Below the pieces are notes generated by a model, which saw only the letters and a program-made list of their open reading frames with translations, was not told the DNA's origin and searched no databases. The position numbers and the translations under genes were made by a program. This document shows positions 1 through 64,000 of a DNA stretch of 64,000 nucleotides, one piece after another. The DNA comes from Nibricoccus sp. (GTDB lineage Bacteria; Verrucomicrobiota; Verrucomicrobiia; Opitutales; Opitutaceae), in NCBI GenBank assembly GCA_047602425.1, contig JASGHG010000001.1, forward strand, positions 2,304,001 through 2,368,000, written 5' to 3'. The stretch's first letter is position 1; each line of letters starts with the position of its first letter.

Positions 1-1
1 C

Positions 2-2116
2 AATCGTGCTTGGGACAATGTTGCCAACAGTCAGGCCTGGCAGGGCTTCTGGACCGGTTCCGACGGCAGCGCGCAGCCGTTCAGGGACCGCAATCCGATG
101 TCGATCATCTACAGCGGACCGTCGTTGCTGAATGCCGCCTCGGCCCGCGGAGCCAATATCCCACGCATCATGGCTCCGATCGTATATCCGGACGCTAATA
201 TCCGCGTGTTCAACTCGCAATGGAATGCGCCCGGTTCGGTTTCGCCCACTGCTACCTATACCCCGCCGACCACCGGTTGGGAGAGCATTGCTATAAACCC
301 GACACACACTACGCCGAATATTTTCCAAGCATCGAATCCCGCGAATTACGTTGGCTGGAGCAGCTTCCCGATGCAATTGCAGCGCTATAACGACGGGGCC
401 AATCCGTACCTGCTCTCCAAAGCATCGCTTTCGAAGAGAACGGTGAAGTCCTACTCCACGATCTGGACGGGCTTTATGTGGAACGACGCGATTGTTCCCA
501 CGCTTGGCTGGCGTTATGACCGCGTGACCTCGCAGTTCGTGACCACCGCCTATAACACCGTCGCCGCGCACTCGAACTTTGCGACAACTGGATCCAGAGC
601 CTACGTCCTTCCGACCGGGCCGGTGCCTCTGAATGCCGATGGCACGAAAATGTTGGATTACTCGAATCAAAACTACCGCATCGATAACGGGCATTCGACT
701 TCGGGCGGCGTGGTGGTTCATTTGAACAAGCTGTTCACGCGCGATTTCCTGCCTCTCAACGTCAGCCTGACGTATAACAAGTCGCAGAATTTCCAAGTGA
801 CCGATCCACGAAACAACGTGTTCGGCAAACCGCTCGCGAATCCCGAAGGAAAAACGAAGGAATACGGACTCATGCTCTCGACGAAGGATCGCAAGTATTC
901 GTTGCGCATCATCAAATACGATTCCTACGTCAGCAACGCTACCATCTCCGGTTTCGACATGTCGGGCATTTCGAACATGCCGCAGCAGGGTATCCGATTC
1001 CGCAACGTATTCCTCTACCAGCTGTCGCCCGCTTATCTGTGGACCCAGCGCGAAACGCCGGCGGACCGCAACAACTGGCAAACGGCTTGGGTCGATAACA
1101 CGACGGGTCGACCGGTGGCAGCTGGTTCGGTAGCAACGGGTCCGGCCAATTCGCATCTGCAAACCGCCGCTGAAGCCACCGCTATGCGCGACGCCTCCAT
1201 TCGCGCTTGGAATCAAATCCAAGCGGATCTCCAAGCCAAAGGCTTCTGGAGCGCATGGGGTCTTAATCCCGTTCCGGTGTCTGCTTTGACAGATCGCGCC
1301 ACCTATGAGGCTGGCTTGGGCGCCGCCGTATTCGATCCCGCCGCTGGTCGTAATATTGCCGTTCAGACCAACGCCCAATATGCGGTGACGGACCCAAACA
1401 CCATTCAGGCATATCTGGCCACGACTCCGCAAAATCTATCGATCACTTCGGACACCCAATCGAAGGGTTATGAATACGAGTTTGTCGCGAATCCAACCAA
1501 GAATTGGCGCATCCAGATGAGCGCTTCCAAAACAGAGGCGACCCGTAGAAACGTGGGCGGTCCGGAAATTGACTCCTTGGTCACTTATTTCGATGGGCTG
1601 ATGACTGGCCCCGCTGGTGATATGCGCCAGTTCTCTGGTGGCTATTCCCCAACCAACGAAGTGCGCCAAAACTGGAACAACTGGCGCTCCAAATACACTG
1701 CCGCAAAGATCCAGGAAGGCTCAGGCGTCCCTGAAATCCGCAAATGGAGGTATGTCATCACAACGAACTATTCGTTCGATACAGGCTTCTTGAAGGGCGT
1801 CGGCGTTGGCACGAGCTACCGCTGGATGGATAAGGTCGTGATTGGCTATCCAACCTTGGTGATCGATGCCACGAAAGCGACCTACGACTTGTCCAAGCCG
1901 TACTACGGTCCTTCCGAAGACGGTCTGGACGCTTGGATCAGCTATGAACGCAAGCTGACTTCAAAACTTCGCTGGAAAGTACAGTTCAACGTTCGAAATA
2001 TCCTCTACAAAAATGGCCGAATTCCGATCACGGTTGAGCCAGACGGCCAGACTTGGGCCGGCGTTCGCATCAAGCCCACTCAGGAATGGTTCCTGACGAA
2101 TACGCTCATGTTCTGA
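2..2116 (+). CDS. TonB-dependent outer-membrane receptor, C-terminal part (gene starts upstream of the window)
   Basis: The frame is open from base 2. It has barrel-like strands (LGWRYD, KTKEYGLM, SKGYEYEFVANPTKNWRI, WKVQFNVRNIL) and a C-terminal Phe, and it lies at the head of a glycoside hydrolase cluster. Confidence 0.85.
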   Translation, partial: NRAWDNVANSQAWQGFWTGSDGSAQPFRDRNPMSIIYSGPSLLNAASARGANIPRIMAPIVYPDANIRVFNSQWNAPGSVSPTATYTPPTTGWESIAINPTHTTPNIFQASNPANYVGWSSFPMQLQRYNDGANPYLLSKASLSKRTVKSYSTIWTGFMWNDAIVPTLGWRYDRVTSQFVTTAYNTVAAHSNFATTGSRAYVLPTGPVPLNADGTKMLDYSNQNYRIDNGHSTSGGVVVHLNKLFTRDFLPLNVSLTYNKSQNFQVTDPRNNVFGKPLANPEGKTKEYGLMLSTKDRKYSLRIIKYDSYVSNATISGFDMSGISNMPQQGIRFRNVFLYQLSPAYLWTQRETPADRNNWQTAWVDNTTGRPVAAGSVATGPANSHLQTAAEATAMRDASIRAWNQIQADLQAKGFWSAWGLNPVPVSALTDRATYEAGLGAAVFDPAAGRNIAVQTNAQYAVTDPNTIQAYLATTPQNLSITSDTQSKGYEYEFVANPTKNWRIQMSASKTEATRRNVGGPEIDSLVTYFDGLMTGPAGDMRQFSGGYSPTNEVRQNWNNWRSKYTAAKIQEGSGVPEIRKWRYVITTNYSFDTGFLKGVGVGTSYRWMDKVVIGYPTLVIDATKATYDLSKPYYGPSEDGLDAWISYERKLTSKLRWKVQFNVRNILYKNGRIPITVEPDGQTWAGVRIKPTQEWFLTNTLMF

Positions 2117-2144
2117 TCGCCCTTTTGCTTTAGGGTGTGTGGTA

Positions 2145-2180
2145 TCAGGGCGTGGGCATGGCCCACGCCCTGACTGTTTT
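2145..2180 (+). terminator. Intrinsic terminator or stabilising hairpin after the TonB receptor
   Basis: Perfect 13-bp stem TCAGGGCGTGGGC-ATG-GCCCACGCCCTGA followed by CTGTTTT. Confidence 0.75.
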
Positions 2181-2290
2181 AGGAAGGTTATTTAGTTTGG
2201 TTATTTGGAAATTCACGTTCCCCGCCTTCCCAAGAACCTGATGGTGCAAATCTCCAAGCTGGAACCCTCCGTATCCGAATCTCCCCCGCC

Positions 2291-3970
2291 ATGAAACCTG
2301 CTAATCTGATTCTCTTTTTATTGGCCGCGACCGCTTCTGTTCTCGGTGCGGCTGAGCTGCCGCAGCTGCGTAAGCAGGGCACGGCCACACAGCTTATCGT
2401 GGACGGTCAGCCCTTTCTCATGCTCGGCGGCGAACTCGACAACTCCTCCGGCGAACCGGCCTACTTGCGCCGTTCCTGGCCGAAGTTGAAGGCGCTGAAT
2501 ATGAACACGGTGGTGGCGCCCGTTTACTGGCACGTGATCGAGCCGGTCGAGGGTAAATACGATTTTTCGACGGTCGATGGCCTCATCGCCGATGCACGGG
2601 CGAATGGCATGCGGCTTGTACTTCTGTGGTTTGGTTCGTGGAAAAACAGCATGTCGTGCTATGCTCCCGATTGGGTGAAGCGCGATACCGCGCGTTTTCC
2701 GCGGAGCGTGTCCGCCGAAGGCACGACGATGGAAATCATGTCGCCCTTTAGTTCCGCGAACCGCGATGCCGACGTCCGTGTATTTGCCGCTTTGATGAAA
2801 CATCTCCGCGAGACCGACACAGCGCATACCGTGGTGATGGTTCAGGTCGAAAATGAAATCGGCATGATTCCCGACGCGCGTGATCACAGCGCGGAAGCGG
2901 ACCGTCTTTTCGCCGGGTCAGTGCCGACGGCGCTGATGGAATATCTGTCGAAGCATACGACCGAACTTGCCCCTGAGTTGCGCGCAGTTTGGCAAGGAGC
3001 CGGTTCGAAAACCAAGGGCACGTGGTCGGAGGTTTTTGGTACGGAAGCCGCCGCTGAGGAGATTTTCATGGCATGGCATTTTGCGCTCTACACCCACGCG
3101 GTCGCGGCGGCGGGCAAAGCCGAACTGGCGCTGCCAATGTACACGAACGCGGCGCTGATTCGCCCCGGGTATCAGCCGGGCCAATACCCCAGCGCGGGTC
3201 CATTGCCGCACTTGCTGGATGTTTGGCGCGCTGGAGCGCCGGCATTGGATTTTATTTCGCCGGACATTTATTTCGCGGGAAAATTCGCCGAATGGTGCAA
3301 GCTCTACACGCGCGGCGGCAACCCGATTTTCATCCCTGAAACGCTTCGCAGTCCGGAAGCCTCGGTTAATGTACTATACGCCTTCGGCGCACACGATGCG
3401 ATGGGTTTTTCGCCTTACGCAATCGAAGCGATTTCCGAGCCGGGCGAAGGTTTGCTAACCAAGAGTTATGCTTTGGTTGCGCAGCTTGCGCCATTGCTTG
3501 CATCTGTACAGGGAAAGGGCCAGACGGCTGGCTTCCTGCAGGAAAGCGTCGAGAGCAAACAACCGCAGCAGGTTCCCCTCGGCGGCTGGACTATCAACGC
3601 CACGTTTGAGCGCACGACAGGTTCCGCTCTGGCCGACGGGCTTTCCATCGCGGTGGGCACGGAAAATACAATGATGTCCGTATCGGGCGGCGCAGGTCGC
3701 CCGGCGATTACTCTGCCCTCTGGCGGACTCGCGATTTCACTCGGCAACGACGAATTCATTTTTGCAGGTACCGGGCTGGTCCTGACCTTCTCCGCAAAGG
3801 AGGCGGGCATGCAGGCGGGCCTCTTGAGCGTCGAGGAAGGACGTTTTGTCGATGGCAAATGGGAGCATATTCGTTGGCTCAATGGCGATCAGACGCATCA
3901 AGGCCGTCATGTGCGCCTTGAGTCCGGTCGATTCACTATCCAGCGGGTGAAGCTATATCGCTATCGATAG
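2291..3970 (+). CDS. Exported GH35-like beta-galactosidase family protein with DUF5597-type C-terminus
   Basis: Signal peptide; LIVDGQPFLMLGGEL, WFGSWKN, MVQVENE (acid/base Glu), YPSAGP, PDIY and LNGDQTHQG motifs. Confidence 0.75.
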   Translation: MKPANLILFLLAATASVLGAAELPQLRKQGTATQLIVDGQPFLMLGGELDNSSGEPAYLRRSWPKLKALNMNTVVAPVYWHVIEPVEGKYDFSTVDGLIADARANGMRLVLLWFGSWKNSMSCYAPDWVKRDTARFPRSVSAEGTTMEIMSPFSSANRDADVRVFAALMKHLRETDTAHTVVMVQVENEIGMIPDARDHSAEADRLFAGSVPTALMEYLSKHTTELAPELRAVWQGAGSKTKGTWSEVFGTEAAAEEIFMAWHFALYTHAVAAAGKAELALPMYTNAALIRPGYQPGQYPSAGPLPHLLDVWRAGAPALDFISPDIYFAGKFAEWCKLYTRGGNPIFIPETLRSPEASVNVLYAFGAHDAMGFSPYAIEAISEPGEGLLTKSYALVAQLAPLLASVQGKGQTAGFLQESVESKQPQQVPLGGWTINATFERTTGSALADGLSIAVGTENTMMSVSGGAGRPAITLPSGGLAISLGNDEFIFAGTGLVLTFSAKEAGMQAGLLSVEEGRFVDGKWEHIRWLNGDQTHQGRHVRLESGRFTIQRVKLYRYR

Positions 3971-4009
3971 GCGGAATTTTTCAACAACCAACAAGCAACT
4001 CTAAATTGC

Positions 4010-5581
4010 ATGAAAGCATCGATGCCATGGCTGCTGCTTGCCTGGACGCTTTGTGTCGTGCAGGCAAATGCCTGGCAATCCGACCTAGGCGACGGGACTT
4101 ATGCGAATCCGCCGCTCTATGCCGACTATCCGGACCCAGATATCATCCGGGTGGGGGAGAATTTTTATTTTGCAACCACCACCTTTGCCAACACGCCTGG
4201 CCTCACGATTCTGCAATCGCAGGATTTGGTGAACTGGAAAATAGTTTCTCACGTCATTCCCCGTCTGGACGGGCGCGAACAATACGATCTGAAAAACGGC
4301 ACGGCCTACCGGCAGGGTGTTTTTGCACCTAGCCTTCGGTTCCACAAAGGCACTTTTTATATCGCGGTGACTCCGGTTAACCAGAACACCCGTATCTACT
4401 ACGCAAAAAGCATCACCGGCCCCTGGCAGTTTCACGAACTGGACACACCCGCGTTCGACCCGGGATTGCACATCGAGGACGACGGGACGGCCTACATCGC
4501 GACCTCGGGCGGCTGGGATGGACATGTGACATTGCTCACCTTGAGCCGCGACTTTTCGAAGGTCGTCGCTGCCCGGGAAATTTTTTATTACAAAGGCGTC
4601 GAGGGTTCGAAAATCGTCAAACGCGGCGACTGGTATTACGTCTTCAACGCACTGCCTTCCAAGCTCGCTTTGACCTGCTCGCGCGCGAGATCGTTATTTG
4701 GCCCCTACGAAACCATCGTATCGCTCGACGACACCCGGGGTGGGCATCAGGGCGCCATCGTCGATCTCCCCGATGGCAGTTGGTACGGCTTTATCATGCG
4801 CGATTGCGGTGCCGTTGGACGAATGACGAATTTATGTCCGATTTTTTGGAAAGACGACTGGCCGGTTTGGGGCACGCCCGACGAGCCCGGCCGCGTTCCT
4901 GCGACGGCGCGCAAGCCGATTCAAGGGAAGCCAATTTGCCAGCCGCCGACTTCCGACGATTTCGAATCCCCAACGCTCGGACTTCAATGGCAGTGGAATC
5001 ACAATCCCGACGACACCCGCTGGTCGCTTACCGAACGCCGCGGCTGGCTGAGGCTGCGGGCAACGGTTGCTAAAGATTTCTGGCGCGCGCGCAACACGCT
5101 GACCCAAAAAGGACAGGGGCCCGCGAGCCGGGGTGAAGTGAAGTTCGACCTCCGCGGACTAAAATCTGGCGATATTTGCGGGTTCGGTACGCTGGGGAAG
5201 ATTAACGGGCACATTGCGGCTCGTGTCGCGACCGACGGGTCGGTTACGCTTGAGATGAACGTCATCGTCGACGGCGGCGCGTCAGAAAACCGCGTTGTCG
5301 CGAAGCCAATCGCTCGGGAGGATCTTTATCTGCGCACGTCATTGGATTTTTTGCGCAACAAAGGCAGCTGCGCCTACAGCCTCGATGGGAAGCAATGGAC
5401 GGAGCTTGGAGGTGAATTCGACCTGGCTTTCGACTGGCGCACAGGAACCTTCCAGGGCGAGCAGTTTGCAATTTACTGTTACAACCCGGAACCGGGAGGC
5501 GGCGTTGTTGATGTTGATTGGTTTAAGTTCAACGATTCACCGCCGGTGAAGGACACGGAAAAAACAAAGGGAGACCAATGA
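4010..5581 (+). CDS. GH43 beta-xylosidase/arabinofuranosidase with C-terminal beta-sandwich
   Basis: Signal peptide; DYPDPDIIRVG, AFDPG, EGS and HQG propeller motifs; SDDF..LGLQWQWNHNP C-terminal domain. Confidence 0.88.
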   Translation: MKASMPWLLLAWTLCVVQANAWQSDLGDGTYANPPLYADYPDPDIIRVGENFYFATTTFANTPGLTILQSQDLVNWKIVSHVIPRLDGREQYDLKNGTAYRQGVFAPSLRFHKGTFYIAVTPVNQNTRIYYAKSITGPWQFHELDTPAFDPGLHIEDDGTAYIATSGGWDGHVTLLTLSRDFSKVVAAREIFYYKGVEGSKIVKRGDWYYVFNALPSKLALTCSRARSLFGPYETIVSLDDTRGGHQGAIVDLPDGSWYGFIMRDCGAVGRMTNLCPIFWKDDWPVWGTPDEPGRVPATARKPIQGKPICQPPTSDDFESPTLGLQWQWNHNPDDTRWSLTERRGWLRLRATVAKDFWRARNTLTQKGQGPASRGEVKFDLRGLKSGDICGFGTLGKINGHIAARVATDGSVTLEMNVIVDGGASENRVVAKPIAREDLYLRTSLDFLRNKGSCAYSLDGKQWTELGGEFDLAFDWRTGTFQGEQFAIYCYNPEPGGGVVDVDWFKFNDSPPVKDTEKTKGDQ

Positions 5582-5582
5582 T

Positions 5583-7676
5583 ATGAACACTTTACTTCGC
5601 AGCCTTTTTGTCTGCGCGGTGACGGTTTGGCTCGGAACTATTGGCCATGCCGGCATCACCGTGCAGCAGAATATTGGTGCCGGCGCCAGCAGTTGGCCGG
5701 GCACACCGCTTGTCAGCACGACGAGCATCGTCAATACACAGTCTTCGGTGGCGGAAAGCTTCTCGGCGCCAGCGTCCAGTTACGGACAGACGTTCACGAT
5801 GCCCGCCGGCAGCAACTATACGCTACAGACAATTTATCTTTACGCTGGAGGCGGTGGGGGCACGAGCGGTGCAGCTCCGGTCACCGTCAACCTATTCGAC
5901 CTGGGTGCGATCGCGGCTCCGAACCCCAGCCCGTATTCGGCGAACGCCAATCTGCTGGGCGCGGGAAATGGCGCCTCGATCACCTATGTCACCCAAGTGG
6001 CTGGCTTGCTGCGGCTCGATTTCACCGGGGACGATCAGGTGACGCTCGCTGCGGGCCACATGTACGTGCTCGAAATTTCAGGCGTGAGTGGCACGAATCC
6101 CATCGGCTGGTACCGAACCACGACCGACACCTATCTCGGCGGGGCGGGGTACCGAAACCGGAGCTGGATCAACGGGTCGAATGCCCGCGATTTTTCCATG
6201 GCGGTCTACGGCATTGTTACAACGAACCAACCAGAACCGACAAGCTGCACGGTGAACGCGGCTTCGACGAAACAACGGATCGACGGCTTCGGCGCCGGCG
6301 TGGTTTTTCTTAACAATGGCATCACCAACCTCACCGATGCGCAGATGGATCAACTCTACGGCCGATCGGGCACGCAGGCCGGGCTGACCTTGCTCCGCGT
6401 GCGCATTTCGCCCACCGGCGACAACACCTACAATCTCCTCGACGCACAGAAAGCTCATGCCCGCGGCGCGAAAATCCTCGCCACGCCTTGGACGCCTCCT
6501 GCGGCGATGAAGGACAACAATGCTTTGATTCATGGTTCGTTGTTGCCCTCGCAGTACAGCGCTTACGTTGCATACCTAAACGACTACGTGAACTACATGG
6601 CGACCAATGGCGTTCCCATCGCCGTGATCTCGCTTCAGAACGAGCCCGATTGGGACCCGGACTACGAGGGCTGTAAATGGACGGCGGAGCAGTTTCGCGT
6701 TTTCTGCCGCGATTACGCAGGTTCGATCTCAGTACCGGTAATGATGCCGGAATCTCTAAACTTTAACCAGGCTCTCTCCGACCCGACGCTGAGCGATCCA
6801 GTGGCGCTGGGTAACATCGATTATATTGGCGGGCATCTCTATGGAGCTTTGATCAAAGACTATCCCATGGCGCGCACGCTCAATCTTCCCCTGTGGATGA
6901 CGGAGTATTTGGAAAACGATCAAACCATTGAATCCGCCGTCACGACGGGACGTCAGATCATCGATTGCCTCACCACGGGCTACATGAGTGCTTATATCTG
7001 GTGGAAGTGCATTGGCGATGCCAATGGGTTGTTGAACAATGCCGGCGTCCCACAGCGTCGTAGCTACGTCGTGGCGCAGTTCAGTCGTTTTGCGCGGCCA
7101 GGCGATTATCGCGTCGACGTGACAGGCAACACCAGTCCGATGGGTGTGACCGCGTTCAGGGATTTGAGCAGCGATCGTTTCTCAATCGTCGTGGCCAACA
7201 ACACCACGATCGCCGTCAATCACACGTTCAATCTCCAAGGAATAACGCTTTCGTCGGTGACGCCTTTCGTCACGTCGAGCACGCAATCACTCGAAGCGCA
7301 AACACCGGTCGCGGTCAGCAGCGGTGCGTTTACATACGCAGTTCCGCCGAACGCTGTCGTCACGTTTGCGAGCGGGTCGAGCAGTTCGAGTTCTTCCAGT
7401 AGCTCGTCATCGTCGTCGTCAAGCAGTTCGTCCTCGAGTAGTAGCTCTTCGTCTTCATCCAGCAGTTCGTCCTCAAGCAGCAGTTCCAGTTCGTCGTCTT
7501 CCAGCAGTGGCGGCGCTCCATCGCCTCAGCCTCCATCCAGCGGCGGAGGTGGGGGTGGTGGCGCAAATACGCCGTGGCATGTGGGGTTGTTCGGTGTTTT
7601 ATATGCCGTCCGTACTTGGCAGAAGCGCGCTGTGCGCCAATCAATATCAATGTCTTCAAAAACCTCTTCGCGATGA
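5583..7676 (+). CDS. GH30 (glucuronoxylanase XynC-like) enzyme with an N-terminal accessory domain, 44-Ser linker and GlyGly-hydrophobic-basic tail
   Basis: QRIDGFG, ATPWTPPAAMK, QNEPD (acid/base), GHLYG, WMTEY (nucleophile), AYIWW and QFSRFARPG motifs. Confidence 0.88.
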   Translation: MNTLLRSLFVCAVTVWLGTIGHAGITVQQNIGAGASSWPGTPLVSTTSIVNTQSSVAESFSAPASSYGQTFTMPAGSNYTLQTIYLYAGGGGGTSGAAPVTVNLFDLGAIAAPNPSPYSANANLLGAGNGASITYVTQVAGLLRLDFTGDDQVTLAAGHMYVLEISGVSGTNPIGWYRTTTDTYLGGAGYRNRSWINGSNARDFSMAVYGIVTTNQPEPTSCTVNAASTKQRIDGFGAGVVFLNNGITNLTDAQMDQLYGRSGTQAGLTLLRVRISPTGDNTYNLLDAQKAHARGAKILATPWTPPAAMKDNNALIHGSLLPSQYSAYVAYLNDYVNYMATNGVPIAVISLQNEPDWDPDYEGCKWTAEQFRVFCRDYAGSISVPVMMPESLNFNQALSDPTLSDPVALGNIDYIGGHLYGALIKDYPMARTLNLPLWMTEYLENDQTIESAVTTGRQIIDCLTTGYMSAYIWWKCIGDANGLLNNAGVPQRRSYVVAQFSRFARPGDYRVDVTGNTSPMGVTAFRDLSSDRFSIVVANNTTIAVNHTFNLQGITLSSVTPFVTSSTQSLEAQTPVAVSSGAFTYAVPPNAVVTFASGSSSSSSSSSSSSSSSSSSSSSSSSSSSSSSSSSSSSSSSSSSSSGGAPSPQPPSSGGGGGGGANTPWHVGLFGVLYAVRTWQKRAVRQSISMSSKTSSR
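7377..7508 (+). repeat. Poly-serine coding tract (44 consecutive Ser codons)
   Basis: 132 nt of mixed TCN/AGY codons in frame within the GH30 gene. Confidence 0.95.
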
Positions 7677-10579
7677 TCTCAAAATATTGTCTCAGTCGGA
7701 ATTTCTTGCATCGCGCATTAGTGCTGGCGTTCTGGTTGCACGGGATCGCTGTGCACGCATCTTTGGGAGACGCTCCGCTCGTCACCTTCGCAGCGGAGAA
7801 AGGGGTCTTTGCGCTCGTCGAAAATAAGTCGGTCACACCACTTGTCGTAGCCGATACCGATTGGCCCGGAGTGAAACGGGCGGTGGGTAATTTGCAGGCG
7901 GATTTCGAGCGTGTAGGCGGAGTAAAACCATTGATCCAAGCGAACGTCACCTCCACGCAAAAAACCGCCGTATTCATCGGTACACTGGGCCGGAGCGCTT
8001 TGATCGACGAACTGGTTCGTACCGGCAAGATCGACGTGTCGCCCATCGCGGGACGTTGGGAAGCTTTCCTTCTTCAAGTCGTGGAGAAACCGATGGTCGG
8101 CGTCGATCGGGCGCTCGTGATCGCTGGCAGCGACAAGCGCGGCACGATCTACGGAGTTTACGAACTCTCCGAGCAAATCGGCGTTTCTCCGTGGTATTGG
8201 TGGGCCGATGTTCCGGTCACGCATCGCGACACGGTATTCATAAAACCATTACGCCACGTCGAAACAGGCCCGGCTGTGAGGTATCGCGGCATTTTTCTCA
8301 ATGACGAGGCGCCCGCTCTCACCGGCTGGGCCAAGGAAAAATTTGGCGGGCTCAACCGCGAATTCTATACAAAAGTCTTCGAACTGCTCCTGCGTTTACG
8401 GGCCAATTATCTCTGGCCTGCGATGTGGAACAACGCATTTAACGAGGACGATCCCGAAAATGCACATCTCGCGGACGAGTATGGCATCGTGATGGGTACC
8501 TCGCATCACGAACCAATGATTCGTGCCCAACAAGAATGGAAACGTCATGGAACCGGCCCGTGGAACTACAAGACCAACGGCGAAGTCTTGCGAAATTTTT
8601 GGGCCGAGGGTGTGCGTCGCAACCGCAACTTCGAAAGTCTCGTCACCATCGGCATGCGGGGCGACGGCGATGAGCCAATGAGCGAAGAGGCCAACGTCGC
8701 GTTGCTCGAAGGCATCGTGGCCGATCAGCGCACGATCCTGGCTCGCGAGGTAAATCCCGACATCACGAAAGTCCCGCAGCTTTGGGCGCTCTACAAGGAA
8801 GTGCAGGAATACTACGAACGCGGCATGCGTGTCCCCGACGACGTTACCCTGCTGTGGTGTGACGACAACTGGGGCAACATCCGCCGCCTCCCTACGCCCG
8901 AGGAACGCAAACGTTCGGGCGGAGCCGGCGTGTATTACCATTTCGATTACGTCGGTGGCCCGCGCTCTTACAAGTGGCTCAACACCGTCACGCTCTCCAA
9001 AACCTGGGAGCAGATGAATCTCGCCTGGCGCTATGGGGCCGATCGCATCTGGATTGTCAACGTCGGCGATCTCAAACCGCTGGAGTTTCCCATCGAATTT
9101 TTCATCCGGCTCGCGTGGGCTCCCGGCAAATGGCCGCACGAGCGTCTGGCCGAATTTGGCCGGCTGTGGGCTGCGCGGGAATTTGGGCCCGAATACGCCG
9201 GTGAAATTGCCGAACTTATTGCTAGATACACGAAGTTTAACGGCCGCCGAAAGCCCGAACTGCTCTCGCCTGAAACGTTCAGTCTCGTCAACTACGATGA
9301 GGCTGAGCGGATGCTTGGCGATTGGGAGCAGTTGCGAGACCGGGCGGATGCCATTGCGGCGGAGCTGCCCGTTTCTGCCCGTGATGCCTATTTCCAACTC
9401 GTCCTTTGGCCGATCAAGGCCTGCGCCAATCTAAACGAGATGTACGTCGCCGCCGCGCGAAATAAGCTCTATGCCGCGCAGGCCCGTGCCTCGACCAACT
9501 TTTGGGCCGAACGAACGCGCGAACTGTTCCGCGCTGACGCCGCCTTGACGCGCGCTTACAACGACGAACTTGCCAGCGGAAAATGGCGTCACTTTGCCGA
9601 TCAAACTCATATTGGCTACGCCGGCTGGTTTCAGCCTGAGCTTAACACAATGCCTGCCGTGGCGGAGGTGCAGATTTCGAACTTGCCGGACCTTGGGGTC
9701 GCGGTCGAGAGCCGCGCATCCGCATCGCCCAACAGCGACTACCCTCCACGCCCTCTTGTGCTGCCACCGCTCGCACCGTTCGGCGCTCCCAGCCGCTGGA
9801 TCGAAATTTTCAACCGCGGCGGCGCGCCATTCAAGTTCTCCGCAATATCGGATCAACCCTGGCTGCGCGTGCATCCTGCCGACGGCTTGCTCGAGCAAGA
9901 CCAACGGCTCACCGTCAGCGTGGACTGGCCCGCCGTCCCAAACCATGAGAAACATGCAACCATTACCATCGCCGGCGCCGGGCGAAAGATCAAGGTGGAC
10001 GTGCCGCTTGACCGCCGCCTTTCGTCCCCGCCTGCGAACATGTTTCTCGAAGACGACGGCGTAGTCGCCATCGAAGCTGTCCACTATCAACGTGCGGTCG
10101 CCGCGCCGGGCCTGAAGTGGGTGGCGCTCGCCGACCACGGGCACTCCCTTGGCGGCATAACGATTTTTCCCGTGACGGCTCCCTCGCAGAAACTGAACGC
10201 GCAGTCTCCACATCTTGAATACGACGTGGTCCTCGCCGCTGGTGGCGACGTGAAAGTCGAGGCCGTGCTTTCGCCGACTTTACCCTTTACCCCTGGCCGG
10301 GGACTGCGTTTTGCGATTTCTTTTGACGATGCCGCACCTCAGGAAATCGAGATCCATGGCGATGGCGGCGACGGTAAAGCCGAGTGGGAAAAAATCGTCG
10401 CCGACGGTGTCCGCAAAATCACCACCTCGCATAAAATTTCTGCCCCCGGCGCGCACGTGCTCAAATTCTGGCTGATCGATCCCGCTGTCGTGTTGCAACG
10501 CCTCGTAATCGATTGCGGCGCCCTCCGCCCGAGCTATCTCGGCCCCCCGGAAAGCCGTCGGCTCGAACCCAGCAAATGA
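7673..10579 (+). CDS. GH115 alpha-glucuronidase
   Basis: GSDKRGTIYG, GVSPWYWWAD, YRGIFLNDE, NYLWPAMW, GTSHHEPM, GMRGDGD, DDNWG, WIVNVGDLKP and SYLGPPES motifs. Start placed at ATG 7673, which overlaps the upstream stop (ATGA), rather than 7574. Confidence 0.92.
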   Translation: MISKYCLSRNFLHRALVLAFWLHGIAVHASLGDAPLVTFAAEKGVFALVENKSVTPLVVADTDWPGVKRAVGNLQADFERVGGVKPLIQANVTSTQKTAVFIGTLGRSALIDELVRTGKIDVSPIAGRWEAFLLQVVEKPMVGVDRALVIAGSDKRGTIYGVYELSEQIGVSPWYWWADVPVTHRDTVFIKPLRHVETGPAVRYRGIFLNDEAPALTGWAKEKFGGLNREFYTKVFELLLRLRANYLWPAMWNNAFNEDDPENAHLADEYGIVMGTSHHEPMIRAQQEWKRHGTGPWNYKTNGEVLRNFWAEGVRRNRNFESLVTIGMRGDGDEPMSEEANVALLEGIVADQRTILAREVNPDITKVPQLWALYKEVQEYYERGMRVPDDVTLLWCDDNWGNIRRLPTPEERKRSGGAGVYYHFDYVGGPRSYKWLNTVTLSKTWEQMNLAWRYGADRIWIVNVGDLKPLEFPIEFFIRLAWAPGKWPHERLAEFGRLWAAREFGPEYAGEIAELIARYTKFNGRRKPELLSPETFSLVNYDEAERMLGDWEQLRDRADAIAAELPVSARDAYFQLVLWPIKACANLNEMYVAAARNKLYAAQARASTNFWAERTRELFRADAALTRAYNDELASGKWRHFADQTHIGYAGWFQPELNTMPAVAEVQISNLPDLGVAVESRASASPNSDYPPRPLVLPPLAPFGAPSRWIEIFNRGGAPFKFSAISDQPWLRVHPADGLLEQDQRLTVSVDWPAVPNHEKHATITIAGAGRKIKVDVPLDRRLSSPPANMFLEDDGVVAIEAVHYQRAVAAPGLKWVALADHGHSLGGITIFPVTAPSQKLNAQSPHLEYDVVLAAGGDVKVEAVLSPTLPFTPGRGLRFAISFDDAAPQEIEIHGDGGDGKAEWEKIVADGVRKITTSHKISAPGAHVLKFWLIDPAVVLQRLVIDCGALRPSYLGPPESRRLEPSK

Positions 10580-10626
10580 TCCAACCCTCATTGCTGAATG
10601 ACGAAAAACTAAATAGACCCTGCAAA

Positions 10627-10655
10627 CGGTTTGTCATCTATTAAATGACAAACCG
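10627..10655. repeat. Palindrome between convergent genes (bidirectional terminator or REP-like element)
   Basis: CGGTTTGTCAT-CTATTAA-ATGACAAACCG: 11-bp arms, no adjacent U tract. Confidence 0.55.
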
Positions 10656-10749
10656 CTTGGGAGAATGCTCCGTCAAAAACTGAAAGTTTAAAGGTTATAC
10701 ATGCTGTCACTTACCCGATCCTGAAGCGCTGGCTAAAGCCGGTCTGGCT

Positions 10750-11961
10750 TCAAGGGACGTTGGGAGTTTTGACTGGTTCGATGATTTCGAACCGGCCGCT
10801 GACTTGAAGCAGCGCGAGGAAGTAGAGGAGACCATCGTAGTAACGGTATCGACCCGACGGAATGGGCATTTCCCAGAGGCGTTGTACGAACGGCAACCCT
10901 GTCTTTTGGTCGGCGGCGAGCGCGCCAACCGCAGCCATTGCAAAGAGACCGGACGATGAATTTTTGGAGAGCGGTTTGCCGTCCAGAGTGAATTGATTGG
11001 GGCAACTGGATCCCTGCTGACCTAAAAAAGTAAGCACGCGGTTGGCTTGTTCCGTCTGCCACGGATCGCGGCCGAACCAAGTATGATCGACAGCGACATT
11101 TGCGATGGTTCGCCAGGCGTCATAGCGGAAATCGCCCTTTTCTTTCGGACGCGGGGAACCGTCGAATTCGGCATATTCGGGCATGAGCCCCGTCTTGGGA
11201 TGTGCGGCTCGGCGGAAAAAAGCGCGGCTCGCCTTGACGCATTCAGCCCAGAAACGACGGCCATCTTCGCTGCGATCCCAACGGGCCCAAAGTTCATAAA
11301 AGGCCGGCAGGTGGTACGACGGATCAGTGAAGGTGGCGGCTTCCTTGGTTGGAGCAAAGACGACTTGTTTGTGCGTGGCATCGAAAATGGCGGTTAGGCC
11401 GTTTCCTCGATCGCCGCGCCGCATGGCATCGAGCACGGATTGCGCCTCGATGGCGTAATTGAAAATTCCTTCGCCCGAACCCCAACGATTTGCCGCGAAC
11501 AGAAGAGCCATGGCGAACCATTCCTCACCGTCACTGGCGGAACCAGGATCGATCTGGGTGCCATCGTAGCGGCAATGCCAGGCGAAGTATCCGCGTCGCG
11601 GACCGTCTGCATGGTACATGTGAGTTTTGGCCCATTTCCAAATCCGGTCGAACTCGGCGCGTTTGTCGAGTTGCACGGCGATCATCATGCCATACGACAT
11701 GCCTTCGCTGCGGACATCGTTGCTCGCGATGTCGGCGACATAAGCCATCTCGCCCGCAACTGGGTAGTAAACGCGTTGCGCCTCGTCGTTGCCGTAGAAA
11801 AGTTGTTTCCACGCTGCATCAATCTTGGCATCGATCTCGGATTTGGATTTGCCGAGTTGTTCGGTAAAGAGATTGCGCGGCGCTGCGGCCAGCGGGATGT
11901 GGCTTGTTACAAGCAACAGCAGCGCAATGAACCAGCGCGGCGGATTTTTAAAGCGTATCAT
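10750..11961 (-). CDS. GH8 family, reducing-end xylose-releasing exo-oligoxylanase (Rex)-like, with signal peptide
   Basis: DVRSEGMSYGMM, ASDGEEW, FTDPSYHLPAFYELWA, DAWR and RYYDGLLY motifs. Confidence 0.88.
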   Translation of the reverse strand: MIRFKNPPRWFIALLLLVTSHIPLAAAPRNLFTEQLGKSKSEIDAKIDAAWKQLFYGNDEAQRVYYPVAGEMAYVADIASNDVRSEGMSYGMMIAVQLDKRAEFDRIWKWAKTHMYHADGPRRGYFAWHCRYDGTQIDPGSASDGEEWFAMALLFAANRWGSGEGIFNYAIEAQSVLDAMRRGDRGNGLTAIFDATHKQVVFAPTKEAATFTDPSYHLPAFYELWARWDRSEDGRRFWAECVKASRAFFRRAAHPKTGLMPEYAEFDGSPRPKEKGDFRYDAWRTIANVAVDHTWFGRDPWQTEQANRVLTFLGQQGSSCPNQFTLDGKPLSKNSSSGLFAMAAVGALAADQKTGLPFVQRLWEMPIPSGRYRYYDGLLYFLALLQVSGRFEIIEPVKTPNVP

Positions 11962-13475
11962 CAGGATGGTGCACCGGCTTTTGCCGAGGCTTTCTGCCGG
12001 CGCTCAGCGAGTTCATCGGCCATTTGCAGGGTGATTTTTTTGTTGAGCGTGCACAGCGAGATCGCAATCGCAGCGCCGAAGAAAAGAAGGCCGACGCCGA
12101 GACTGCTGGACATATGGTAGCCGTGGATCGCGTTGGGTGCGCTTGGCGCAGAGGTTTCGTAGCCCCAGAATCCACTCATGGCCCAAAGGAACACGGCGGA
12201 GCCAAGGGCGAGACCGGACTTGAGCGAGAAACCGATCGTGGCGAAAACCATGCCGGTGAAACGGCGCCCGGTTTGCCATTCGGAGTAATCGGAGGCGTCG
12301 GCGTACATTGCCCAAGCCACTGCGATGGTCGGAGCATAAACGACCGAACCGAGTGCTGCGAGTGCGAGCATTCCGGTCGTATTCGTTGGCGATAGCAGAT
12401 AGTATGCGCAGGAATTGATTCCGCCGAGCAGGAAGCCCCAGAAAATCACGGCCTTTTTGCCGAAATGTTTGGAGAGATTGGCCGAGAGGATGATGAAGAT
12501 GATCGTCGTGGCCGTGCCGACCATGTTGACGATGCTGTTGAAGACGTCGGCGACATTTCCGGGCAGGCTTTCGCGTGTGCCATGGGCAATGTAGCCTAAC
12601 CATTCTAAAACACCAGGCTGCGGCGTGAGGTCGGAGGTGGTGAGGCCGAGTTTTGCAATGAAATCGAACATCGCCGCCTTGTCGGCGTAGTGATGATAGA
12701 AATTGTAGTGCGCTCCGCCGCGATAGGTCAGCATCGCGAAGTTGAAGACCGTGAACGCCACCAGCGCCATCCACGGCTTGTTTTTCAACAGGTCGAGAAA
12801 ATCATCCTTGGGCGACGATTTTACCTCGGACACCGGCTTGATGCGCTCCTTGGTGGATAGGAATGTGACGACGAAAAGGATCAAGCAGAGCACAGCCCAG
12901 AGCGTCATCGTCATTTGCCAGCCATACTGGCGGTCGTGGGATTTGGCGAATTTCGCAACCAACGGCAAGGTACAGCCCCCGACGATGAATTGAGCGATGT
13001 TGACGGCGACGAAGCGGTAAGAATTGAGCTTGGTCCGCTCATTGAGATCGCCCGTCATGACCGCGCTCAGAGCGGAGTACGGCATGTTGTTCATCGAATA
13101 GAGCGTCATGAGGATCGTATTCGTGATGCCGGCGTAAGCGATCATCATGCCCGTGCTCCAACCCTTTGGTGTGGTGTACGCGAGAATCATCACCACGCAC
13201 CACGGGATCGCGGTCCACAGCACCCACGGGCGAAATTTGCCCCACCGGGTGTTGGTGCGGTCGGCCAGTACGCCCATGATCGGATCGAAAATGGCGTCCC
13301 ATAGGCGCGGCCACAAAAGAATCGCGGCGGCGGCGCTCGACGAGAGCCCAAAAACGTCGGTGTAGAAATTCGTTTGAAACAACACCATCGTCATGAAGAC
13401 GAAATTCGCGGCGGCATCACCGCCGCTGTAACCGACTTTTTCCAAAAACGACAGGCGCTGGATAGGGGCACTCAT
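11961..13475 (-). CDS. MFS glycoside-pentoside-hexuronide (GPH):cation symporter, probable xylo-oligosaccharide uptake
   Basis: EKVGYSGGD, FYTDVFG, RLWDAIFDP..G.LADRTNTRWGKFRPW and DYSEWQTGRR motifs; about 12 hydrophobic segments. Confidence 0.9.
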   Translation of the reverse strand: MSAPIQRLSFLEKVGYSGGDAAANFVFMTMVLFQTNFYTDVFGLSSSAAAAILLWPRLWDAIFDPIMGVLADRTNTRWGKFRPWVLWTAIPWCVVMILAYTTPKGWSTGMMIAYAGITNTILMTLYSMNNMPYSALSAVMTGDLNERTKLNSYRFVAVNIAQFIVGGCTLPLVAKFAKSHDRQYGWQMTMTLWAVLCLILFVVTFLSTKERIKPVSEVKSSPKDDFLDLLKNKPWMALVAFTVFNFAMLTYRGGAHYNFYHHYADKAAMFDFIAKLGLTTSDLTPQPGVLEWLGYIAHGTRESLPGNVADVFNSIVNMVGTATTIIFIILSANLSKHFGKKAVIFWGFLLGGINSCAYYLLSPTNTTGMLALAALGSVVYAPTIAVAWAMYADASDYSEWQTGRRFTGMVFATIGFSLKSGLALGSAVFLWAMSGFWGYETSAPSAPNAIHGYHMSSSLGVGLLFFGAAIAISLCTLNKKITLQMADELAERRQKASAKAGAPS

Positions 13476-13673
13476 GGGATGCGTAAAATTAGCAGGCAGG
13501 GGAGGTGGGGCAAGACGGGAGGGCGGGGCGGGCCGGCGACAAGACGCGGCAAAACGCTCCGTGGAAAACGGCGATGCGAGTCAAAATCATTCGAGGGACG
13601 ACGCGCAAAATCACCTTAGAGCTAACAATAGACTTGAGCCGTTCCGCTGGTTTCGCCGCAATCCTTCATCCCC

Positions 13674-14699
13674 ATGAGCGAACAACGTCGCGTTACCCTC
13701 GCCGACATCGCCGCCAAAGCCGGCGTGCACGTCACCACGGTTTCACTCGCCATCCGCAACCATCCGCGCCTGCCGGAGGCGACGCGCCAGCGTATCCAGA
13801 AACTGGCGACAGAAATGGGCTATACGCCGGACCCGTTTTTGCGGGCCTTGGTCTCCTACCGCGGCCGGGTGATGGAGCGGCGCAACCCGCCAACTTTGGC
13901 CTACGTGTCGAACTGGAACACGCGTTGGGGATGGAAAAAGGTTACGGCGCATCCGCAGTTTTTTGCCGGCGCGGAAAACGCCGCGCGCCAGTTGGGGTTT
14001 AACCTGGAGCATTTCTGGATGCGCGAGCCGGGCCTTACGCACGGTCGGTTGAGCCGCATCCTGTACTCTCGCGGCATCACCGGACTGATTATTGCGTCGC
14101 ACGTGCGCGAGATCGACGAAGCGCTCCAGTTCGACTGGTCGCATTTTAGCGCGGTGAAAATCGATTACTTCCCGCACCAGCCGCGTCTCCACAACGTGAC
14201 CAACAACCAGCTGCAGATCGCGCGCCTGGCGGTGCAGCGGGTGCGCGAGGCCGGATACAGGCGGATCGGGTTGGTGATGGACGATGGTTGGGATATCACG
14301 GTGGATCACTTGTGGCGCGCGGGTTTTCTATGGGAACAACAGAAGCTGGCCGCCAGGGATCGCATCCCGCCCCACATGTTTCCTTGTACGGAATCGTTTG
14401 AAAAATGGTACGAGCGGCATCGTCCCGAGGTGATCATCAGCAAGTCCGACTTCGTTTTGCCGCGCCTGAAGGAGATGGGCTTGCGTGTGCCGAGGGATGT
14501 GAAGTTCGTGGATATTTTTCTGGAGGATTTCTCGGGCACTTGGGCCGGCGTGCGGCAAAATCACGAGACAGTGGGAGCGCTTGCGGTCGAATTGCTCGCC
14601 GGTCAACTCCAGCACAACAAGTTCGGCGTACCCGAAATCCCTACGACGACCTACGTGGAAGGCACGTGGTTCGATGGAGCGTCCTGCCCGATGCGTTGA
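13674..14699 (+). CDS. LacI-family transcriptional regulator
   Basis: N-terminal HTH VTLADIAAKAGVHVTTVSLAIR...MGYTPDP plus a sugar-binding-like domain; divergent from the MFS/GH8 genes. Confidence 0.9.
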   Translation: MSEQRRVTLADIAAKAGVHVTTVSLAIRNHPRLPEATRQRIQKLATEMGYTPDPFLRALVSYRGRVMERRNPPTLAYVSNWNTRWGWKKVTAHPQFFAGAENAARQLGFNLEHFWMREPGLTHGRLSRILYSRGITGLIIASHVREIDEALQFDWSHFSAVKIDYFPHQPRLHNVTNNQLQIARLAVQRVREAGYRRIGLVMDDGWDITVDHLWRAGFLWEQQKLAARDRIPPHMFPCTESFEKWYERHRPEVIISKSDFVLPRLKEMGLRVPRDVKFVDIFLEDFSGTWAGVRQNHETVGALAVELLAGQLQHNKFGVPEIPTTTYVEGTWFDGASCPMR

Positions 14700-14994
14700 G
14701 GCGGGAAAATTCCGGGCCGAGGCTCATCTTTATTCTTAGGGAACGGTTTTCACTTAGCGCGGATTTTTCCAAAACTAAACAGGTCTCCGTTGCTTCGGTA
14801 CGGGAGAGTTATCGTTGCCTTTTCGGCGACTTCACAAAATCGCCTAAAGCGGCTGGCTGTACACCTCCATTCTCGCGGTCAGTGTGATCAGTTGAGACCG
14901 TCAATAAGCTGGAATGGGATGAAACTTTCTATTGATTGGAAAAAATCCGCTCCTATAAGTTGCGCCACTTTTCCCTATTCGTTCGCTTACTCGC

Positions 14995-15330
14995 ATGAAG
15001 ATCAAAGCCTATCTTAAGCCGTCCTGCGGCTGGTCCAATGGTGTTCGCGCCATCATGCGCAAATATTCCCTCGCGTACGAGGATATCGACATCATCAACA
15101 ACCGCGAGAATTACGCCGAGATGGTGCAAAAGTCCGGCCAGCCGCTTTCGCCTTGTGTCGAGGTGGATGGCGTGATGCTGGCGGATATCTCGGGTGAGGA
15201 AGTGGAGAATTATCTTTTATCCAACGACTTGGTAAAACCAAGTTCCGCTCCGGTCGACGCCGCGACCAACGCCGGCTGCTCGGACGACGAGCACGCAAAA
15301 ATGGCCACTAAAACGGTCCGTTTCTTTTAA
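14995..15330 (+). CDS. Monothiol glutaredoxin-like protein
   Basis: KPSCGWS active-site-like motif and SGQPLSPCVEVDG cis-Pro motif. Confidence 0.75.
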   Translation: MKIKAYLKPSCGWSNGVRAIMRKYSLAYEDIDIINNRENYAEMVQKSGQPLSPCVEVDGVMLADISGEEVENYLLSNDLVKPSSAPVDAATNAGCSDDEHAKMATKTVRFF

Positions 15331-15362
15331 CCGAGGCTGCTCGTCACAACGTCAAACCCACG

Positions 15363-15391
15363 AGCCGGCCTCAAAAAGGGCCGGCTTTTTT
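15363..15391 (+). terminator. Rho-independent terminator
   Basis: AGCCGGCC-loop-GGCCGGCT followed by a T tract. Confidence 0.85.
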
Positions 15392-15549
15392 GCGTCCCGT
15401 TATTTCAACCTTCAACCCACCTTCTCTTACCCATCGCACGTGGTGCAACTAATAGCTCTTTTCACCCGGATTTTGTGTTTGCCCCGACGTTTTTCTCCCT
15501 TCGAAATTTTCCGCTTTACTCATTGACCCACCCTTCAACAACGCACGGT

Positions 15550-18500
15550 ATGGCCAGAATGCACAGTAGAAACGACAACACTCAGAGCACCCCAGCACGT
15601 CAGCACGGTCTGCCGAAAAAGCAGGGGCTCTACGATCCGTTCTTCGAACACGACGCTTGCGGCGTCGGCTTTGTGGTGGACATGAAGGGTCGCAAATCGC
15701 ACCAGATCGTCAAGCAGGCCGTCCAGATTTTGGAAAATCTCGATCACCGTGGCGCCGCTGGCAGCGAACCCAACACCGGTGACGGTGCTGGCGTGCTCAT
15801 GCAGATTCCGCACAGCTTTTTTGTCGAAGCTGCCAAGAAGGCCCGTTTCTCCCTTCCGGCCGCCGGCCAATACGGCGTGGGCATCGTTTTCCTCCCGAAG
15901 AACCAAACCAAGCGTCGTCGCCTCGAGGAGAAATTCCAGCAAATCGTCCAATCCGAAGGCCAGGCTTTTCTCGGTTGGCGCACGGTCCCGACCGACAATT
16001 CTTCCCTCGGTGAAACCGCCAAGTCCGCCGAGCCGTACATGCGCCAAGCGTTCATCGGCCGCGCTGCCGATTTGAAGGACGATCTCGCTTTCGAACGTAA
16101 GCTCTACGTCATTCGCAAGCGCGCTTACAACGAGATCCGTTGTTCCACGATGGATGGCGCCGAATACTGGTACCTGCCTAGCCTTTCCTGCCGAACCATC
16201 GTCTATAAGGGCATGCTGCTCACCACGCAGCTCGCGACGTACTTCCTCGACCTGCAAAATCCGTCGATGGAAACCGCCCTCGCGCTGGTCCACTCGCGTT
16301 TTTCGACGAACACCTTCCCCAGCTGGGATCGTTCGCACCCGTACCGCTACGTCGCCCACAACGGCGAAATCAACACCCTCCGCGGCAACATCAACTGGAT
16401 GCATGCTCGCGAAGCGCTTTTCGAATCCGAGCTCTTCGGCGACGACATCAAGAAGATCCTTCCGATCATTGACCCGAACGGTTCTGACTCGGCGATGTTC
16501 GATAACACTCTCGAGCTTCTCTATCTCGCTGGCCGCCCGATCGAGCACGCGGTGATGATGATGATCCCCGAGCCATGGTCCAACCACGAGAGCATGAGCC
16601 CGGAGCGCAAGGCCTTCTACCAATACCACTCCTGCTTGATGGAGCCATGGGATGGCCCAGCGTCGATCGCTTTCACCGACGGCAAGTCCATCGGTGCGAT
16701 CCTCGACCGCAACGGTCTGCGTCCCTCGCGTTTTTACGTTACCAAGGATGGCCTTGTCATCATGGCCTCCGAAGCCGGCGTGCTCGACATTCCTGCCGAC
16801 AAGATCGAGCGCAAGGGTCGTCTCCAACCCGGCCGCATCTTCGTCGTTAACACCGAAGAAGGCCGCATCGTTGAAGACGAGGAAATCAAATCCAAGCTCG
16901 CCGCGGAGCGTCCATACGGCGAATGGATCAAGGAGCACCTCATCCATCTCGAAGATCTGCCGTACGCTCCGGAAGTCCCGAAACCGGACCATGACACCTT
17001 GCTCCACCGCCAGGTTGCCTTTGGTTATACTTTCGAAGACCAACGCATCATCCTCACGCCGATGGCGAAGGACGGTGTCGAAGCCACCGGTGCGATGGGC
17101 AATGATGCCGCACTCGCCGTTCTCTCAAACAAGCCACGCCTGCTGTTTGATTATTTCAAACAACTATTTGCGCAAGTTACGAACCCGCCGATCGACTGTA
17201 TCCGCGAAGAAATTGTTACATCCGCCGAAACGCGTTTGGGATCCGAAGGCAACCTTTTGGCTGCACAACCGAGCGCCGCTCGCCGCGTCGAATTGAAGTG
17301 GCCGGTTTTGACGAACGAAGAGTTTGCCAAGATCCGCCGTCTCGACCGCCCGGGCTTCAAGGTCGGCGTGTTGCCGATCCTCTTCCGCGTGACTCGCGGT
17401 GAGAAGGGCCTCGCGAAGGCCTTCGAGGAACTTTGCCTCATGTCCCGCCGCATGATCGAGGAAGAGGAAGTCACCGTCCTCATCCTCAGCGACCGTGGCG
17501 TCACCAAGGAATTTGCGCCGATCCCGTCGTTGCTCGCCGTCGCCGGCCTGCACCACTACTTGATCCGCGAAGGTCTGCGCACCCGCATCAGCCTCGTGCT
17601 CGAAACCGGTGAAGCCCGCGAAGTACACCACTTCTCGCTGCTCATCGGTTACGGCTGCAGCGCGATCAACCCATACGTTGCCTTTGAGACGATTGACGGC
17701 ATGATTCAGGACGGCCTGTTGCCCGACATCGACCACAAGACAGCCTGCAAGAACTTCGTGAAGGCCGCCGCCAAGGGCGTCGTGAAGGTCATGTCCAAGA
17801 TGGGCATTTCCGCCATTCAAAGCTACCGCGGCGCGCAGGTCTTCGAAGCCGTTGGCCTGCGTCAGGACGTCATCGATCAATACTTCACCTGGACGCCTTC
17901 CCGCGTCGGTGGCATCGGCCTCGATGTTATCGCCCAGGAAGTGCTCGCCCGCCACCGCGCCGCCTTCCCGGATCGCTCGGTTAACGGCGTCGTTCTCCCC
18001 GCCGGCGGCCAGTACAAGTGGCGCGACGACGGCGAATATCACCTCTTCAATCCCGAGACCATCCACCACCTCCAAAAGGCGGTGCGCACAGGCAGCATGC
18101 CGGTCTTCAAGCAGTACTCGAAGCTCATCGACGACCAGTCGAAGAACCTTTGCACGCTGCGCGGCTTGCTCGATTTCAAGGCCTCCACCGCCATTCCGAT
18201 CGAGGAAGTAGAACCCGTCGAGGCGATCATGAAACGCTTCAAGACCGGCGCCATGTCCTACGGCTCGATCTCGAAGGAGGCTCACGAAACACTCGCCATC
18301 GCCATGAACCGCATCGGCGGCAAGTCGAATACCGGCGAAGGTGGCGAAGACCGCGAACGTTTCACTTGGACGAACGAACAAGGCGACTCGAAAAACTCCG
18401 CCATCAAGCAGGTCGCTTCCGGCCGTTTCGGCGTGACGAGCGAATACCTCGCCAATGCCCGCGAACTTCAGATCAAGATGGCGCAAGGCGCGAAGCCTGG

Positions 18501-20196
18501 CGAAGGCGGCCAGTTGCCCGGCACGAAGGTTTATCCGTGGGTCGCCAAGACCCGTGGTACGACTGCTGGCGTCGGCCTCATCTCACCTCCGCCGCACCAC
18601 GACATTTACTCGATCGAAGATCTCGCCGAGCTGATCCACGACTTGAAGAACGGCAACCGTTTCGCGCGCATCAGCGTGAAGCTCGTCGCCGAAGTCGGCG
18701 TCGGCACGATCGCCGCTGGCGTCGCCAAGGCCCATGCTGACGTCGTTCTCATCTCCGGCCACGACGGCGGCACGGGTGCCTCGCCGCAAACCTCGATCAA
18801 GCACGCCGGTTTGCCTTGGGAACTCGGTCTCGCCGAGACGCACCAGACGCTCGTGCTCAATAATCTCCGCAGCCGTATCGCCGTTGAAACCGACGGTCAG
18901 CTCAAGACCGGCCGCGACGTTGTCATCGCCGCGCTGCTCGGTGCCGAAGAGTTCGGTTTCGCGACCGCTCCGCTCGTCGCCACTGGCTGTATCATGATGC
19001 GCGTTTGCCATCTGAACACCTGCCCGGTCGGTGTCGCTACCCAGGACCCGCGTCTCCGCGAAAAATTCACCGGCAAGCCCGAGCACGTCGTCAACTTCAT
19101 GCGATTCATCGCAACGGAAGTTCGCGAGCACATGGCCCAGCTAGGCTTCCGCACCATCGCCGAGATGATCGGTCACACCGAGCGCCTCGAGCCGAAGAAG
19201 GCCGTCGATCACTGGAAGGCCAAAGGCGTCGACTTAACCAATATCTTGTACCAACCGGACGTTCCGGAATCCGTCGGCCGCTATTGCCAGATGGAGCAGG
19301 ACCACGGTCTCGACAAGTCGCTCGACCTCACGCAACTCCTCCCGATCTGCAAACCCGCGATCGAGAAGGGCGAAAAAGTTGTCGCGCAACTACCGATCCG
19401 CAACGTCAACCGCGTTGTCGGCACCATCACCGGCTACGAAGTCACCAAGAAGTACGGCCGCGAAGGTCTCCCTGAGGACACCATCCGCGTTCACTTCACC
19501 GGCTCCGCCGGCCAGAGCTTCGGCGCTTTCATGCCGAAGGGCATGAGCTTCACGCTCGAAGGTGACATCAACGACTATCTCGGCAAGGGCCTCTCCGGCG
19601 GAAAAATCGCCGTCTTCCCGCCCGCCGCTTCCACATTTGTCCCTGAGGACAACATGATCGTTGGCAACGTCGCCCTCTACGGTGCGACCGCGGGCGAAGT
19701 CTACATCCGCGGCCAGGCCGGCGAGCGCTTCGGCGTCCGCAACTCCGGCGTCAACGCCGTGGTTGAAGGCGTGGGCGATAACGGCTGCGAATACATGACC
19801 GGCGGACGCGTGATCGTTCTCGGCGTCGCAGGCCGCAACTTCGCCGCTGGCATGTCCGGTGGCGTCGCTTACGTCCTCGACGAAAAGGGTGATTTCCCAA
19901 CTCGCGTGAACAAGCAGATGGTCGGCATCGAGAAGCTCGAAGACGCGGCGGAAATTGCCGAGGTCCGCAAGCTCATCGAAAACCACCTCGCTGCGACAAA
20001 GAGCACGCGCGCCAAGGCCGTCCTCGACAACTGGGCCGCCAACGTGCCGAAGTTCGTCAAGATCCTCCCGCACGACTACAAGCGCATGCTCGCGGAAATC
20101 AAAAACGCCGAGGCCCAGGGCCTCACCGGCGAAGAAGCCATCATGGCTGCCTTCGAGAAAAATTCCCGCGACCTCTCCCGCGTAGGCGGCAACTAA
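15550..20196 (+). CDS. gltB: Glutamate synthase large subunit
   Basis: EHDACGVGF glutaminase N-terminus, [37 protein letters not shown] [3Fe-4S] motif and GXGXG domain. Start is ATG 15550 or 15559. Confidence 0.97.
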
Positions 20197-20215
20197 CACT
20201 TCACAGACCACTGCC

Positions 20216-21700
20216 ATGGGCAAACCAACTGGATTCATTGAGTACCTGCGCGAAATCCCTGTCGACCGTCCGGCGCTTGAACGCATACGCGACTGGAACG
20301 AGTTCCACCTCCACATGGAGGAGAAAAAACTGCGCAATCAGGGCGCGCGTTGCATGGATTGCGGCATTCCCTTCTGCCACACCGGCAAGCTCATCAGCGG
20401 CATGGCTGCGGGCTGCCCAATCCACAACCTGATCCCCGAGTGGAACGACCTCGTCTTCCGCGACCTCTGGCACGAAGCGCTCGACCGCCTGCACAAGACG
20501 AACAACTTCCCGGACTTCACCGGTCGCGTTTGCCCCGCTCCTTGCGAAGGCTCCTGTACGCTCGGCATCATCAATCCGCCCGTCACGATCAAGAACATCG
20601 AGTGCGCGATCATCGACAAGGGCTTCGATGAAGGCTGGGTCACGCCCGAGGCGCCGAAAGTTCGCACCGGCAAAAAGGTGGCAGTGATTGGTTCGGGTCC
20701 GGCCGGACTTGCCGCCGCCGCGCAACTCAACAAAGCCGGCCACACCGTCACCGTCTTTGAACGTGCCGACCGCCCAGGTGGCCTCCTCATGTACGGCATC
20801 CCGAACATGAAGCTCGACAAAAAAGAAGTCGTGCTCCGCCGCGTGAAGCTCCTCGAACAAGAAGGCGTAAAGTTCATCTGCAACGCCAACGTCGGCGAAA
20901 ACGTCGAACCGCAGATCTTTCTCAAGGAATTTGACGCCACCGTCATCTGCACCGGCGCGACCAAGGCTCGCGATCTTCCCATTGAAGGCCGCAACCTCAA
21001 GGGCATCCATCTCGCGATCGAATATCTCACCAGCACGACCAAGGCGGTTCTCGCTGGCAACCCTGCTTCCTCTGCCATCACCGCGAAGGACAAGCACGTC
21101 GTCGTCATCGGCGGTGGCGACACCGGCACCGATTGCGTGGGTTCCTCGATCCGTCTTGGCTGCAAGAGCGTCGTTCAAATCGAAATTCTCCCGAAGCCTC
21201 CGCTGGAACGCCAGCCCGACAATCCGTGGCCCGAATGGCCCAAGACCCTCAAGGTCGACTACGGTCAGGAAGAAGCCGCCGCCAAGCAGGGTGCCGATCC
21301 GCGCGTATACCTCACCACCGTGAAAAAATTCATCGGTGACGCCGAAGGCAAGGTGAAGGAACTCGTGACCGTCCAAATCAAATGGGACAAAAACGAGAAG
21401 GGCCAATTCGTCCCGGTCGAACAAGCCGGCACCGAAAAGACCATTCCCGCCGACCTCGTTCTCCTCGCCATGGGCTTCGTCGGACCCGAGCAGGCCATCC
21501 TTGACGAACTCAAGCTCGAACGTGACGCCCGAACCAACATCAAGGCGGAACACGAGAAATACACGACCAACATCAAAGGCATCTTCGCCGCGGGTGACTG
21601 CCGTCGTGGCCAGAGCCTTGTGGTTTGGGCGATCAACGAAGGCCGCGGCGCTGCTCGCGAAGCCGATCGTTACCTGATGGGCACGACCGATCTGCCATAA
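20216..21700 (+). CDS. gltD: Glutamate synthase small subunit
   Basis: [34 protein letters not shown] and GQSLVVWAI motifs; directly follows gltB. Confidence 0.97.
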
Positions 21701-21739
21701 ACCATCGAAAAAAGAGACCTCCTCTCTGAGCAAAGTTTC

Positions 21740-21770
21740 AAAGCGCGACTCTTATGAGTCGCGCTTTTTT
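21740..21770 (+). terminator. Rho-independent terminator of gltBD
   Basis: AAAGCGCGACTC-TTAT-GAGTCGCGCTTT followed by a T tract. Confidence 0.9.
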
Positions 21771-21887
21771 ATGTCTGGGCTGTGCTTCCCAATTGCTTGT
21801 GACAAACATAGCGGCACACCGCCCAATCAGGCCACCCACCTCTCTGCCGAGGAGCCGTCTGCACCGCCTAAACGTTGTTGTCGATCC

Positions 21888-22148
21888 TTACCGTGTCTTA
21901 CGCAGACGTTTTTTAGGAGGTGGGTTTTCTGCGACCAGCAGCGTCGCGTCAGTCGGTTCGTGTTGGTAGGTTTCCCGAACTTCGCGATAAATCACCCGAT
22001 GTTGGACAGTCTCTTCCAACACCTTTCTTACGTATGCGCCGAGTTTTTTCCCCGAGGCTCCCGCGAGGCGGCTGAGCTCAGCATGGAGTGAAGAAGGCAC
22101 GTTTACCGTGAGGTTCTTGGTGTCTGGTCCTATGGGATTGCTCGGCAT
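21888..22148 (-). CDS. Small ribbon-helix-helix (Arc/CopG-like) DNA-binding protein
   Basis: KNLTVNVPSSLHAELSRLAGASGKKLGAYVRKVLEE fits the strand-helix-helix pattern. Start placed at ATG 22148. Confidence 0.6.
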   Translation of the reverse strand: MPSNPIGPDTKNLTVNVPSSLHAELSRLAGASGKKLGAYVRKVLEETVQHRVIYREVRETYQHEPTDATLLVAENPPPKKRLRKTR

Positions 22149-22216
22149 GGTCACGCTTCGGCGAAAGCCTTGCAAAAGGCGTTGACAGTGCAAAACCTTA
22201 AATCTTACTAAGAAAT

Positions 22217-22414
22217 ATGGGAGCCCGATTGAGTGTGAAAATTTCTTCCTCTCTGGATCGCCAGCTTAAAGCCAGGGCTGCGGCTCGGACCATGTCCAAA
22301 TCCGATATGGTACGGGAAATTTTATGCAGACATGTTCTGGACACGAAGTTGGCCGCAACGCAGAAATCCCGGGTTAAGCAACACCAACTGAGAAATCGGA
22401 AGGTCAGCGCATGA
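22217..22414 (+). CDS. Small ribbon-helix-helix (CopG-like) protein
   Basis: RLSVKISSSLDRQLKARAAARTMSKSDMVREIL pattern; TTGACA lies 35 nt upstream. Confidence 0.65.
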   Translation: MGARLSVKISSSLDRQLKARAAARTMSKSDMVREILCRHVLDTKLAATQKSRVKQHQLRNRKVSA

Positions 22415-23022
22415 ACGAAACTTTAAACACCCCACGGGTGGCGCGTCGTGGCAAGCAATCGGTCGTTCGAGCGTTTCTGACTTTTTTGTGGCGCTCCACC
22501 GACCGAAAGCGCGCTGTCATCGCTCAGCTGGAAAAAGAAAATACTCTCTTGCGCGAAGAAATGGAACGTCAGGCTTGTGAGCTTGAGCGTTGTGATTCCA
22601 TGCGTCGGCGGAGCGAGCGCAGTTTGCATTTGTTGGCCAACCAGCTGATTGAGCTGGTATGGATTATGAGCCCGGCGGGACATACGGAATTTTTTAACCG
22701 TCGCTGGTATGTCTATACGGGATTGCAGGGGGCTGAGCCGGAGCAGGAAGGTTGGCGGACGATCCTGCACCCTGAAGATTTGCAGCGCTTTTTCGCTTCC
22801 GGAGCCATGGCCTATGCCGTTGGCTATCCCTATCGCGCGGAGTTTCGGTTGAAGATGGTCGACGCCACTGACTATCGGTGGTGTTCCGTTCATGTTTTTC
22901 CACAACGCGACCCTACCGGTAAGATTGAACGTTGGATCGGCGTGATGTTCACAGGAGACGAAGTTGTGGACGACGGCGCTCCCACTCGTCGCCATCCTGC
23001 CGGTCCGCGGAGATCGTCTTGA
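22411..23022 (+). CDS. Stand-alone PAS (PAS_3-like) domain protein with N-terminal coiled coil
   Basis: FFNRRWYVYTG, GWRTILHPED, EFRLK..DYRW and RDPTGKIERWIG motifs; ATGA overlap with the upstream gene. Confidence 0.75.
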   Translation: MNETLNTPRVARRGKQSVVRAFLTFLWRSTDRKRAVIAQLEKENTLLREEMERQACELERCDSMRRRSERSLHLLANQLIELVWIMSPAGHTEFFNRRWYVYTGLQGAEPEQEGWRTILHPEDLQRFFASGAMAYAVGYPYRAEFRLKMVDATDYRWCSVHVFPQRDPTGKIERWIGVMFTGDEVVDDGAPTRRHPAGPRRSS

Positions 23023-23107
23023 GTTCGCTCTCGAGATCCTAAGGTAGCAGGTCCTCGAAAAATCGGTTTTCATCGAGGAAATAGCTAGAAGCCGGCCGAC
23101 CGCTTTG

Positions 23108-23160
23108 TTGACGAAAAAATCTGCTTGCCGTATTATCCGTACTAGTATTGCTAGTACGGA
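23108..23160 (+). promoter_or_regulatory. Sigma70 promoter and YtrA/GntR-type operator
   Basis: TTGACG (23108-23113), 17-nt spacer, TATTAT (23131-23136); perfect inverted repeat TCCGTACTAG-TATTG-CTAGTACGGA (23136-23160) directly before the GntR ATG. Confidence 0.8.
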
Positions 23161-23541
23161 ATGCTGCCGTTCACTATCGAGCTAAAACCGGGTTTGCCTG
23201 TTACGGAGCAGGTGGTTTTTGCGACAAAGAAGGCCGTGGTGGTGGGGCAACTGAAAGTCGGAACGATGTTCCCTTCGGTTCGCGTGCTCAGCCAGGAACT
23301 GAAGATTAACCCGAACACCGCGCACAAAATCGTGGCCACACTGGTGGCGGAAGGCGTGTTGGTGACGACGCCCGGCGTCGGCAGCGTGGTAGCCGAACCG
23401 CTGGCAGGAGACAAGCGGGAACGCGCGGAATTGCTCGGCGCCGATTTGGAACGACTCGTAGTCGAAGCGAAGAAACTCGGGCTGACGCTCGAAGAGTTGC
23501 AGACAGGCCTGGGCAAACACTGGAAAAAACTCGGAGGTTGA
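23161..23541 (+). CDS. GntR-family regulator (YtrA subfamily)
   Basis: FPSVRVLSQELKINPNT wHTH with a short C-terminal helix; first gene of an ABC operon. Confidence 0.9.
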   Translation: MLPFTIELKPGLPVTEQVVFATKKAVVVGQLKVGTMFPSVRVLSQELKINPNTAHKIVATLVAEGVLVTTPGVGSVVAEPLAGDKRERAELLGADLERLVVEAKKLGLTLEELQTGLGKHWKKLGG

Positions 23542-23545
23542 TTTT

Positions 23546-24464
23546 ATGAACGCGATCGAAACTCAGAACTTGGTGCGAAGGTACGGCAAAACGGACGCGG
23601 TGCATGATCTCACGATTTCCGTGCCGACGGGCAGCGTGTATGCGCTGCTCGGGCCCAACGGCGCGGGCAAAACGACCACGATCAAGGTGCTCATGAACTT
23701 GCTCATACCGACAGCGGGCGGGGCGCGGGTGCTCGGTGTCGATTCGCGAAAACTCGGCGTGAACGAGCGCCGGCAGATTGGCTATGTTTCCGAAAACCAG
23801 CAACTGCCTCTGTGGATGACGGTGCGGCAGTTCCTCGATTATTGCCGTCCGTGGTATCCGGCGTGGGATCGTGATTTGGAAAAGAATTTACTCGGGCGCT
23901 TTGAACTGCCGGAGGAGCGAAAACTGAAACATCTTTCGCGCGGCATGCTGATGAAGGCGGCACTGCTGTCGTCGCTCGCATATCGGCCGAAGTTGCTCGT
24001 GTTGGACGAGCCGTTCAGCGGGCTCGATCCTCTTGTGCGCGACGAGTTCATCCAGGGCGTGCTGGAGGTCTCCGAGATTGGCGACTGGACCGTTTTCATA
24101 TCTTCGCACGACATCCACGAAGTCGAAATGCTTTGCGATTGGGTGGGAATCTTGAACGCGGGGCAGCTTCAGCTCTCTGAGCCAGTCGAGGCATTGCAGG
24201 CGCGTTTCCGTCGGATCGAAGTCGTGTTGAATGACCCGGTCCCGCCGGTGGTTTCTTTGCCCGCTCATTGGTTGTGTTACGAGCAGGTCCGGATCGATCG
24301 TCCGCTTCTTCGAGAAAAATTTCGAAACAGGGAAAACCGAGGCAATGTACCGCGAACATTTTTCCTCGGCTGCCGTGACGGCTTATCCGATGAGCCTGCG
24401 GGAGATTTTCGTCGCACTGATGCGCGCTCAGCGTTCTCAGAACAAGGAAGGAGTCCTCGCATGA
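23546..24464 (+). CDS. ABC transporter ATP-binding protein (YtrB-like), with an apparent +1 frameshift near 24286
   Basis: Walker A GPNGAGKTT, LSRGM, LVLDEPFSGLDP and SSH motifs. The native-looking C-terminus (SGSIVRF...PMSLREIFVALMR) is in the +1 frame and ends at 24464. Confidence 0.85.
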
Positions 24465-25996
24465 AAATGATCTGGCATATCATGAAAAAAGATCTTCGCG
24501 CCGTCCGGCTGCTCTGGCTGGTGTGGCTCGGGCTGATCGCAGTGCGCATTCCGTGGCTCGTGTTTTATCTGACGACGGCAAACGAGCGAGCGGTGAAACT
24601 ACTCGAGGTGACGAGCATTTTCGCGTTCATTGCGGATATCTTGCTCGTTTTCATGGTGGTGGGAAATGTTGTGCATGAGGATCCGTTACCGAGCGACAAG
24701 GCGTTTTGGGTGACGCGACCGGTGGGCGCCGGGCAATTGTGCGCGGCGAAGCTGCTGACGCTTGTGGTGGTTTGTGTGCTCAGCCCGCTCGTCTTTCTGC
24801 TGCCAACGTGGGCGGTTTTTGGCGTGGATAGCGTCAATATCGTGAGGCTGCTCGCCTACCATGGCGCGCTCAACGGAGGCGCGATGTTGATCGCGTTGTT
24901 GTTTGCGGTGGTTACGCGTAAGGCTGCCACTTATGCGGTGCTCAGCTTGGTGGCGCTGGCTCTGGTCGGTGTAATAGCGACTACGATTGATTCAGGGTTT
25001 GGCATCAGCGTGGCTCGCCGAGCCGTAGCTTACTGGAGTGCTTTGGGAGCGAGTGTTGTCACGGGTGTTTTTGCTGTGGTGCAGCAGTATCTCACGCGAA
25101 ACACGCGGCGAACCTGGTGTTTGCTGGGCGTTTTAGTAGTAGGCATGGGGCTGATTTTGCCGAGCTCCTCGGGAAAAGGAATTTTTCAGCGGAATGTGAA
25201 ATTGTCGCCGACGGAAATTAAGATGAGGGCGGAATGGAAGGACCAGAAACTCGTTTTGACGACCAAGTCCGAAGGCGTGGTGACGGGGTCGATCCAGGTG
25301 GCCAGCGACAGTCAGGTCGGAAGCATTCGATTGAGGTTTTTGCAGGGGAAATGGATTGACCAGCACGGGCTCTCGGAACCGGTTAAAATGATGGAGGGCG
25401 AGAACCAAGACAGCAGGAATTCGTGGATTGAGCTGAGGGCTATCGATTTTGATGCGAGAGAAAAAACTTATCGGTTTCCGGTCAAGCTGCGCCTGCCGGA
25501 TAACATTACTGACTGGGCATCGCTGGGATTCGACGGTCGCGTTGGCATCATTGGCATGAAGCGTGTCAAAATTACCGAGCTGCCGCTGGCTGCCGGGACC
25601 ACCGTGGCGGCCAACGGATTGCATGCGCGTTTATTGGATCTGAAAAACTATGAAAAGGGTGTGACGGCGGTTTTATTACAGGTGACTCCGTTTACAGTGC
25701 CATATGGTAACGGCAGAATCGTGAATATTGATCCCGCGAAGAAGTGGAGTGTGAGCAGCATCGCATACAGAGGTTCGGGGCTGTTGCTGTGGCTCCAGTT
25801 GCAGCGGTTCAATTTGATGTACGGGAAGCATAGCATGCCTCAAACACCTGAGGAGTGGCGTAAAAACAACGTGGGTCCGCAGATCCAGGAAGCGTTGGCC
25901 GAGCAGGGCTGGCGGATCGAGTGGCGAGAATATGCGCCTACTTTTTACGAGGTATGCGAGCTCAAGGCCGAACGACTTGAAATCGCCAAGGAGTGA
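24461..25996 (+). CDS. ABC-2-type membrane permease with C-terminal extracytoplasmic domain
   Basis: Begins MKMIWHIMKKDLR; has the FWVTRP motif and several TM segments; AAGGAAGGAG SD and ATGA overlap with the ATPase stop. Confidence 0.75.
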   Translation: MKMIWHIMKKDLRAVRLLWLVWLGLIAVRIPWLVFYLTTANERAVKLLEVTSIFAFIADILLVFMVVGNVVHEDPLPSDKAFWVTRPVGAGQLCAAKLLTLVVVCVLSPLVFLLPTWAVFGVDSVNIVRLLAYHGALNGGAMLIALLFAVVTRKAATYAVLSLVALALVGVIATTIDSGFGISVARRAVAYWSALGASVVTGVFAVVQQYLTRNTRRTWCLLGVLVVGMGLILPSSSGKGIFQRNVKLSPTEIKMRAEWKDQKLVLTTKSEGVVTGSIQVASDSQVGSIRLRFLQGKWIDQHGLSEPVKMMEGENQDSRNSWIELRAIDFDAREKTYRFPVKLRLPDNITDWASLGFDGRVGIIGMKRVKITELPLAAGTTVAANGLHARLLDLKNYEKGVTAVLLQVTPFTVPYGNGRIVNIDPAKKWSVSSIAYRGSGLLLWLQLQRFNLMYGKHSMPQTPEEWRKNNVGPQIQEALAEQGWRIEWREYAPTFYEVCELKAERLEIAKE

Positions 25997-26008
25997 TCGC
26001 GAGGAACG

Positions 26009-28831
26009 TCAGTTACGCTCCATCAAAGCGTGCAGTCGTGCTTGCAATACGGAGCGGGTGAAGGGCTTGGCGAGGAAGCCGGCGGGTTTGGTTTGGGCGA
26101 ATTTTTCCAACGTGAGTTTTTCGGTGAAGCCGCTCATGAGGATGACGGGGACGGACGGTCTTAACTGTTGCATCGCGACGAAGGTTTCCTCGCCGTTCAT
26201 GCGCGGCATCGTGAGATCGAGCAGCACGAGTTGAAGTTTTTCGGAGTGTTCGCGGAAGCGTTCGACGGCTTCCACGCCGTCGGCAGCGGTGACGGTCGTA
26301 AAGCCAAAGCTTTCGAGCGTTTTTGAGATGACGGTCCGCACGCCCGGCTCGTCGTCGACCACCAGTACGACTCCGGAGCCTCGCCAATTTTCGCTTGTTT
26401 GCCGATCCGGCGCAAAGGGAGGCCGGCTGCACCGCAAATCGGGGAACAAGATTTGGAACGAACTGCCTTGGCCCGGAGTGCTGGATACACGGATGGCCCC
26501 CTTGTGCGATTTGACAGTACCTGCGACCGCGGCGAGGCCCAATCCATGGCCGGTGAACTTGGTGGTATAGAAAGGTTCGAAAATGCGGGCCAGACTTTCC
26601 GGGAGAATTCCACAACCCGTGTCGGCGACCTCAAGCAGCACGTAGGACCCCGATGGCAGCGAGGAGTTTTGAAACTGTGTGCACAGTTCGCCGGTATTCA
26701 GATATTTCGAAACCGTTTTGATGGTGATGCGCCCCTCCTTGTCGCCGATGGCGTCCGAGGCGTTGAGCGTGAGGTTCATGATCACCTGCTGAATTTGAGC
26801 GGGCGCGGCTTTGATGGGAGCCAGCGGATGCGACAATTGCAGGTCGATGACGATCTTTTTCCCGATGGAGACTTGAAAGAGCTGGCGTGTTTCTTTGATG
26901 AGCGCGTTGAGGTCGACTTCTTCGAACGCCAGCGGGCTTCGGCCGGCGTAGGCGAGCATTTGCTGACACAGGGCGGCGGCGCGGGTGGCGGCGTTTTCCA
27001 CCTGGGCTAGTGGTTCGTGAATGGGTGAATTGACCGGCAGGTCGAGGCGCGCTAGGTTGGCATTGCCAAGCATGGTCGCGAGCAGGTTGTTGAAATCGTG
27101 GGCGATGCCGCCGGCGAGAACACCGAGACTTTCGGATTTTTGGATCTGGAGGATTTTGCGTTCCTGTTCGATGCGTTCGGCTTCGGCTTGTTTCTGGCGC
27201 GTGATATCGCGCATGACGATGGAGAGGATCGTCGTGTCGTTGGCTTCGTCGCGATGGGCGAGGGTGACGTGTGAGACGTGGACTTCGCGTCCCTGTGCGC
27301 AATGCAGCGTGAGTTCGCCGTGCGAGGAGCTGGCGCGGAGAGCGGTCCGGATCACTTCGTCGCGAAGAATTTTGGCCGCGGAGTCCTTGAACACGGTTTC
27401 GAGCGGGTGTTGAAACAGTGCGCCGGCGTCCGTGTGGCCGAGCAATTTCAGCAGTGCGCGGTTGGCATATAGAACGTGACCGCTCGCGTCGGCGATCAGC
27501 ACGAAATCGGTGGTAGCGCCGATGATTTCCATCAGGCGCCCTGCCTCGGCTTCGGCAGTTTTGCGCGCGGTGATATCGAGATGGGTGCCCGAAACCTTGA
27601 GCGGTTTACCGCTGGCATCGCGGGCGACAACCGAGCCGCGCGAATAGAGCCAACGCCAGTGATGATCGCGGCCGCGAATGCGATATTCCACATCGTAGAG
27701 GGGAGAACGTCCCTCAATGTGATCCACCAAAGCCTTTCTCATGGACTCGACATCTTCGGGGTGAATCAGTTTTTGCCACGTTTCAAAAAGCGGTTCCAAA
27801 TCTTCCGTCCGATAGCCGAGCATGGCAGCGGAATGTTGGTTTTGGCTGACGTGGCGGGCGGCGATATCGAGGTCCCAAAGGCCGAGTTGTGCTCCCGAGA
27901 TCACCCGATCGAAACGGGCTTCGTTTTTCGCCAGTTTCTTTTCCGCTTCGTTGCGCCGGCTGACAACCGAGCCCAAGCCCAACCCAACGACAGAGACAGT
28001 GAGCTCGAACAAAAGGAAGCTGACGACGGTTGCCGTGTTGCTTCCGACGAGATGCATGCCGATCAGGCTGCCCATGGTGATGGCGAGTGTGGCGAGTGTG
28101 GCACCGCGCAAGCCTTGTTGAAGACAGATCCAGGTGAGGGGCAGGAAGCAGAGATAAAACGCATTGTTGCGGGCGAGCGGTTCCACCGCAAAGACGAGCC
28201 AGATCAGTCCGACGAGGGTCGCGGCCTGGACGGACATCATGGCGACCTCCTTGGAGATGTATTTTTGGTTCGTTGGACGGAAAGCGGGTTTATTTTCCAG
28301 CCATGCGCCCGCAAACACCACCGCAGCCGGAACGACGGTCAGCAGCCCGCTGGCGTCGCCCACCCACCAATTCAAAGCGGAATCCAGAAACGATTCCGGT
28401 CTATTGACTCCCACCAAAAGTAGAAGGCCGGTTCCGGCGATCGCAACGACGGCAGGGCTTCCGACCATGACAACGCCGAAGATCAATGTTTCACGCAAGG
28501 TGCCCGGCAGTAATTTCGTGCCGAGAAAACGCCGGGCGAACCAGGCGGCCCCGGTAAAATTCGCGGTGATCAATGCCGGAAAAATCAACGGTGCCCACCA
28601 CGTGCCGAGACCGGAGGAGGTGCAGATGGCTGTGAGCGCATTGGTGAAAAACACCACCGGCGCATATCGAGGCCCCAGCAAGACCAACAGCGCGAGGGCC
28701 AGGCCGGCGGGAGGATACCAGATTGAAATTCCTGGGCCGACTTCGAAGAAGCGCGCGGAAATATGCGCGGCCAGATGCAAAATCGCATAGGCTGCGCAGA
28801 CGATGACACGCCGTGGGAGCGAAAGATTCAT
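26009..28831 (-). CDS. Hybrid sensor histidine kinase (MASE1-PAS-PAS-HisKA-HATPase-REC)
   Basis: IWYPPAGL membrane domain, IHPED PAS, GGIAHDFNNLL H-box, DTGCG and FYTTK..GHGLGL ATP boxes, VVDDE and LLDLTMP receiver motifs. Confidence 0.93.
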   Translation of the reverse strand: MNLSLPRRVIVCAAYAILHLAAHISARFFEVGPGISIWYPPAGLALALLVLLGPRYAPVVFFTNALTAICTSSGLGTWWAPLIFPALITANFTGAAWFARRFLGTKLLPGTLRETLIFGVVMVGSPAVVAIAGTGLLLLVGVNRPESFLDSALNWWVGDASGLLTVVPAAVVFAGAWLENKPAFRPTNQKYISKEVAMMSVQAATLVGLIWLVFAVEPLARNNAFYLCFLPLTWICLQQGLRGATLATLAITMGSLIGMHLVGSNTATVVSFLLFELTVSVVGLGLGSVVSRRNEAEKKLAKNEARFDRVISGAQLGLWDLDIAARHVSQNQHSAAMLGYRTEDLEPLFETWQKLIHPEDVESMRKALVDHIEGRSPLYDVEYRIRGRDHHWRWLYSRGSVVARDASGKPLKVSGTHLDITARKTAEAEAGRLMEIIGATTDFVLIADASGHVLYANRALLKLLGHTDAGALFQHPLETVFKDSAAKILRDEVIRTALRASSSHGELTLHCAQGREVHVSHVTLAHRDEANDTTILSIVMRDITRQKQAEAERIEQERKILQIQKSESLGVLAGGIAHDFNNLLATMLGNANLARLDLPVNSPIHEPLAQVENAATRAAALCQQMLAYAGRSPLAFEEVDLNALIKETRQLFQVSIGKKIVIDLQLSHPLAPIKAAPAQIQQVIMNLTLNASDAIGDKEGRITIKTVSKYLNTGELCTQFQNSSLPSGSYVLLEVADTGCGILPESLARIFEPFYTTKFTGHGLGLAAVAGTVKSHKGAIRVSSTPGQGSSFQILFPDLRCSRPPFAPDRQTSENWRGSGVVLVVDDEPGVRTVISKTLESFGFTTVTAADGVEAVERFREHSEKLQLVLLDLTMPRMNGEETFVAMQQLRPSVPVILMSGFTEKLTLEKFAQTKPAGFLAKPFTRSVLQARLHALMERN

Positions 28832-29139
28832 GATCCAATGATCAGCGTAATCGTCGCAGGGAACCGGCTGGAATGCGGCCTGCCTGCTTGCACGGAGCTG
28901 GGGCGGCGTGAAGCAGCGAAAACGTTGAGGAAATTCAGCATTGGAATTGTGAAGCTAACCATGGTGTCGGTCGAGCAAGAACACCTCGCACGGCATTCGT
29001 CACAACCGCATCACAACTCCACCGTAAAATTAAAGAATCCAGCGGCTTACCCGCCGCGCTGCGCTGGCCACGAGTTACGACAATAGACCCGTCCACAAGG
29101 GTCGCGGACGCAGTGTAAGCTAAAGCGCTGGCCCGCGGG

Positions 29140-30633
29140 TTACGGGCTTTGGTTCTTGCCGTTATGACAATCGGCGCAGGTGAGATCGTCAGGCAGCGCG
29201 TCGGGGTGTTTGAAGGGCTGGCCTTCAGGGGCGAGCTTGCTGAGTTCGGCGCCGGCGCCTTGGGCGAGAATGGTGTGGCAGGCGTTACAATCGCTGGCGG
29301 CGATCTTTTTCTCAGGTTTGCCGACCGCAACGTGTTGATTGTCGTGGCAACGGAAACAGCCAAGCCAGTTTTTGTGGCCGATTTGTTCCGGATACTTGCT
29401 CCAGTCGGCCTTCATGTGCGGGAAGAAATTATCCTTGTAGATAGTGGTTGCAGTAGCGACGGCCTGCTGCACGGACGGTTTGTCGCCGTATTGCTTGCGC
29501 AGGCCGGCCTCGATCGCGGCGAGGGCCTCCGGCTCGGTGGCGTATTCCTTGGTGAGCAAGTCGACGACGTTCCGCTTGATCGCGGGAAGCTTTGAATCGA
29601 GGCGGCCGAGATAGATCGCCTGGTCGACGGCCTCGTTGGGAGGCTGGAAGCGGTGGGCGGGTCGGTTATGGCAATCAAGGCAGTCCATCCGGCGGATTTT
29701 CGCGGGGTCAGGCTGCCCTTTGAATTCGGCGCTCGCATAAACCGTGGCGGTGCCGTCTGGTTTGGTGACGCGGACCCACGGGATTTTCTGGCGTTGCTCG
29801 TCCTCGGCGTAGTATTCGACGACGTTTTCCTTGCTGGTATGCCAGTGAATGCCGGAAACGTGGCCGTGCTTGGCGTCGCCGCCGCCCACGTGAAGGAGCA
29901 AACGGACGGTGAACGGCTTGTTATCGTCGGTAGTGGCGAGCGTGTGCTGATAGGTACGCTCAAGATTGCCGGAGAAGCGCTGCGGCCAATGACATTTTTC
30001 GCAAGTGTCCTGGGCGGGGCGGAGATTGGCGATGGGAGTTGGTACGGGGCGCTTGAAGTCGCCGGTGATGACACCGAGAAGCTGGTGGGCGCCACGCATC
30101 TTGGATTTAAAATAAAAGGAGGCGCCGGTGCCGACGTGACATTCGACACAGGAAACGCGGGCATGGGCGCCGTTTTGATAAGCGACAAATTCGGGCTTCA
30201 TCGTCTCGTGGCAGACCTGGCCGCAGAAGGCGACGGTTTCCGTGAGGTGGTAGGTTTGGTAGCTGCCGAGCGCGGTGAAGAGGAGAAACGTCATCGTGCC
30301 CAAGGCGAACCAGAGGAGGCGCTTGCGGTCGCGTGGATTTTCTAGATCGATGGCGAGTTGTGGAGGCGGCGCTTCGGGATCACGCCGTTGCTGGCGGCGG
30401 CTGAGCCAAGCTCCAAAGAACAGCAGGGCGAGGCCGAGGAGCAGAAAGCCCGGGGCGACGACGTAGGAAAGGATGCCGACGTAAGGGTTGCTGTGATCGC
30501 CGGCAAATGTATCGAAGGCAAAGAGCAGGAGGAAAGCGAAGAAACTGCCGATGGCACAAACGGCACCCGAGAGGCTGATCCAGTTACGCCAAATGGAGCG
30601 TTTGAGGGGAATCGGTGCGGCGGTATTGGTCAT
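29140..30633 (-). CDS. Inner-membrane multiheme cytochrome c, NapC/NirT-domain (ImcH-like), 7 heme motifs
   Basis: Three N-terminal hydrophobic helices; FCGQVCHETM (CX3CH) plus CVECH, CEKCH, CLDCH, CFRCH, CNACH and CADCH. Confidence 0.85.
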   Translation of the reverse strand: MTNTAAPIPLKRSIWRNWISLSGAVCAIGSFFAFLLLFAFDTFAGDHSNPYVGILSYVVAPGFLLLGLALLFFGAWLSRRQQRRDPEAPPPQLAIDLENPRDRKRLLWFALGTMTFLLFTALGSYQTYHLTETVAFCGQVCHETMKPEFVAYQNGAHARVSCVECHVGTGASFYFKSKMRGAHQLLGVITGDFKRPVPTPIANLRPAQDTCEKCHWPQRFSGNLERTYQHTLATTDDNKPFTVRLLLHVGGGDAKHGHVSGIHWHTSKENVVEYYAEDEQRQKIPWVRVTKPDGTATVYASAEFKGQPDPAKIRRMDCLDCHNRPAHRFQPPNEAVDQAIYLGRLDSKLPAIKRNVVDLLTKEYATEPEALAAIEAGLRKQYGDKPSVQQAVATATTIYKDNFFPHMKADWSKYPEQIGHKNWLGCFRCHDNQHVAVGKPEKKIAASDCNACHTILAQGAGAELSKLAPEGQPFKHPDALPDDLTCADCHNGKNQSP

Positions 30634-30661
30634 GGCAATTTTCGGCTGGTGCTAAAACGTT

Positions 30662-30688
30662 GAAGGGCGTGCTTAATGCCCGCCCTTC
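30662..30688 (-). terminator. Intergenic hairpin in the cytochrome cluster
   Basis: GAAGGGCG ... CGCCCTTC stem between the monoheme gene and the ImcH-like gene; no strong U tract. Confidence 0.45.
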
Positions 30689-30713
30689 GTGTATTCAAAT
30701 TATGGTGACTAGG

Positions 30714-31031
30714 TTATTTCTTCAGTGTGCGAATGAAGGCGACCAGACCTTTGACATCGTCATCGGGGAGGTCGCTGAAGGCTTTCATCTTTTCTTTGTC
30801 ACCGTCTTTGACGCCTTCCTTGATGGCCTTGAACATGGCTTCGTCGGTCATCTCGGCTTGGACTTTGGCGTCGGTATAGTCCTTGAGTTTCAGTTTGGCG
30901 CCGACCTTGGTTTTACCGGCACCGTCAGCACCGTGGCATTTGGCGCACTGGGCGGTCCAAATTTCAGAAGCGGGTGCAGCGAAGGCGGAGGTGGCGGCAA
31001 AGGCGAGGAGAGCGAGGGCGAGTTTTTTCAT
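30714..31031 (-). CDS. Periplasmic monoheme cytochrome c (class I, probable His/Met)
   Basis: Signal peptide ending SAFA, CAKCH motif, distal KMKAF Met. Confidence 0.9.
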   Translation of the reverse strand: MKKLALALLAFAATSAFAAPASEIWTAQCAKCHGADGAGKTKVGAKLKLKDYTDAKVQAEMTDEAMFKAIKEGVKDGDKEKMKAFSDLPDDDVKGLVAFIRTLKK

Positions 31032-31083
31032 AGGGAACAGACGTTTTTATCGGGCCTATTAGATGGTTCGTTTTTGGGTCTGC

Positions 31084-31120
31084 AAAACCCCGCGTCATTC
31101 GGAGGAACAAGCGCGGGGTT
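31084..31120 (-). terminator. Intrinsic terminator-like hairpin between the two monoheme genes
   Basis: Minus strand reads AACCCCGCG-loop-CGCGGGGTTTT. Confidence 0.6.
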
Positions 31121-31168
31121 GATGCGATTTAAGATGCTATATACGTATCGGATTGTACAGCCGGACCT

Positions 31169-31501
31169 TTATTTTTTCATGGCGCGAATATACGCCACAA
31201 GGGCTTTGGCATCGGCTTCCGTGAGGTCTTCTTTAAAACCTTTCATCAGCTCTTTGCCGTCCTTGGTCGAACCTTCGAGCGTGACTTTCAGCAGGTGCTC
31301 GTCCGTGAACTTCGCTTGCACCGCTGCGTCAGTGTAATCGAGGACTTTGAGTTTCTGCCCCATCTTGGTTTTGCCGGAGCCGTCAGCGGCGTGGCATTTG
31401 GAGCAAAGACTATCCCAGTTTTCCTTGGCCTCGGCGGCGAAGGCTGAAGTGGCGATCAGCAAGCCGACACTGAGGAAGGTGCACGCGATAGATTTTTTCA
31501 T
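31169..31501 (-). CDS. Periplasmic monoheme cytochrome c (paralog of 30714-31031)
   Basis: Signal peptide ending SAFA, CSKCH motif, LMKGF Met; shares ADG.GKTK.G.KLK..DYTDA.VQA..TDE with its neighbour. Confidence 0.9.
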   Translation of the reverse strand: MKKSIACTFLSVGLLIATSAFAAEAKENWDSLCSKCHAADGSGKTKMGQKLKVLDYTDAAVQAKFTDEHLLKVTLEGSTKDGKELMKGFKEDLTEADAKALVAYIRAMKK

Positions 31502-31522
31502 CGGAGTGAATGGGACTGTTTT

Positions 31523-33739
31523 TTAGAAACCCTGCTGGAGCGTGAGGTAGGCGAGGTAGCCGGAGTAGTTGGTATTGCCACCGGTCGAACCAACTTTGCT
31601 GCTGAGATAACCGACTTTGGCTTCGGCGACGAGGTTGTCGCTGAGCTTGCGTTTCACACCGACGGTGACGGTGTAATCGTCCTGGCTGGCTCCGAGAGCG
31701 GTCGTGGCGTAGAGCGGTTCGTAATTGGAGGCCTTGTAACGGGTGTATTGCAGTTCGGCGTTGGTAACCTTGTCGAGCACGACACCGGTAATAGCGCTGG
31801 CGGTCCAGTGGTTGTTGTCGGCGTTGCGGAGAACGTCGTTGGCGGCGCCACCGGCGCGAGGATAGGCGGTGCTGGTGGTATCGAACACTAGATCGACGTT
31901 GGCCTGGGCGTAGAATTGTTTGATGGGCGTCCAGTCGACGGTGACACCGAAATCATGGCTCTTGAAGTCCATGCTCTGGTATTTTTCTTCGAAATCGACG
32001 GCGGTATCCATCTCGCCATCTCTGCCAACATAGCGGCCGGTGACGGTGAGGGTGGGAAGAACCTTCACGATGCCGGTGAGTTTCTTGGCGGTGTATTCGT
32101 AGCCGAGCACGTACTGGCCACCGACGCTGGTGCCGTAGCCGGTATAGCTATTACGGTGATCCTTGTAGAACACTTCAGCACGGAGCGTGAAAGCGGCACA
32201 GGCATTCCAGTTGGCACCAACCTTGTAATGGCCGTGGTTTTCCTTGGCGTTGTTGAAGCTGGCTGCGAGGCTGGGTCCAACGGTGCCGGAGGCGCCGCTA
32301 CCGACCGTAGTGACGCTGACGCTGGATCCGATTTCGTCGCCGGTCACATAACGGTAGTCCACCGTGGTGTAGAGGGAAACGTTGCGAATGCCGGTGTAGC
32401 GGACGTTGAGTTCGGGCGTCCAGGAACGTTCGCTACGCTCCGCGGTATTGGGTGCGTCAATTGGTATGCTGGTCGAAACGCCCGTGGCTTGAATGAGACG
32501 GGTGTTTTTGTAGACGACCTGATTGTTGCCCTCCATGTCGAGGTCTTCGCCCTTGAGGCCAAGGCTAACATAGAGATCTTTGGTCGGCTTGTAGCTGGCG
32601 CAAAGGTTGGCGGTAAGGACATCCTGCGTCGTATCGCCGGCGAGCGTGGTGTAAGAGTAGGGAGGACGACCGCCAGGAGTGAAGCCGCCGAGAAGATCCT
32701 GAACGCCGGTGCCCGTGGCGATCTTGAGGAACATCTGGCGATCGCCGCCGATTTTGGCGGTGGCGTGTTGGAAGCTAACGCCGCCGTGGAGACCGATTTT
32801 GCTGGTCAGCTGGGTTTCGAACTTGCCGGTGTAGGTGATGATCTTCGGTTCGCTCATTTGGCGGTCGAAGCCGTAAACCGGGTTGTTGGCGAGCGCGGGA
32901 GGAACGAGCGTGGCCGGTGTGGCGGGAATGGCGACGAGGGGCTTGAGTTCGCCGGGATAGCGGTTCACCCAACGGGTGTCGTCGCTTTTTGCGGTGACGT
33001 AAACAGCTTCGAGTTCGACAGTCGTGTTGCCGAAACTGTGCTTGAGCGCGGCTTCGAAGGTTTCCTGGCGCTCGTTCAAGTCGATGTACGAGGCGACGAT
33101 TTTGCGGTTGGCGGAGACTGGGTTCAGCGCGCTGCTGGACCAAATCGGCACGCCGGTGAAATCGGTATCGCCCCAGATCGTGGTGTCCTTGCTGCCGTTG
33201 CGCAGTTCATTCGTGTAGCGCAGCGTAAGAACCGGGAGGTTGGGCAACGTAATCGCGCCGCCCACCCAGAATTTCGAGCGGTCGACGTGGCGGACCTGAG
33301 CGGTCAGAGGGAACCAAGCGTTGTTGGTCGGAAAGAAACCGCCCACACCATCGTAATAGGTGCGAAAACGCTTGTAGCCCATGTCGAACGAGCCGAGTTC
33401 GTTTTTCGAAATCTTAACCTGACCGAGGAAGTCTTGGTTGCCCAAAAGAGCATGGCCGTCGACCGTGAGGCCGAAGTCGTTGCCGAGATCTTTGGTGATT
33501 TGGAAATCCTCAATGCCGGCAAAACCTTCGCGAGCGGTCCAGGTTCTGGCTTCATAGGCGGCCTTGTCGCCGCTGATCCAGCTGCCCTGACCTGAGAGCT
33601 TGATGTAGTTCTCGGTGATGTTGGGCAGCGGATCCGTATCGGGTTTGACGGCGTCGGCGGCATATGCGCTGACGGCCGTAGCCAGAATCGCACCTGCAAA
33701 GAGACCTGAAGCAATAGGGGAATGAAGTTTGGTTTGCAT
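31523..33739 (-). CDS. MtrB/PioB-like outer-membrane beta-barrel porin
   Basis: Signal peptide from ATG 33739, about 740 aa of alternating amphipathic strands, C-terminal LTLQQGF; directly downstream of an MtrA-like cytochrome. Confidence 0.75.
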   Translation of the reverse strand: MQTKLHSPIASGLFAGAILATAVSAYAADAVKPDTDPLPNITENYIKLSGQGSWISGDKAAYEARTWTAREGFAGIEDFQITKDLGNDFGLTVDGHALLGNQDFLGQVKISKNELGSFDMGYKRFRTYYDGVGGFFPTNNAWFPLTAQVRHVDRSKFWVGGAITLPNLPVLTLRYTNELRNGSKDTTIWGDTDFTGVPIWSSSALNPVSANRKIVASYIDLNERQETFEAALKHSFGNTTVELEAVYVTAKSDDTRWVNRYPGELKPLVAIPATPATLVPPALANNPVYGFDRQMSEPKIITYTGKFETQLTSKIGLHGGVSFQHATAKIGGDRQMFLKIATGTGVQDLLGGFTPGGRPPYSYTTLAGDTTQDVLTANLCASYKPTKDLYVSLGLKGEDLDMEGNNQVVYKNTRLIQATGVSTSIPIDAPNTAERSERSWTPELNVRYTGIRNVSLYTTVDYRYVTGDEIGSSVSVTTVGSGASGTVGPSLAASFNNAKENHGHYKVGANWNACAAFTLRAEVFYKDHRNSYTGYGTSVGGQYVLGYEYTAKKLTGIVKVLPTLTVTGRYVGRDGEMDTAVDFEEKYQSMDFKSHDFGVTVDWTPIKQFYAQANVDLVFDTTSTAYPRAGGAANDVLRNADNNHWTASAITGVVLDKVTNAELQYTRYKASNYEPLYATTALGASQDDYTVTVGVKRKLSDNLVAEAKVGYLSSKVGSTGGNTNYSGYLAYLTLQQGF

Positions 33740-33750
33740 GGCGTGGGATG

Positions 33751-34560
33751 TTAGTAGCGCATCGCTTTGCTGGCGTTGGAACCGTGGACGTCTTCGTGGC
33801 AGCCGGCGACCCAGCAGGTGCCGTTCTGCATGCGAGTGCGGTGATCTTCGCCGCCGGCAACAATCTTGCCGTCGCCGACGAACCCGCCGGTCAAAGTGGC
33901 CGGGTGTTCGACGTGACACTTGAGACACAGATTGGAATCGCGCTGGACGAGCATCTTTTGATTCACCGAACCGTGCGGGTTATGGCAGACGGTGCAGCCT
34001 TCGACCATGGCGTTGTGTTTGAAAAGGAAAGGACCCTTCTGGGCCGTATGGCACTTGGTGCAGGTCTCGTTGGGCGTTTCAAGTTCGCCGGCTCCGGTGC
34101 GGGCGACAACGTTGCCCTTGTGCGGATCGTGACACTCGGTGCAGGTCATTTTGCCAGCCATGACGGGATGGCTGTGCGGGAGGCTGAACTCGCCGCGCTT
34201 GTCGAGATGGCACTGGAAGCAACCTTCAGGCGTTTTGCCAGGGTTGATGATGGTGCCTTTGCCGCCGCCTGCCTGGACGTGCTTGCTGCCGGGACCATGG
34301 CAGCTTTCGCAGCCGAGGCCCTTGGCATGTTCGCCCTGCACCATCAATTTGGCGTGGGAAGCCGTGTCGAAATGCTTGGTGGTTTCTTCATGGCATTGGG
34401 CGCACTCTTGCGCGCCGACGAACGTGGCGCCGGCGATCTGGGCCGGAGCGACGACCGTGCGATCGCCCATGACAGTGCAGGAGATAAGGAGTGCAGCCCA
34501 AAGGGTGATGCCTCCGAAGACGAGTGTGTTCTTGGGCCAGCTGCGCGATTTAGATATCAT
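33751..34560 (-). CDS. MtrA/DmsE/PioA-like multiheme cytochrome c (8 heme motifs), probable lipoprotein
   Basis: FVGAQECAQCH, CESCHGPGS.H, CFQCH, SHPV..GKMTCTECHDPH, NETCTKCH..KGPF, CTVCHNPHGS, LCLKCH, CWVAGCH..VHGSN; lipobox LISC. Confidence 0.88.
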   Translation of the reverse strand: MISKSRSWPKNTLVFGGITLWAALLISCTVMGDRTVVAPAQIAGATFVGAQECAQCHEETTKHFDTASHAKLMVQGEHAKGLGCESCHGPGSKHVQAGGGKGTIINPGKTPEGCFQCHLDKRGEFSLPHSHPVMAGKMTCTECHDPHKGNVVARTGAGELETPNETCTKCHTAQKGPFLFKHNAMVEGCTVCHNPHGSVNQKMLVQRDSNLCLKCHVEHPATLTGGFVGDGKIVAGGEDHRTRMQNGTCWVAGCHEDVHGSNASKAMRY

Positions 34561-35077
34561 GATAGGTTCGGCAAAGGTTATTTTGCAGAGGCATGGGGTG
34601 GCTATAACGGTTTGTTAGGGGCACAGACTTTGCCAGAAAACTGGCGAACTGGCTCCTCATTTCTTGCTGAAAATCGCTTCAATAAAGAAAAGTTATTGGT
34701 CTGATTTACAAATGAGCCTGAGGGTATTCCCTATTTTTGTCACCCATTTTTTGACAGGTCCGGGCCGCCAACTCGTTGAACTAAAGGATGGCTAATGCCC
34801 TGGTTTTACAAACACCCACGCGGTTTTTTCGTTGAAAAATCGTATTTGGCCAACCGGGTGTATTCTTAAATGTAATACGCCGGTTCAGGGGCGGTTTTCG
34901 ACAGCGATTTGGCAGGTGGCATATGGTTCCCGTTGGTCGGCACCGCTTCCCTTGGCCGTGGGATGGGTTTCTTGCTTTGGGAAAATGAATCGCTCGGCGC
35001 GCGGCGGAATGGTTTTGCGGAAAAATCCTGCCACTCGGGCTTGCGCCTTTCGCGCGTGCTGTGCTTAACCGCCAGGC

Positions 35078-35689
35078 GTGGACAATCCCGCTCGCACCGC
35101 TGAATATATCGCCCGTCGCGCCGCCCGCTGCGACGATCTTAAACGCACCCTGACCGGGCTGCTTGCCGGGCGGAAGCGCATCACGCTGGAAATCGGCGCG
35201 GGACACGGGCATTTTCTGACCGACTACGCGACGGCGCATCCCGAGGAGTTTTGCATTGGCGTCGATATCGTGCGCGATCGGGTGGAACGCGCGACGCGAA
35301 AGCGTGACCGCGCAAAGCTGTCGAACCTCGTTTTTCTTCTCGCGGAAGCCGGCGAATTTCTCGGCGCGTTGCCGGCGGATGTCGCATTTCAGCGCGTTTT
35401 CGTGCTTTTCCCGGATCCTTGGCCGAAACGCCGACATCACAAAAACCGGCTTATGCAGGCGGAGTTTCTTAGCACCATCGCCACCCGCGCAGAAAAAGCC
35501 GCGCACCTTTGCTTCCGGACCGACCACGCGGCGTATTTTGCGGCGGCGAAGGCGGAAGTTTTGGCGCATCCGGATTGGGAGGTTTTGCCCGAAGCGCCCT
35601 GGCCGTTCGAGCGCGTGACAGTTTTTCAGAGTCGAGCGCCAGCCTATGAATCGCTGGTCGCGGCAAGGCGGTCGGACGCCGCGAAGTAA
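35078..35689 (+). CDS. trmB: tRNA (guanine-N7)-methyltransferase
   Basis: LEIGAGHG, FPDPWPKRRHHKNRL and FRTD motifs. Confidence 0.9.
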   Translation: MDNPARTAEYIARRAARCDDLKRTLTGLLAGRKRITLEIGAGHGHFLTDYATAHPEEFCIGVDIVRDRVERATRKRDRAKLSNLVFLLAEAGEFLGALPADVAFQRVFVLFPDPWPKRRHHKNRLMQAEFLSTIATRAEKAAHLCFRTDHAAYFAAAKAEVLAHPDWEVLPEAPWPFERVTVFQSRAPAYESLVAARRSDAAK

Positions 35690-35924
35690 TATCGGAGATG
35701 GCTGCGGTTGTCGGCTGAAACGCCTGCTCCGCCGAAAATAAAAACGTTAACCACGGCGCGTTCGTGCCGTTAGTAGATTTTTTGTTAGCTCCAGCCTCAA
35801 TTTTTCCACATTGGCTAATCTTTTAGCCCACATAAGCCCTTTGCATTTTCGAAGGTTGACGCTCCTGCGTGCGTTGCTTACTTCAAAACCTTTTCCAACT
35901 CTAAACAGGCCTCTCCCAAAAACC

Positions 35925-36809
35925 ATGCTTCGTGCGAAGAACCTCGCCCTGATCGCCGCATCTTTGGCCACTGCCATGTCTTCGTTCGCAGCTGAAGGCG
36001 AAGGGGTTTCAGCCAAGGTCGCCGTGCTGGTCGATTTTGGCGGCGGTTGGGCGCTCACCAACAGCATGATGACGGGTTGGGCGGTTTCGGCGCTGATTAT
36101 CTCTCTTATATTAGTGCTGGTGGGCAAACCTCAGGTGCTGCCCTCCAAAGGCCAGGCGGTGATCGAGTCGCTGATCGAAGGGCTGCGCGGACTTTTCGAA
36201 CCCATCGTGGGCAAAAAAGCTTTCCCCGCCGTTTTCCCGCTACTCGTTACGTTCTTCATTTTCATCCTCATCCAGAACTGGATGGGTCTTCTGCCCGGCG
36301 TCGGTACGATCGGCTTCGGTCACGATGTCGAAGGCAAATTTCACATGACGCGGCCGTTCATCCGTCCTTTCACGGCTGACTTCAACGGCACCATTGCGCT
36401 CGCGCTGATTTCCTTCGGCGCTTGGTTGATCATCATCTTCAAATATGCAGGGCCGAAGCTGATTCTCTTCGATCTTTTCGGTAACAAGGCCGACAAAAAG
36501 GAGACACCTGTCGTCCTCTATTTCGTGCTTTCGATTGTTTTCCTGTTGGTCGGCTTCATCGAAGTTTTCTCGATCTGTATCCGCCCCTTCACGCTGTCTG
36601 TGCGTCTCTTTGGCAACATCTTTGGCGGTGAAAACCTCCTTCATGGAACGGGTTTCTTTTTTGTCTTCTATTTCATGGAGCTGCTCGTCGGCCTGATTCA
36701 AGCCACGGTTTTCACGCTCCTTAGCTCCGTCTATATCGGTTTGATGTGTAACCACGGCGACGACCACGAGCACGAAGGCGAACACGTCCAAACTGAATCC
36801 CACCACTAA
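35925..36809 (+). CDS. atpB: F0 ATP synthase subunit a
   Basis: NWMGLLP, IRPFTLSVRLFGNI (essential Arg), IQATVFTLL. Start placed at ATG 35925. Confidence 0.93.
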   Translation: MLRAKNLALIAASLATAMSSFAAEGEGVSAKVAVLVDFGGGWALTNSMMTGWAVSALIISLILVLVGKPQVLPSKGQAVIESLIEGLRGLFEPIVGKKAFPAVFPLLVTFFIFILIQNWMGLLPGVGTIGFGHDVEGKFHMTRPFIRPFTADFNGTIALALISFGAWLIIIFKYAGPKLILFDLFGNKADKKETPVVLYFVLSIVFLLVGFIEVFSICIRPFTLSVRLFGNIFGGENLLHGTGFFFVFYFMELLVGLIQATVFTLLSSVYIGLMCNHGDDHEHEGEHVQTESHH

Positions 36810-36881
36810 ACCCTTTACCGCCGGGAGCGTGCCAACGAGTGCGCACGGCGGCAACTGCAACCTCCAAACATATCCAATAAC

Positions 36882-37097
36882 ATGATCCTCGCTGAAGCTG
36901 TTAACGCCATTACCGGCAATCTCGCTAGCGCATTCGGTCTTCTCGGCGCCGCCATCGGCGTCGGTTTGATCGGCACCAAAGCCGCCGAAGCCGTCGGCCG
37001 CAACCCCGGCGCCTCGGGCAAAATCCTCGTTCAAGCCATCATCGGTATGGCGCTCGCCGAAGGTCTCGGCGTTCTCGCGCTGTTCCTCGCCAAGTAA
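36882..37097 (+). CDS. atpE: F0 ATP synthase subunit c (H+-type)
   Basis: GxAIGVG, GRNP loop, MALAEGL; the Na+-type Q/ES/T signature is absent. Confidence 0.93.
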   Translation: MILAEAVNAITGNLASAFGLLGAAIGVGLIGTKAAEAVGRNPGASGKILVQAIIGMALAEGLGVLALFLAK

Positions 37098-37160
37098 GAA
37101 TCCCTTCCCTGGTTGCGCTGCCTAAACCTCAGCGCAACCAACCTCTTTTCCGCTCCCGCC

Positions 37161-37724
37161 ATGCTGACCTCACTTTTCCTCGCAGTTGCCGAAGCCCACG
37201 GCGCCGTTGCCGGCGCGGCCGAACCTGGCCTCGTTGAAAAATTCGGCATCGAGTGGCACTACGTCGTTTTCCAAGGCATCAGTTTCCTCATTCTCTTTGG
37301 CGTGTTGTACAAGTTCGGCATCAAGCCGACGATCACCGCCATGGAGGAACGTCAGCATAAAATCGACTCCGGACTCAAGTATGCCGAGCAGATGAAGTCT
37401 CAACTCGCCTCCTCGCAGCAGGAGACGGCCGCCCTCCTCAAGAACGCTCAGCTCGAAGCCACCCGGATCATCGAAGAGTCCCGCAAAACCGCGAAGGATT
37501 TTGCCGACAAGGTTCAAAAAGAATCCACCGAGCGCGCCGCCGACCAGCTCGCCAAGGCCCAACAGGCCATCGAACTCGAGCACAAGAAAATGCTCGCCGA
37601 CGCCCGCAGCGAAATCGCCCGCCTTGTCGTCACCACGACCGAACGCGTCCTCGCCAAGAAGCTTTCCGACGCCGATCGCGCTGGCTTCAACGAAGCCGCC
37701 GCCAAAGAACTCTCGTCGGTCTGA
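37161..37724 (+). CDS. atpF: F0 ATP synthase subunit b
   Basis: TM segment followed by KP...MEERQHKI and a long coiled coil; operon position. Confidence 0.92.
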
Positions 37725-37745
37725 TCGCAAATTTCCCTCTAGAAA

Positions 37746-38138
37746 ATGGCCGCCAACAAACAAGTCCAGCAACTCGCCCGTCAGCTCTTTAACCTGAGCT
37801 TCGCCGACGGCCAGCTGTCGGCCGCGCGGGTCAGCGGCGTATTGGGCTACGTCGAGAAAACCAAGCCCGCGCATACGCTCGCCGTCCTCAAGACCTACCA
37901 CCGCCTCGTCGCAAACGAATTGGCGAAAAGCCAGGCCGTCGTTGAGCACGCCGGCGCAGTATCCGATTCTTTGTTACAAACCATCGCGGCCGCCATGACT
38001 ACGAAGTACGGCCGCACGATTGCCGCCACCGCCCATCCCAATCCGAAACTCCTCGCCGGCCTGCGTGTACGCGTCGGCGACGACGTATACGAATCCTCCG
38101 TCGCCGGTCAGCTGAGTCAGCTCGCCGCCCAAGTATAA
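37746..38138 (+). CDS. atpH: F1 ATP synthase subunit delta (short form)
   Basis: [19 protein letters not shown]-terminal OSCP motif; operon position. Confidence 0.88.
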
Positions 38139-38169
38139 CCCTTTTAAACAACCAAAACCTCTCGCCCGC

Positions 38170-39696
38170 ATGAGCACGGTCATCGAACAAATCGAACAAC
38201 AGATCGCCAAACTGCAGAACAAAGCGGTTAAAAAGAACACCGGCACCATCCGCACCGTCGCCGACGGCGTGGCCAAGCTCGATGGCCTCTCCGAGGTCAT
38301 GTACAACGAGATGGTCCAGTTTCCCGGCGGCGCCATCGGCATCGCGCTCAACCTCGAAGAAGACGAAGTTGGCTGCGTCGTCCTTGGTGACGTTGCTGGC
38401 CTCAAGGAAGGCGACGAAGTCCAGACCACGGGCCGCCTCCTCTCCGTACCCGTCGGCAAGGCGCTCCTTGGCCGCGTGGTCGACGCGCTCGGTCGTCCGG
38501 TCGACGGCAAAGGTCCGATCGACTCCAAGGAATTTTACCCGGTCGAAAAGATCGCCCCCGGCATCATCGTCCGCAAATCCGTTACCCAACCACTCTTTAC
38601 CGGTATTACCGCGATCGACTCCATGATCCCGATCGGTCGCGGCCAACGCGAGCTCATCATCGGCGACCGCGGCACCGGCAAGACGACTATCGCGATTGAT
38701 ACCATCATCAACAACGCGCGCATCAACCGCGTCGGCCTGGCTTCGGGCGACAAATCCTTCCGTCCCGTCTATTCGATCTACGTCGCGATTGGCCAAAAGA
38801 ATTCCAACATCGTCCGCACCATGACCGCCCTCGAGGCGGCTGGCGCGCTTGAATACACCATTATCGTCGCCGCCCCTGCGGCCGACAATCCCGCTAACCA
38901 GTACCTTGCACCATACTCAGGCGCCGCCATGGGCGAATGGTTCATGGAAAATGACATGGACGCGCTGATCGTTTACGACGATCTCTCGAAGCACGCCGTC
39001 GCCTACCGCCAGATTTCGCTGATTCTGAAACGTCCCTCCGGCCGCGAAGCTTTTCCCGGCGACGTTTTCTATCTCCACAGCCGCCTCCTCGAACGCGCCG
39101 CCCGCCTCGCTGGCAAAGGCTCGCTCACCGCGCTGCCCATCATCGAAACCCTCGCGGGCGATCTCGCGGCGTACATTCCGACGAACGTCATTTCGATCAC
39201 CGATGGCCAGATCTTCCTCGAAACCGACCTCTTCAACCAAGGCATCCGTCCTGCGGTTTCCGTCGGTCTCTCCGTTTCGCGCGTCGGTTCCTCCGCGCAG
39301 ATCAAGGCCACCAAACAGGTCGCTGGTAAACTCAAGGGCGAGCTCGCCCAGTTCCGCGAACTTGCCGCTTTCGCTCAGTTCGGTGCCGATCTGGACGCCA
39401 AGACCAAAGCCCAGCTCGACCGCGGTTCCCGCATCGTCGAACTCTTCAAGCAACCGCAGCTCAACCCGATCTCGATCGAGCTTCAGGCCGCCTTCCTCTG
39501 GGCCATGCAGAAGAATTATTTCGACGGCATCGACGTGAAAAAAATCGTCGCCGCCGCCGCCAAGCTCCGCGAATTTTTCGCCACCCGCAAGCAGCCGCTT
39601 CTCGACAAGATCCGCAACAAGGCCGCCATCGACGCCGAGCTCGAAACCGAGCTCAAGGCCGCCTGCGACGAGTGGAAATCTTCCTTCACTGCTTGA
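38170..39696 (+). CDS. atpA: F1 ATP synthase subunit alpha
   Basis: [17 protein letters not shown] and [20 protein letters not shown] motifs. Confidence 0.97.
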
Positions 39697-39715
39697 GCAA
39701 GCGCTGACCTAACCC

Positions 39716-42024
<2,309 letters not shown>

Positions 42025-42033
42025 TTCCAAACC

Positions 42034-42441
42034 ATGTCCCTCACGCTCGAAATCGTCACACCTGAAGCCCGTGTCTATTCCGACACGGTCGACACCGTCG
42101 TCATTCCGACGACCGAGGGCGAGATCGGCATCCTCCCCGGCCATATTCCGCTCCTCACGCAAGTTGGCGCGGGCGAACTTCGCGTGCAGAAAGGCAATAA
42201 AACCGAACTGCTTGCCGTAGGTAATGGCTTCGCTGAGATCGACGGCGACAAGGTCTCGATCCTCGCCGAAAGTGCCATCACGGAAGAAAAGATCGACGTC
42301 GACGCCGCCGAAAAAGCCATGCAACGCGCCCAGGATGCGCTGCGCGGCAGAGACTCGCTCGATGTGGCCGAGGTGGAACGTCTCGAAAGTATTGTCCGTT
42401 CGTCGGTCATCCAAATCGATCTTAAGCGCCGCCGTCGCTGA
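42034..42441 (+). CDS. atpC: F1 ATP synthase subunit epsilon
   Basis: LEIVTPE and GEIGILPGHIP motifs; last gene of the operon. Confidence 0.95.
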   Translation: MSLTLEIVTPEARVYSDTVDTVVIPTTEGEIGILPGHIPLLTQVGAGELRVQKGNKTELLAVGNGFAEIDGDKVSILAESAITEEKIDVDAAEKAMQRAQDALRGRDSLDVAEVERLESIVRSSVIQIDLKRRRR

Positions 42442-42469
42442 TCAACGGATCAACCGGTTTCTCTTTTCA

Positions 42470-42496
42470 GGGGCGCACACGTTTGCGCCCTTTTTT
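42470..42496 (+). terminator. Rho-independent terminator of the atp operon
   Basis: GGGCGCA-loop-TGCGCCC followed by T6. Confidence 0.8.
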
Positions 42497-42549
42497 AGTT
42501 TTACTCCCTGTGGGTCCAAATGCCCCGAAGCTCGCTTCGGCTTGGTGAG

Positions 42550-42612
42550 TTGTAGGAGCGGGTTTATCCCGCGATGGTTCAGAAAAATCGCGGCGTAAAG
42601 CCGCTCCTACAA
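42550..42612. repeat. GTAG-type REP doublet (REPIN-like inverted pair)
   Basis: TTGTAGGAGCGGGTTTATCCCGCGAT ... ATCGCGGCGTAAAGCCGCTCCTACAA: two inverted units, each beginning GTAG with an internal hairpin. Confidence 0.75.
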
Positions 42613-42857
42613 TTTCGGCAATGCCTCGGGGCTTGCCCCGAGGATCTTTACTGGAGTAGCCCCGGCGGCCATTTCCGACTTTGCCGGGTTTTTTGTGCCT
42701 ATTGTCTGGTCTCGCTTTTTCCGACGCGACGGCCAATCTCCCGACTAATAAAGTCGGTCCACGAGCGTAGGGTAATGTGCAGGCCGCAGTGATCCGCCGC
42801 GGCCCGGCTTTTTTGCCACGCGTCACGTCATCACCTCATAGCCTTTCGGGAACCGCC

Positions 42858-45800
42858 ATGAACACACGTTTGCTTAAGGGAGTTTCTGTTTGTCTCGTCC
42901 TCGCACTCAACGTTTTCGCTGGTCCAACCGACCGCTCCGAGCAATGGGCCGAAGTGGAAAAAGCTCAGGCGAATGGCCAACCTCAGACGGCTCTTGAAAA
43001 ATTGGAGCCGATTATCACCGGCGCCTATTCTGACCTGCTTTACGCCGAGGCGATTCGCGCCCTCGCGCTCAAAATGGCCATCGAAGATCGCGTCAACGGC
43101 AATGGCGCTGAACGAAAAATCGTCCGCTTTCAGGCCGAAATAGAAAAAGCCCCTGCTGCGATGAAACCGGCGATGGAGGCAGTGCTCGCGCATTGGTACT
43201 GGCAATATTATCAGCAAAACCGCTGGCGTTTCATGCAACGTACGCAGACCGCCGAGTCGCCGGGCGCGGACATTCAAACGTGGGACCTTGCGCGAATTCT
43301 CACCGAAATCGACAAACACTTCACCGCCGCGCTCGCCGACGAAGCTACGCTTAAGAAAACGCCCATCCACGTGTATCGACAACTCCTCGAACCGGGCAAC
43401 GTTCCTGAAAGCTACCGTCCCACGCTCTTCGATTTTCTCGCTCACGAGGCATTAAAATTCTACCAAGCGGGCGAGCATGCGCAGCTAAAAGCCGAAGACG
43501 AATTCGAGATCGCTGCCACGAGTCCAATTTTTGGCGATGTGCGAGAGTTTATGGCTTGGCAGCCCGCGGGCACGGATGATGCCTCACCGAAACTAAAAGC
43601 CATCCACCTTTATCAAGCTCTGCTGAAATTCCACGCCGACGATCCGGCGCGCGACGCATTCTTCGATACTGATCTTGACCGGCTCGAATATGGGAAAAAC
43701 GTGGCGTTCGGCGACGATGCGATCGACCGCTACAAGACCGCGCTCGAACGTTTTATCGTCAACACGTCTGCTCACGGTATTTCCGCTCGGGCACTCGCTC
43801 TCCTTGCCATGCAATTCCAGCAGGAAGGCGAACCGGCCAAAGCTCGCGAAATCGCGCAACGCGGCTTGAAAGCTTTCCCCTCCAGCACAGGCGGGGCGAT
43901 GTGTTACAACCTAATCCAACAGATAGAGGCAAAGTCCGCCCAACTCCATACCGAGAGCGTTTGGAATGCGCCGTGGCCTACGCTCGATCTTACTTACCGA
44001 AATGTGAGGAAAGTCTTTTTTCGCGCCATCCCCGCCGACTTCGCGAAGCGCATCAAACAGGACCGTGACGAAAAGGATCTGCTCACGGAAAAACCCGTGC
44101 TCGAATGGGAAGCCGACCTGCCGCCGACGGCCGACTTCAAGGAGCGCACCGAAAAAATTCCCGCGCCGACCACGCTCAAGCCTGGCTACTACCTTATCGC
44201 GGCCAGCCACAATCCAAGTTTTGGCGACGACAATAACCAGGTTTCCGCCACTTTCGTTTGGGTGAGCGACCTCGCGCTGGTGCTGCGTCTGCGCTATGAC
44301 AGCGAGACGCAAAGCGGCTTGGTTGTTCGAGCCGGCAGCGGCGAGCCGGTGTCGGGAGCAGTGATCAGCATTTGGAAAGAAAATCGTTATGGCGATCTGG
44401 CGCCTGGCTTCTCCTCCGTCACTAACGACAACGGCCTATTTGAGTTCTCCTCGATCCAAGGCTCATGCTTCATTATGGCTGAGGCTGAAGGTCAAAAAGT
44501 CGCCACCGGCCACGGAGTCTACGTCTACGGCCGCGACTCTAAAGACGGTGCCGACACGCAGACCGTCTTCTTCACCGACCGTGCGATCTACCGCCCGGGC
44601 CAGACGATCAACTATAAGGGCGTTTCGATCCGCTACGATCGCGAGATGGGCAAGTATTCCGTGCTCTCGGGCCACAAGCTGACCGTCGTTTTCAACGATC
44701 CCAACGGCAAGGAAATCGCCCGCGCCGGACACCGAACCAACGACTACGGTTCGTTCAGCGGCACGTTCACCGCGCCCCGCGACCGGCTGACGGGTCAGAT
44801 GACGATTCAAGTGCTCGGTCGCCCGAGCCAGACGTCGGTCAGCGTCGAGGAGTACAAACGCCCGAAATTCCAAGTGGAAATCGCCACCCCCACGGAAGCC
44901 GCGAAGCTCGACGCCCCGGTGGAGCTCACCGGAAAAGCCACCGCCTACAACGGCGCCGCCATCGGCGGAGCCAAGGTGAAATGGCGCGTCGAACGCGGTG
45001 TGCAGCTGCCGTACTGGTGCTGGTGGTGGCAGCCAATGCCCAGCAAGGCCATTGCCCACGGCACCGCCGTGACCGAACCGGACGGTACCTTCAAAGTCCA
45101 GTTCCCCACCACGCCCGACCGCTCGGTGCCGGCGAAGAACGAGCCCGTATTTGTATTCACGGTCCATGCCGACGTCACCGATACGACCGGCGAAACCCGT
45201 TCCGACGACCGCGCTGTCCGCGCCGGCTACACGGCACTGCAAGCGACGTTGAGCGCGGAAGACTGGCAGACCGCGGCGCAGCCGGCCGAGTTGGCGATTT
45301 CAACCAGTTCGCTCGACGGCGATCCGCAGGCCGCGAGCGGCAAGGTGATCGTTCACGCGCTCAAACAACCCGCGGCGGTGGAGCGCGCACCCTTGCAGCG
45401 GGAACGTTTTTGGTGGCACCGCGCCGAGGAGCCTGGTGTTGATCTGGCGAATCCTGACTCGTGGGCGCTTGGCGATGTTGTTTCAGAAAATAGCTTTTCC
45501 ACCGACGCCTCCGGCAAAACGGAGCTCAAGCTTCCGCTCAAAGCCGGCATCTATCGCGTATTGCTGGAGACGAAAGACCGGTTCGGCAAAACGGTCACCG
45601 CTCGCCGCACAGTCGAAGTTGTCGACCCGAGTCAGCTTCGCTACACGGTGAAAATCCCGAACAAGCTAGCTGCCGAAAAATGGTCAGTCGAGCCGGGCGA
45701 AACTTTCACCGCCCTCTGGGGCACCGGTTACGACAAGGGCCGCGCCTTCGTGGAGCTGGAGTGTAACGGGGAACCATTGAAAACCTACTGGACTGTTGGC

Positions 45801-48800
45801 GACCGCACGCAGGATTTGATCAAGCTCCCGGTCAAGGAAGCGCATCGCGGCGGCTTCACGCTGCGCGTGACGCATATCCACGAAAATCGCGCCTACACGA
45901 CTGAGCGGGTTGTGAATGTGCCTTGGACGAACAAACAGCTTGCGGTAAAATGGGAAACCTTTCGCTCCAAGCTCGCTCCGGGACAAAAAGAAACTTGGAG
46001 CGCCGTCATCACTGGCCCCGATGCGAAACGGGTTTCGGCTGAAATGGCCGTCGCGCTCTACGACGCTTCGCTCGATCAATATGCGCCTCACCACTGGCTG
46101 GCCGGATTTGGGGTGTTCCGTTCTGAGCAAAACCGAACCCGGACCGAGTTTCAAAATACCCGGCAATACTTCCGCGGCATTTACAACTGGGGAGCAATCG
46201 GTCTGCGCGACACCAAGTGGCAGTACAGTTCTTTTGTTCCCGAACTTTCAATCAATAACCACGTCCGCTATGGTTCCTTGGGCGCGCAGAATGACGGAGG
46301 GATGGATGGTGATGTGGTGGTGCTGTCGCCATTCGCAGTAGCTGTGACCTCGCACGACGTCGGTTATCGGGCCTCCAATTCGCTTGTGGGGTCTCTTAGA
46401 CAAAGAGGTTTGGCGCGGGAGCGCGCACCTGCAGGAATTTCAATCGATAGTTTTGGCGATATTGCCCTCCCAGAGGCGAAAAAGGCAGTGGAAGAGGCAG
46501 GTGCGATAACGAAACAAACGAGGGAGCTTCTGCCCGATCTTTCCAAAGTCACCGCCCGCAAAAATCTCAACGAAACCGCGTTCTTCTTCCCACAGCTCAC
46601 GTCCGACGAAAACGGGGTTGTGAAGATGACGTTCACGATGCCGGAGGCGTTGACCGAATGGAAATTCCTCGGCTTCGTCTACGACAAGCAACTCCGGTCG
46701 GGGTTGTTGACCGATAAAGTCACAACCTCCAAAGACCTGATGGTCGAGCCGAATCCGCCCCGCTTTGTGCGCGAGGGCGATACGATCGAGTTCACGGTCA
46801 AAGTTAGCAACCAGTCCGACCAACCGCAGAAAGGGACGGTGAAGCTCACGCTCGCCGATGCCGCTTCGCTCAAGTCGGCCGACGACGCGCTGGGCAATCG
46901 CGCGGTCGAGCAGTCCTTCGACGTGCCGGCGAAACAATCGCGCAGCTACGCGTGGCGCATCGCGGTGCCGGACGGACTCGGGTTCCTCACGTACAAGGCC
47001 GTCGCGGCCACCGCGCAGTTCAGCGACGGCGAGGAAGGCTTCCTGCCCGTGCTCAGCCGTCGCATTCTCGTGACAGAGTCGTTGCCTTTGCCGATCCGTG
47101 GCAAAGCGACAAAAAAGTTCGAACTCGAGAAACTGCTCGCCTCGGGCAAATCCGACACGCTGCGCCACCAGTCGCTCACGGTGCAGATGACGTCGCAGCC
47201 CGCGTGGTACGCGGTGATGGCGCTGCCGTACCTGATGGAGTTTCCGCACGAGTGCAGCGAACAGCTTTTCAATCGTTTGTACGCCAACGCGCTCGCCCGG
47301 CACATCGCGAACTCCGACCCGAAAATCCGCCGCATCTTTGATCTTTGGAAAAACACGCCTGCACTCGACAGCCCGTTGGAGAAGAATCAGGACCTGAAAT
47401 CACTGATGCTCGAAGAAACGCCATGGTGGCGCGAAGCAACGGTCGAAAGCCAGGCGCGTCGTAGTCTCGGCCTGCTCTTCGAGAGCAATCGACTCGACGA
47501 CGAAGCCGCGCGCGCGCTCAAACAACTCGCCGAGCGTCAGCAGAGCGACGGCCTGTGGGCGTGGTTCCCGGGCGGCCGCTCCAGCGAATACATTAGCCGC
47601 TACATCGTGACCGGTTTTGGACGGCTGCGTCACCTCGGCGTGCAGATCGATGTTTCGCCAGCGGTCAAAGCGCTCGCGGCCCTCGATGCTGCGCTGGCGG
47701 AAGACTACCGAGAAATTTTGAAGCGCGATCGTGCCGAAGACTACGTGCCGACGCACCTGGACGCGCTCACGCTCTATGGCCGCAGTTTTTTCCTGAAAGA
47801 CCGCCCCGTCGCGAACGAGCACCAGGCAGCCGTCGATTTTTTCCTGCGACAGGCGCGGAAATTTTGGACCAAGTCAGAGGATCGGCAGCGGCTGGCGCAC
47901 CTTGCGATCGCGCTGCAGCGGTTTGGCGACGCTGAAACACCGCGTGCGATTATGAAATCGCTGAAGGAGCGCAGCCTGAACACCGAGGAGATGGGCATGC
48001 ACTGGCGCGACGCCGAATCGGGCTGGTGGTGGTATCAAGCGCCGATCGAAACGCAGGCGCTGATGATCGAAGCCTTCGCCGAAGTCACCAACGACGCGCA
48101 GGCCGTCGAGGACTGCAAAGTGTGGCTCTTGAAACAAAAGCAGACGCAGAACTGGAAAACCACCAAGGCCACGGCCGACGCTGTCTACGGCCTACTGTTG
48201 CGCGGCACGGACCTGCTCGCGAGCGATGCGCTGGTCGAAGTTTCGCTCGGCGGCGAAGCAATCAAACCCGAGAAAGTCGAAGCGGGAACCGGCTTCTATG
48301 AACAAAAATTTGTCCGCAGCGAAATCAAACCTGCGATGGGCGCGATCACGGTGAAGAAGACCGACGGCGGTGTGAGCTGGGGCAGCGTTCATTGGCAGTA
48401 CCTCGAAGACATGTCGAAGGTGACGCCGCACGAAGCCACGCCGTTGAAACTCAAGAAATCGCTCTGGATAAAAGAAACCACGAGCAAGGGCCAGGTCCTG
48501 AAACCCGTGAGCGGTCCCATGTCGGTCGGTGACGAACTTGTTGTCCGTATCGAACTGCGCGTCGACCGCGACATGGAGTATGTGCACCTGAAAGACCAGC
48601 GCGGCAGCGGCACGGAACCGGTGAATGTATTGAGCCGTTACAGGTGGCAGGATAGCCTCGGCTACTACGAGTCGACGCGTGACACGGCCTCGCATTTCTT
48701 CATCGATTACCTGCGACGTGGCACATACGTGTTCGAGTATTCGACGCGCGTGCAGCTGAAGGGCGTTTACCAGACGGGCATCGCCGAAATCCAGTGCATG

Positions 48801-48854
48801 TACGCCCCGGAGTTCAACAGCCACTCGGAGAGTATTCTGCTGGAGGTGAAGTGA
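42858..48854 (+). CDS. Bacterial alpha-2-macroglobulin family protein
   Basis: Signal peptide; FTDRAIYRPGQT (MG2), VEEYKRPKF, RKNLNETAFF, PRFVREGD, thioester-type ECSEQ, GLWAWF and MYAPE motifs. Confidence 0.92.
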   Translation: MNTRLLKGVSVCLVLALNVFAGPTDRSEQWAEVEKAQANGQPQTALEKLEPIITGAYSDLLYAEAIRALALKMAIEDRVNGNGAERKIVRFQAEIEKAPAAMKPAMEAVLAHWYWQYYQQNRWRFMQRTQTAESPGADIQTWDLARILTEIDKHFTAALADEATLKKTPIHVYRQLLEPGNVPESYRPTLFDFLAHEALKFYQAGEHAQLKAEDEFEIAATSPIFGDVREFMAWQPAGTDDASPKLKAIHLYQALLKFHADDPARDAFFDTDLDRLEYGKNVAFGDDAIDRYKTALERFIVNTSAHGISARALALLAMQFQQEGEPAKAREIAQRGLKAFPSSTGGAMCYNLIQQIEAKSAQLHTESVWNAPWPTLDLTYRNVRKVFFRAIPADFAKRIKQDRDEKDLLTEKPVLEWEADLPPTADFKERTEKIPAPTTLKPGYYLIAASHNPSFGDDNNQVSATFVWVSDLALVLRLRYDSETQSGLVVRAGSGEPVSGAVISIWKENRYGDLAPGFSSVTNDNGLFEFSSIQGSCFIMAEAEGQKVATGHGVYVYGRDSKDGADTQTVFFTDRAIYRPGQTINYKGVSIRYDREMGKYSVLSGHKLTVVFNDPNGKEIARAGHRTNDYGSFSGTFTAPRDRLTGQMTIQVLGRPSQTSVSVEEYKRPKFQVEIATPTEAAKLDAPVELTGKATAYNGAAIGGAKVKWRVERGVQLPYWCWWWQPMPSKAIAHGTAVTEPDGTFKVQFPTTPDRSVPAKNEPVFVFTVHADVTDTTGETRSDDRAVRAGYTALQATLSAEDWQTAAQPAELAISTSSLDGDPQAASGKVIVHALKQPAAVERAPLQRERFWWHRAEEPGVDLANPDSWALGDVVSENSFSTDASGKTELKLPLKAGIYRVLLETKDRFGKTVTARRTVEVVDPSQLRYTVKIPNKLAAEKWSVEPGETFTALWGTGYDKGRAFVELECNGEPLKTYWTVGDRTQDLIKLPVKEAHRGGFTLRVTHIHENRAYTTERVVNVPWTNKQLAVKWETFRSKLAPGQKETWSAVITGPDAKRVSAEMAVALYDASLDQYAPHHWLAGFGVFRSEQNRTRTEFQNTRQYFRGIYNWGAIGLRDTKWQYSSFVPELSINNHVRYGSLGAQNDGGMDGDVVVLSPFAVAVTSHDVGYRASNSLVGSLRQRGLARERAPAGISIDSFGDIALPEAKKAVEEAGAITKQTRELLPDLSKVTARKNLNETAFFFPQLTSDENGVVKMTFTMPEALTEWKFLGFVYDKQLRSGLLTDKVTTSKDLMVEPNPPRFVREGDTIEFTVKVSNQSDQPQKGTVKLTLADAASLKSADDALGNRAVEQSFDVPAKQSRSYAWRIAVPDGLGFLTYKAVAATAQFSDGEEGFLPVLSRRILVTESLPLPIRGKATKKFELEKLLASGKSDTLRHQSLTVQMTSQPAWYAVMALPYLMEFPHECSEQLFNRLYANALARHIANSDPKIRRIFDLWKNTPALDSPLEKNQDLKSLMLEETPWWREATVESQARRSLGLLFESNRLDDEAARALKQLAERQQSDGLWAWFPGGRSSEYISRYIVTGFGRLRHLGVQIDVSPAVKALAALDAALAEDYREILKRDRAEDYVPTHLDALTLYGRSFFLKDRPVANEHQAAVDFFLRQARKFWTKSEDRQRLAHLAIALQRFGDAETPRAIMKSLKERSLNTEEMGMHWRDAESGWWWYQAPIETQALMIEAFAEVTNDAQAVEDCKVWLLKQKQTQNWKTTKATADAVYGLLLRGTDLLASDALVEVSLGGEAIKPEKVEAGTGFYEQKFVRSEIKPAMGAITVKKTDGGVSWGSVHWQYLEDMSKVTPHEATPLKLKKSLWIKETTSKGQVLKPVSGPMSVGDELVVRIELRVDRDMEYVHLKDQRGSGTEPVNVLSRYRWQDSLGYYESTRDTASHFFIDYLRRGTYVFEYSTRVQLKGVYQTGIAEIQCMYAPEFNSHSESILLEVK

Positions 48855-48951
48855 CGCTTTGTGACTAAGATCGGAAAGGCCGCCACAGCGGGCCGTCCTC
48901 CATTTTAATCCGACAATCCATCTGCGTCCGGGTCTACCTGACGGAGTAGTG

Positions 48952-50364
48952 CTAGTCGTGCTTGGTCTTGAAGGGCAGATTGAGCGGCAGGGTGGGGTCG
49001 GTCGGCCCGTGCGATGGCGCGATTGAGGTTCTTGCGGCGGAGAGCCCGGCGAGTTTTTCGCCGAGATCGGCCGGTGCATAAAACACGTTGAAGCGACCTT
49101 CCTTTCGCCCGACCAGCAATCCCTTTTCCATCAGGCTGAAAAGATCGGTGCGTGCTGTCTGGAAGGACACGTTGTGGCTTTTGCGGTGGCCTTCGATGAT
49201 GTATCGAGCGCCGGGTTCGCGCAGCGCGTGAGCGAGCAAGGCGTGTTGACGATGGTTAAGCCCTTCCAGGCCGCGCAATCTTTCCGCAGCGGCATGAAGT
49301 TGGGAGGACTTGTGTTTCACGTAGGCGTGCAAGGCCTCCACTGCTTCGCGTATAACCTGGGTTTGATGAAGGATGAAATAGGTAAGGTCGTTCTCGTCCG
49401 TCTCAGTGTAGACGAATGCGCGTGCGTACCGCATTGGAGCGCGAAGCAGGATTTGCGAAATCGAAATGAATTCAAAAAGGCCGTAGCCCTGCCGAAGCAT
49501 TGACCAATAAAACAATGCGCGCGCGGTGCGGCCGTTGCCATCGACAAAAGGGTGATCGTAAGCGAGCCAGAAATGTAGAATGATGGCGCGCATCACCGGA
49601 TGGATAAAATAGTCTGGCGTCTGGCCGTTTGCGAAATCGCACATCGCCTGGACCCTCATCGGTAATTCAGTCGCCGGCGGCGGCGTGTGAAAAACATTTC
49701 CTTCCTCGTCTTCGACGCGCACGTTTTCATCAGGAAGCCTCAGACGGCCGCAGGCATTGGGTTTGGAAAGTGTATCGGCTGTGACGAGCGCGTGCAGTTC
49801 CAGGACCAAGGTGGGCGAGAGGTTTGCCGTCCTGAGGGACTGGATACGCTGCATGGTTGCATAGTTGTTGAGGATCATGCGCTCGCTTTTGTCCTGCGGT
49901 GGCCGGCCAGTCCGCAGCATTTCCTTCGCAACTTCGCGCGTCGTCGCAGCGCCCTCCAGCTGGCTGGACGTGATCGATTCCTGCATCAGCGAACTAACAA
50001 TATAGTGATCCTTTGTCTCGGGAGCGGTGATTCCATCGGGCAGATTGAGAGCAAAGCCCAAACCTCGATCGATTTCATGAAGTTGTGCCGCTACCTCGTC
50101 TGGTGTTCCAAATTGGAAAGGCTGGCCTGATTTGTCGCGTAAAGGGACGCTGCGCAGATTGGCTCCGCGACCAAGTTTTAGCGCGAGCCACCATTCTTCG
50201 CTGGTAATTCCGGAGGGAGCAGGACGTCGCCGCAGCTCTTCCCAGTGCAAATAGCGGTCCGCTTTAGAGAGCGCCGGAATTTTCGGAAGCAATTCGTTCA
50301 AGCGCGCTTTGGAAAGACTGGAGATAGATCCTGACCAAGAGGGAGGGGGGGTGGGCAGTTTCAT
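48952..50364 (-). CDS. Fic-domain protein with C-terminal HTH-like region
   Basis: Catalytic HPFVDGNGRTAR, inhibitory SSQLEG helix, and C-terminal VSFQTARTDLFSL wHTH-like segment. Confidence 0.92.
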   Translation of the reverse strand: MKLPTPPPSWSGSISSLSKARLNELLPKIPALSKADRYLHWEELRRRPAPSGITSEEWWLALKLGRGANLRSVPLRDKSGQPFQFGTPDEVAAQLHEIDRGLGFALNLPDGITAPETKDHYIVSSLMQESITSSQLEGAATTREVAKEMLRTGRPPQDKSERMILNNYATMQRIQSLRTANLSPTLVLELHALVTADTLSKPNACGRLRLPDENVRVEDEEGNVFHTPPPATELPMRVQAMCDFANGQTPDYFIHPVMRAIILHFWLAYDHPFVDGNGRTARALFYWSMLRQGYGLFEFISISQILLRAPMRYARAFVYTETDENDLTYFILHQTQVIREAVEALHAYVKHKSSQLHAAAERLRGLEGLNHRQHALLAHALREPGARYIIEGHRKSHNVSFQTARTDLFSLMEKGLLVGRKEGRFNVFYAPADLGEKLAGLSAARTSIAPSHGPTDPTLPLNLPFKTKHD

Positions 50365-50440
50365 TCTAGGTTGGAATAAATTAGAATGAAGTTGGAACGC
50401 AATCTCATTCTAATTGTTAACTAATTAGAATGAAGTTGGA
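50361..50440. promoter_or_regulatory. Tandem palindromic operator at the fic start
   Basis: TCATTCTA-N13-TAGAATGA at 50361-50389 and 50405-50433; 18-bp direct repeat AATTAGAATGAAGTTGGA at 50379 and 50423. Confidence 0.7.
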
Positions 50441-50516
50441 GTGATGCGCTGAACGAGGGAGGCACCAGCTTTGCGGAAATCCGCAGGCTATATCTTCACG
50501 CGCTCTCTTTCTGCTG

Positions 50517-53500
50517 CTACGAAAGGATTTTGCGCAGGCTTTCGAGGTCGAGGACGGTGGCGAGGGATTCCTCCTTCACTACGGCGGCGGCCATCGCGGC
50601 TTTCTCGCGTTGGAGGGCGCGGATCTTTTCCTCGATCGTGTTCTTCGCGATCAGGCGGTAGGCGTTGACCTTCGAGGTCTGGCCGATGCGATGCGTGCGG
50701 TCGATCGCCTGCGCCTCCACCGCCGGGTTCCACCACGGGTCGTAGAGCACGACGTAGCTGGCAGCGGTGAGATTTAGTCCCGAGCCGGCGGCTTTTAGCG
50801 ATAGCAAAAAGATCGGCGGTCCATCGACGGACTGGAATTTGTCAACGAGCTCCTGGCGGTTCTCCGTCTGGCCGGTGAGCATCAGGTGGCCGATGGAGCG
50901 TGCCGTGAGCTCGTCGCGGATGAGTTCGAGCATTGTCACGAACTGCGAGAAAATGAGAACGCGGTGTCCTTCCTCGACGAGGGGCTCGATGGTGTCGAGA
51001 AGGGCCTCCATCTTCGCGCTGGCAGCCGGCGCTGGTTCCCCGGGCGAGGCGGAAGCTGCGGATTTGCGGGATTTTTTCCGCGCGACGGGTGGTTCGCCCT
51101 CGAGGCCGACGAGGCGCGGGTCGCAGCAAATCTGGCGGAGCCGCAGCAGCGATTGCAGGATGTTGAAGCGCTGGATGTCGAACTGGCGAGCAGTCTTCAC
51201 CTGGAGCAACATCTGGCGGGCGCGCTTGAGCTCGGCGTCGTAGAGGGTGCGCTGGCGACCATCGAGCTCGCAGAAAAGATCCTCCTCGACGCGGGGTGGA
51301 AGGTCGTTTGCCACTTGGGATTTGGTTCGGCGCAGCAGGAACGGACGAACACGAGTGGCGAGGCGTGAGCGGGCGCCGGCTGGGTCGTCTTTTTCGCGGT
51401 AGAGACGCTGGAAGCCGGCCTGTGAACCGAGCAAGCCGGGCTGGGCAAAGGCGAGCAGGCTCCAGAGATCGAGCAGGCGGTTTTCGATGGGCGTGCCGGT
51501 GAGCACGAGGCGATGCCGGGCTTTCAGGGCGCGTGCGGTCTGCGCGGTGGAGCTGGAGGGATTTTTGATGTTCTGGCCCTCGTCGAGCACGACGGCCTCC
51601 CATTGAACCGGAAGGAGCGTGTCGGCGCGGAGGCGAAGTTGGGCGTAGTTGACGACGACGATGCCGGTCGCTGGCAGGAGTTGGGTGAGGGGATCGAGCG
51701 GGGCCGCGGAGAGGGCGGGCGTGAAACGTTTTGTTTCAAGCTGCCAGTTCGGCACGACGGATTTTGGGCAGACGACGAGGGCTCGGAAGGGTCGTTTCTC
51801 GGCGGTAGCGCGATCTTGCAGCCAGAGGAACCAGGTGAGCGTCTGGAGGGTTTTGCCGAGGCCCATGTCGTCGGCCAGGACGCCGCCCAGGCCGAGGGCG
51901 GCGAGATGGGCGAGGAATTGGTATCCTTCTTCCTGGTACGGGCGGAGCTCGGCCTGGAGTCTGTTGGGAAGCGCGGGCGGCACGATGGCGCGCAGGGAGG
52001 CGGCGCGAGCGCGGAGTTTTTCGGCGAGGGCTTCGTCGCGCTCGGCGGCGAGGCTGCCGGCGAGCTGGAGCGTGTGGTAGCGGTGCGAGTGCTTTTTGCC
52101 GAGGTGGAGATCGGTTTCGGGCGCGAGGCCGAGGCGGTCGAGTTCGGCGCGGGTGGCAGCGTCGGTCTGGTCGTCGACCGCGAGGCGGCGCCAGCCGTGT
52201 TTGGCAAGGCGGACCCAGCGGCCGCGGGCCTTCATGAGGAGGTCGATCTCTTTTTCGGTGAGGCTAGTGTCCTCGACACGAAGAGAAGTGTGAACATCGA
52301 ACCAGTCGATCTCGCTGCTCTCGTCGATCTCGATGACGACACTGGCACGGTCCGGGGCTTTGGCGAAGGAGGCTAGTTCGGGTGAGAGCTCGACGAGGAG
52401 GCCGGGAGGCACGGCGGCGAGCCAGGCGGCGAATTGCTCGGGAAAGTTTTTTCCGGTTATCTCGGAAGTGTAGCGGCCTCCCTCGGGGGCCCAACCGTCC
52501 CAGTGGATTCCGGGGAGCTGTTTCAGGTGGATCTCCGCGGGTGCGAGCGAGGCGTGGTCGTGGAGGAGCCAGGCATGGTCGTCGGGCGTGACGAGGCCGG
52601 GCACATCGTGGCGCCAGCCCTCGGGTTGGTATCTGGCGCGAGGTTCGTTCGCGGGTGAGAGGGCGTGCAGTTCGAGGACGAGGATCTCGTCGTCAGCGTT
52701 GTCGCGTCGAGCGGAGATCCGGGCGCGGAGGCGGGCATGAAGTTTTTCGCTGCGAAAACGATCGGCGACACTGCCCGGCAGGCGGACTCCGGCGCGCGCG
52801 GCGAAGCGTCCGGCCTCGGGAAGTTCGAGGGCCTTGCGCGGGACCTCGACGGAGAACGAGGCGTGCTGCGGCTTTGCGGGGTTGGCGATGGGCGGCAGGC
52901 CATGAAAAAGGAGGCGTTGCGCGTGCAGGTAGCGGGTCGGCGTGCCGGGGAGCAGCAGGACAGGCTCGGGCAAAGGGGAACCATCTGGAAGAACCAGATC
53001 GACAAGGACGAGGGCGGGATCAGAAGGATGGTCGTTGATGCGCCAGGTGACGGGACGCGGGTCGTCGGCGATGGGCGCGCCGTCGGGGCTGACGATGAGG
53101 GGCCGGAGGCGCGGGTCGGCGAGGAAAGTGCCGAGAAGCTCGCAGTCGTGCGAGTCGGCGTAGTTGAGGCTGGAGCGGCTGTAACCGGAGAAGTGTTCGC
53201 GCACGAGGGCGACGAGGACGTTGCTTACGTCGTCGAGGGCGCGGGCGCACTCGGCGGGTTGATGCACGAAGTCACGCAGCTGGTTGGCCTGGAGTTTGAC
53301 GTAGGTGCCGGTCTGGCCGGCGATTTCCCATACAGTATTTCGCGGCGTGAGGCGCAAGCGGAGGGATTGGCGGGCGGCTGGCGCTTCGGATGCGGAAGTC
53401 AACGCGTCGAGTTGGGCGAAGCGGGCGCGCCAGTGGCGGAGCTGGATCTCCTGGCGGCAGTGCTCGCGTTCGGCAACGGCGGATTGAAGATCTGTAAAAG

Positions 53501-54200
53501 GTTCGGTGAAAGATGGGAGCGGGATGTCGTTCTCGGTGAAGAGAAGCGCGACGAAGGACCAGAGTTTCAGCGGCGTGGTGGGCGCGGTGGTGAACCAGTC
53601 CTGAAACGGGCTGCCGTAGCCGCCGATGCGCAACTGATGGCGGTGCTTGGCGGGGGCAAGGTCGGCAAGAGCGCGGTGGTCGAACCAGCCGTAGTTCTGG
53701 CGAACGGATTGATGGACCCGGGCGAGGTTGCGCAGGAAGGCGAGTTCGACGCGTTCGGGCGGGCGACCGGTGGCGACCTGAAACTCGTGGATGAGGGGCT
53801 GCTCGCCGGGGAGGAGGTGAAGGGACTCGGCTTTGGGATGCGGAATGGATTCTTGTTTAACGGTGCCTTCTGGTTTTAGTCCGGTAAATATAGGAAGGTC
53901 CGGACTGGCGTGTTCGAGGAGCCAGGCTAGACCCGTTGCGTAGGCATGCTTGCAGTTGAACCCGAGCGGGCAGGAGCATTGTGAGCTCCAGCCCCTGGCG
54001 GTGAGGTTGAGGTCGACGCCGTATATCTGCGAACCTCGGACGTGGGCGACGATCTTGTTTCCGACCAAAGTGGGCTTGGAAACGCGGCCGGCGCTGAAGT
54101 ACGAACGGCCGCGCTGCTGTGAGCGAGCGTCGAAACTTCCGATGAAGTCCTGAAGGGCTTCCAATCCTTCGTCGGACTCCGGGCCGAATTCAATGGCCAT
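50517..54200 (-). CDS. SWIM zinc finger / SNF2-family helicase
   Basis: CSCPLGFNCKH SWIM; LRPYQ, LADDMGLGKT, DEGQ, LTGTPIEN, FSQF and AIDRTHRIGQ helicase motifs. Confidence 0.93.
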   Translation of the reverse strand: MAIEFGPESDEGLEALQDFIGSFDARSQQRGRSYFSAGRVSKPTLVGNKIVAHVRGSQIYGVDLNLTARGWSSQCSCPLGFNCKHAYATGLAWLLEHASPDLPIFTGLKPEGTVKQESIPHPKAESLHLLPGEQPLIHEFQVATGRPPERVELAFLRNLARVHQSVRQNYGWFDHRALADLAPAKHRHQLRIGGYGSPFQDWFTTAPTTPLKLWSFVALLFTENDIPLPSFTEPFTDLQSAVAEREHCRQEIQLRHWRARFAQLDALTSASEAPAARQSLRLRLTPRNTVWEIAGQTGTYVKLQANQLRDFVHQPAECARALDDVSNVLVALVREHFSGYSRSSLNYADSHDCELLGTFLADPRLRPLIVSPDGAPIADDPRPVTWRINDHPSDPALVLVDLVLPDGSPLPEPVLLLPGTPTRYLHAQRLLFHGLPPIANPAKPQHASFSVEVPRKALELPEAGRFAARAGVRLPGSVADRFRSEKLHARLRARISARRDNADDEILVLELHALSPANEPRARYQPEGWRHDVPGLVTPDDHAWLLHDHASLAPAEIHLKQLPGIHWDGWAPEGGRYTSEITGKNFPEQFAAWLAAVPPGLLVELSPELASFAKAPDRASVVIEIDESSEIDWFDVHTSLRVEDTSLTEKEIDLLMKARGRWVRLAKHGWRRLAVDDQTDAATRAELDRLGLAPETDLHLGKKHSHRYHTLQLAGSLAAERDEALAEKLRARAASLRAIVPPALPNRLQAELRPYQEEGYQFLAHLAALGLGGVLADDMGLGKTLQTLTWFLWLQDRATAEKRPFRALVVCPKSVVPNWQLETKRFTPALSAAPLDPLTQLLPATGIVVVNYAQLRLRADTLLPVQWEAVVLDEGQNIKNPSSSTAQTARALKARHRLVLTGTPIENRLLDLWSLLAFAQPGLLGSQAGFQRLYREKDDPAGARSRLATRVRPFLLRRTKSQVANDLPPRVEEDLFCELDGRQRTLYDAELKRARQMLLQVKTARQFDIQRFNILQSLLRLRQICCDPRLVGLEGEPPVARKKSRKSAASASPGEPAPAASAKMEALLDTIEPLVEEGHRVLIFSQFVTMLELIRDELTARSIGHLMLTGQTENRQELVDKFQSVDGPPIFLLSLKAAGSGLNLTAASYVVLYDPWWNPAVEAQAIDRTHRIGQTSKVNAYRLIAKNTIEEKIRALQREKAAMAAAVVKEESLATVLDLESLRKILS

Positions 54201-54239
54201 GGGAAAAAGAGCGCGCGTTTTTTCGGGACGCGCGGGGGC

Positions 54240-55769
54240 TTAGTACACCTTCTCTTGGAGCAGGGCGAAGAGTTCGGCTTCGGTGATGCGGCGCTGTTCC
54301 ATCGTGTCGCGGTCGCGCAGGGTGAAGGTGTCGCCGGGTTTTTCGATCGTGTCGAAGTCGATGGTTACGCACCACGGAGTGCCGGCTTCGTCCTGGCGGC
54401 GGTAGCGTTTGCCGATGGCGCCGCCGTCGTCGTATTGCACGGCGTAGTTGCGCTTGAGTTTTGTGTAGAGAGCCTTGGCGCGGTTCGTGAGCTGCTCCTT
54501 GTTTTTGAGCAGCGGGAGAATGGCGACCTTGACCGGCGCGATGCGGGGAGAGAGGCGGAGTACGGTGCGTTTCTCGACGTTGCCCTTTTCGTCCTTTACG
54601 TCCTCTTCGGCGTAACCGGCGGCGAGCACGGCGAGGAAAATGCGGTCAACACCCACGGCGGGCTCGATGACGTGCGGGACGAATTTCTTCTTCGACGCTT
54701 CGTCGAAGATTTCCTGCGATTTGCCCGAGGCGGTCGCATGCTGGCCGAGATCGTAGTTGCCGCGGGCGGCGATGCCCCAAAGTTCCTGCACGCCGAACGG
54801 GTACTTGAACATGATGTCGACCGTGCCCTTCGAGTAGAAGGCGAGTTTCTCCTTCGGATGGGCGTAGAGCGAGAGGTGCGACTCGGGCAAACCAATCGAC
54901 AGAAGCCATTGGCGGCACCATTCGATCCAGTCCTTGTGGCACTTGTCCCAGTCAGCGTCCTCGTGGATGAAATATTCCATTTCCATCTGCTCGAATTCGC
55001 GCGAGCGGAAGATGAAATTGCGCGGCGTGATTTCGTTGCGAAACGATTTGCCGATTTGGGCGATGCCGAAGGGCAGCTTCACACGGGTGGTGTCGATGAC
55101 GTTCTTGAAATCGACGAACATGCCCTGCGCGGTCTCGGGGCGCAGGTAGGCGACTGAGGCGGAGTCGCGCATTGGGCCGACGTGCGTCTCGAACATCATA
55201 TTGAACGCGCGCGGCTCGGTGAGGCTGCCGGGTTCGCCGGTGGCGGGCGAGGGAATGAGCGCGTATTCCTCGGGCTTGGCCTCGGTGAAATCTTTTGCGA
55301 CGACGGGAGCGAGCGTGCCTTGGATGGCTTTCTTACGTTTGAAAGATTCGGCGGCGGTCTGGAGTTCGCCAGCGGTATTTTCGCTTTCGAGGGCGGAGAC
55401 GTAGCCGACTACTTTGCCATCGACAACAACGGGCGCGAAAAACAGTTGGTCGGCGCGGTAGCGTTGTTTGGAAACTTTGCAGTCGACAAGCGGGTCGGTG
55501 AAGCCGGCGACGTGGCCGGAAGCTTCCCACACCTTTGGATGCATGATGATCGAGGTCTCGATGCCGACGATGTCCTCGCGGCGGCGGACCATGTCGTTCC
55601 ACCAGCAGTCGCGGATGTTCTTTTTGAGTTCCACGCCGAGCGGACCGTAGTCGAAGAAACCGTTGAGGCCGCCGTAGATTTCGGAGGACTGGAAGACGAA
55701 GCCGCGGCGTTTCGCGAGGGAAACGATGGCTTCCATGATGTTTTCGGATTGGGCTTCTGGCGTGGACAT
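54240..55769 (-). CDS. glyQS: Glycine--tRNA ligase (alpha2 homodimeric type)
   Basis: [41 protein letters not shown] and [12 protein letters not shown] motifs. Confidence 0.95.
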
Positions 55770-55835
55770 AAGAGGTGAGAGCTAGCCAGAGGAGCGGCGA
55801 CGGGTCAATGGCGGGGTTGGTGGTTTTTCGACGGT

Positions 55836-55865
55836 AAAAAGCCCCCGCCTGCTGCGCCGGGGGCT
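55836..55865 (-). terminator. Rho-independent terminator after the PL4 lyase
   Basis: Minus strand reads AGCCCCCG-loop-CGGGGGCTTTTT. Confidence 0.8.
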
Positions 55866-55902
55866 GAAAGCCTCGTCAAAACCAAAAGTCGCGTGGGTTT
55901 GT

Positions 55903-57597
55903 TCAAAGCAGATCCACGCAATCAATGCTGTAGCCGGCGCTGAGGTAGCCGGTCGCGGCGCCACTGCCGGAGATCGGCGTGATCGTGAGCGTATTGGTGC
56001 CGGTCACGAACGTGTTGGCGGGAATCGCGAATGTGTACGTGGTGTTGTTGCCGCGATACGTGCCGACGGTGAGGGTGCGTGTGCTCGGCTGGGTCGAGGC
56101 GCTGGCATTGGCGGAGTTCCAACCACCGTTGATCGTGATGTCGGGACGGGCGCCGGCGTAGGCGACCGTGATGCCGACGCGGAGGGTGCGCGCGGTGGCA
56201 ACTTGAGCGACCGTGAGGGTGAACTGGATGTTTTGCGTGCCGTTTACCCCTTTCCACTGGTAGCAGGGAAAGCTCGAAGCGCTGCTGCTACCGACTACAT
56301 ATGTCCCCGGCGACCAGCTGGCGAGACGCGGGTCCTGTGGATGCATGGTGGTGATCGAGGAGCCGTTGCGGAATTCGGTCGGTGTGCCGTCCCAGTTGCC
56401 AATGCGCCAGAGGGCGGCCTGCGAGCTTGGATCACCGGTGATGGTTAGGGTATTGAGGGCGACGGTGCCTCCGGCGGTGACGGTCACGGAGCCGGTATAG
56501 ACCGCGAGCTCATTTTTGTAGATTTTCATTGTATAGGTGCCGGGTCGCATGCCGGCACAGGAGAACGCGCCATTGCTTGCAGCGGCGGTGCACCAGTATT
56601 GGGCGGTCGAGTTGGAAAAGCCGACGGTGTAAGTGTACGCGGTATCGCGGCCGGAGATGCCGACACCGGCGACTTTGCCACGGCCGGAGGCGGCGAGATA
56701 GCCGCTCAGGCCCATGCTGCCGAACCAGGAAGTATCGATCGACGTGGAAGGCGCGCCGCCAGTGGTGGCGACGAAGGTATAGGCATTGAGGATGCCGGTG
56801 CGCATGGCCTCGGTCTGGGCTTCGCCGTAGTTGACGATGTAAGTGATTTCCTGATCGCCGCCGCACTGGTTGAGGAGACAGCGATAGAACGGACCACCGG
56901 AAGCGCCTTCATTGTTGTCGCGCACAACCCACATGCCGACGCCGGAGCCGGAGGCGCCAATGTAGGACCAATCCTTGAGCCGCATGTTGGAGTAATGCTT
57001 GGAGCGAGTCTGGCCGTTGCTAAGAGCAAAGATGTCGCCCGACTCGATGGTGGTGGTAACATTACGGATATCGGATGGTGTGGGTCCGTTGGGCAACAAG
57101 GTCGATGGAATGCGGACGATATAGCGCACGAGGCCGTGGATGTCGGGCTCGGTCGTAAAATAGGTTGCCATGTAGATATGCGGATAGCCGGAGCGCGCCA
57201 TGTAGTAGTGCGTGAGATTGCCGGCCTGCACGGTGACCTTGATGTAACTCGTGTTGATCACAGAGGCACTCACCGAGACAGCGCTAACCCCGGTGTAGAG
57301 GTAGTCAAAGCCGGAGGTGATCTGCGAGCCGCGGGTCTGGTTCTGGTATTCGACACCATTCCAGACGAGGCTCATAATATCGCCCGCGGATTGGGTATTG
57401 GAACCGTTGTCGGTGCGGCGGACCTTGAAGACGAGACCGGCGCCAGTGTCTACCTGATAGTAGTCGGTTGCGGTTGTGAGACCGAAAGCGCCGAACATCG
57501 AAACAGGGACAAACAGGCACAGCGCGAGGACGATGAAACGCGAGACCCGGGAGCGGGCACGCGGTTGACTTTGGGGTATATATGATTGTGGGGTCAT
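55903..57597 (-). CDS. Rhamnogalacturonan lyase (PL4, RhgB-like), exported
   Basis: VDTGAGLVF, TRSKHY, SGGPFYR, WRIGNWDGTP.EF, TMHP.D.R and GTYRGNN motifs. Start placed at ATG 57597. Confidence 0.88.
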   Translation of the reverse strand: MTPQSYIPQSQPRARSRVSRFIVLALCLFVPVSMFGAFGLTTATDYYQVDTGAGLVFKVRRTDNGSNTQSAGDIMSLVWNGVEYQNQTRGSQITSGFDYLYTGVSAVSVSASVINTSYIKVTVQAGNLTHYYMARSGYPHIYMATYFTTEPDIHGLVRYIVRIPSTLLPNGPTPSDIRNVTTTIESGDIFALSNGQTRSKHYSNMRLKDWSYIGASGSGVGMWVVRDNNEGASGGPFYRCLLNQCGGDQEITYIVNYGEAQTEAMRTGILNAYTFVATTGGAPSTSIDTSWFGSMGLSGYLAASGRGKVAGVGISGRDTAYTYTVGFSNSTAQYWCTAAASNGAFSCAGMRPGTYTMKIYKNELAVYTGSVTVTAGGTVALNTLTITGDPSSQAALWRIGNWDGTPTEFRNGSSITTMHPQDPRLASWSPGTYVVGSSSASSFPCYQWKGVNGTQNIQFTLTVAQVATARTLRVGITVAYAGARPDITINGGWNSANASASTQPSTRTLTVGTYRGNNTTYTFAIPANTFVTGTNTLTITPISGSGAATGYLSAGYSIDCVDLL

Positions 57598-57605
57598 AGG
57601 AAAAA

Positions 57606-58562
57606 CTAGAGCGCCTCGATTGGACGATTGAGCGCGGCGAGGAGGGTTTGGCGTTGCTCGGGGTTGAAGTCGGACGAACCAGCCAGATAGCGACGGGCCG
57701 CAGCCGGGTCGTTGGCCGACCATTCGCGAACCACGTGGTCGAGGGTGTCGCGACGCAACTCTGGATCGGTGATCGTTTCAGCCCAACGCAACCTCTGGCT
57801 AGTGGAGTGCAGGGCGGCATCGGTTTTCGAAGCGAGAGCGGCGAAAAAAATATTTCTTTCGACTGGTTCGGTTAACAGTGTGGCGCAGTTGGCGACGGCG
57901 GAGGGGTCCTGTTGAATCCAAGGATCGAGTGCGGCGGCCAGTGCGGCGCTGCGATACGGGCTGGCGGGCAGGGCGAGGGCATAACGACCGAGCTCGGCTG
58001 GCGCGGAGGCGGCCCAATTTTTTGCGACGAGGGCGAAAGTTTCGGAGTCGACAGCATTCTGACGGAGCTGGTCGACGATCAGGTTGCCGGCGTCCGGCTC
58101 GGTGCGAGCCCAGTGGCTGAGGATGAGTTGCAGCCACTCCGCGCGGTTGGCGTCGGGACCATACTGGGCAATTTCGAGGGCAGACGCATGATGAGAGCCG
58201 CGGACGAGCGCACCGATCAGGATCGTGCCAATTTCGTCGGCGCGACCGGGAAACTCACGCATGAGTTGCCGGCCGAGATCGACGGCGGCGGCGGGATTTT
58301 CGGTTAGCGTTTCCAGTGCCTGCATCGTTGCAGCATCGCCAACGACAGACGTCTGGAGTGCAGCGGAAAGCTGATTGCGGACATCGTCGTTGATGACCGG
58401 CCGGTTGGGGAGAGCAGGCGCGGATGGCCGCGAACTCACGGTGGAGGGCGCGCGAGGGAAATTGATTGACGGCGAATTTAGCCGGTACGCGACAGCGGCG
58501 AGTGCGACGGAGGCGCTGAGGCAGACGGAGAGAAGCAGTCCTTTTGACGGGATGCGCGGCAT
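57606..58562 (-). CDS. Hypothetical exported or membrane-anchored alpha-helical repeat protein
   Basis: N-terminal hydrophobic segment, Pro/Ser linker, recurring W..xDP.AA units. Start placed at ATG 58562. Confidence 0.6.
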   Translation of the reverse strand: MPRIPSKGLLLSVCLSASVALAAVAYRLNSPSINFPRAPSTVSSRPSAPALPNRPVINDDVRNQLSAALQTSVVGDAATMQALETLTENPAAAVDLGRQLMREFPGRADEIGTILIGALVRGSHHASALEIAQYGPDANRAEWLQLILSHWARTEPDAGNLIVDQLRQNAVDSETFALVAKNWAASAPAELGRYALALPASPYRSAALAAALDPWIQQDPSAVANCATLLTEPVERNIFFAALASKTDAALHSTSQRLRWAETITDPELRRDTLDHVVREWSANDPAAARRYLAGSSDFNPEQRQTLLAALNRPIEAL

Positions 58563-58656
58563 GGGGTGGGGTAGAGCCCGGGGCGGGCCAAAAGCGAAGC
58601 GGGATGATTGAACCAGTTTTGCGGATCGCCCAACCAGCCCCAGAACTGGGGATTTT

Positions 58657-58676
58657 TTGATGACAAATTGATGACA
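58657..58676 (-). promoter_or_regulatory. Direct-repeat site with 11-bp period (PhoB/OmpR-family box-like)
   Basis: Minus strand reads TGTCATCAA-TT-TGTCATCAA, about 95 nt upstream of ATG 58562. Confidence 0.45.
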
Positions 58677-58840
58677 CAAAAAAGGGTATTCTGCTGGCTG
58701 GTCAGCGGACAGCGCACGCTCTGCGACGCGCGAACCGCGGCCGAGTTTTGATTTTTTGTCACGCTTGCACTTCAGAGGACCATGGTCGGCGCATGTGAAT
58801 TGCCATCTGCTGCAGACTGTGGAATTGCTTGGTCGCTCCT

Positions 58841-59422
58841 ATGGAAAACACAGATCCAATTACTCTTTTTAAGGAATGGCAGGAAGACGCGCGCAAAGCC
58901 GGCGTCATCGATCCTACGGCGATGTCGCTCGCGACCGTTGATGCGCAGGGACGGCCGGCCGTGCGCATGGTTTTGCTCAAGGGTGTCGATGAGCGCGGGT
59001 TCGTTTTCTACACGAATCTCGACAGCCCCAAAGCGGCCGACCTCAAGGTGCATCCGCACGCGGCGCTGTGTTTTCATTGGGCGCAAAGCGAGCGTCAGGT
59101 GCGCGTCGACGGTCCGGTCGAGCCGGTGACCGACGCCGAGGCCGATGCCTATTTCGCGTCGCGTCCGCGGCTCAGCCAGATCGGCGCGTGGGCCTCGAAA
59201 CAGTCGAAGCCGATGGAAGGCTACTGGGAATTGGAAAAAGCCGTTGCGGCCACGACGCTGCGCTTTCCTTTTGGTGCGATCCCGCGCCCGCCAAACTGGT
59301 CGGGATTTCGGGTGAAACCGGAGGAAATCGAGTTCTGGCATCAACATCCATTTAGGCATCACAAACGGTTCGTCTACCGCCGTGACAGGTCCGTTTGGAA
59401 GATGCAGTGGCTGTTTCCATAG
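58841..59422 (+). CDS. pdxH: Pyridoxine/pyridoxamine 5'-phosphate oxidase
   Basis: AMSLAT, RMVLLK, FYTN..S.K, RQVRV.G, YF.SRP..SQIGAWAS.QS and EFW motifs. Confidence 0.93.
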   Translation: MENTDPITLFKEWQEDARKAGVIDPTAMSLATVDAQGRPAVRMVLLKGVDERGFVFYTNLDSPKAADLKVHPHAALCFHWAQSERQVRVDGPVEPVTDAEADAYFASRPRLSQIGAWASKQSKPMEGYWELEKAVAATTLRFPFGAIPRPPNWSGFRVKPEEIEFWHQHPFRHHKRFVYRRDRSVWKMQWLFP

Positions 59423-59542
59423 CAGCTGGGTTGCGGTTGGTTTGCCGAGGGCAGATGGAAAACCGCCGCCTCCCGGCGAAAAATTCATCTTTGTTGTGCG
59501 ATTCTCGATTCGGCGCTGTTAATAGAGAAAAGCACTCCAACC

Positions 59543-60445
59543 ATGAAGCTCTGTCCATCGTTTCCCCTCGTCTTCCGCTGCGCGGCTTTGTTCTGCGTGA
59601 CGTTTTTTGCGACCTGCCTGCTCCCTGGCCAAACCGACGCCAAGAAACAAGAAGCGCCGGCCGATTCGCCGGTGAAGGCCGTTGTCGAGAATCGCGACGC
59701 ATTGCTCGCACGACTGACGAAGGCATTGAGCTACGGTAGTGAAATAGGCTTCGCAAAGCCTTCGAAAACCGACGTGGTGGTGGCGCTGGGAGTCATTGGA
59801 GACGAACACGCTGTTCCTGCGCTGGCTGAACATCTGGCCAACAACGAAAACAAATTTCTTCGCCTAAGAATCGTGCGTGCCTTGGGTTGGATTGGCGGTA
59901 CGCAGGTGGTCCCTCCCTTGGAGAAAGCGCTCAAGGACGAATATCCTCCAGTGCGGAAACAGGCCGCTGACGTCTTGCGGCAACTCACGGGACGCGATTA
60001 TGAATATGACAGGACGGGTCAGCCCGAAAGTTTTAGCGCGAATAATACGGACACTCCCTCTGCCAACGACGGCGCGCGGCTGGAGGAGATTGCGCGGGAA
60101 GTCGCCACGCGCCGCGAGATCCGACAGGCCGCAATGGCTGGCACGGATGCTCCTTTGAAAAAGAAGATAGTCGAACCAGTTGATATTGCTATGGAGGACC
60201 TGCCCGCACGCTTGGTTGCGAAAACGTACTCGGATCTTACCGGAAAGCTGGTGCTGGTAAGCCCGAAAATAGCCGCAGCGGCCATCACCTGCAAAATTGA
60301 AAAAACCACGCTGGCGGACGCAAAAGCGATCTTAACCAGGGCCCTGTTGGACGCGGGTGTGCAAGTGGTGGAACTGGAGCGCGGAGTGATCGCGTTCACG
60401 CCAGTCGATTCCACCAAGCCCGCCGACAAAGTGGTGAAGCCATAG
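59543..60445 (+). CDS. Exported HEAT-repeat protein with C-terminal secretin N0/STN-like domain
   Basis: Signal-like N-terminus; ALGVIGDEHAVPAL, ALGWIG...VPPLEKALKD and VRKQAA repeats; tail YSDLTGKLVLVSPKI..AITC...ILTRALLDAGVQVV. Confidence 0.6.
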   Translation: MKLCPSFPLVFRCAALFCVTFFATCLLPGQTDAKKQEAPADSPVKAVVENRDALLARLTKALSYGSEIGFAKPSKTDVVVALGVIGDEHAVPALAEHLANNENKFLRLRIVRALGWIGGTQVVPPLEKALKDEYPPVRKQAADVLRQLTGRDYEYDRTGQPESFSANNTDTPSANDGARLEEIAREVATRREIRQAAMAGTDAPLKKKIVEPVDIAMEDLPARLVAKTYSDLTGKLVLVSPKIAAAAITCKIEKTTLADAKAILTRALLDAGVQVVELERGVIAFTPVDSTKPADKVVKP

Positions 60446-60484
60446 CCGGCAATCCTCGCGGCAGAGCGTTTCAATCGCACAGGC

Positions 60485-62083
60485 ATGAATGACGACGCCA
60501 AGCTCCTGTTGCGCTATGTTCGGGATCATTCGCAAGCGGCCTTTGCCGAGCTGGTGCGCCGTCACATCGACCTTGTTTACTCGGCCGCGGTCCGGCGGTG
60601 TAACGGCGACACCCACAAAGCCGAGGACGCCGTGCAGCAAGTTTTCCTGTCGCTCGCGAAAAACGCCGAAAAACTTGCGAGCCATCCCGTGCTCGAAGCC
60701 TGGCTCTATTCCGCGACGCGCAACGTCGTTATCAACTCGGCCTTGGCTGAGCAGCGGCGCGCGAAGAGGGACGAGGAGGCGGCGATGAGTGCCCTGTTGA
60801 CCGCCGAGGAGCCGGCGCCCGATTGGAGCGAGTTGAGGCCCGTGCTCGACGACGTGATGGACGAATTGAGCGAGCCGGATCGCACGGCGGTGCTCATGCG
60901 GTTTTTCAAAAAACATTCGTTCGCGGAAATCGGTGCATCGCTCAACATTTCCGAAAACACCGCGCGCATGCGGACCGAGCGGGCGCTGGAAAAACTGCGC
61001 GGGTTACTCGCAAAACGCGGTGTGAAGTCGAGCGCCGGAGTGCTCGGCTTGGTACTCACGCGGCAAGCAGTGGTCGCAGCACCGGTAGCGATTGCAGTGG
61101 GCGTGACGGCCTATGTTTTGGGTTTGCCAAAGGGTTCGACTATCTCCGCAACAGCGGGTACGATGAAGATGGTTTTGACGGCGCTGGTGCTGGCAACCAT
61201 GGCGGTGTTGGTGACGGTGGGCTTTTATTCGGTACGGAGGGCAAAAATTAGGTCGTCGAACAGCCTCGAAGTTTGGACAGCTACTGCTATGACACCCGCG
61301 GTGGATAATTCGCGAGAAAAAAATTCCACGGTCAATGTGAAGGCTGCGGACGACCGCGTGGCCACTTCGGCAAGAGCGATTGTTGCGGCACAATTGCCAA
61401 CGGCAGATTCCGATCCGAAGGCAGTGGAAATCTTGCAGAAGATGGCAGTGACCTATGCTGACTTTTTGACCTATCAGGACAGAAGCGAAGTCACACTAGT
61501 AACATCTGAAGGCACAAAATTGAGTACAGTCATAGGCCAAACGATATTTCAGCGTGCAGGAGGATTTAAGATGGTTTGGCGTCGTACACAGCAGAGCCGC
61601 GACGCAATCAATGGAAAAATTCTCAACGATGGCAGACGGACTGAGGTATGGAGTACTGGCAGCAACGGCCAAGTCATGCCGACATTGCTCTCAGCTTTTC
61701 GGAGCGAACAAATGCTGACCTATGGAAGTTCCTATTTCGTGCCCCGGTTACTCGCGAGCGGTGACGGAACGCCGTCCTTTCCTCTCGATGAAATACACGG
61801 CGTGAAGCTCGTTGGAGAAGGGGTTGTGGACGGGGTCTCCTGTTACAAAATCGTGGGTTCGCGGGCCGACGGCGCTCTGCAGGAGCTCTTGATCGGAAAG
61901 AATGATTACGTGCTCAGGACTATAAAAACGAACCTGTTGGATCCTGCCTCAAAAACTTCGGATAAGCCGGCGTCAATTTTTGGCGTGCGGATGGAGATCC
62001 GTTGGGAAATTTCCTTCAACAAGGTAGTTGAGGATGGAGCCTTTGCGGAGGCTGGATTGGGACCGACGCCCTCTACCAAATAA
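60485..62083 (+). CDS. ECF sigma factor fused to a transmembrane segment and a periplasmic LolA/DUF2092-like domain
   Basis: AFAELVRRH..VY, AEDAVQQVF, WLY and SFAEIG..LNISENTARMR..RALEKLR motifs; hydrophobic stretch near aa 225-250; C-terminal beta-rich domain. Confidence 0.85.
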   Translation: MNDDAKLLLRYVRDHSQAAFAELVRRHIDLVYSAAVRRCNGDTHKAEDAVQQVFLSLAKNAEKLASHPVLEAWLYSATRNVVINSALAEQRRAKRDEEAAMSALLTAEEPAPDWSELRPVLDDVMDELSEPDRTAVLMRFFKKHSFAEIGASLNISENTARMRTERALEKLRGLLAKRGVKSSAGVLGLVLTRQAVVAAPVAIAVGVTAYVLGLPKGSTISATAGTMKMVLTALVLATMAVLVTVGFYSVRRAKIRSSNSLEVWTATAMTPAVDNSREKNSTVNVKAADDRVATSARAIVAAQLPTADSDPKAVEILQKMAVTYADFLTYQDRSEVTLVTSEGTKLSTVIGQTIFQRAGGFKMVWRRTQQSRDAINGKILNDGRRTEVWSTGSNGQVMPTLLSAFRSEQMLTYGSSYFVPRLLASGDGTPSFPLDEIHGVKLVGEGVVDGVSCYKIVGSRADGALQELLIGKNDYVLRTIKTNLLDPASKTSDKPASIFGVRMEIRWEISFNKVVEDGAFAEAGLGPTPSTK

Positions 62084-62111
62084 AAAAGCCCGCGCTTTGC
62101 GGCGCGGGCTT
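62082..62111. terminator. Terminator between convergent genes (U tract on the minus strand)
   Basis: AAAAAAGCCCGCGC-loop-GCGCGGGCTT. Confidence 0.8.
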
Positions 62112-62155
62112 GGGAGAAAGAGGAAAGATAAAGAGAACGAGAAAGATTTTTTCGT

Positions 62156-63148
62156 TCAAACCTTCCAAAGCTGGAGGGTGCGGAGGTAGTTGCCGCGTTC
62201 GTAGGCTTCTTGGTCGGGGCAGCTCTTCAGGCTGAGGGCGCCGATCATCTGTTCGACGGACTCGTACTCGTGCTCCTGCATCCAGGCTTTGAGGCCGGTG
62301 AGGATTTCGCCGAGGCGGGCCGGGCCTTTTGTGAGCAATTCAGCGACGATTTGCACCGAGTCAGCGCCAGCGAGCAGGGCCTTCACGACGTCGGTTGGCG
62401 TATGCACGCCGCCGGAGCAGGCGACGCTCAAGCTAACTTGATCGTGGAGCAGGCCGAGCCAGCGGAGGCGCAGGCGGAGATCTTCGGAAGTCGAAAGGTC
62501 GAGTTTAGGAGTAACGTCGAGTTCGTCTGTATTGATTTCCGGCTGGAAGAAACGGTTGAAGAGGACGACACCGTCGATTTTTTCATCTTCGAGACGGCCG
62601 ACGAGATGAGCGACGCAGGTATAGAAAGGCGAGAGCTTCACTGCGATCGGGATCTGAACGGCGGCACGAACGGCGCGGGCGATTTCCACGACGCGGTTTT
62701 CCAAAGCCGAGGCGCAGAGGCGGCGGCTGGAACCGAGGAAGTAGGTATTCAGCTCGAGGGCATCGGCGCCGGCTTTTTCGATCAGCTTGGCGTGTTCGAT
62801 CCACGAGCCGGCGTTGGTGCCGTTAAGCGAGGCGATAACAGGCAGTTCGGTCTTGGCTTTGATCTTCGCGATATGGCCGAGATACTCATCGGGTCCGAGC
62901 GTGAAACCGTCGGTGGAGGGGAAGAAACTAGTGGCTTCGGCGAAGTTGTCCTGCCAGCGCTCGATGTGGTGGTCGAAGGCGATTTGGTTGCCTTCAATTT
63001 GTTCGGCGAAGAGCGAGTGCATGACGATGGCGGAGGCGCCGGCATCTTCGAGACGTTTGATGTTGTCGATATTATCGACGAGCGGGGACGCACCCGGCAT
63101 GAGTGGGTTCTTGAGTTCCAGGCCGAGGTATTTGGTTTTGAGATTCAT
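62156..63148 (-). CDS. Dihydroorotate dehydrogenase-like flavoprotein (PFOR-associated type)
   Basis: YLGLELKNP, ASLNG, GADALELN, VKLSP, LFNRF and SGGVH motifs; the catalytic SCPN Cys is absent. Confidence 0.85.
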   Translation of the reverse strand: MNLKTKYLGLELKNPLMPGASPLVDNIDNIKRLEDAGASAIVMHSLFAEQIEGNQIAFDHHIERWQDNFAEATSFFPSTDGFTLGPDEYLGHIAKIKAKTELPVIASLNGTNAGSWIEHAKLIEKAGADALELNTYFLGSSRRLCASALENRVVEIARAVRAAVQIPIAVKLSPFYTCVAHLVGRLEDEKIDGVVLFNRFFQPEINTDELDVTPKLDLSTSEDLRLRLRWLGLLHDQVSLSVACSGGVHTPTDVVKALLAGADSVQIVAELLTKGPARLGEILTGLKAWMQEHEYESVEQMIGALSLKSCPDQEAYERGNYLRTLQLWKV

Positions 63149-63183
63149 TTGGGAGACAGTGAAAGGAGGTTGGAAAGGTTTTC

Positions 63184-63219
63184 AAAAAAAGGAGTGCGCT
63201 TTTTTTGGCGCACTCCTTT
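63184..63219 (-). terminator. Rho-independent terminator after PFOR
   Basis: GGAGTGCGC-loop-GCGCACTCC with a T7 tract on the minus strand. Confidence 0.8.
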
Positions 63220-63228
63220 GAGAGAACT

Positions 63229-63999
63229 TTAGGCGGAGGGCTTGGCCGGCGGCGCCTCCTTGGCGGGGGCGGCTGGTGCGGCAGGCGTCATGGGCGTGAC
63301 GACTTTGGCTCCAGCGGCGGCCAGATGCTGGTAGCCGGCGAAGCGTTCGTCGACGGCGGCCTGGGCCTTCTTACCGAGCATGGCGGCGTGCTCCGGGTTG
63401 GCCTTGGTGAGGGCCTGGAAGCGGAGCTCGTTGGCCATGAAATTGGCCACGGGAACCTTCGGTGCGGCGGAGTCGAGGAGCATCGGAGCCTGGCCCTTTT
63501 CGATGCGAGCCGGGTCGTAGCGGAACATCGGCCAATAACCCGTATCAACCGCCAACTTCTGCTGATCGAGGCCATTGGCGATATTGTAGCCGTGGGCGAT
63601 ACAGTGCGAGTAAGCGATGATGAGGGAGACACCGGGATGTTTCTCGGCTTCGACGAAGGCTTGCACGGTCTGGCTGTCCTTGGCGCCAAGAGCGATCTTG
63701 GCGACGTAGACGTTGCCGTACGAAGCGGCGATCATGGCGAGATCCTTCTTGTTGGTCTCCTTGCCGCCGGCGGCGAATTTGGCGATCGCGCCGATCGGAG
63801 TCGACTTCGAGCACTGGCCACCGGTGTTGGAGTATACTTCGGTGTCGAGCACGAGGATGTTGATCTTGCGACCGGAGGCGAAGACGTGGTCGAGGCCACC
63901 GAAACCAATGTCATAGGCCCAACCGTCGCCACCGAGAATCCAGACGGATTTCTTGACGAGGTAGTCGGCGAGCGTGAGCAGCGACTTGGCTTTCTCGTC
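63229..63999 (-). CDS. nifJ: Pyruvate:ferredoxin/flavodoxin oxidoreductase, C-terminal part (gene starts beyond the window)
   Basis: KSVWILGGDGWAYDIGFGGLDHV TPP-binding motif, LDTEVYSNTGGQ and IAYSHCIAHG; frame open to the window end. Confidence 0.95.
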   Translation of the reverse strand, partial: DEKAKSLLTLADYLVKKSVWILGGDGWAYDIGFGGLDHVFASGRKINILVLDTEVYSNTGGQCSKSTPIGAIAKFAAGGKETNKKDLAMIAASYGNVYVAKIALGAKDSQTVQAFVEAEKHPGVSLIIAYSHCIAHGYNIANGLDQQKLAVDTGYWPMFRYDPARIEKGQAPMLLDSAAPKVPVANFMANELRFQALTKANPEHAAMLGKKAQAAVDERFAGYQHLAAAGAKVVTPMTPAAPAAPAKEAPPAKPSA

Positions 64000-64000
64000 G

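Follow-up and report, generated by a model that had tools for sequence, protein, structure and literature searches.

Porin-cytochrome clusters were reported from the Verrucomicrobiota by He et al. (2017, mSphere, PMC5615132), who found them in MAGs from Trout Bog, in Opitutus terrae PB90-1, in Opitutus sp. GAS368 and in others. The MAGs came from anoxic humic water, and electron transfer to humic substances was proposed; such a flow, the authors argued, would divert carbon from methanogenesis. The cluster type that is the subject of this report was, with that paper, already predicted for the phylum. A later preprint (10.1101/2020.04.01.018762) calls the function of such verrucomicrobial clusters unverified.

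The closest described inner-membrane protein is ImcH, which in Geobacter oxidizes menaquinol and hands the electrons to periplasmic cytochromes (bioRxiv 10.1101/2023.05.03.539133). Its definition includes three N-terminal transmembrane (TM) helices (PMC6295460; bioRxiv 10.1101/2023.05.03.539133), and the G. sulfurreducens protein has conserved residues E127, K173, Q179 and Y188 around haem 1. According to Zhong and Shi (2018, PMC6295460), ImcH homologues in the Geobacter group carry one CX3CH and six CXXCH motifs, and homologues were reported only from Fe(III) reducers; their supplementary table includes one from Opitutus terrae, Oter_2584, and their account places no mtrAB or mtoAB beside imcH. 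In Sideroxydans, a His/Met monohaem cytochrome, PmcA, is described as the bridge between MtoA and ImoA (PMC13390432).

A five-gene cluster and its products

We analyzed a 64,000-nucleotide stretch of DNA from Nibricoccus sp. (the window), for which an original prediction had proposed a porin-cytochrome electron conduit. All five co-oriented genes of that proposal are present on the minus strand, between positions 29140 and 34560 (Table 1). Judged from their sequences, these ORFs are real genes and not chance frames, since each has many homologues and their order recurs in relatives. The gaps between successive genes, from cytA to the ImcH-like gene, are 11, 21, 137 and 80 bp, and the five most likely form one operon for a porin-cytochrome conduit. 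The palindrome-like candidate operator upstream has this single match across the 5.16-Mb genome, where about 0.07 would be expected, and the motif is kept in three loci of the same genus (L001, L017 and L021). At the other end, a terminator consensus scan of the region returned 19 sites, against 12.3 +/- 2.9 in shuffled sequence. No further ORF with at least three CXXCH motifs occurs at positions 25001-38000 of the window, so the cluster is without an MtrC/OmcA-type surface cytochrome, as had been noted before.

Table 1. Positions of the cluster genes and flanking signals within the window
Feature	Position	Strand	Description
cytA	33751-34560	(-)	269 aa; octahaem MtrA/DmsE-like cytochrome c with lipobox, predicted lipoprotein
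barrel	31523-33739	(-)	738 aa from ATG; signal peptide, C-terminal Phe, predicted plugless MtrB-like barrel
c1	31169-31501	(-)	110 aa; monohaem class I cytochrome c, signal peptide, CSKCH
c2	30714-31031	(-)	105 aa; monohaem class I cytochrome c, signal peptide, CAKCH
ImcH-like	29140-30633	(-)	497 aa; inner-membrane heptahaem cytochrome, predicted menaquinol dehydrogenase
Palindrome-like TTTATTG-N12-CAAGAAA	34660-34686	(-)	about 100 nt upstream of cytA start; candidate operator
Two terminator-like hairpins	29040-29110	(-)	directly beyond the ImcH-like stop codon; weak candidate for the operon end

The product of cytA, predicted to be an MtrA-like cytochrome with eight haem motifs, matches the MtrA chain 6r2q_A with an E-value of 2.2e-31 in two stretches over query residues 48-263. 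It has seven CXXCH motifs (CAQCH, CESCH, CFQCH, CTECH, CTKCH, CTVCH and CLKCH) and, as its last, one CX4CH (CWVAGCH), in place of the ten CXXCH of the MtrA/DmsE decahaem family. Aligned with 24 ten-haem relatives, it lacks motifs 3 and 4, and the remaining eight align column for column. The pattern of seven CXXCH and one CX3-4CH is kept in all 50 cytA-family ORFs examined. Its scores lie under the family cut-offs, both for TIGR03508 (the DmsE family; 158.5 bits against 192.2, E 2.1e-46) and for the GSU2203 family decahaem model, the nearest Geobacter-named NCBIfam model (172.1 against 325). Nonetheless, this alignment evidence identifies CytA as a true MtrA/DmsE homologue.

The signal peptide of CytA ends in a lipobox (LLISC, Cys28), a feature that the original prediction had missed. 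The pattern for signal peptidase II is [LVI][ASTVI][GAS]C. With a slightly wider pattern, a lipobox-like motif lies ahead of the first haem motif in 49 of the 50 family ORFs; the residue after its Cys is V in 30, T in 8, M in 4, I in 3, S in 2, E in 1 and L in 1. A lipid anchor is thus predicted for CytA, and the inner leaflet of the outer membrane is its presumed site.

The frame of the barrel gene extends to a GTG at 33928, but the ATG is its likely start, since all 120 homologues among the matches listed span 669-761 aa. The barrel ends in ...LQQGF. It matched no family in Pfam and NCBIfam; against Pfam, which includes the MtrB/PioB family PF11854, there were 0 families at E <=0.01 and again 0 at E <=1, and among 34 barrel relatives PF11854 was found in one (E 6.3e-5). 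A search of PDB sequences with the 34-sequence profile gave 0 matches at E up to 10. The AlphaFold2 (AF2) model (pLDDT 82.6, pTM 0.76) has 26 strands of at least 10 residues, beginning at residue 45, and no N-terminal plug domain. MtrB is reported to have 26 strands as well, according to the paper on the 6R2Q structure. In fold searches with the model, MtrB (6r2q_B) ranks first, both in Foldseek (E 2e-13, TM 0.58/0.65, with TonB receptors at about 0.45) and in VIA-align (Z 23.9, rmsd 4.1 A over 568 aligned residues; next match Z 17.2), and TonB-dependent receptors take ranks 2 to 50. The MtrB alignment spans model residues 42-738; those of the TonB receptors begin only near residue 114. The expected MtrB-like protein of about 740 aa ending in Phe was recovered, and its likeness to MtrB lies in the predicted fold and not in the sequence. 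An N-terminal CXXC is a motif of metal-reducer MtrB; the barrel is without it, its Cys residues being at 380 and 514 only. A related remark on the motif appears in PMC13608581.

Co-prediction of CytA and the barrel gave an ipSAE of 0.89 (0.88, 0.89 and 0.90 in three runs), while the best of 3 controls scored 0.00. The value comes from a model without haems and may have been learned from the solved MtrAB complex (6R2Q). Among 157 solved complexes 116 attain the mark that the pair reached, and among 215 mismatched pairs 2 do. The 367-373 predicted contacts line the barrel lumen, at least 79% of them agreeing between runs, and the pLDDT of the partners is at least 74. The barrel model accommodates the cytochrome, as the original prediction required, and CytA is predicted to thread through the barrel and to be sheathed by it.

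Two monohaem cytochromes c had also been foreseen. The proteins found, c1 and c2, belong to PF13442/PF00034 and are 56% identical to each other. Both have a conserved Met, which for c1 is present in at least 90% of 46 relatives, and both have weak CcoP-type matches. The best PDB sequence match of c2 is Kuenenia c-552 (5mxy_A, E 1.1e-7). MtoD has a PDB entry, and no MtoD chain is among the 20 PDB sequence matches of c2.

The last gene encodes the expected NapC/NirT-type protein with three TM segments and seven haem motifs. PF03264 (NapC/NirT) matches residues 106-194 with 50 bits (cut-off 24.1), and the NrfH model TIGR03153 matches with E 8.1e-11. Hydrophobic stretches near residues 18-45, 50-78 and 106-124 correspond to helices 18-43, 50-84 and 100-131 of an AF2 model that is poor overall (pLDDT 59.2). 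These three segments are followed by CGQVCH (a CX3CH) at 137 and then by six CXXCH, with haem sites at 137, 162, 211, 318, 426, 449 and 486, and the same CX3CH plus six CXXCH pattern is common to all 27 ImcH-like relatives. Further, E132, H142, K178 and Q184 are invariant in 27/27 ImcH-like ORFs and would correspond to E127, H137, K173 and Q179 of published ImcH at a constant +5, an offset taken from the motif positions. Position 193, the equivalent of published Y188, is Y in 24/27 and F in 3/27, the window protein (Phe193) included. These patterns support the assignment of ImcH architecture to this protein and suggest that it keeps E, K and Q of the published ImcH signature residues.

Distribution in the Opitutaceae and the host genome

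The best matches of the cluster proteins are in the Opitutaceae, which bears out the Opitutae-like host proposed earlier. The same is true of co-conservation: cytA adjoins the barrel gene in all 8 loci of one set and all 40 of a further set (48/48), and the gene order recurs among relatives. Within the +/-7 kb fetched around each locus, an ImcH-like gene is present in 13 of 30 type-1 loci and in 9 of 10 type-2 loci, and in all 22 loci having one, a monohaem c gene lies directly upstream of it. Among 151 sampled genomes of the family, 62 combine a barrel gene with an ImcH-like one, 9 have a barrel gene alone, 1 has an ImcH-like gene alone (a genome that is 75% complete) and 79 have neither; the genomes are related and not independent of one another, so these co-occurrence counts overstate the support. 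The ImcH-like gene lies within 5 kb of the barrel gene in 42 of the 63 ImcH-positive genomes. The nine barrel-positive genomes without an ImcH-like match indicate that ImcH is not obligatory.

The host genome (5.16 Mb) is complete, at 99.97% by marker genes. It encodes many glycoside hydrolases, and the host looks like an organoheterotroph. MenD scores over its cut-off. Cytochrome c maturation genes, for which the original prediction had advised a search, are present as System II (ResB and CcsA). There are three haem-copper oxidase (COX1) loci and a bd oxidase, and a CbcL-like cytochrome, a second quinol dehydrogenase. A second, paralogous conduit cluster, which had previously been overlooked, is found in the same genome. 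Genes for surface decahaem (MtrC-type) cytochromes or 12-haem OmcB-type lipoproteins were found neither in the cluster nor in the genome. In total, only 10 ORFs of the genome have at least three CXXCH; typical dedicated metal reducers have far more.

Electron path and direction

The original prediction combined an Mtr/Mto-type barrel with a Geobacter-type inner-membrane module in one locus, and the predicted MtrB fold of the one and the ImcH architecture of the other support that combination. We propose that the conduit likely (a probability of about 0.6) moves electrons from menaquinol to acceptors on the cell surface or beyond it. Menaquinol would be oxidized by the ImcH-like protein at a site beside haem 1 (E132, K178, Q184). 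Its electrons would pass to c1 and c2, which would shuttle them over the periplasm to haem 1 of CytA. Where the barrel opens to the outside, CytA would in turn deliver them, without an MtrC-type surface cytochrome, to acceptors in solution or in colloidal form, such as humic quinones, chelated Fe(III) or Mn(IV). We favor the outward direction because of the role of ImcH in Geobacter, the Fe(III)-reducing hosts of its homologues, the organotrophic character of the present host and the anoxic humic water from which the related MAGs came. It is the least certain step of the proposal; the earlier caution that direction cannot be read from sequence stands.

The same conduit could run in reverse. 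Fe(II), reduced humics or minerals outside the cell would then supply electrons to CytA, and c1 and c2 would pass them on to cytochrome c oxidases; alternatively, the electrons would enter the quinone pool through the ImcH-like protein. Uptake of this kind has been proposed for Sideroxydans Mto and Rhodopseudomonas Pio. Class I monohaem cytochromes c are the usual donors to cytochrome c oxidases; c1 and c2 are of this class, with their CcoP-type matches, and the haem-copper and bd oxidases of the genome could take incoming electrons. Like MtoAB and PioAB, the cluster has no MtrC-type surface cytochrome. Its gene logic also copies that of the Sideroxydans mto cluster with MtoD, PmcA and ImoA, an uptake pathway (PMC13390432), which speaks against the outward direction. 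Against uptake, an organoheterotroph-like host with so many glycoside hydrolases has no evident need of reverse electron flow, ImcH is tied so far, in the reports cited here, only to quinol oxidation (PMC6295460; bioRxiv 10.1101/2023.05.03.539133), and anoxic humic water is the reported setting of such clusters (PMC5615132). We therefore consider uptake as the main function unlikely, although bidirectional use may be compatible with all of these points.

Another possibility, and an improbable one, is that the conduit is real but serves Fe(III) reduction for iron acquisition, the dumping of reductant or metal detoxification, without growth. The small number of multi-CXXCH ORFs, the want of a surface decahaem cytochrome for mineral contact and the electroneutrality of Geobacter ImcH (bioRxiv 10.1101/2023.05.03.539133) are consistent with such a role. 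Against it, the tight genome-level linkage to a quinol dehydrogenase with its dedicated shuttle fits a respiratory branch, and the genome has the additional CbcL-like quinol dehydrogenase; another verrucomicrobial genus grows by Fe(III) respiration, though with porins described as unrelated to MtrB (PMC13608581). Finally, the barrel might be no more than a transporter, whether TonB-dependent receptor or substrate porin, that lies beside periplasmic cytochromes, with no wire across the outer membrane. We consider this highly improbable. An MtrB/PioB sequence match is indeed lacking, and TonB-dependent receptors fill the fold-search ranks below the first. Yet the barrel model is plug-free and has 26 strands, not 22; MtrB scores 6.7 Z units higher than the next match and aligns over nearly the whole model; and CytA is the neighbor of the barrel in all 48 loci and its predicted partner, at 0.89 against 0.00 for the best control.

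Tentatively, about 4 in 10 of the sampled Opitutaceae could carry a self-contained respiratory module consisting of a lipid-anchored octahaem cytochrome in an MtrB-fold barrel, a monohaem c and ImcH. As degraders of carbohydrates, Opitutaceae are common in soils, peat, rice paddies and lakes. Were the module to work as read, these abundant polysaccharide degraders of soil and freshwater would be humic and metal respirers, not fermenters, with some of their electrons ending on humic substances or iron and not in fermentation products. An Mtr-type conduit could then do without a surface cytochrome, its wire being shorter and tethered to the membrane. The locus, its paralogous conduit and the CbcL-like cytochrome make up a compact system for testing an ImcH-type link to an outer-membrane conduit, the replacement of PpcA or STC shuttles by a monohaem cytochrome, and the spanning of an MtrB-type barrel by an eight-haem, lipid-anchored MtrA relative without MtrC.

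Comparison with described systems

Shewanella MtrAB (6R2Q) resembles the window in its homologous cytochrome, encoded directly before the barrel gene, and in its 26-strand plugless barrel with the cytochrome inside, an arrangement that is predicted for the window. MtrA has 10 haems and a plain signal peptide, whereas CytA has 8, with motifs 3 and 4 missing and the last motif a CX4CH, and carries a lipobox. Unlike Shewanella MtrB, the window barrel falls under PF11854 detection and has no N-terminal CXXC. Shewanella uses MtrCAB with CymA; the window has no MtrC/OmcA and its inner-membrane partner is ImcH-type.

The Mto system of Sideroxydans lithotrophicus ES-1 shares with the window a porin-cytochrome pair, two monohaem cytochromes c, a NapC/NirT-related protein and the lack of MtrC. 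Its components differ, MtoA being decahaem and CytA octahaem, MtoD bis-His and c1 and c2 having a conserved Met, and ImoA a tetrahaem NapC/NirT protein (PMC9600427) in contrast to the 3-TM heptahaem protein of the window. The hosts differ also: Sideroxydans is an autotrophic Fe(II) oxidizer, the window host a polysaccharide degrader.

ImcH of G. sulfurreducens and Oter_2584 both have three N-terminal TM segments, one CX3CH, six CXXCH and about 500 aa, as in the window, and the haem sites of Oter_2584 (120, 144, 193, 299, 408, 429 and 467) parallel the spacing in the window protein. Geobacter ImcH also shares the NapC/NirT similarity near TM3 and the first haems and, by the offset of the motifs, probably E, K and Q around haem 1; in place of Y188 there is Phe in the window protein. 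The electrons of Geobacter ImcH go to trihaem PpcA-type cytochromes, and no porin-cytochrome pair adjoins its gene, whereas in the window a monohaem c lies upstream and the barrel is linked. The Pcc conduit of Geobacter (OmaB/OmbB/OmcB) is likewise a porin-cytochrome conduit with an eight-haem cytochrome on the periplasmic side (PMC5615132), and it includes the 12-haem OmcB, a type of lipoprotein for which the window cluster and genome have no gene.

The nearest relatives are the clusters of He et al., which like the window pair a porin predicted to have at least 20 strands with a cytochrome having eight conserved haem sites (PMC5615132). The original prediction consequently overstated the novelty of the locus: a verrucomicrobial porin and eight-haem cluster, Opitutus included (PMC5615132), and an Opitutus ImcH homologue (PMC6295460) were in print, and the arrangement is common in Opitutaceae, where 62 of the 151 sampled genomes have both genes. 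He et al. call their system not homologous to those of Shewanella and Geobacter and its cytochrome periplasmic, and their running text, Figure 7 aside, names no inner-membrane partner (PMC5615132). In the window, by contrast, CytA is an MtrA homologue carrying a lipobox, the barrel has a predicted MtrB fold, and an ImcH-like protein and monohaem c are linked to them. The present analysis adds the lipobox, a predicted MtrB fold for the barrel and the tight linkage of the pair to ImcH and a monohaem cytochrome.

The cytochrome–barrel pair and its cluster

The locus belongs to an already known, predicted kind. The five co-oriented genes of the original prediction are confirmed at window positions 29140-34560; all are on the minus strand, with intergenic gaps of 11, 21, 137 and 80 bp along the cluster. 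The best-supported reading, to which we give a probability of about 0.6, is that the whole cluster encodes an outward conduit, in which electrons would pass from menaquinol to the ImcH-like protein, thence to the monohaem cytochromes c1 and c2, and through cytA within the barrel to the outside. In GC content, the cluster could not be distinguished from its neighbours.

Coordinates of the cluster genes (window positions) and of related loci elsewhere in the host genome (G000, contig C1; L009 and L010 are stretches of that genome)
Feature	Position	Strand	Description
cytA	33751-34560	minus	269 aa, haem motifs 7 CXXCH + CWVAGCH
barrel	31523-33739	minus	738 aa, no haem motifs
c1	31169-31501	minus	110 aa, one CXXCH
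c2	30714-31031	minus	105 aa, one CXXCH
ImcH-like	29140-30633	minus	497 aa, CGQVCH + 6 CXXCH
second, paralogous conduit cluster	G000:C1:3725128-3728365 = L009 8093-11405	minus	cytA paralogue + barrel + monohaem c
CbcL/MtrH/MtoC-like protein	G000:C1:2812848-2815109 = L010 4849-7110	plus	753 aa

The product of cytA is homologous to MtrA. Against TIGR03508, the DmsE/MtrA decahaem model, it scores 158.5 bits where the cut-off is 192.2, and it matches chain A of 6R2Q at E 2.2e-31 in a search of PDB sequences; that entry is titled “Structure of the Mtr complex”, and the depositors’ molecule label on chain A is evidently wrong. Among 1.84 billion representatives, 4891 match cytA at E <= 0.001, the closest being 240-280 aa long and the next tier, of 300-340 aa, aligning as two stretches. 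When the haem motifs of 11 eight-haem and 24 ten-haem proteins are aligned, motifs 3 and 4 are absent from the eight-haem class and the remaining eight match column for column, an assignment that carries some risk because the family is internally repeated. Seven CXXCH and one CX3-4CH are kept in 50/50 family ORFs from the window and related loci. Further, 49 of these 50 have a lipobox-like motif (in the window protein, LLISC) whose invariant Cys precedes all haem motifs and is never directly followed by Asp; on this basis, cytA is predicted to be a lipoprotein. MtrA differs from cytA in this respect. In the accessible text of He et al. 2017 (PMC5615132), the verrucomicrobial cytochrome is called “periplasmic”, whereas cytA is a predicted lipoprotein.

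The barrel’s reading frame is open as far as a GTG at 33928, beyond the ATG at 33739. The latter is the likely start, because all 120 listed homologues have 669-761 aa and a signal peptide directly follows this ATG; the C-terminal residue is Phe. A Pfam and NCBIfam scan of the window barrel returned no families, a 34-sequence profile had no matches among PDB sequences at E up to 10, and PF11854 (MtrB_PioB) was found in one of the 34 relatives (E 6.3e-5). An AlphaFold model from the 34-sequence alignment is rated good (pLDDT 82.6, pTM 0.76). It has 26 strands of at least 10 residues, the first at residue 45, and no plug domain. The top Foldseek match is MtrB (6r2q_B, E 2e-13, TM 0.58/0.65), followed by TonB-dependent receptors at TM ~0.45. 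VIA-align superposes 568 residues on MtrB (Z 23.9, rmsd 4.1 A, model 42-738), and its second-best alignment (Z 17.2) starts only at residue 114. The barrel is MtrB-like by predicted structure, not by sequence. A plugged TonB receptor, the identity that the original prediction held would overturn it, is rejected on the strength of the plugless model, its 26 strands and MtrB as clearly the nearest fold.

That prediction also proposed modelling the two proteins together. With barrel residues 36-738 (with alignment) and cytA 40-269 as input, the complex scores 0.88, 0.89 and 0.90 (median 0.89) against 0.00 for the best of three controls. Of 157 solved complexes, 116 reach that mark, and of 215 mismatched pairs, 2 do; because a similar MtrAB complex has already been solved, the pass attests to likeness and maybe to memory. 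Each prediction has 367-373 contacts, with at least 79% agreement between runs and a partner pLDDT of at least 74. The contact residues alternate on nearly all barrel strands, and the cytA side spans 63-269; this pattern would place the cytochrome in the barrel lumen in the haem-free predicted complex.

Several other genes surround the cluster. The ImcH-like gene is followed, after 308 bp and on its own strand, by the gene for a 940-aa hybrid sensor kinase (26009-28831, minus; MASE1, two PAS, HisKA, HATPase and receiver domains). Because L001, L017 and L021, loci of the same genus, contain no long match to this kinase, it is not counted among the cluster parts. Divergent from the cluster, upstream on the plus strand, are a TrmB-type methyltransferase (35078-35689) and an F-type ATP synthase operon (35811-40579). 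Further along the window, genes for a 2025-aa bacterial alpha-2-macroglobulin (42777-48854), a 470-aa Fic-domain protein (48952-50364) and a 1227-aa SNF2-family helicase (50517-54200) are grouped closely.

Just beyond the stop codon of the ImcH-like gene are two terminator-like hairpins. At the other end of the cluster, a palindrome-like TTTATTG-N12-CAAGAAA (34660-34686, minus) precedes cytA by about 100 nt and is the single such site in the host genome (~0.07 expected). It is conserved in three same-genus loci, and in one of them, L001, it is a perfect inverted repeat, ATTTATTGC-N11-GCAATAAAT. The motif is a candidate operator for some regulator. A TTGTAAA(G) word is repeated further upstream in all four sequences. 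No FNR- or CRP-type box was found upstream of cytA in the window at <= 2 mismatches.

Periplasmic and inner-membrane cytochromes

The small proteins c1 and c2 share 56% identity; each has a signal peptide and belongs to the class I monohaem cytochromes. The closest PDB sequence to c2 is Kuenenia c-552 (E 1.1e-7). The Met of a “K-E-x-M-K” motif is conserved in at least 90% of 46 relatives, which makes His/Met ligation of the haem likely. We considered whether such ligation might signal a high potential and inward flow. The values for Sideroxydans in the accessible part of PMC13390432 contradict this notion: because His/Met PmcA lies at ~ -143 mV and bis-His MtoD at +155 mV, His/Met ligation does not set the potential.

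The ImcH-like protein has a NapC/NirT domain at residues 106-194 (Pfam) and three hydrophobic segments preceding its haem motifs. According to the available text of Zhong & Shi 2018 (PMC6295460), ImcH homologues are defined by three TM helices, a CX3CH beside the membrane and six CXXCH, an architecture that the 497-aa window protein fits; the haem spacing of the Opitutus terrae homologue in a supplementary table of that paper parallels that of the window protein. Residues reported as conserved near the quinol site of Geobacter ImcH are H137, Q179, E127, K173 and Y188 (10.1101/2023.05.03.539133). The first four correspond to H142, Q184, E132 and K178 of the window protein by a constant +5 offset, not by alignment, and these are invariant in 27/27 ImcH-like relatives. 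Position 193, which the same offset pairs with Y188, carries Tyr in 24 of them; the remaining three, the window protein included, carry Phe. The AF2 model is poor (pLDDT 59.2, pTM 0.34), with helices at 18-43, 50-84 and 100-131. Matches among PDB sequences are weak (best E 0.057; NrfH 2j7a_C, E 0.091), and the protein atlas returned just generically named NapC/NirT clusters, mostly from Acidobacteriota.

Linkage across relatives and a second putative host conduit

In all eight related loci, and in 40/40 stretches around family barrel matches that partly duplicate those eight, cytA is upstream of the barrel. The barrels are of two types, type 1 (the window’s) and type 2, which is 24% identical to it over its full length. 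An ImcH-like gene lies within +/-7 kb at 13 of 30 type-1 and 9 of 10 type-2 loci, and a monohaem c gene is directly upstream of it in all 22 of these loci. Of the 151 family genomes sampled, the barrel is matched in 71 and the ImcH-like protein in 63 (both in 62, barrel only in 9, ImcH only in a single 75%-complete genome, neither in 79), counts that overstate the statistical support because related genomes are not independent. The two genes are <= 5 kb apart in 42 of the 63 genomes and <= 10 kb apart in 43. Across the phylum, the barrel profile matches 20 of 301 sampled genomes, 13 of them from the family’s own 26.

Other multihaem genes occur near these pairs. A CbcL-like protein (13-haem plus cytochrome b) adjoins the cytA–barrel pair in some relatives, with Pfam confirmation at loci L022 and L025 and ORFs of its size at L026, L029 and L041. 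At about ten related loci, including L028, L032, L035, L041, L042 and L043, a ~220-aa tetrahaem ORF follows the monohaem c gene near the pair. A reading of these ORFs as CymA-type quinol dehydrogenases is rejected: the four scanned against Pfam are all c3/c7-type and contain no NapC/NirT domain. They may represent an alternative periplasmic carrier. One relative’s genome (G050) carries two type-1 pairs ~20 kb apart on contig C127 (L023 10327-12498 and L024 31039-33243), and its ImcH-like gene is on a different contig.

The host itself has a second conduit cluster. Its cytA paralogue is 52% identical and likewise bears a lipobox, and its 695-aa barrel, of type 2, is 24% identical. Upstream are an OmpR-type regulator, a histidine kinase and a 415-aa protein without a Pfam family, and downstream is PEPCK. 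No ImcH-like gene was found at this cluster, and the two conduits may share the one ImcH-like gene. Only ten host ORFs have at least three CXXCH, and none of the ten is a decahaem MtrC/OmcA-type candidate. The ten include the second conduit cluster's cytochrome and the CbcL-like protein, which combines 13 CXXCH with a cytochrome b561 domain at its C terminus. The cytochrome c maturation genes that the original prediction proposed seeking are present, with ResB and CcsA-type genes adjacent. Host MenD is above its cut-off, and a genome search for MqnA found no match.

Direction of flow and known systems

Outward flow is favoured because the known role of ImcH is quinol oxidation, because the host’s gene content is organotrophic and because such clusters are reported from anoxic humic water in the available text of He et al. 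(PMC5615132). Inward flow through the same conduit would agree with a gene logic resembling Mto and with the host’s oxidases (haem-copper oxidase subunit I at three loci, plus one bd oxidase); weighed against the three points for outward flow, we consider it unlikely. Less probable again is a conduit performing a non-respiratory reduction, and that the genes encode no conduit at all is scarcely credible.

The host’s earlier description as polysaccharide-degrading agrees with the polysaccharide-use genes at 2291-13475 and 55903-57723: GH35/42-like, GH43, GH115 and GH8 enzymes, an MFS sugar transporter, a LacI regulator and a PL4 rhamnogalacturonan lyase. Its description as PFOR-bearing holds just past the window’s right edge, where a match at G000:C1:2369725-2370030 lies within a 1242-aa PFOR-type frame (minus), and fails among the 27 window ORFs scanned, where none was seen; the remark probably rests on the frame’s tail at the window end.

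Judging from the accessible portions of these sources, a verrucomicrobial cluster of porin and 8-haem cytochrome, including that of Opitutus terrae, was published as a prediction (PMC5615132) and revisited in PMC6344600 and 10.1101/2020.04.01.018762, the latter stating that the function of these clusters is unverified. PMC6295460 lists an Opitutus ImcH homologue and states that no mtrAB or mtoAB stands beside any imcH, and a 2026 report on Limisphaera (PMC13608581) describes the phylum’s first dissimilatory iron reduction and calls the porins unrelated to MtrB. Leaving aside Figure 7 of He et al., we found no published link between ImcH and the verrucomicrobial conduit, and the legible supplementary files of that paper contain no terms for one. 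For the window, the present analysis adds that cytA is an MtrA homologue lacking haems 3 and 4, that the barrel is predicted to fold like MtrB, that the cytA lipobox is conserved, that the c and ImcH-like genes form a fixed pair and that barrel and ImcH are linked at the genome level. Finally, with an ImcH-like and a CbcL-like protein both present, the host holds candidates for both of the quinol dehydrogenase types that Geobacter has.
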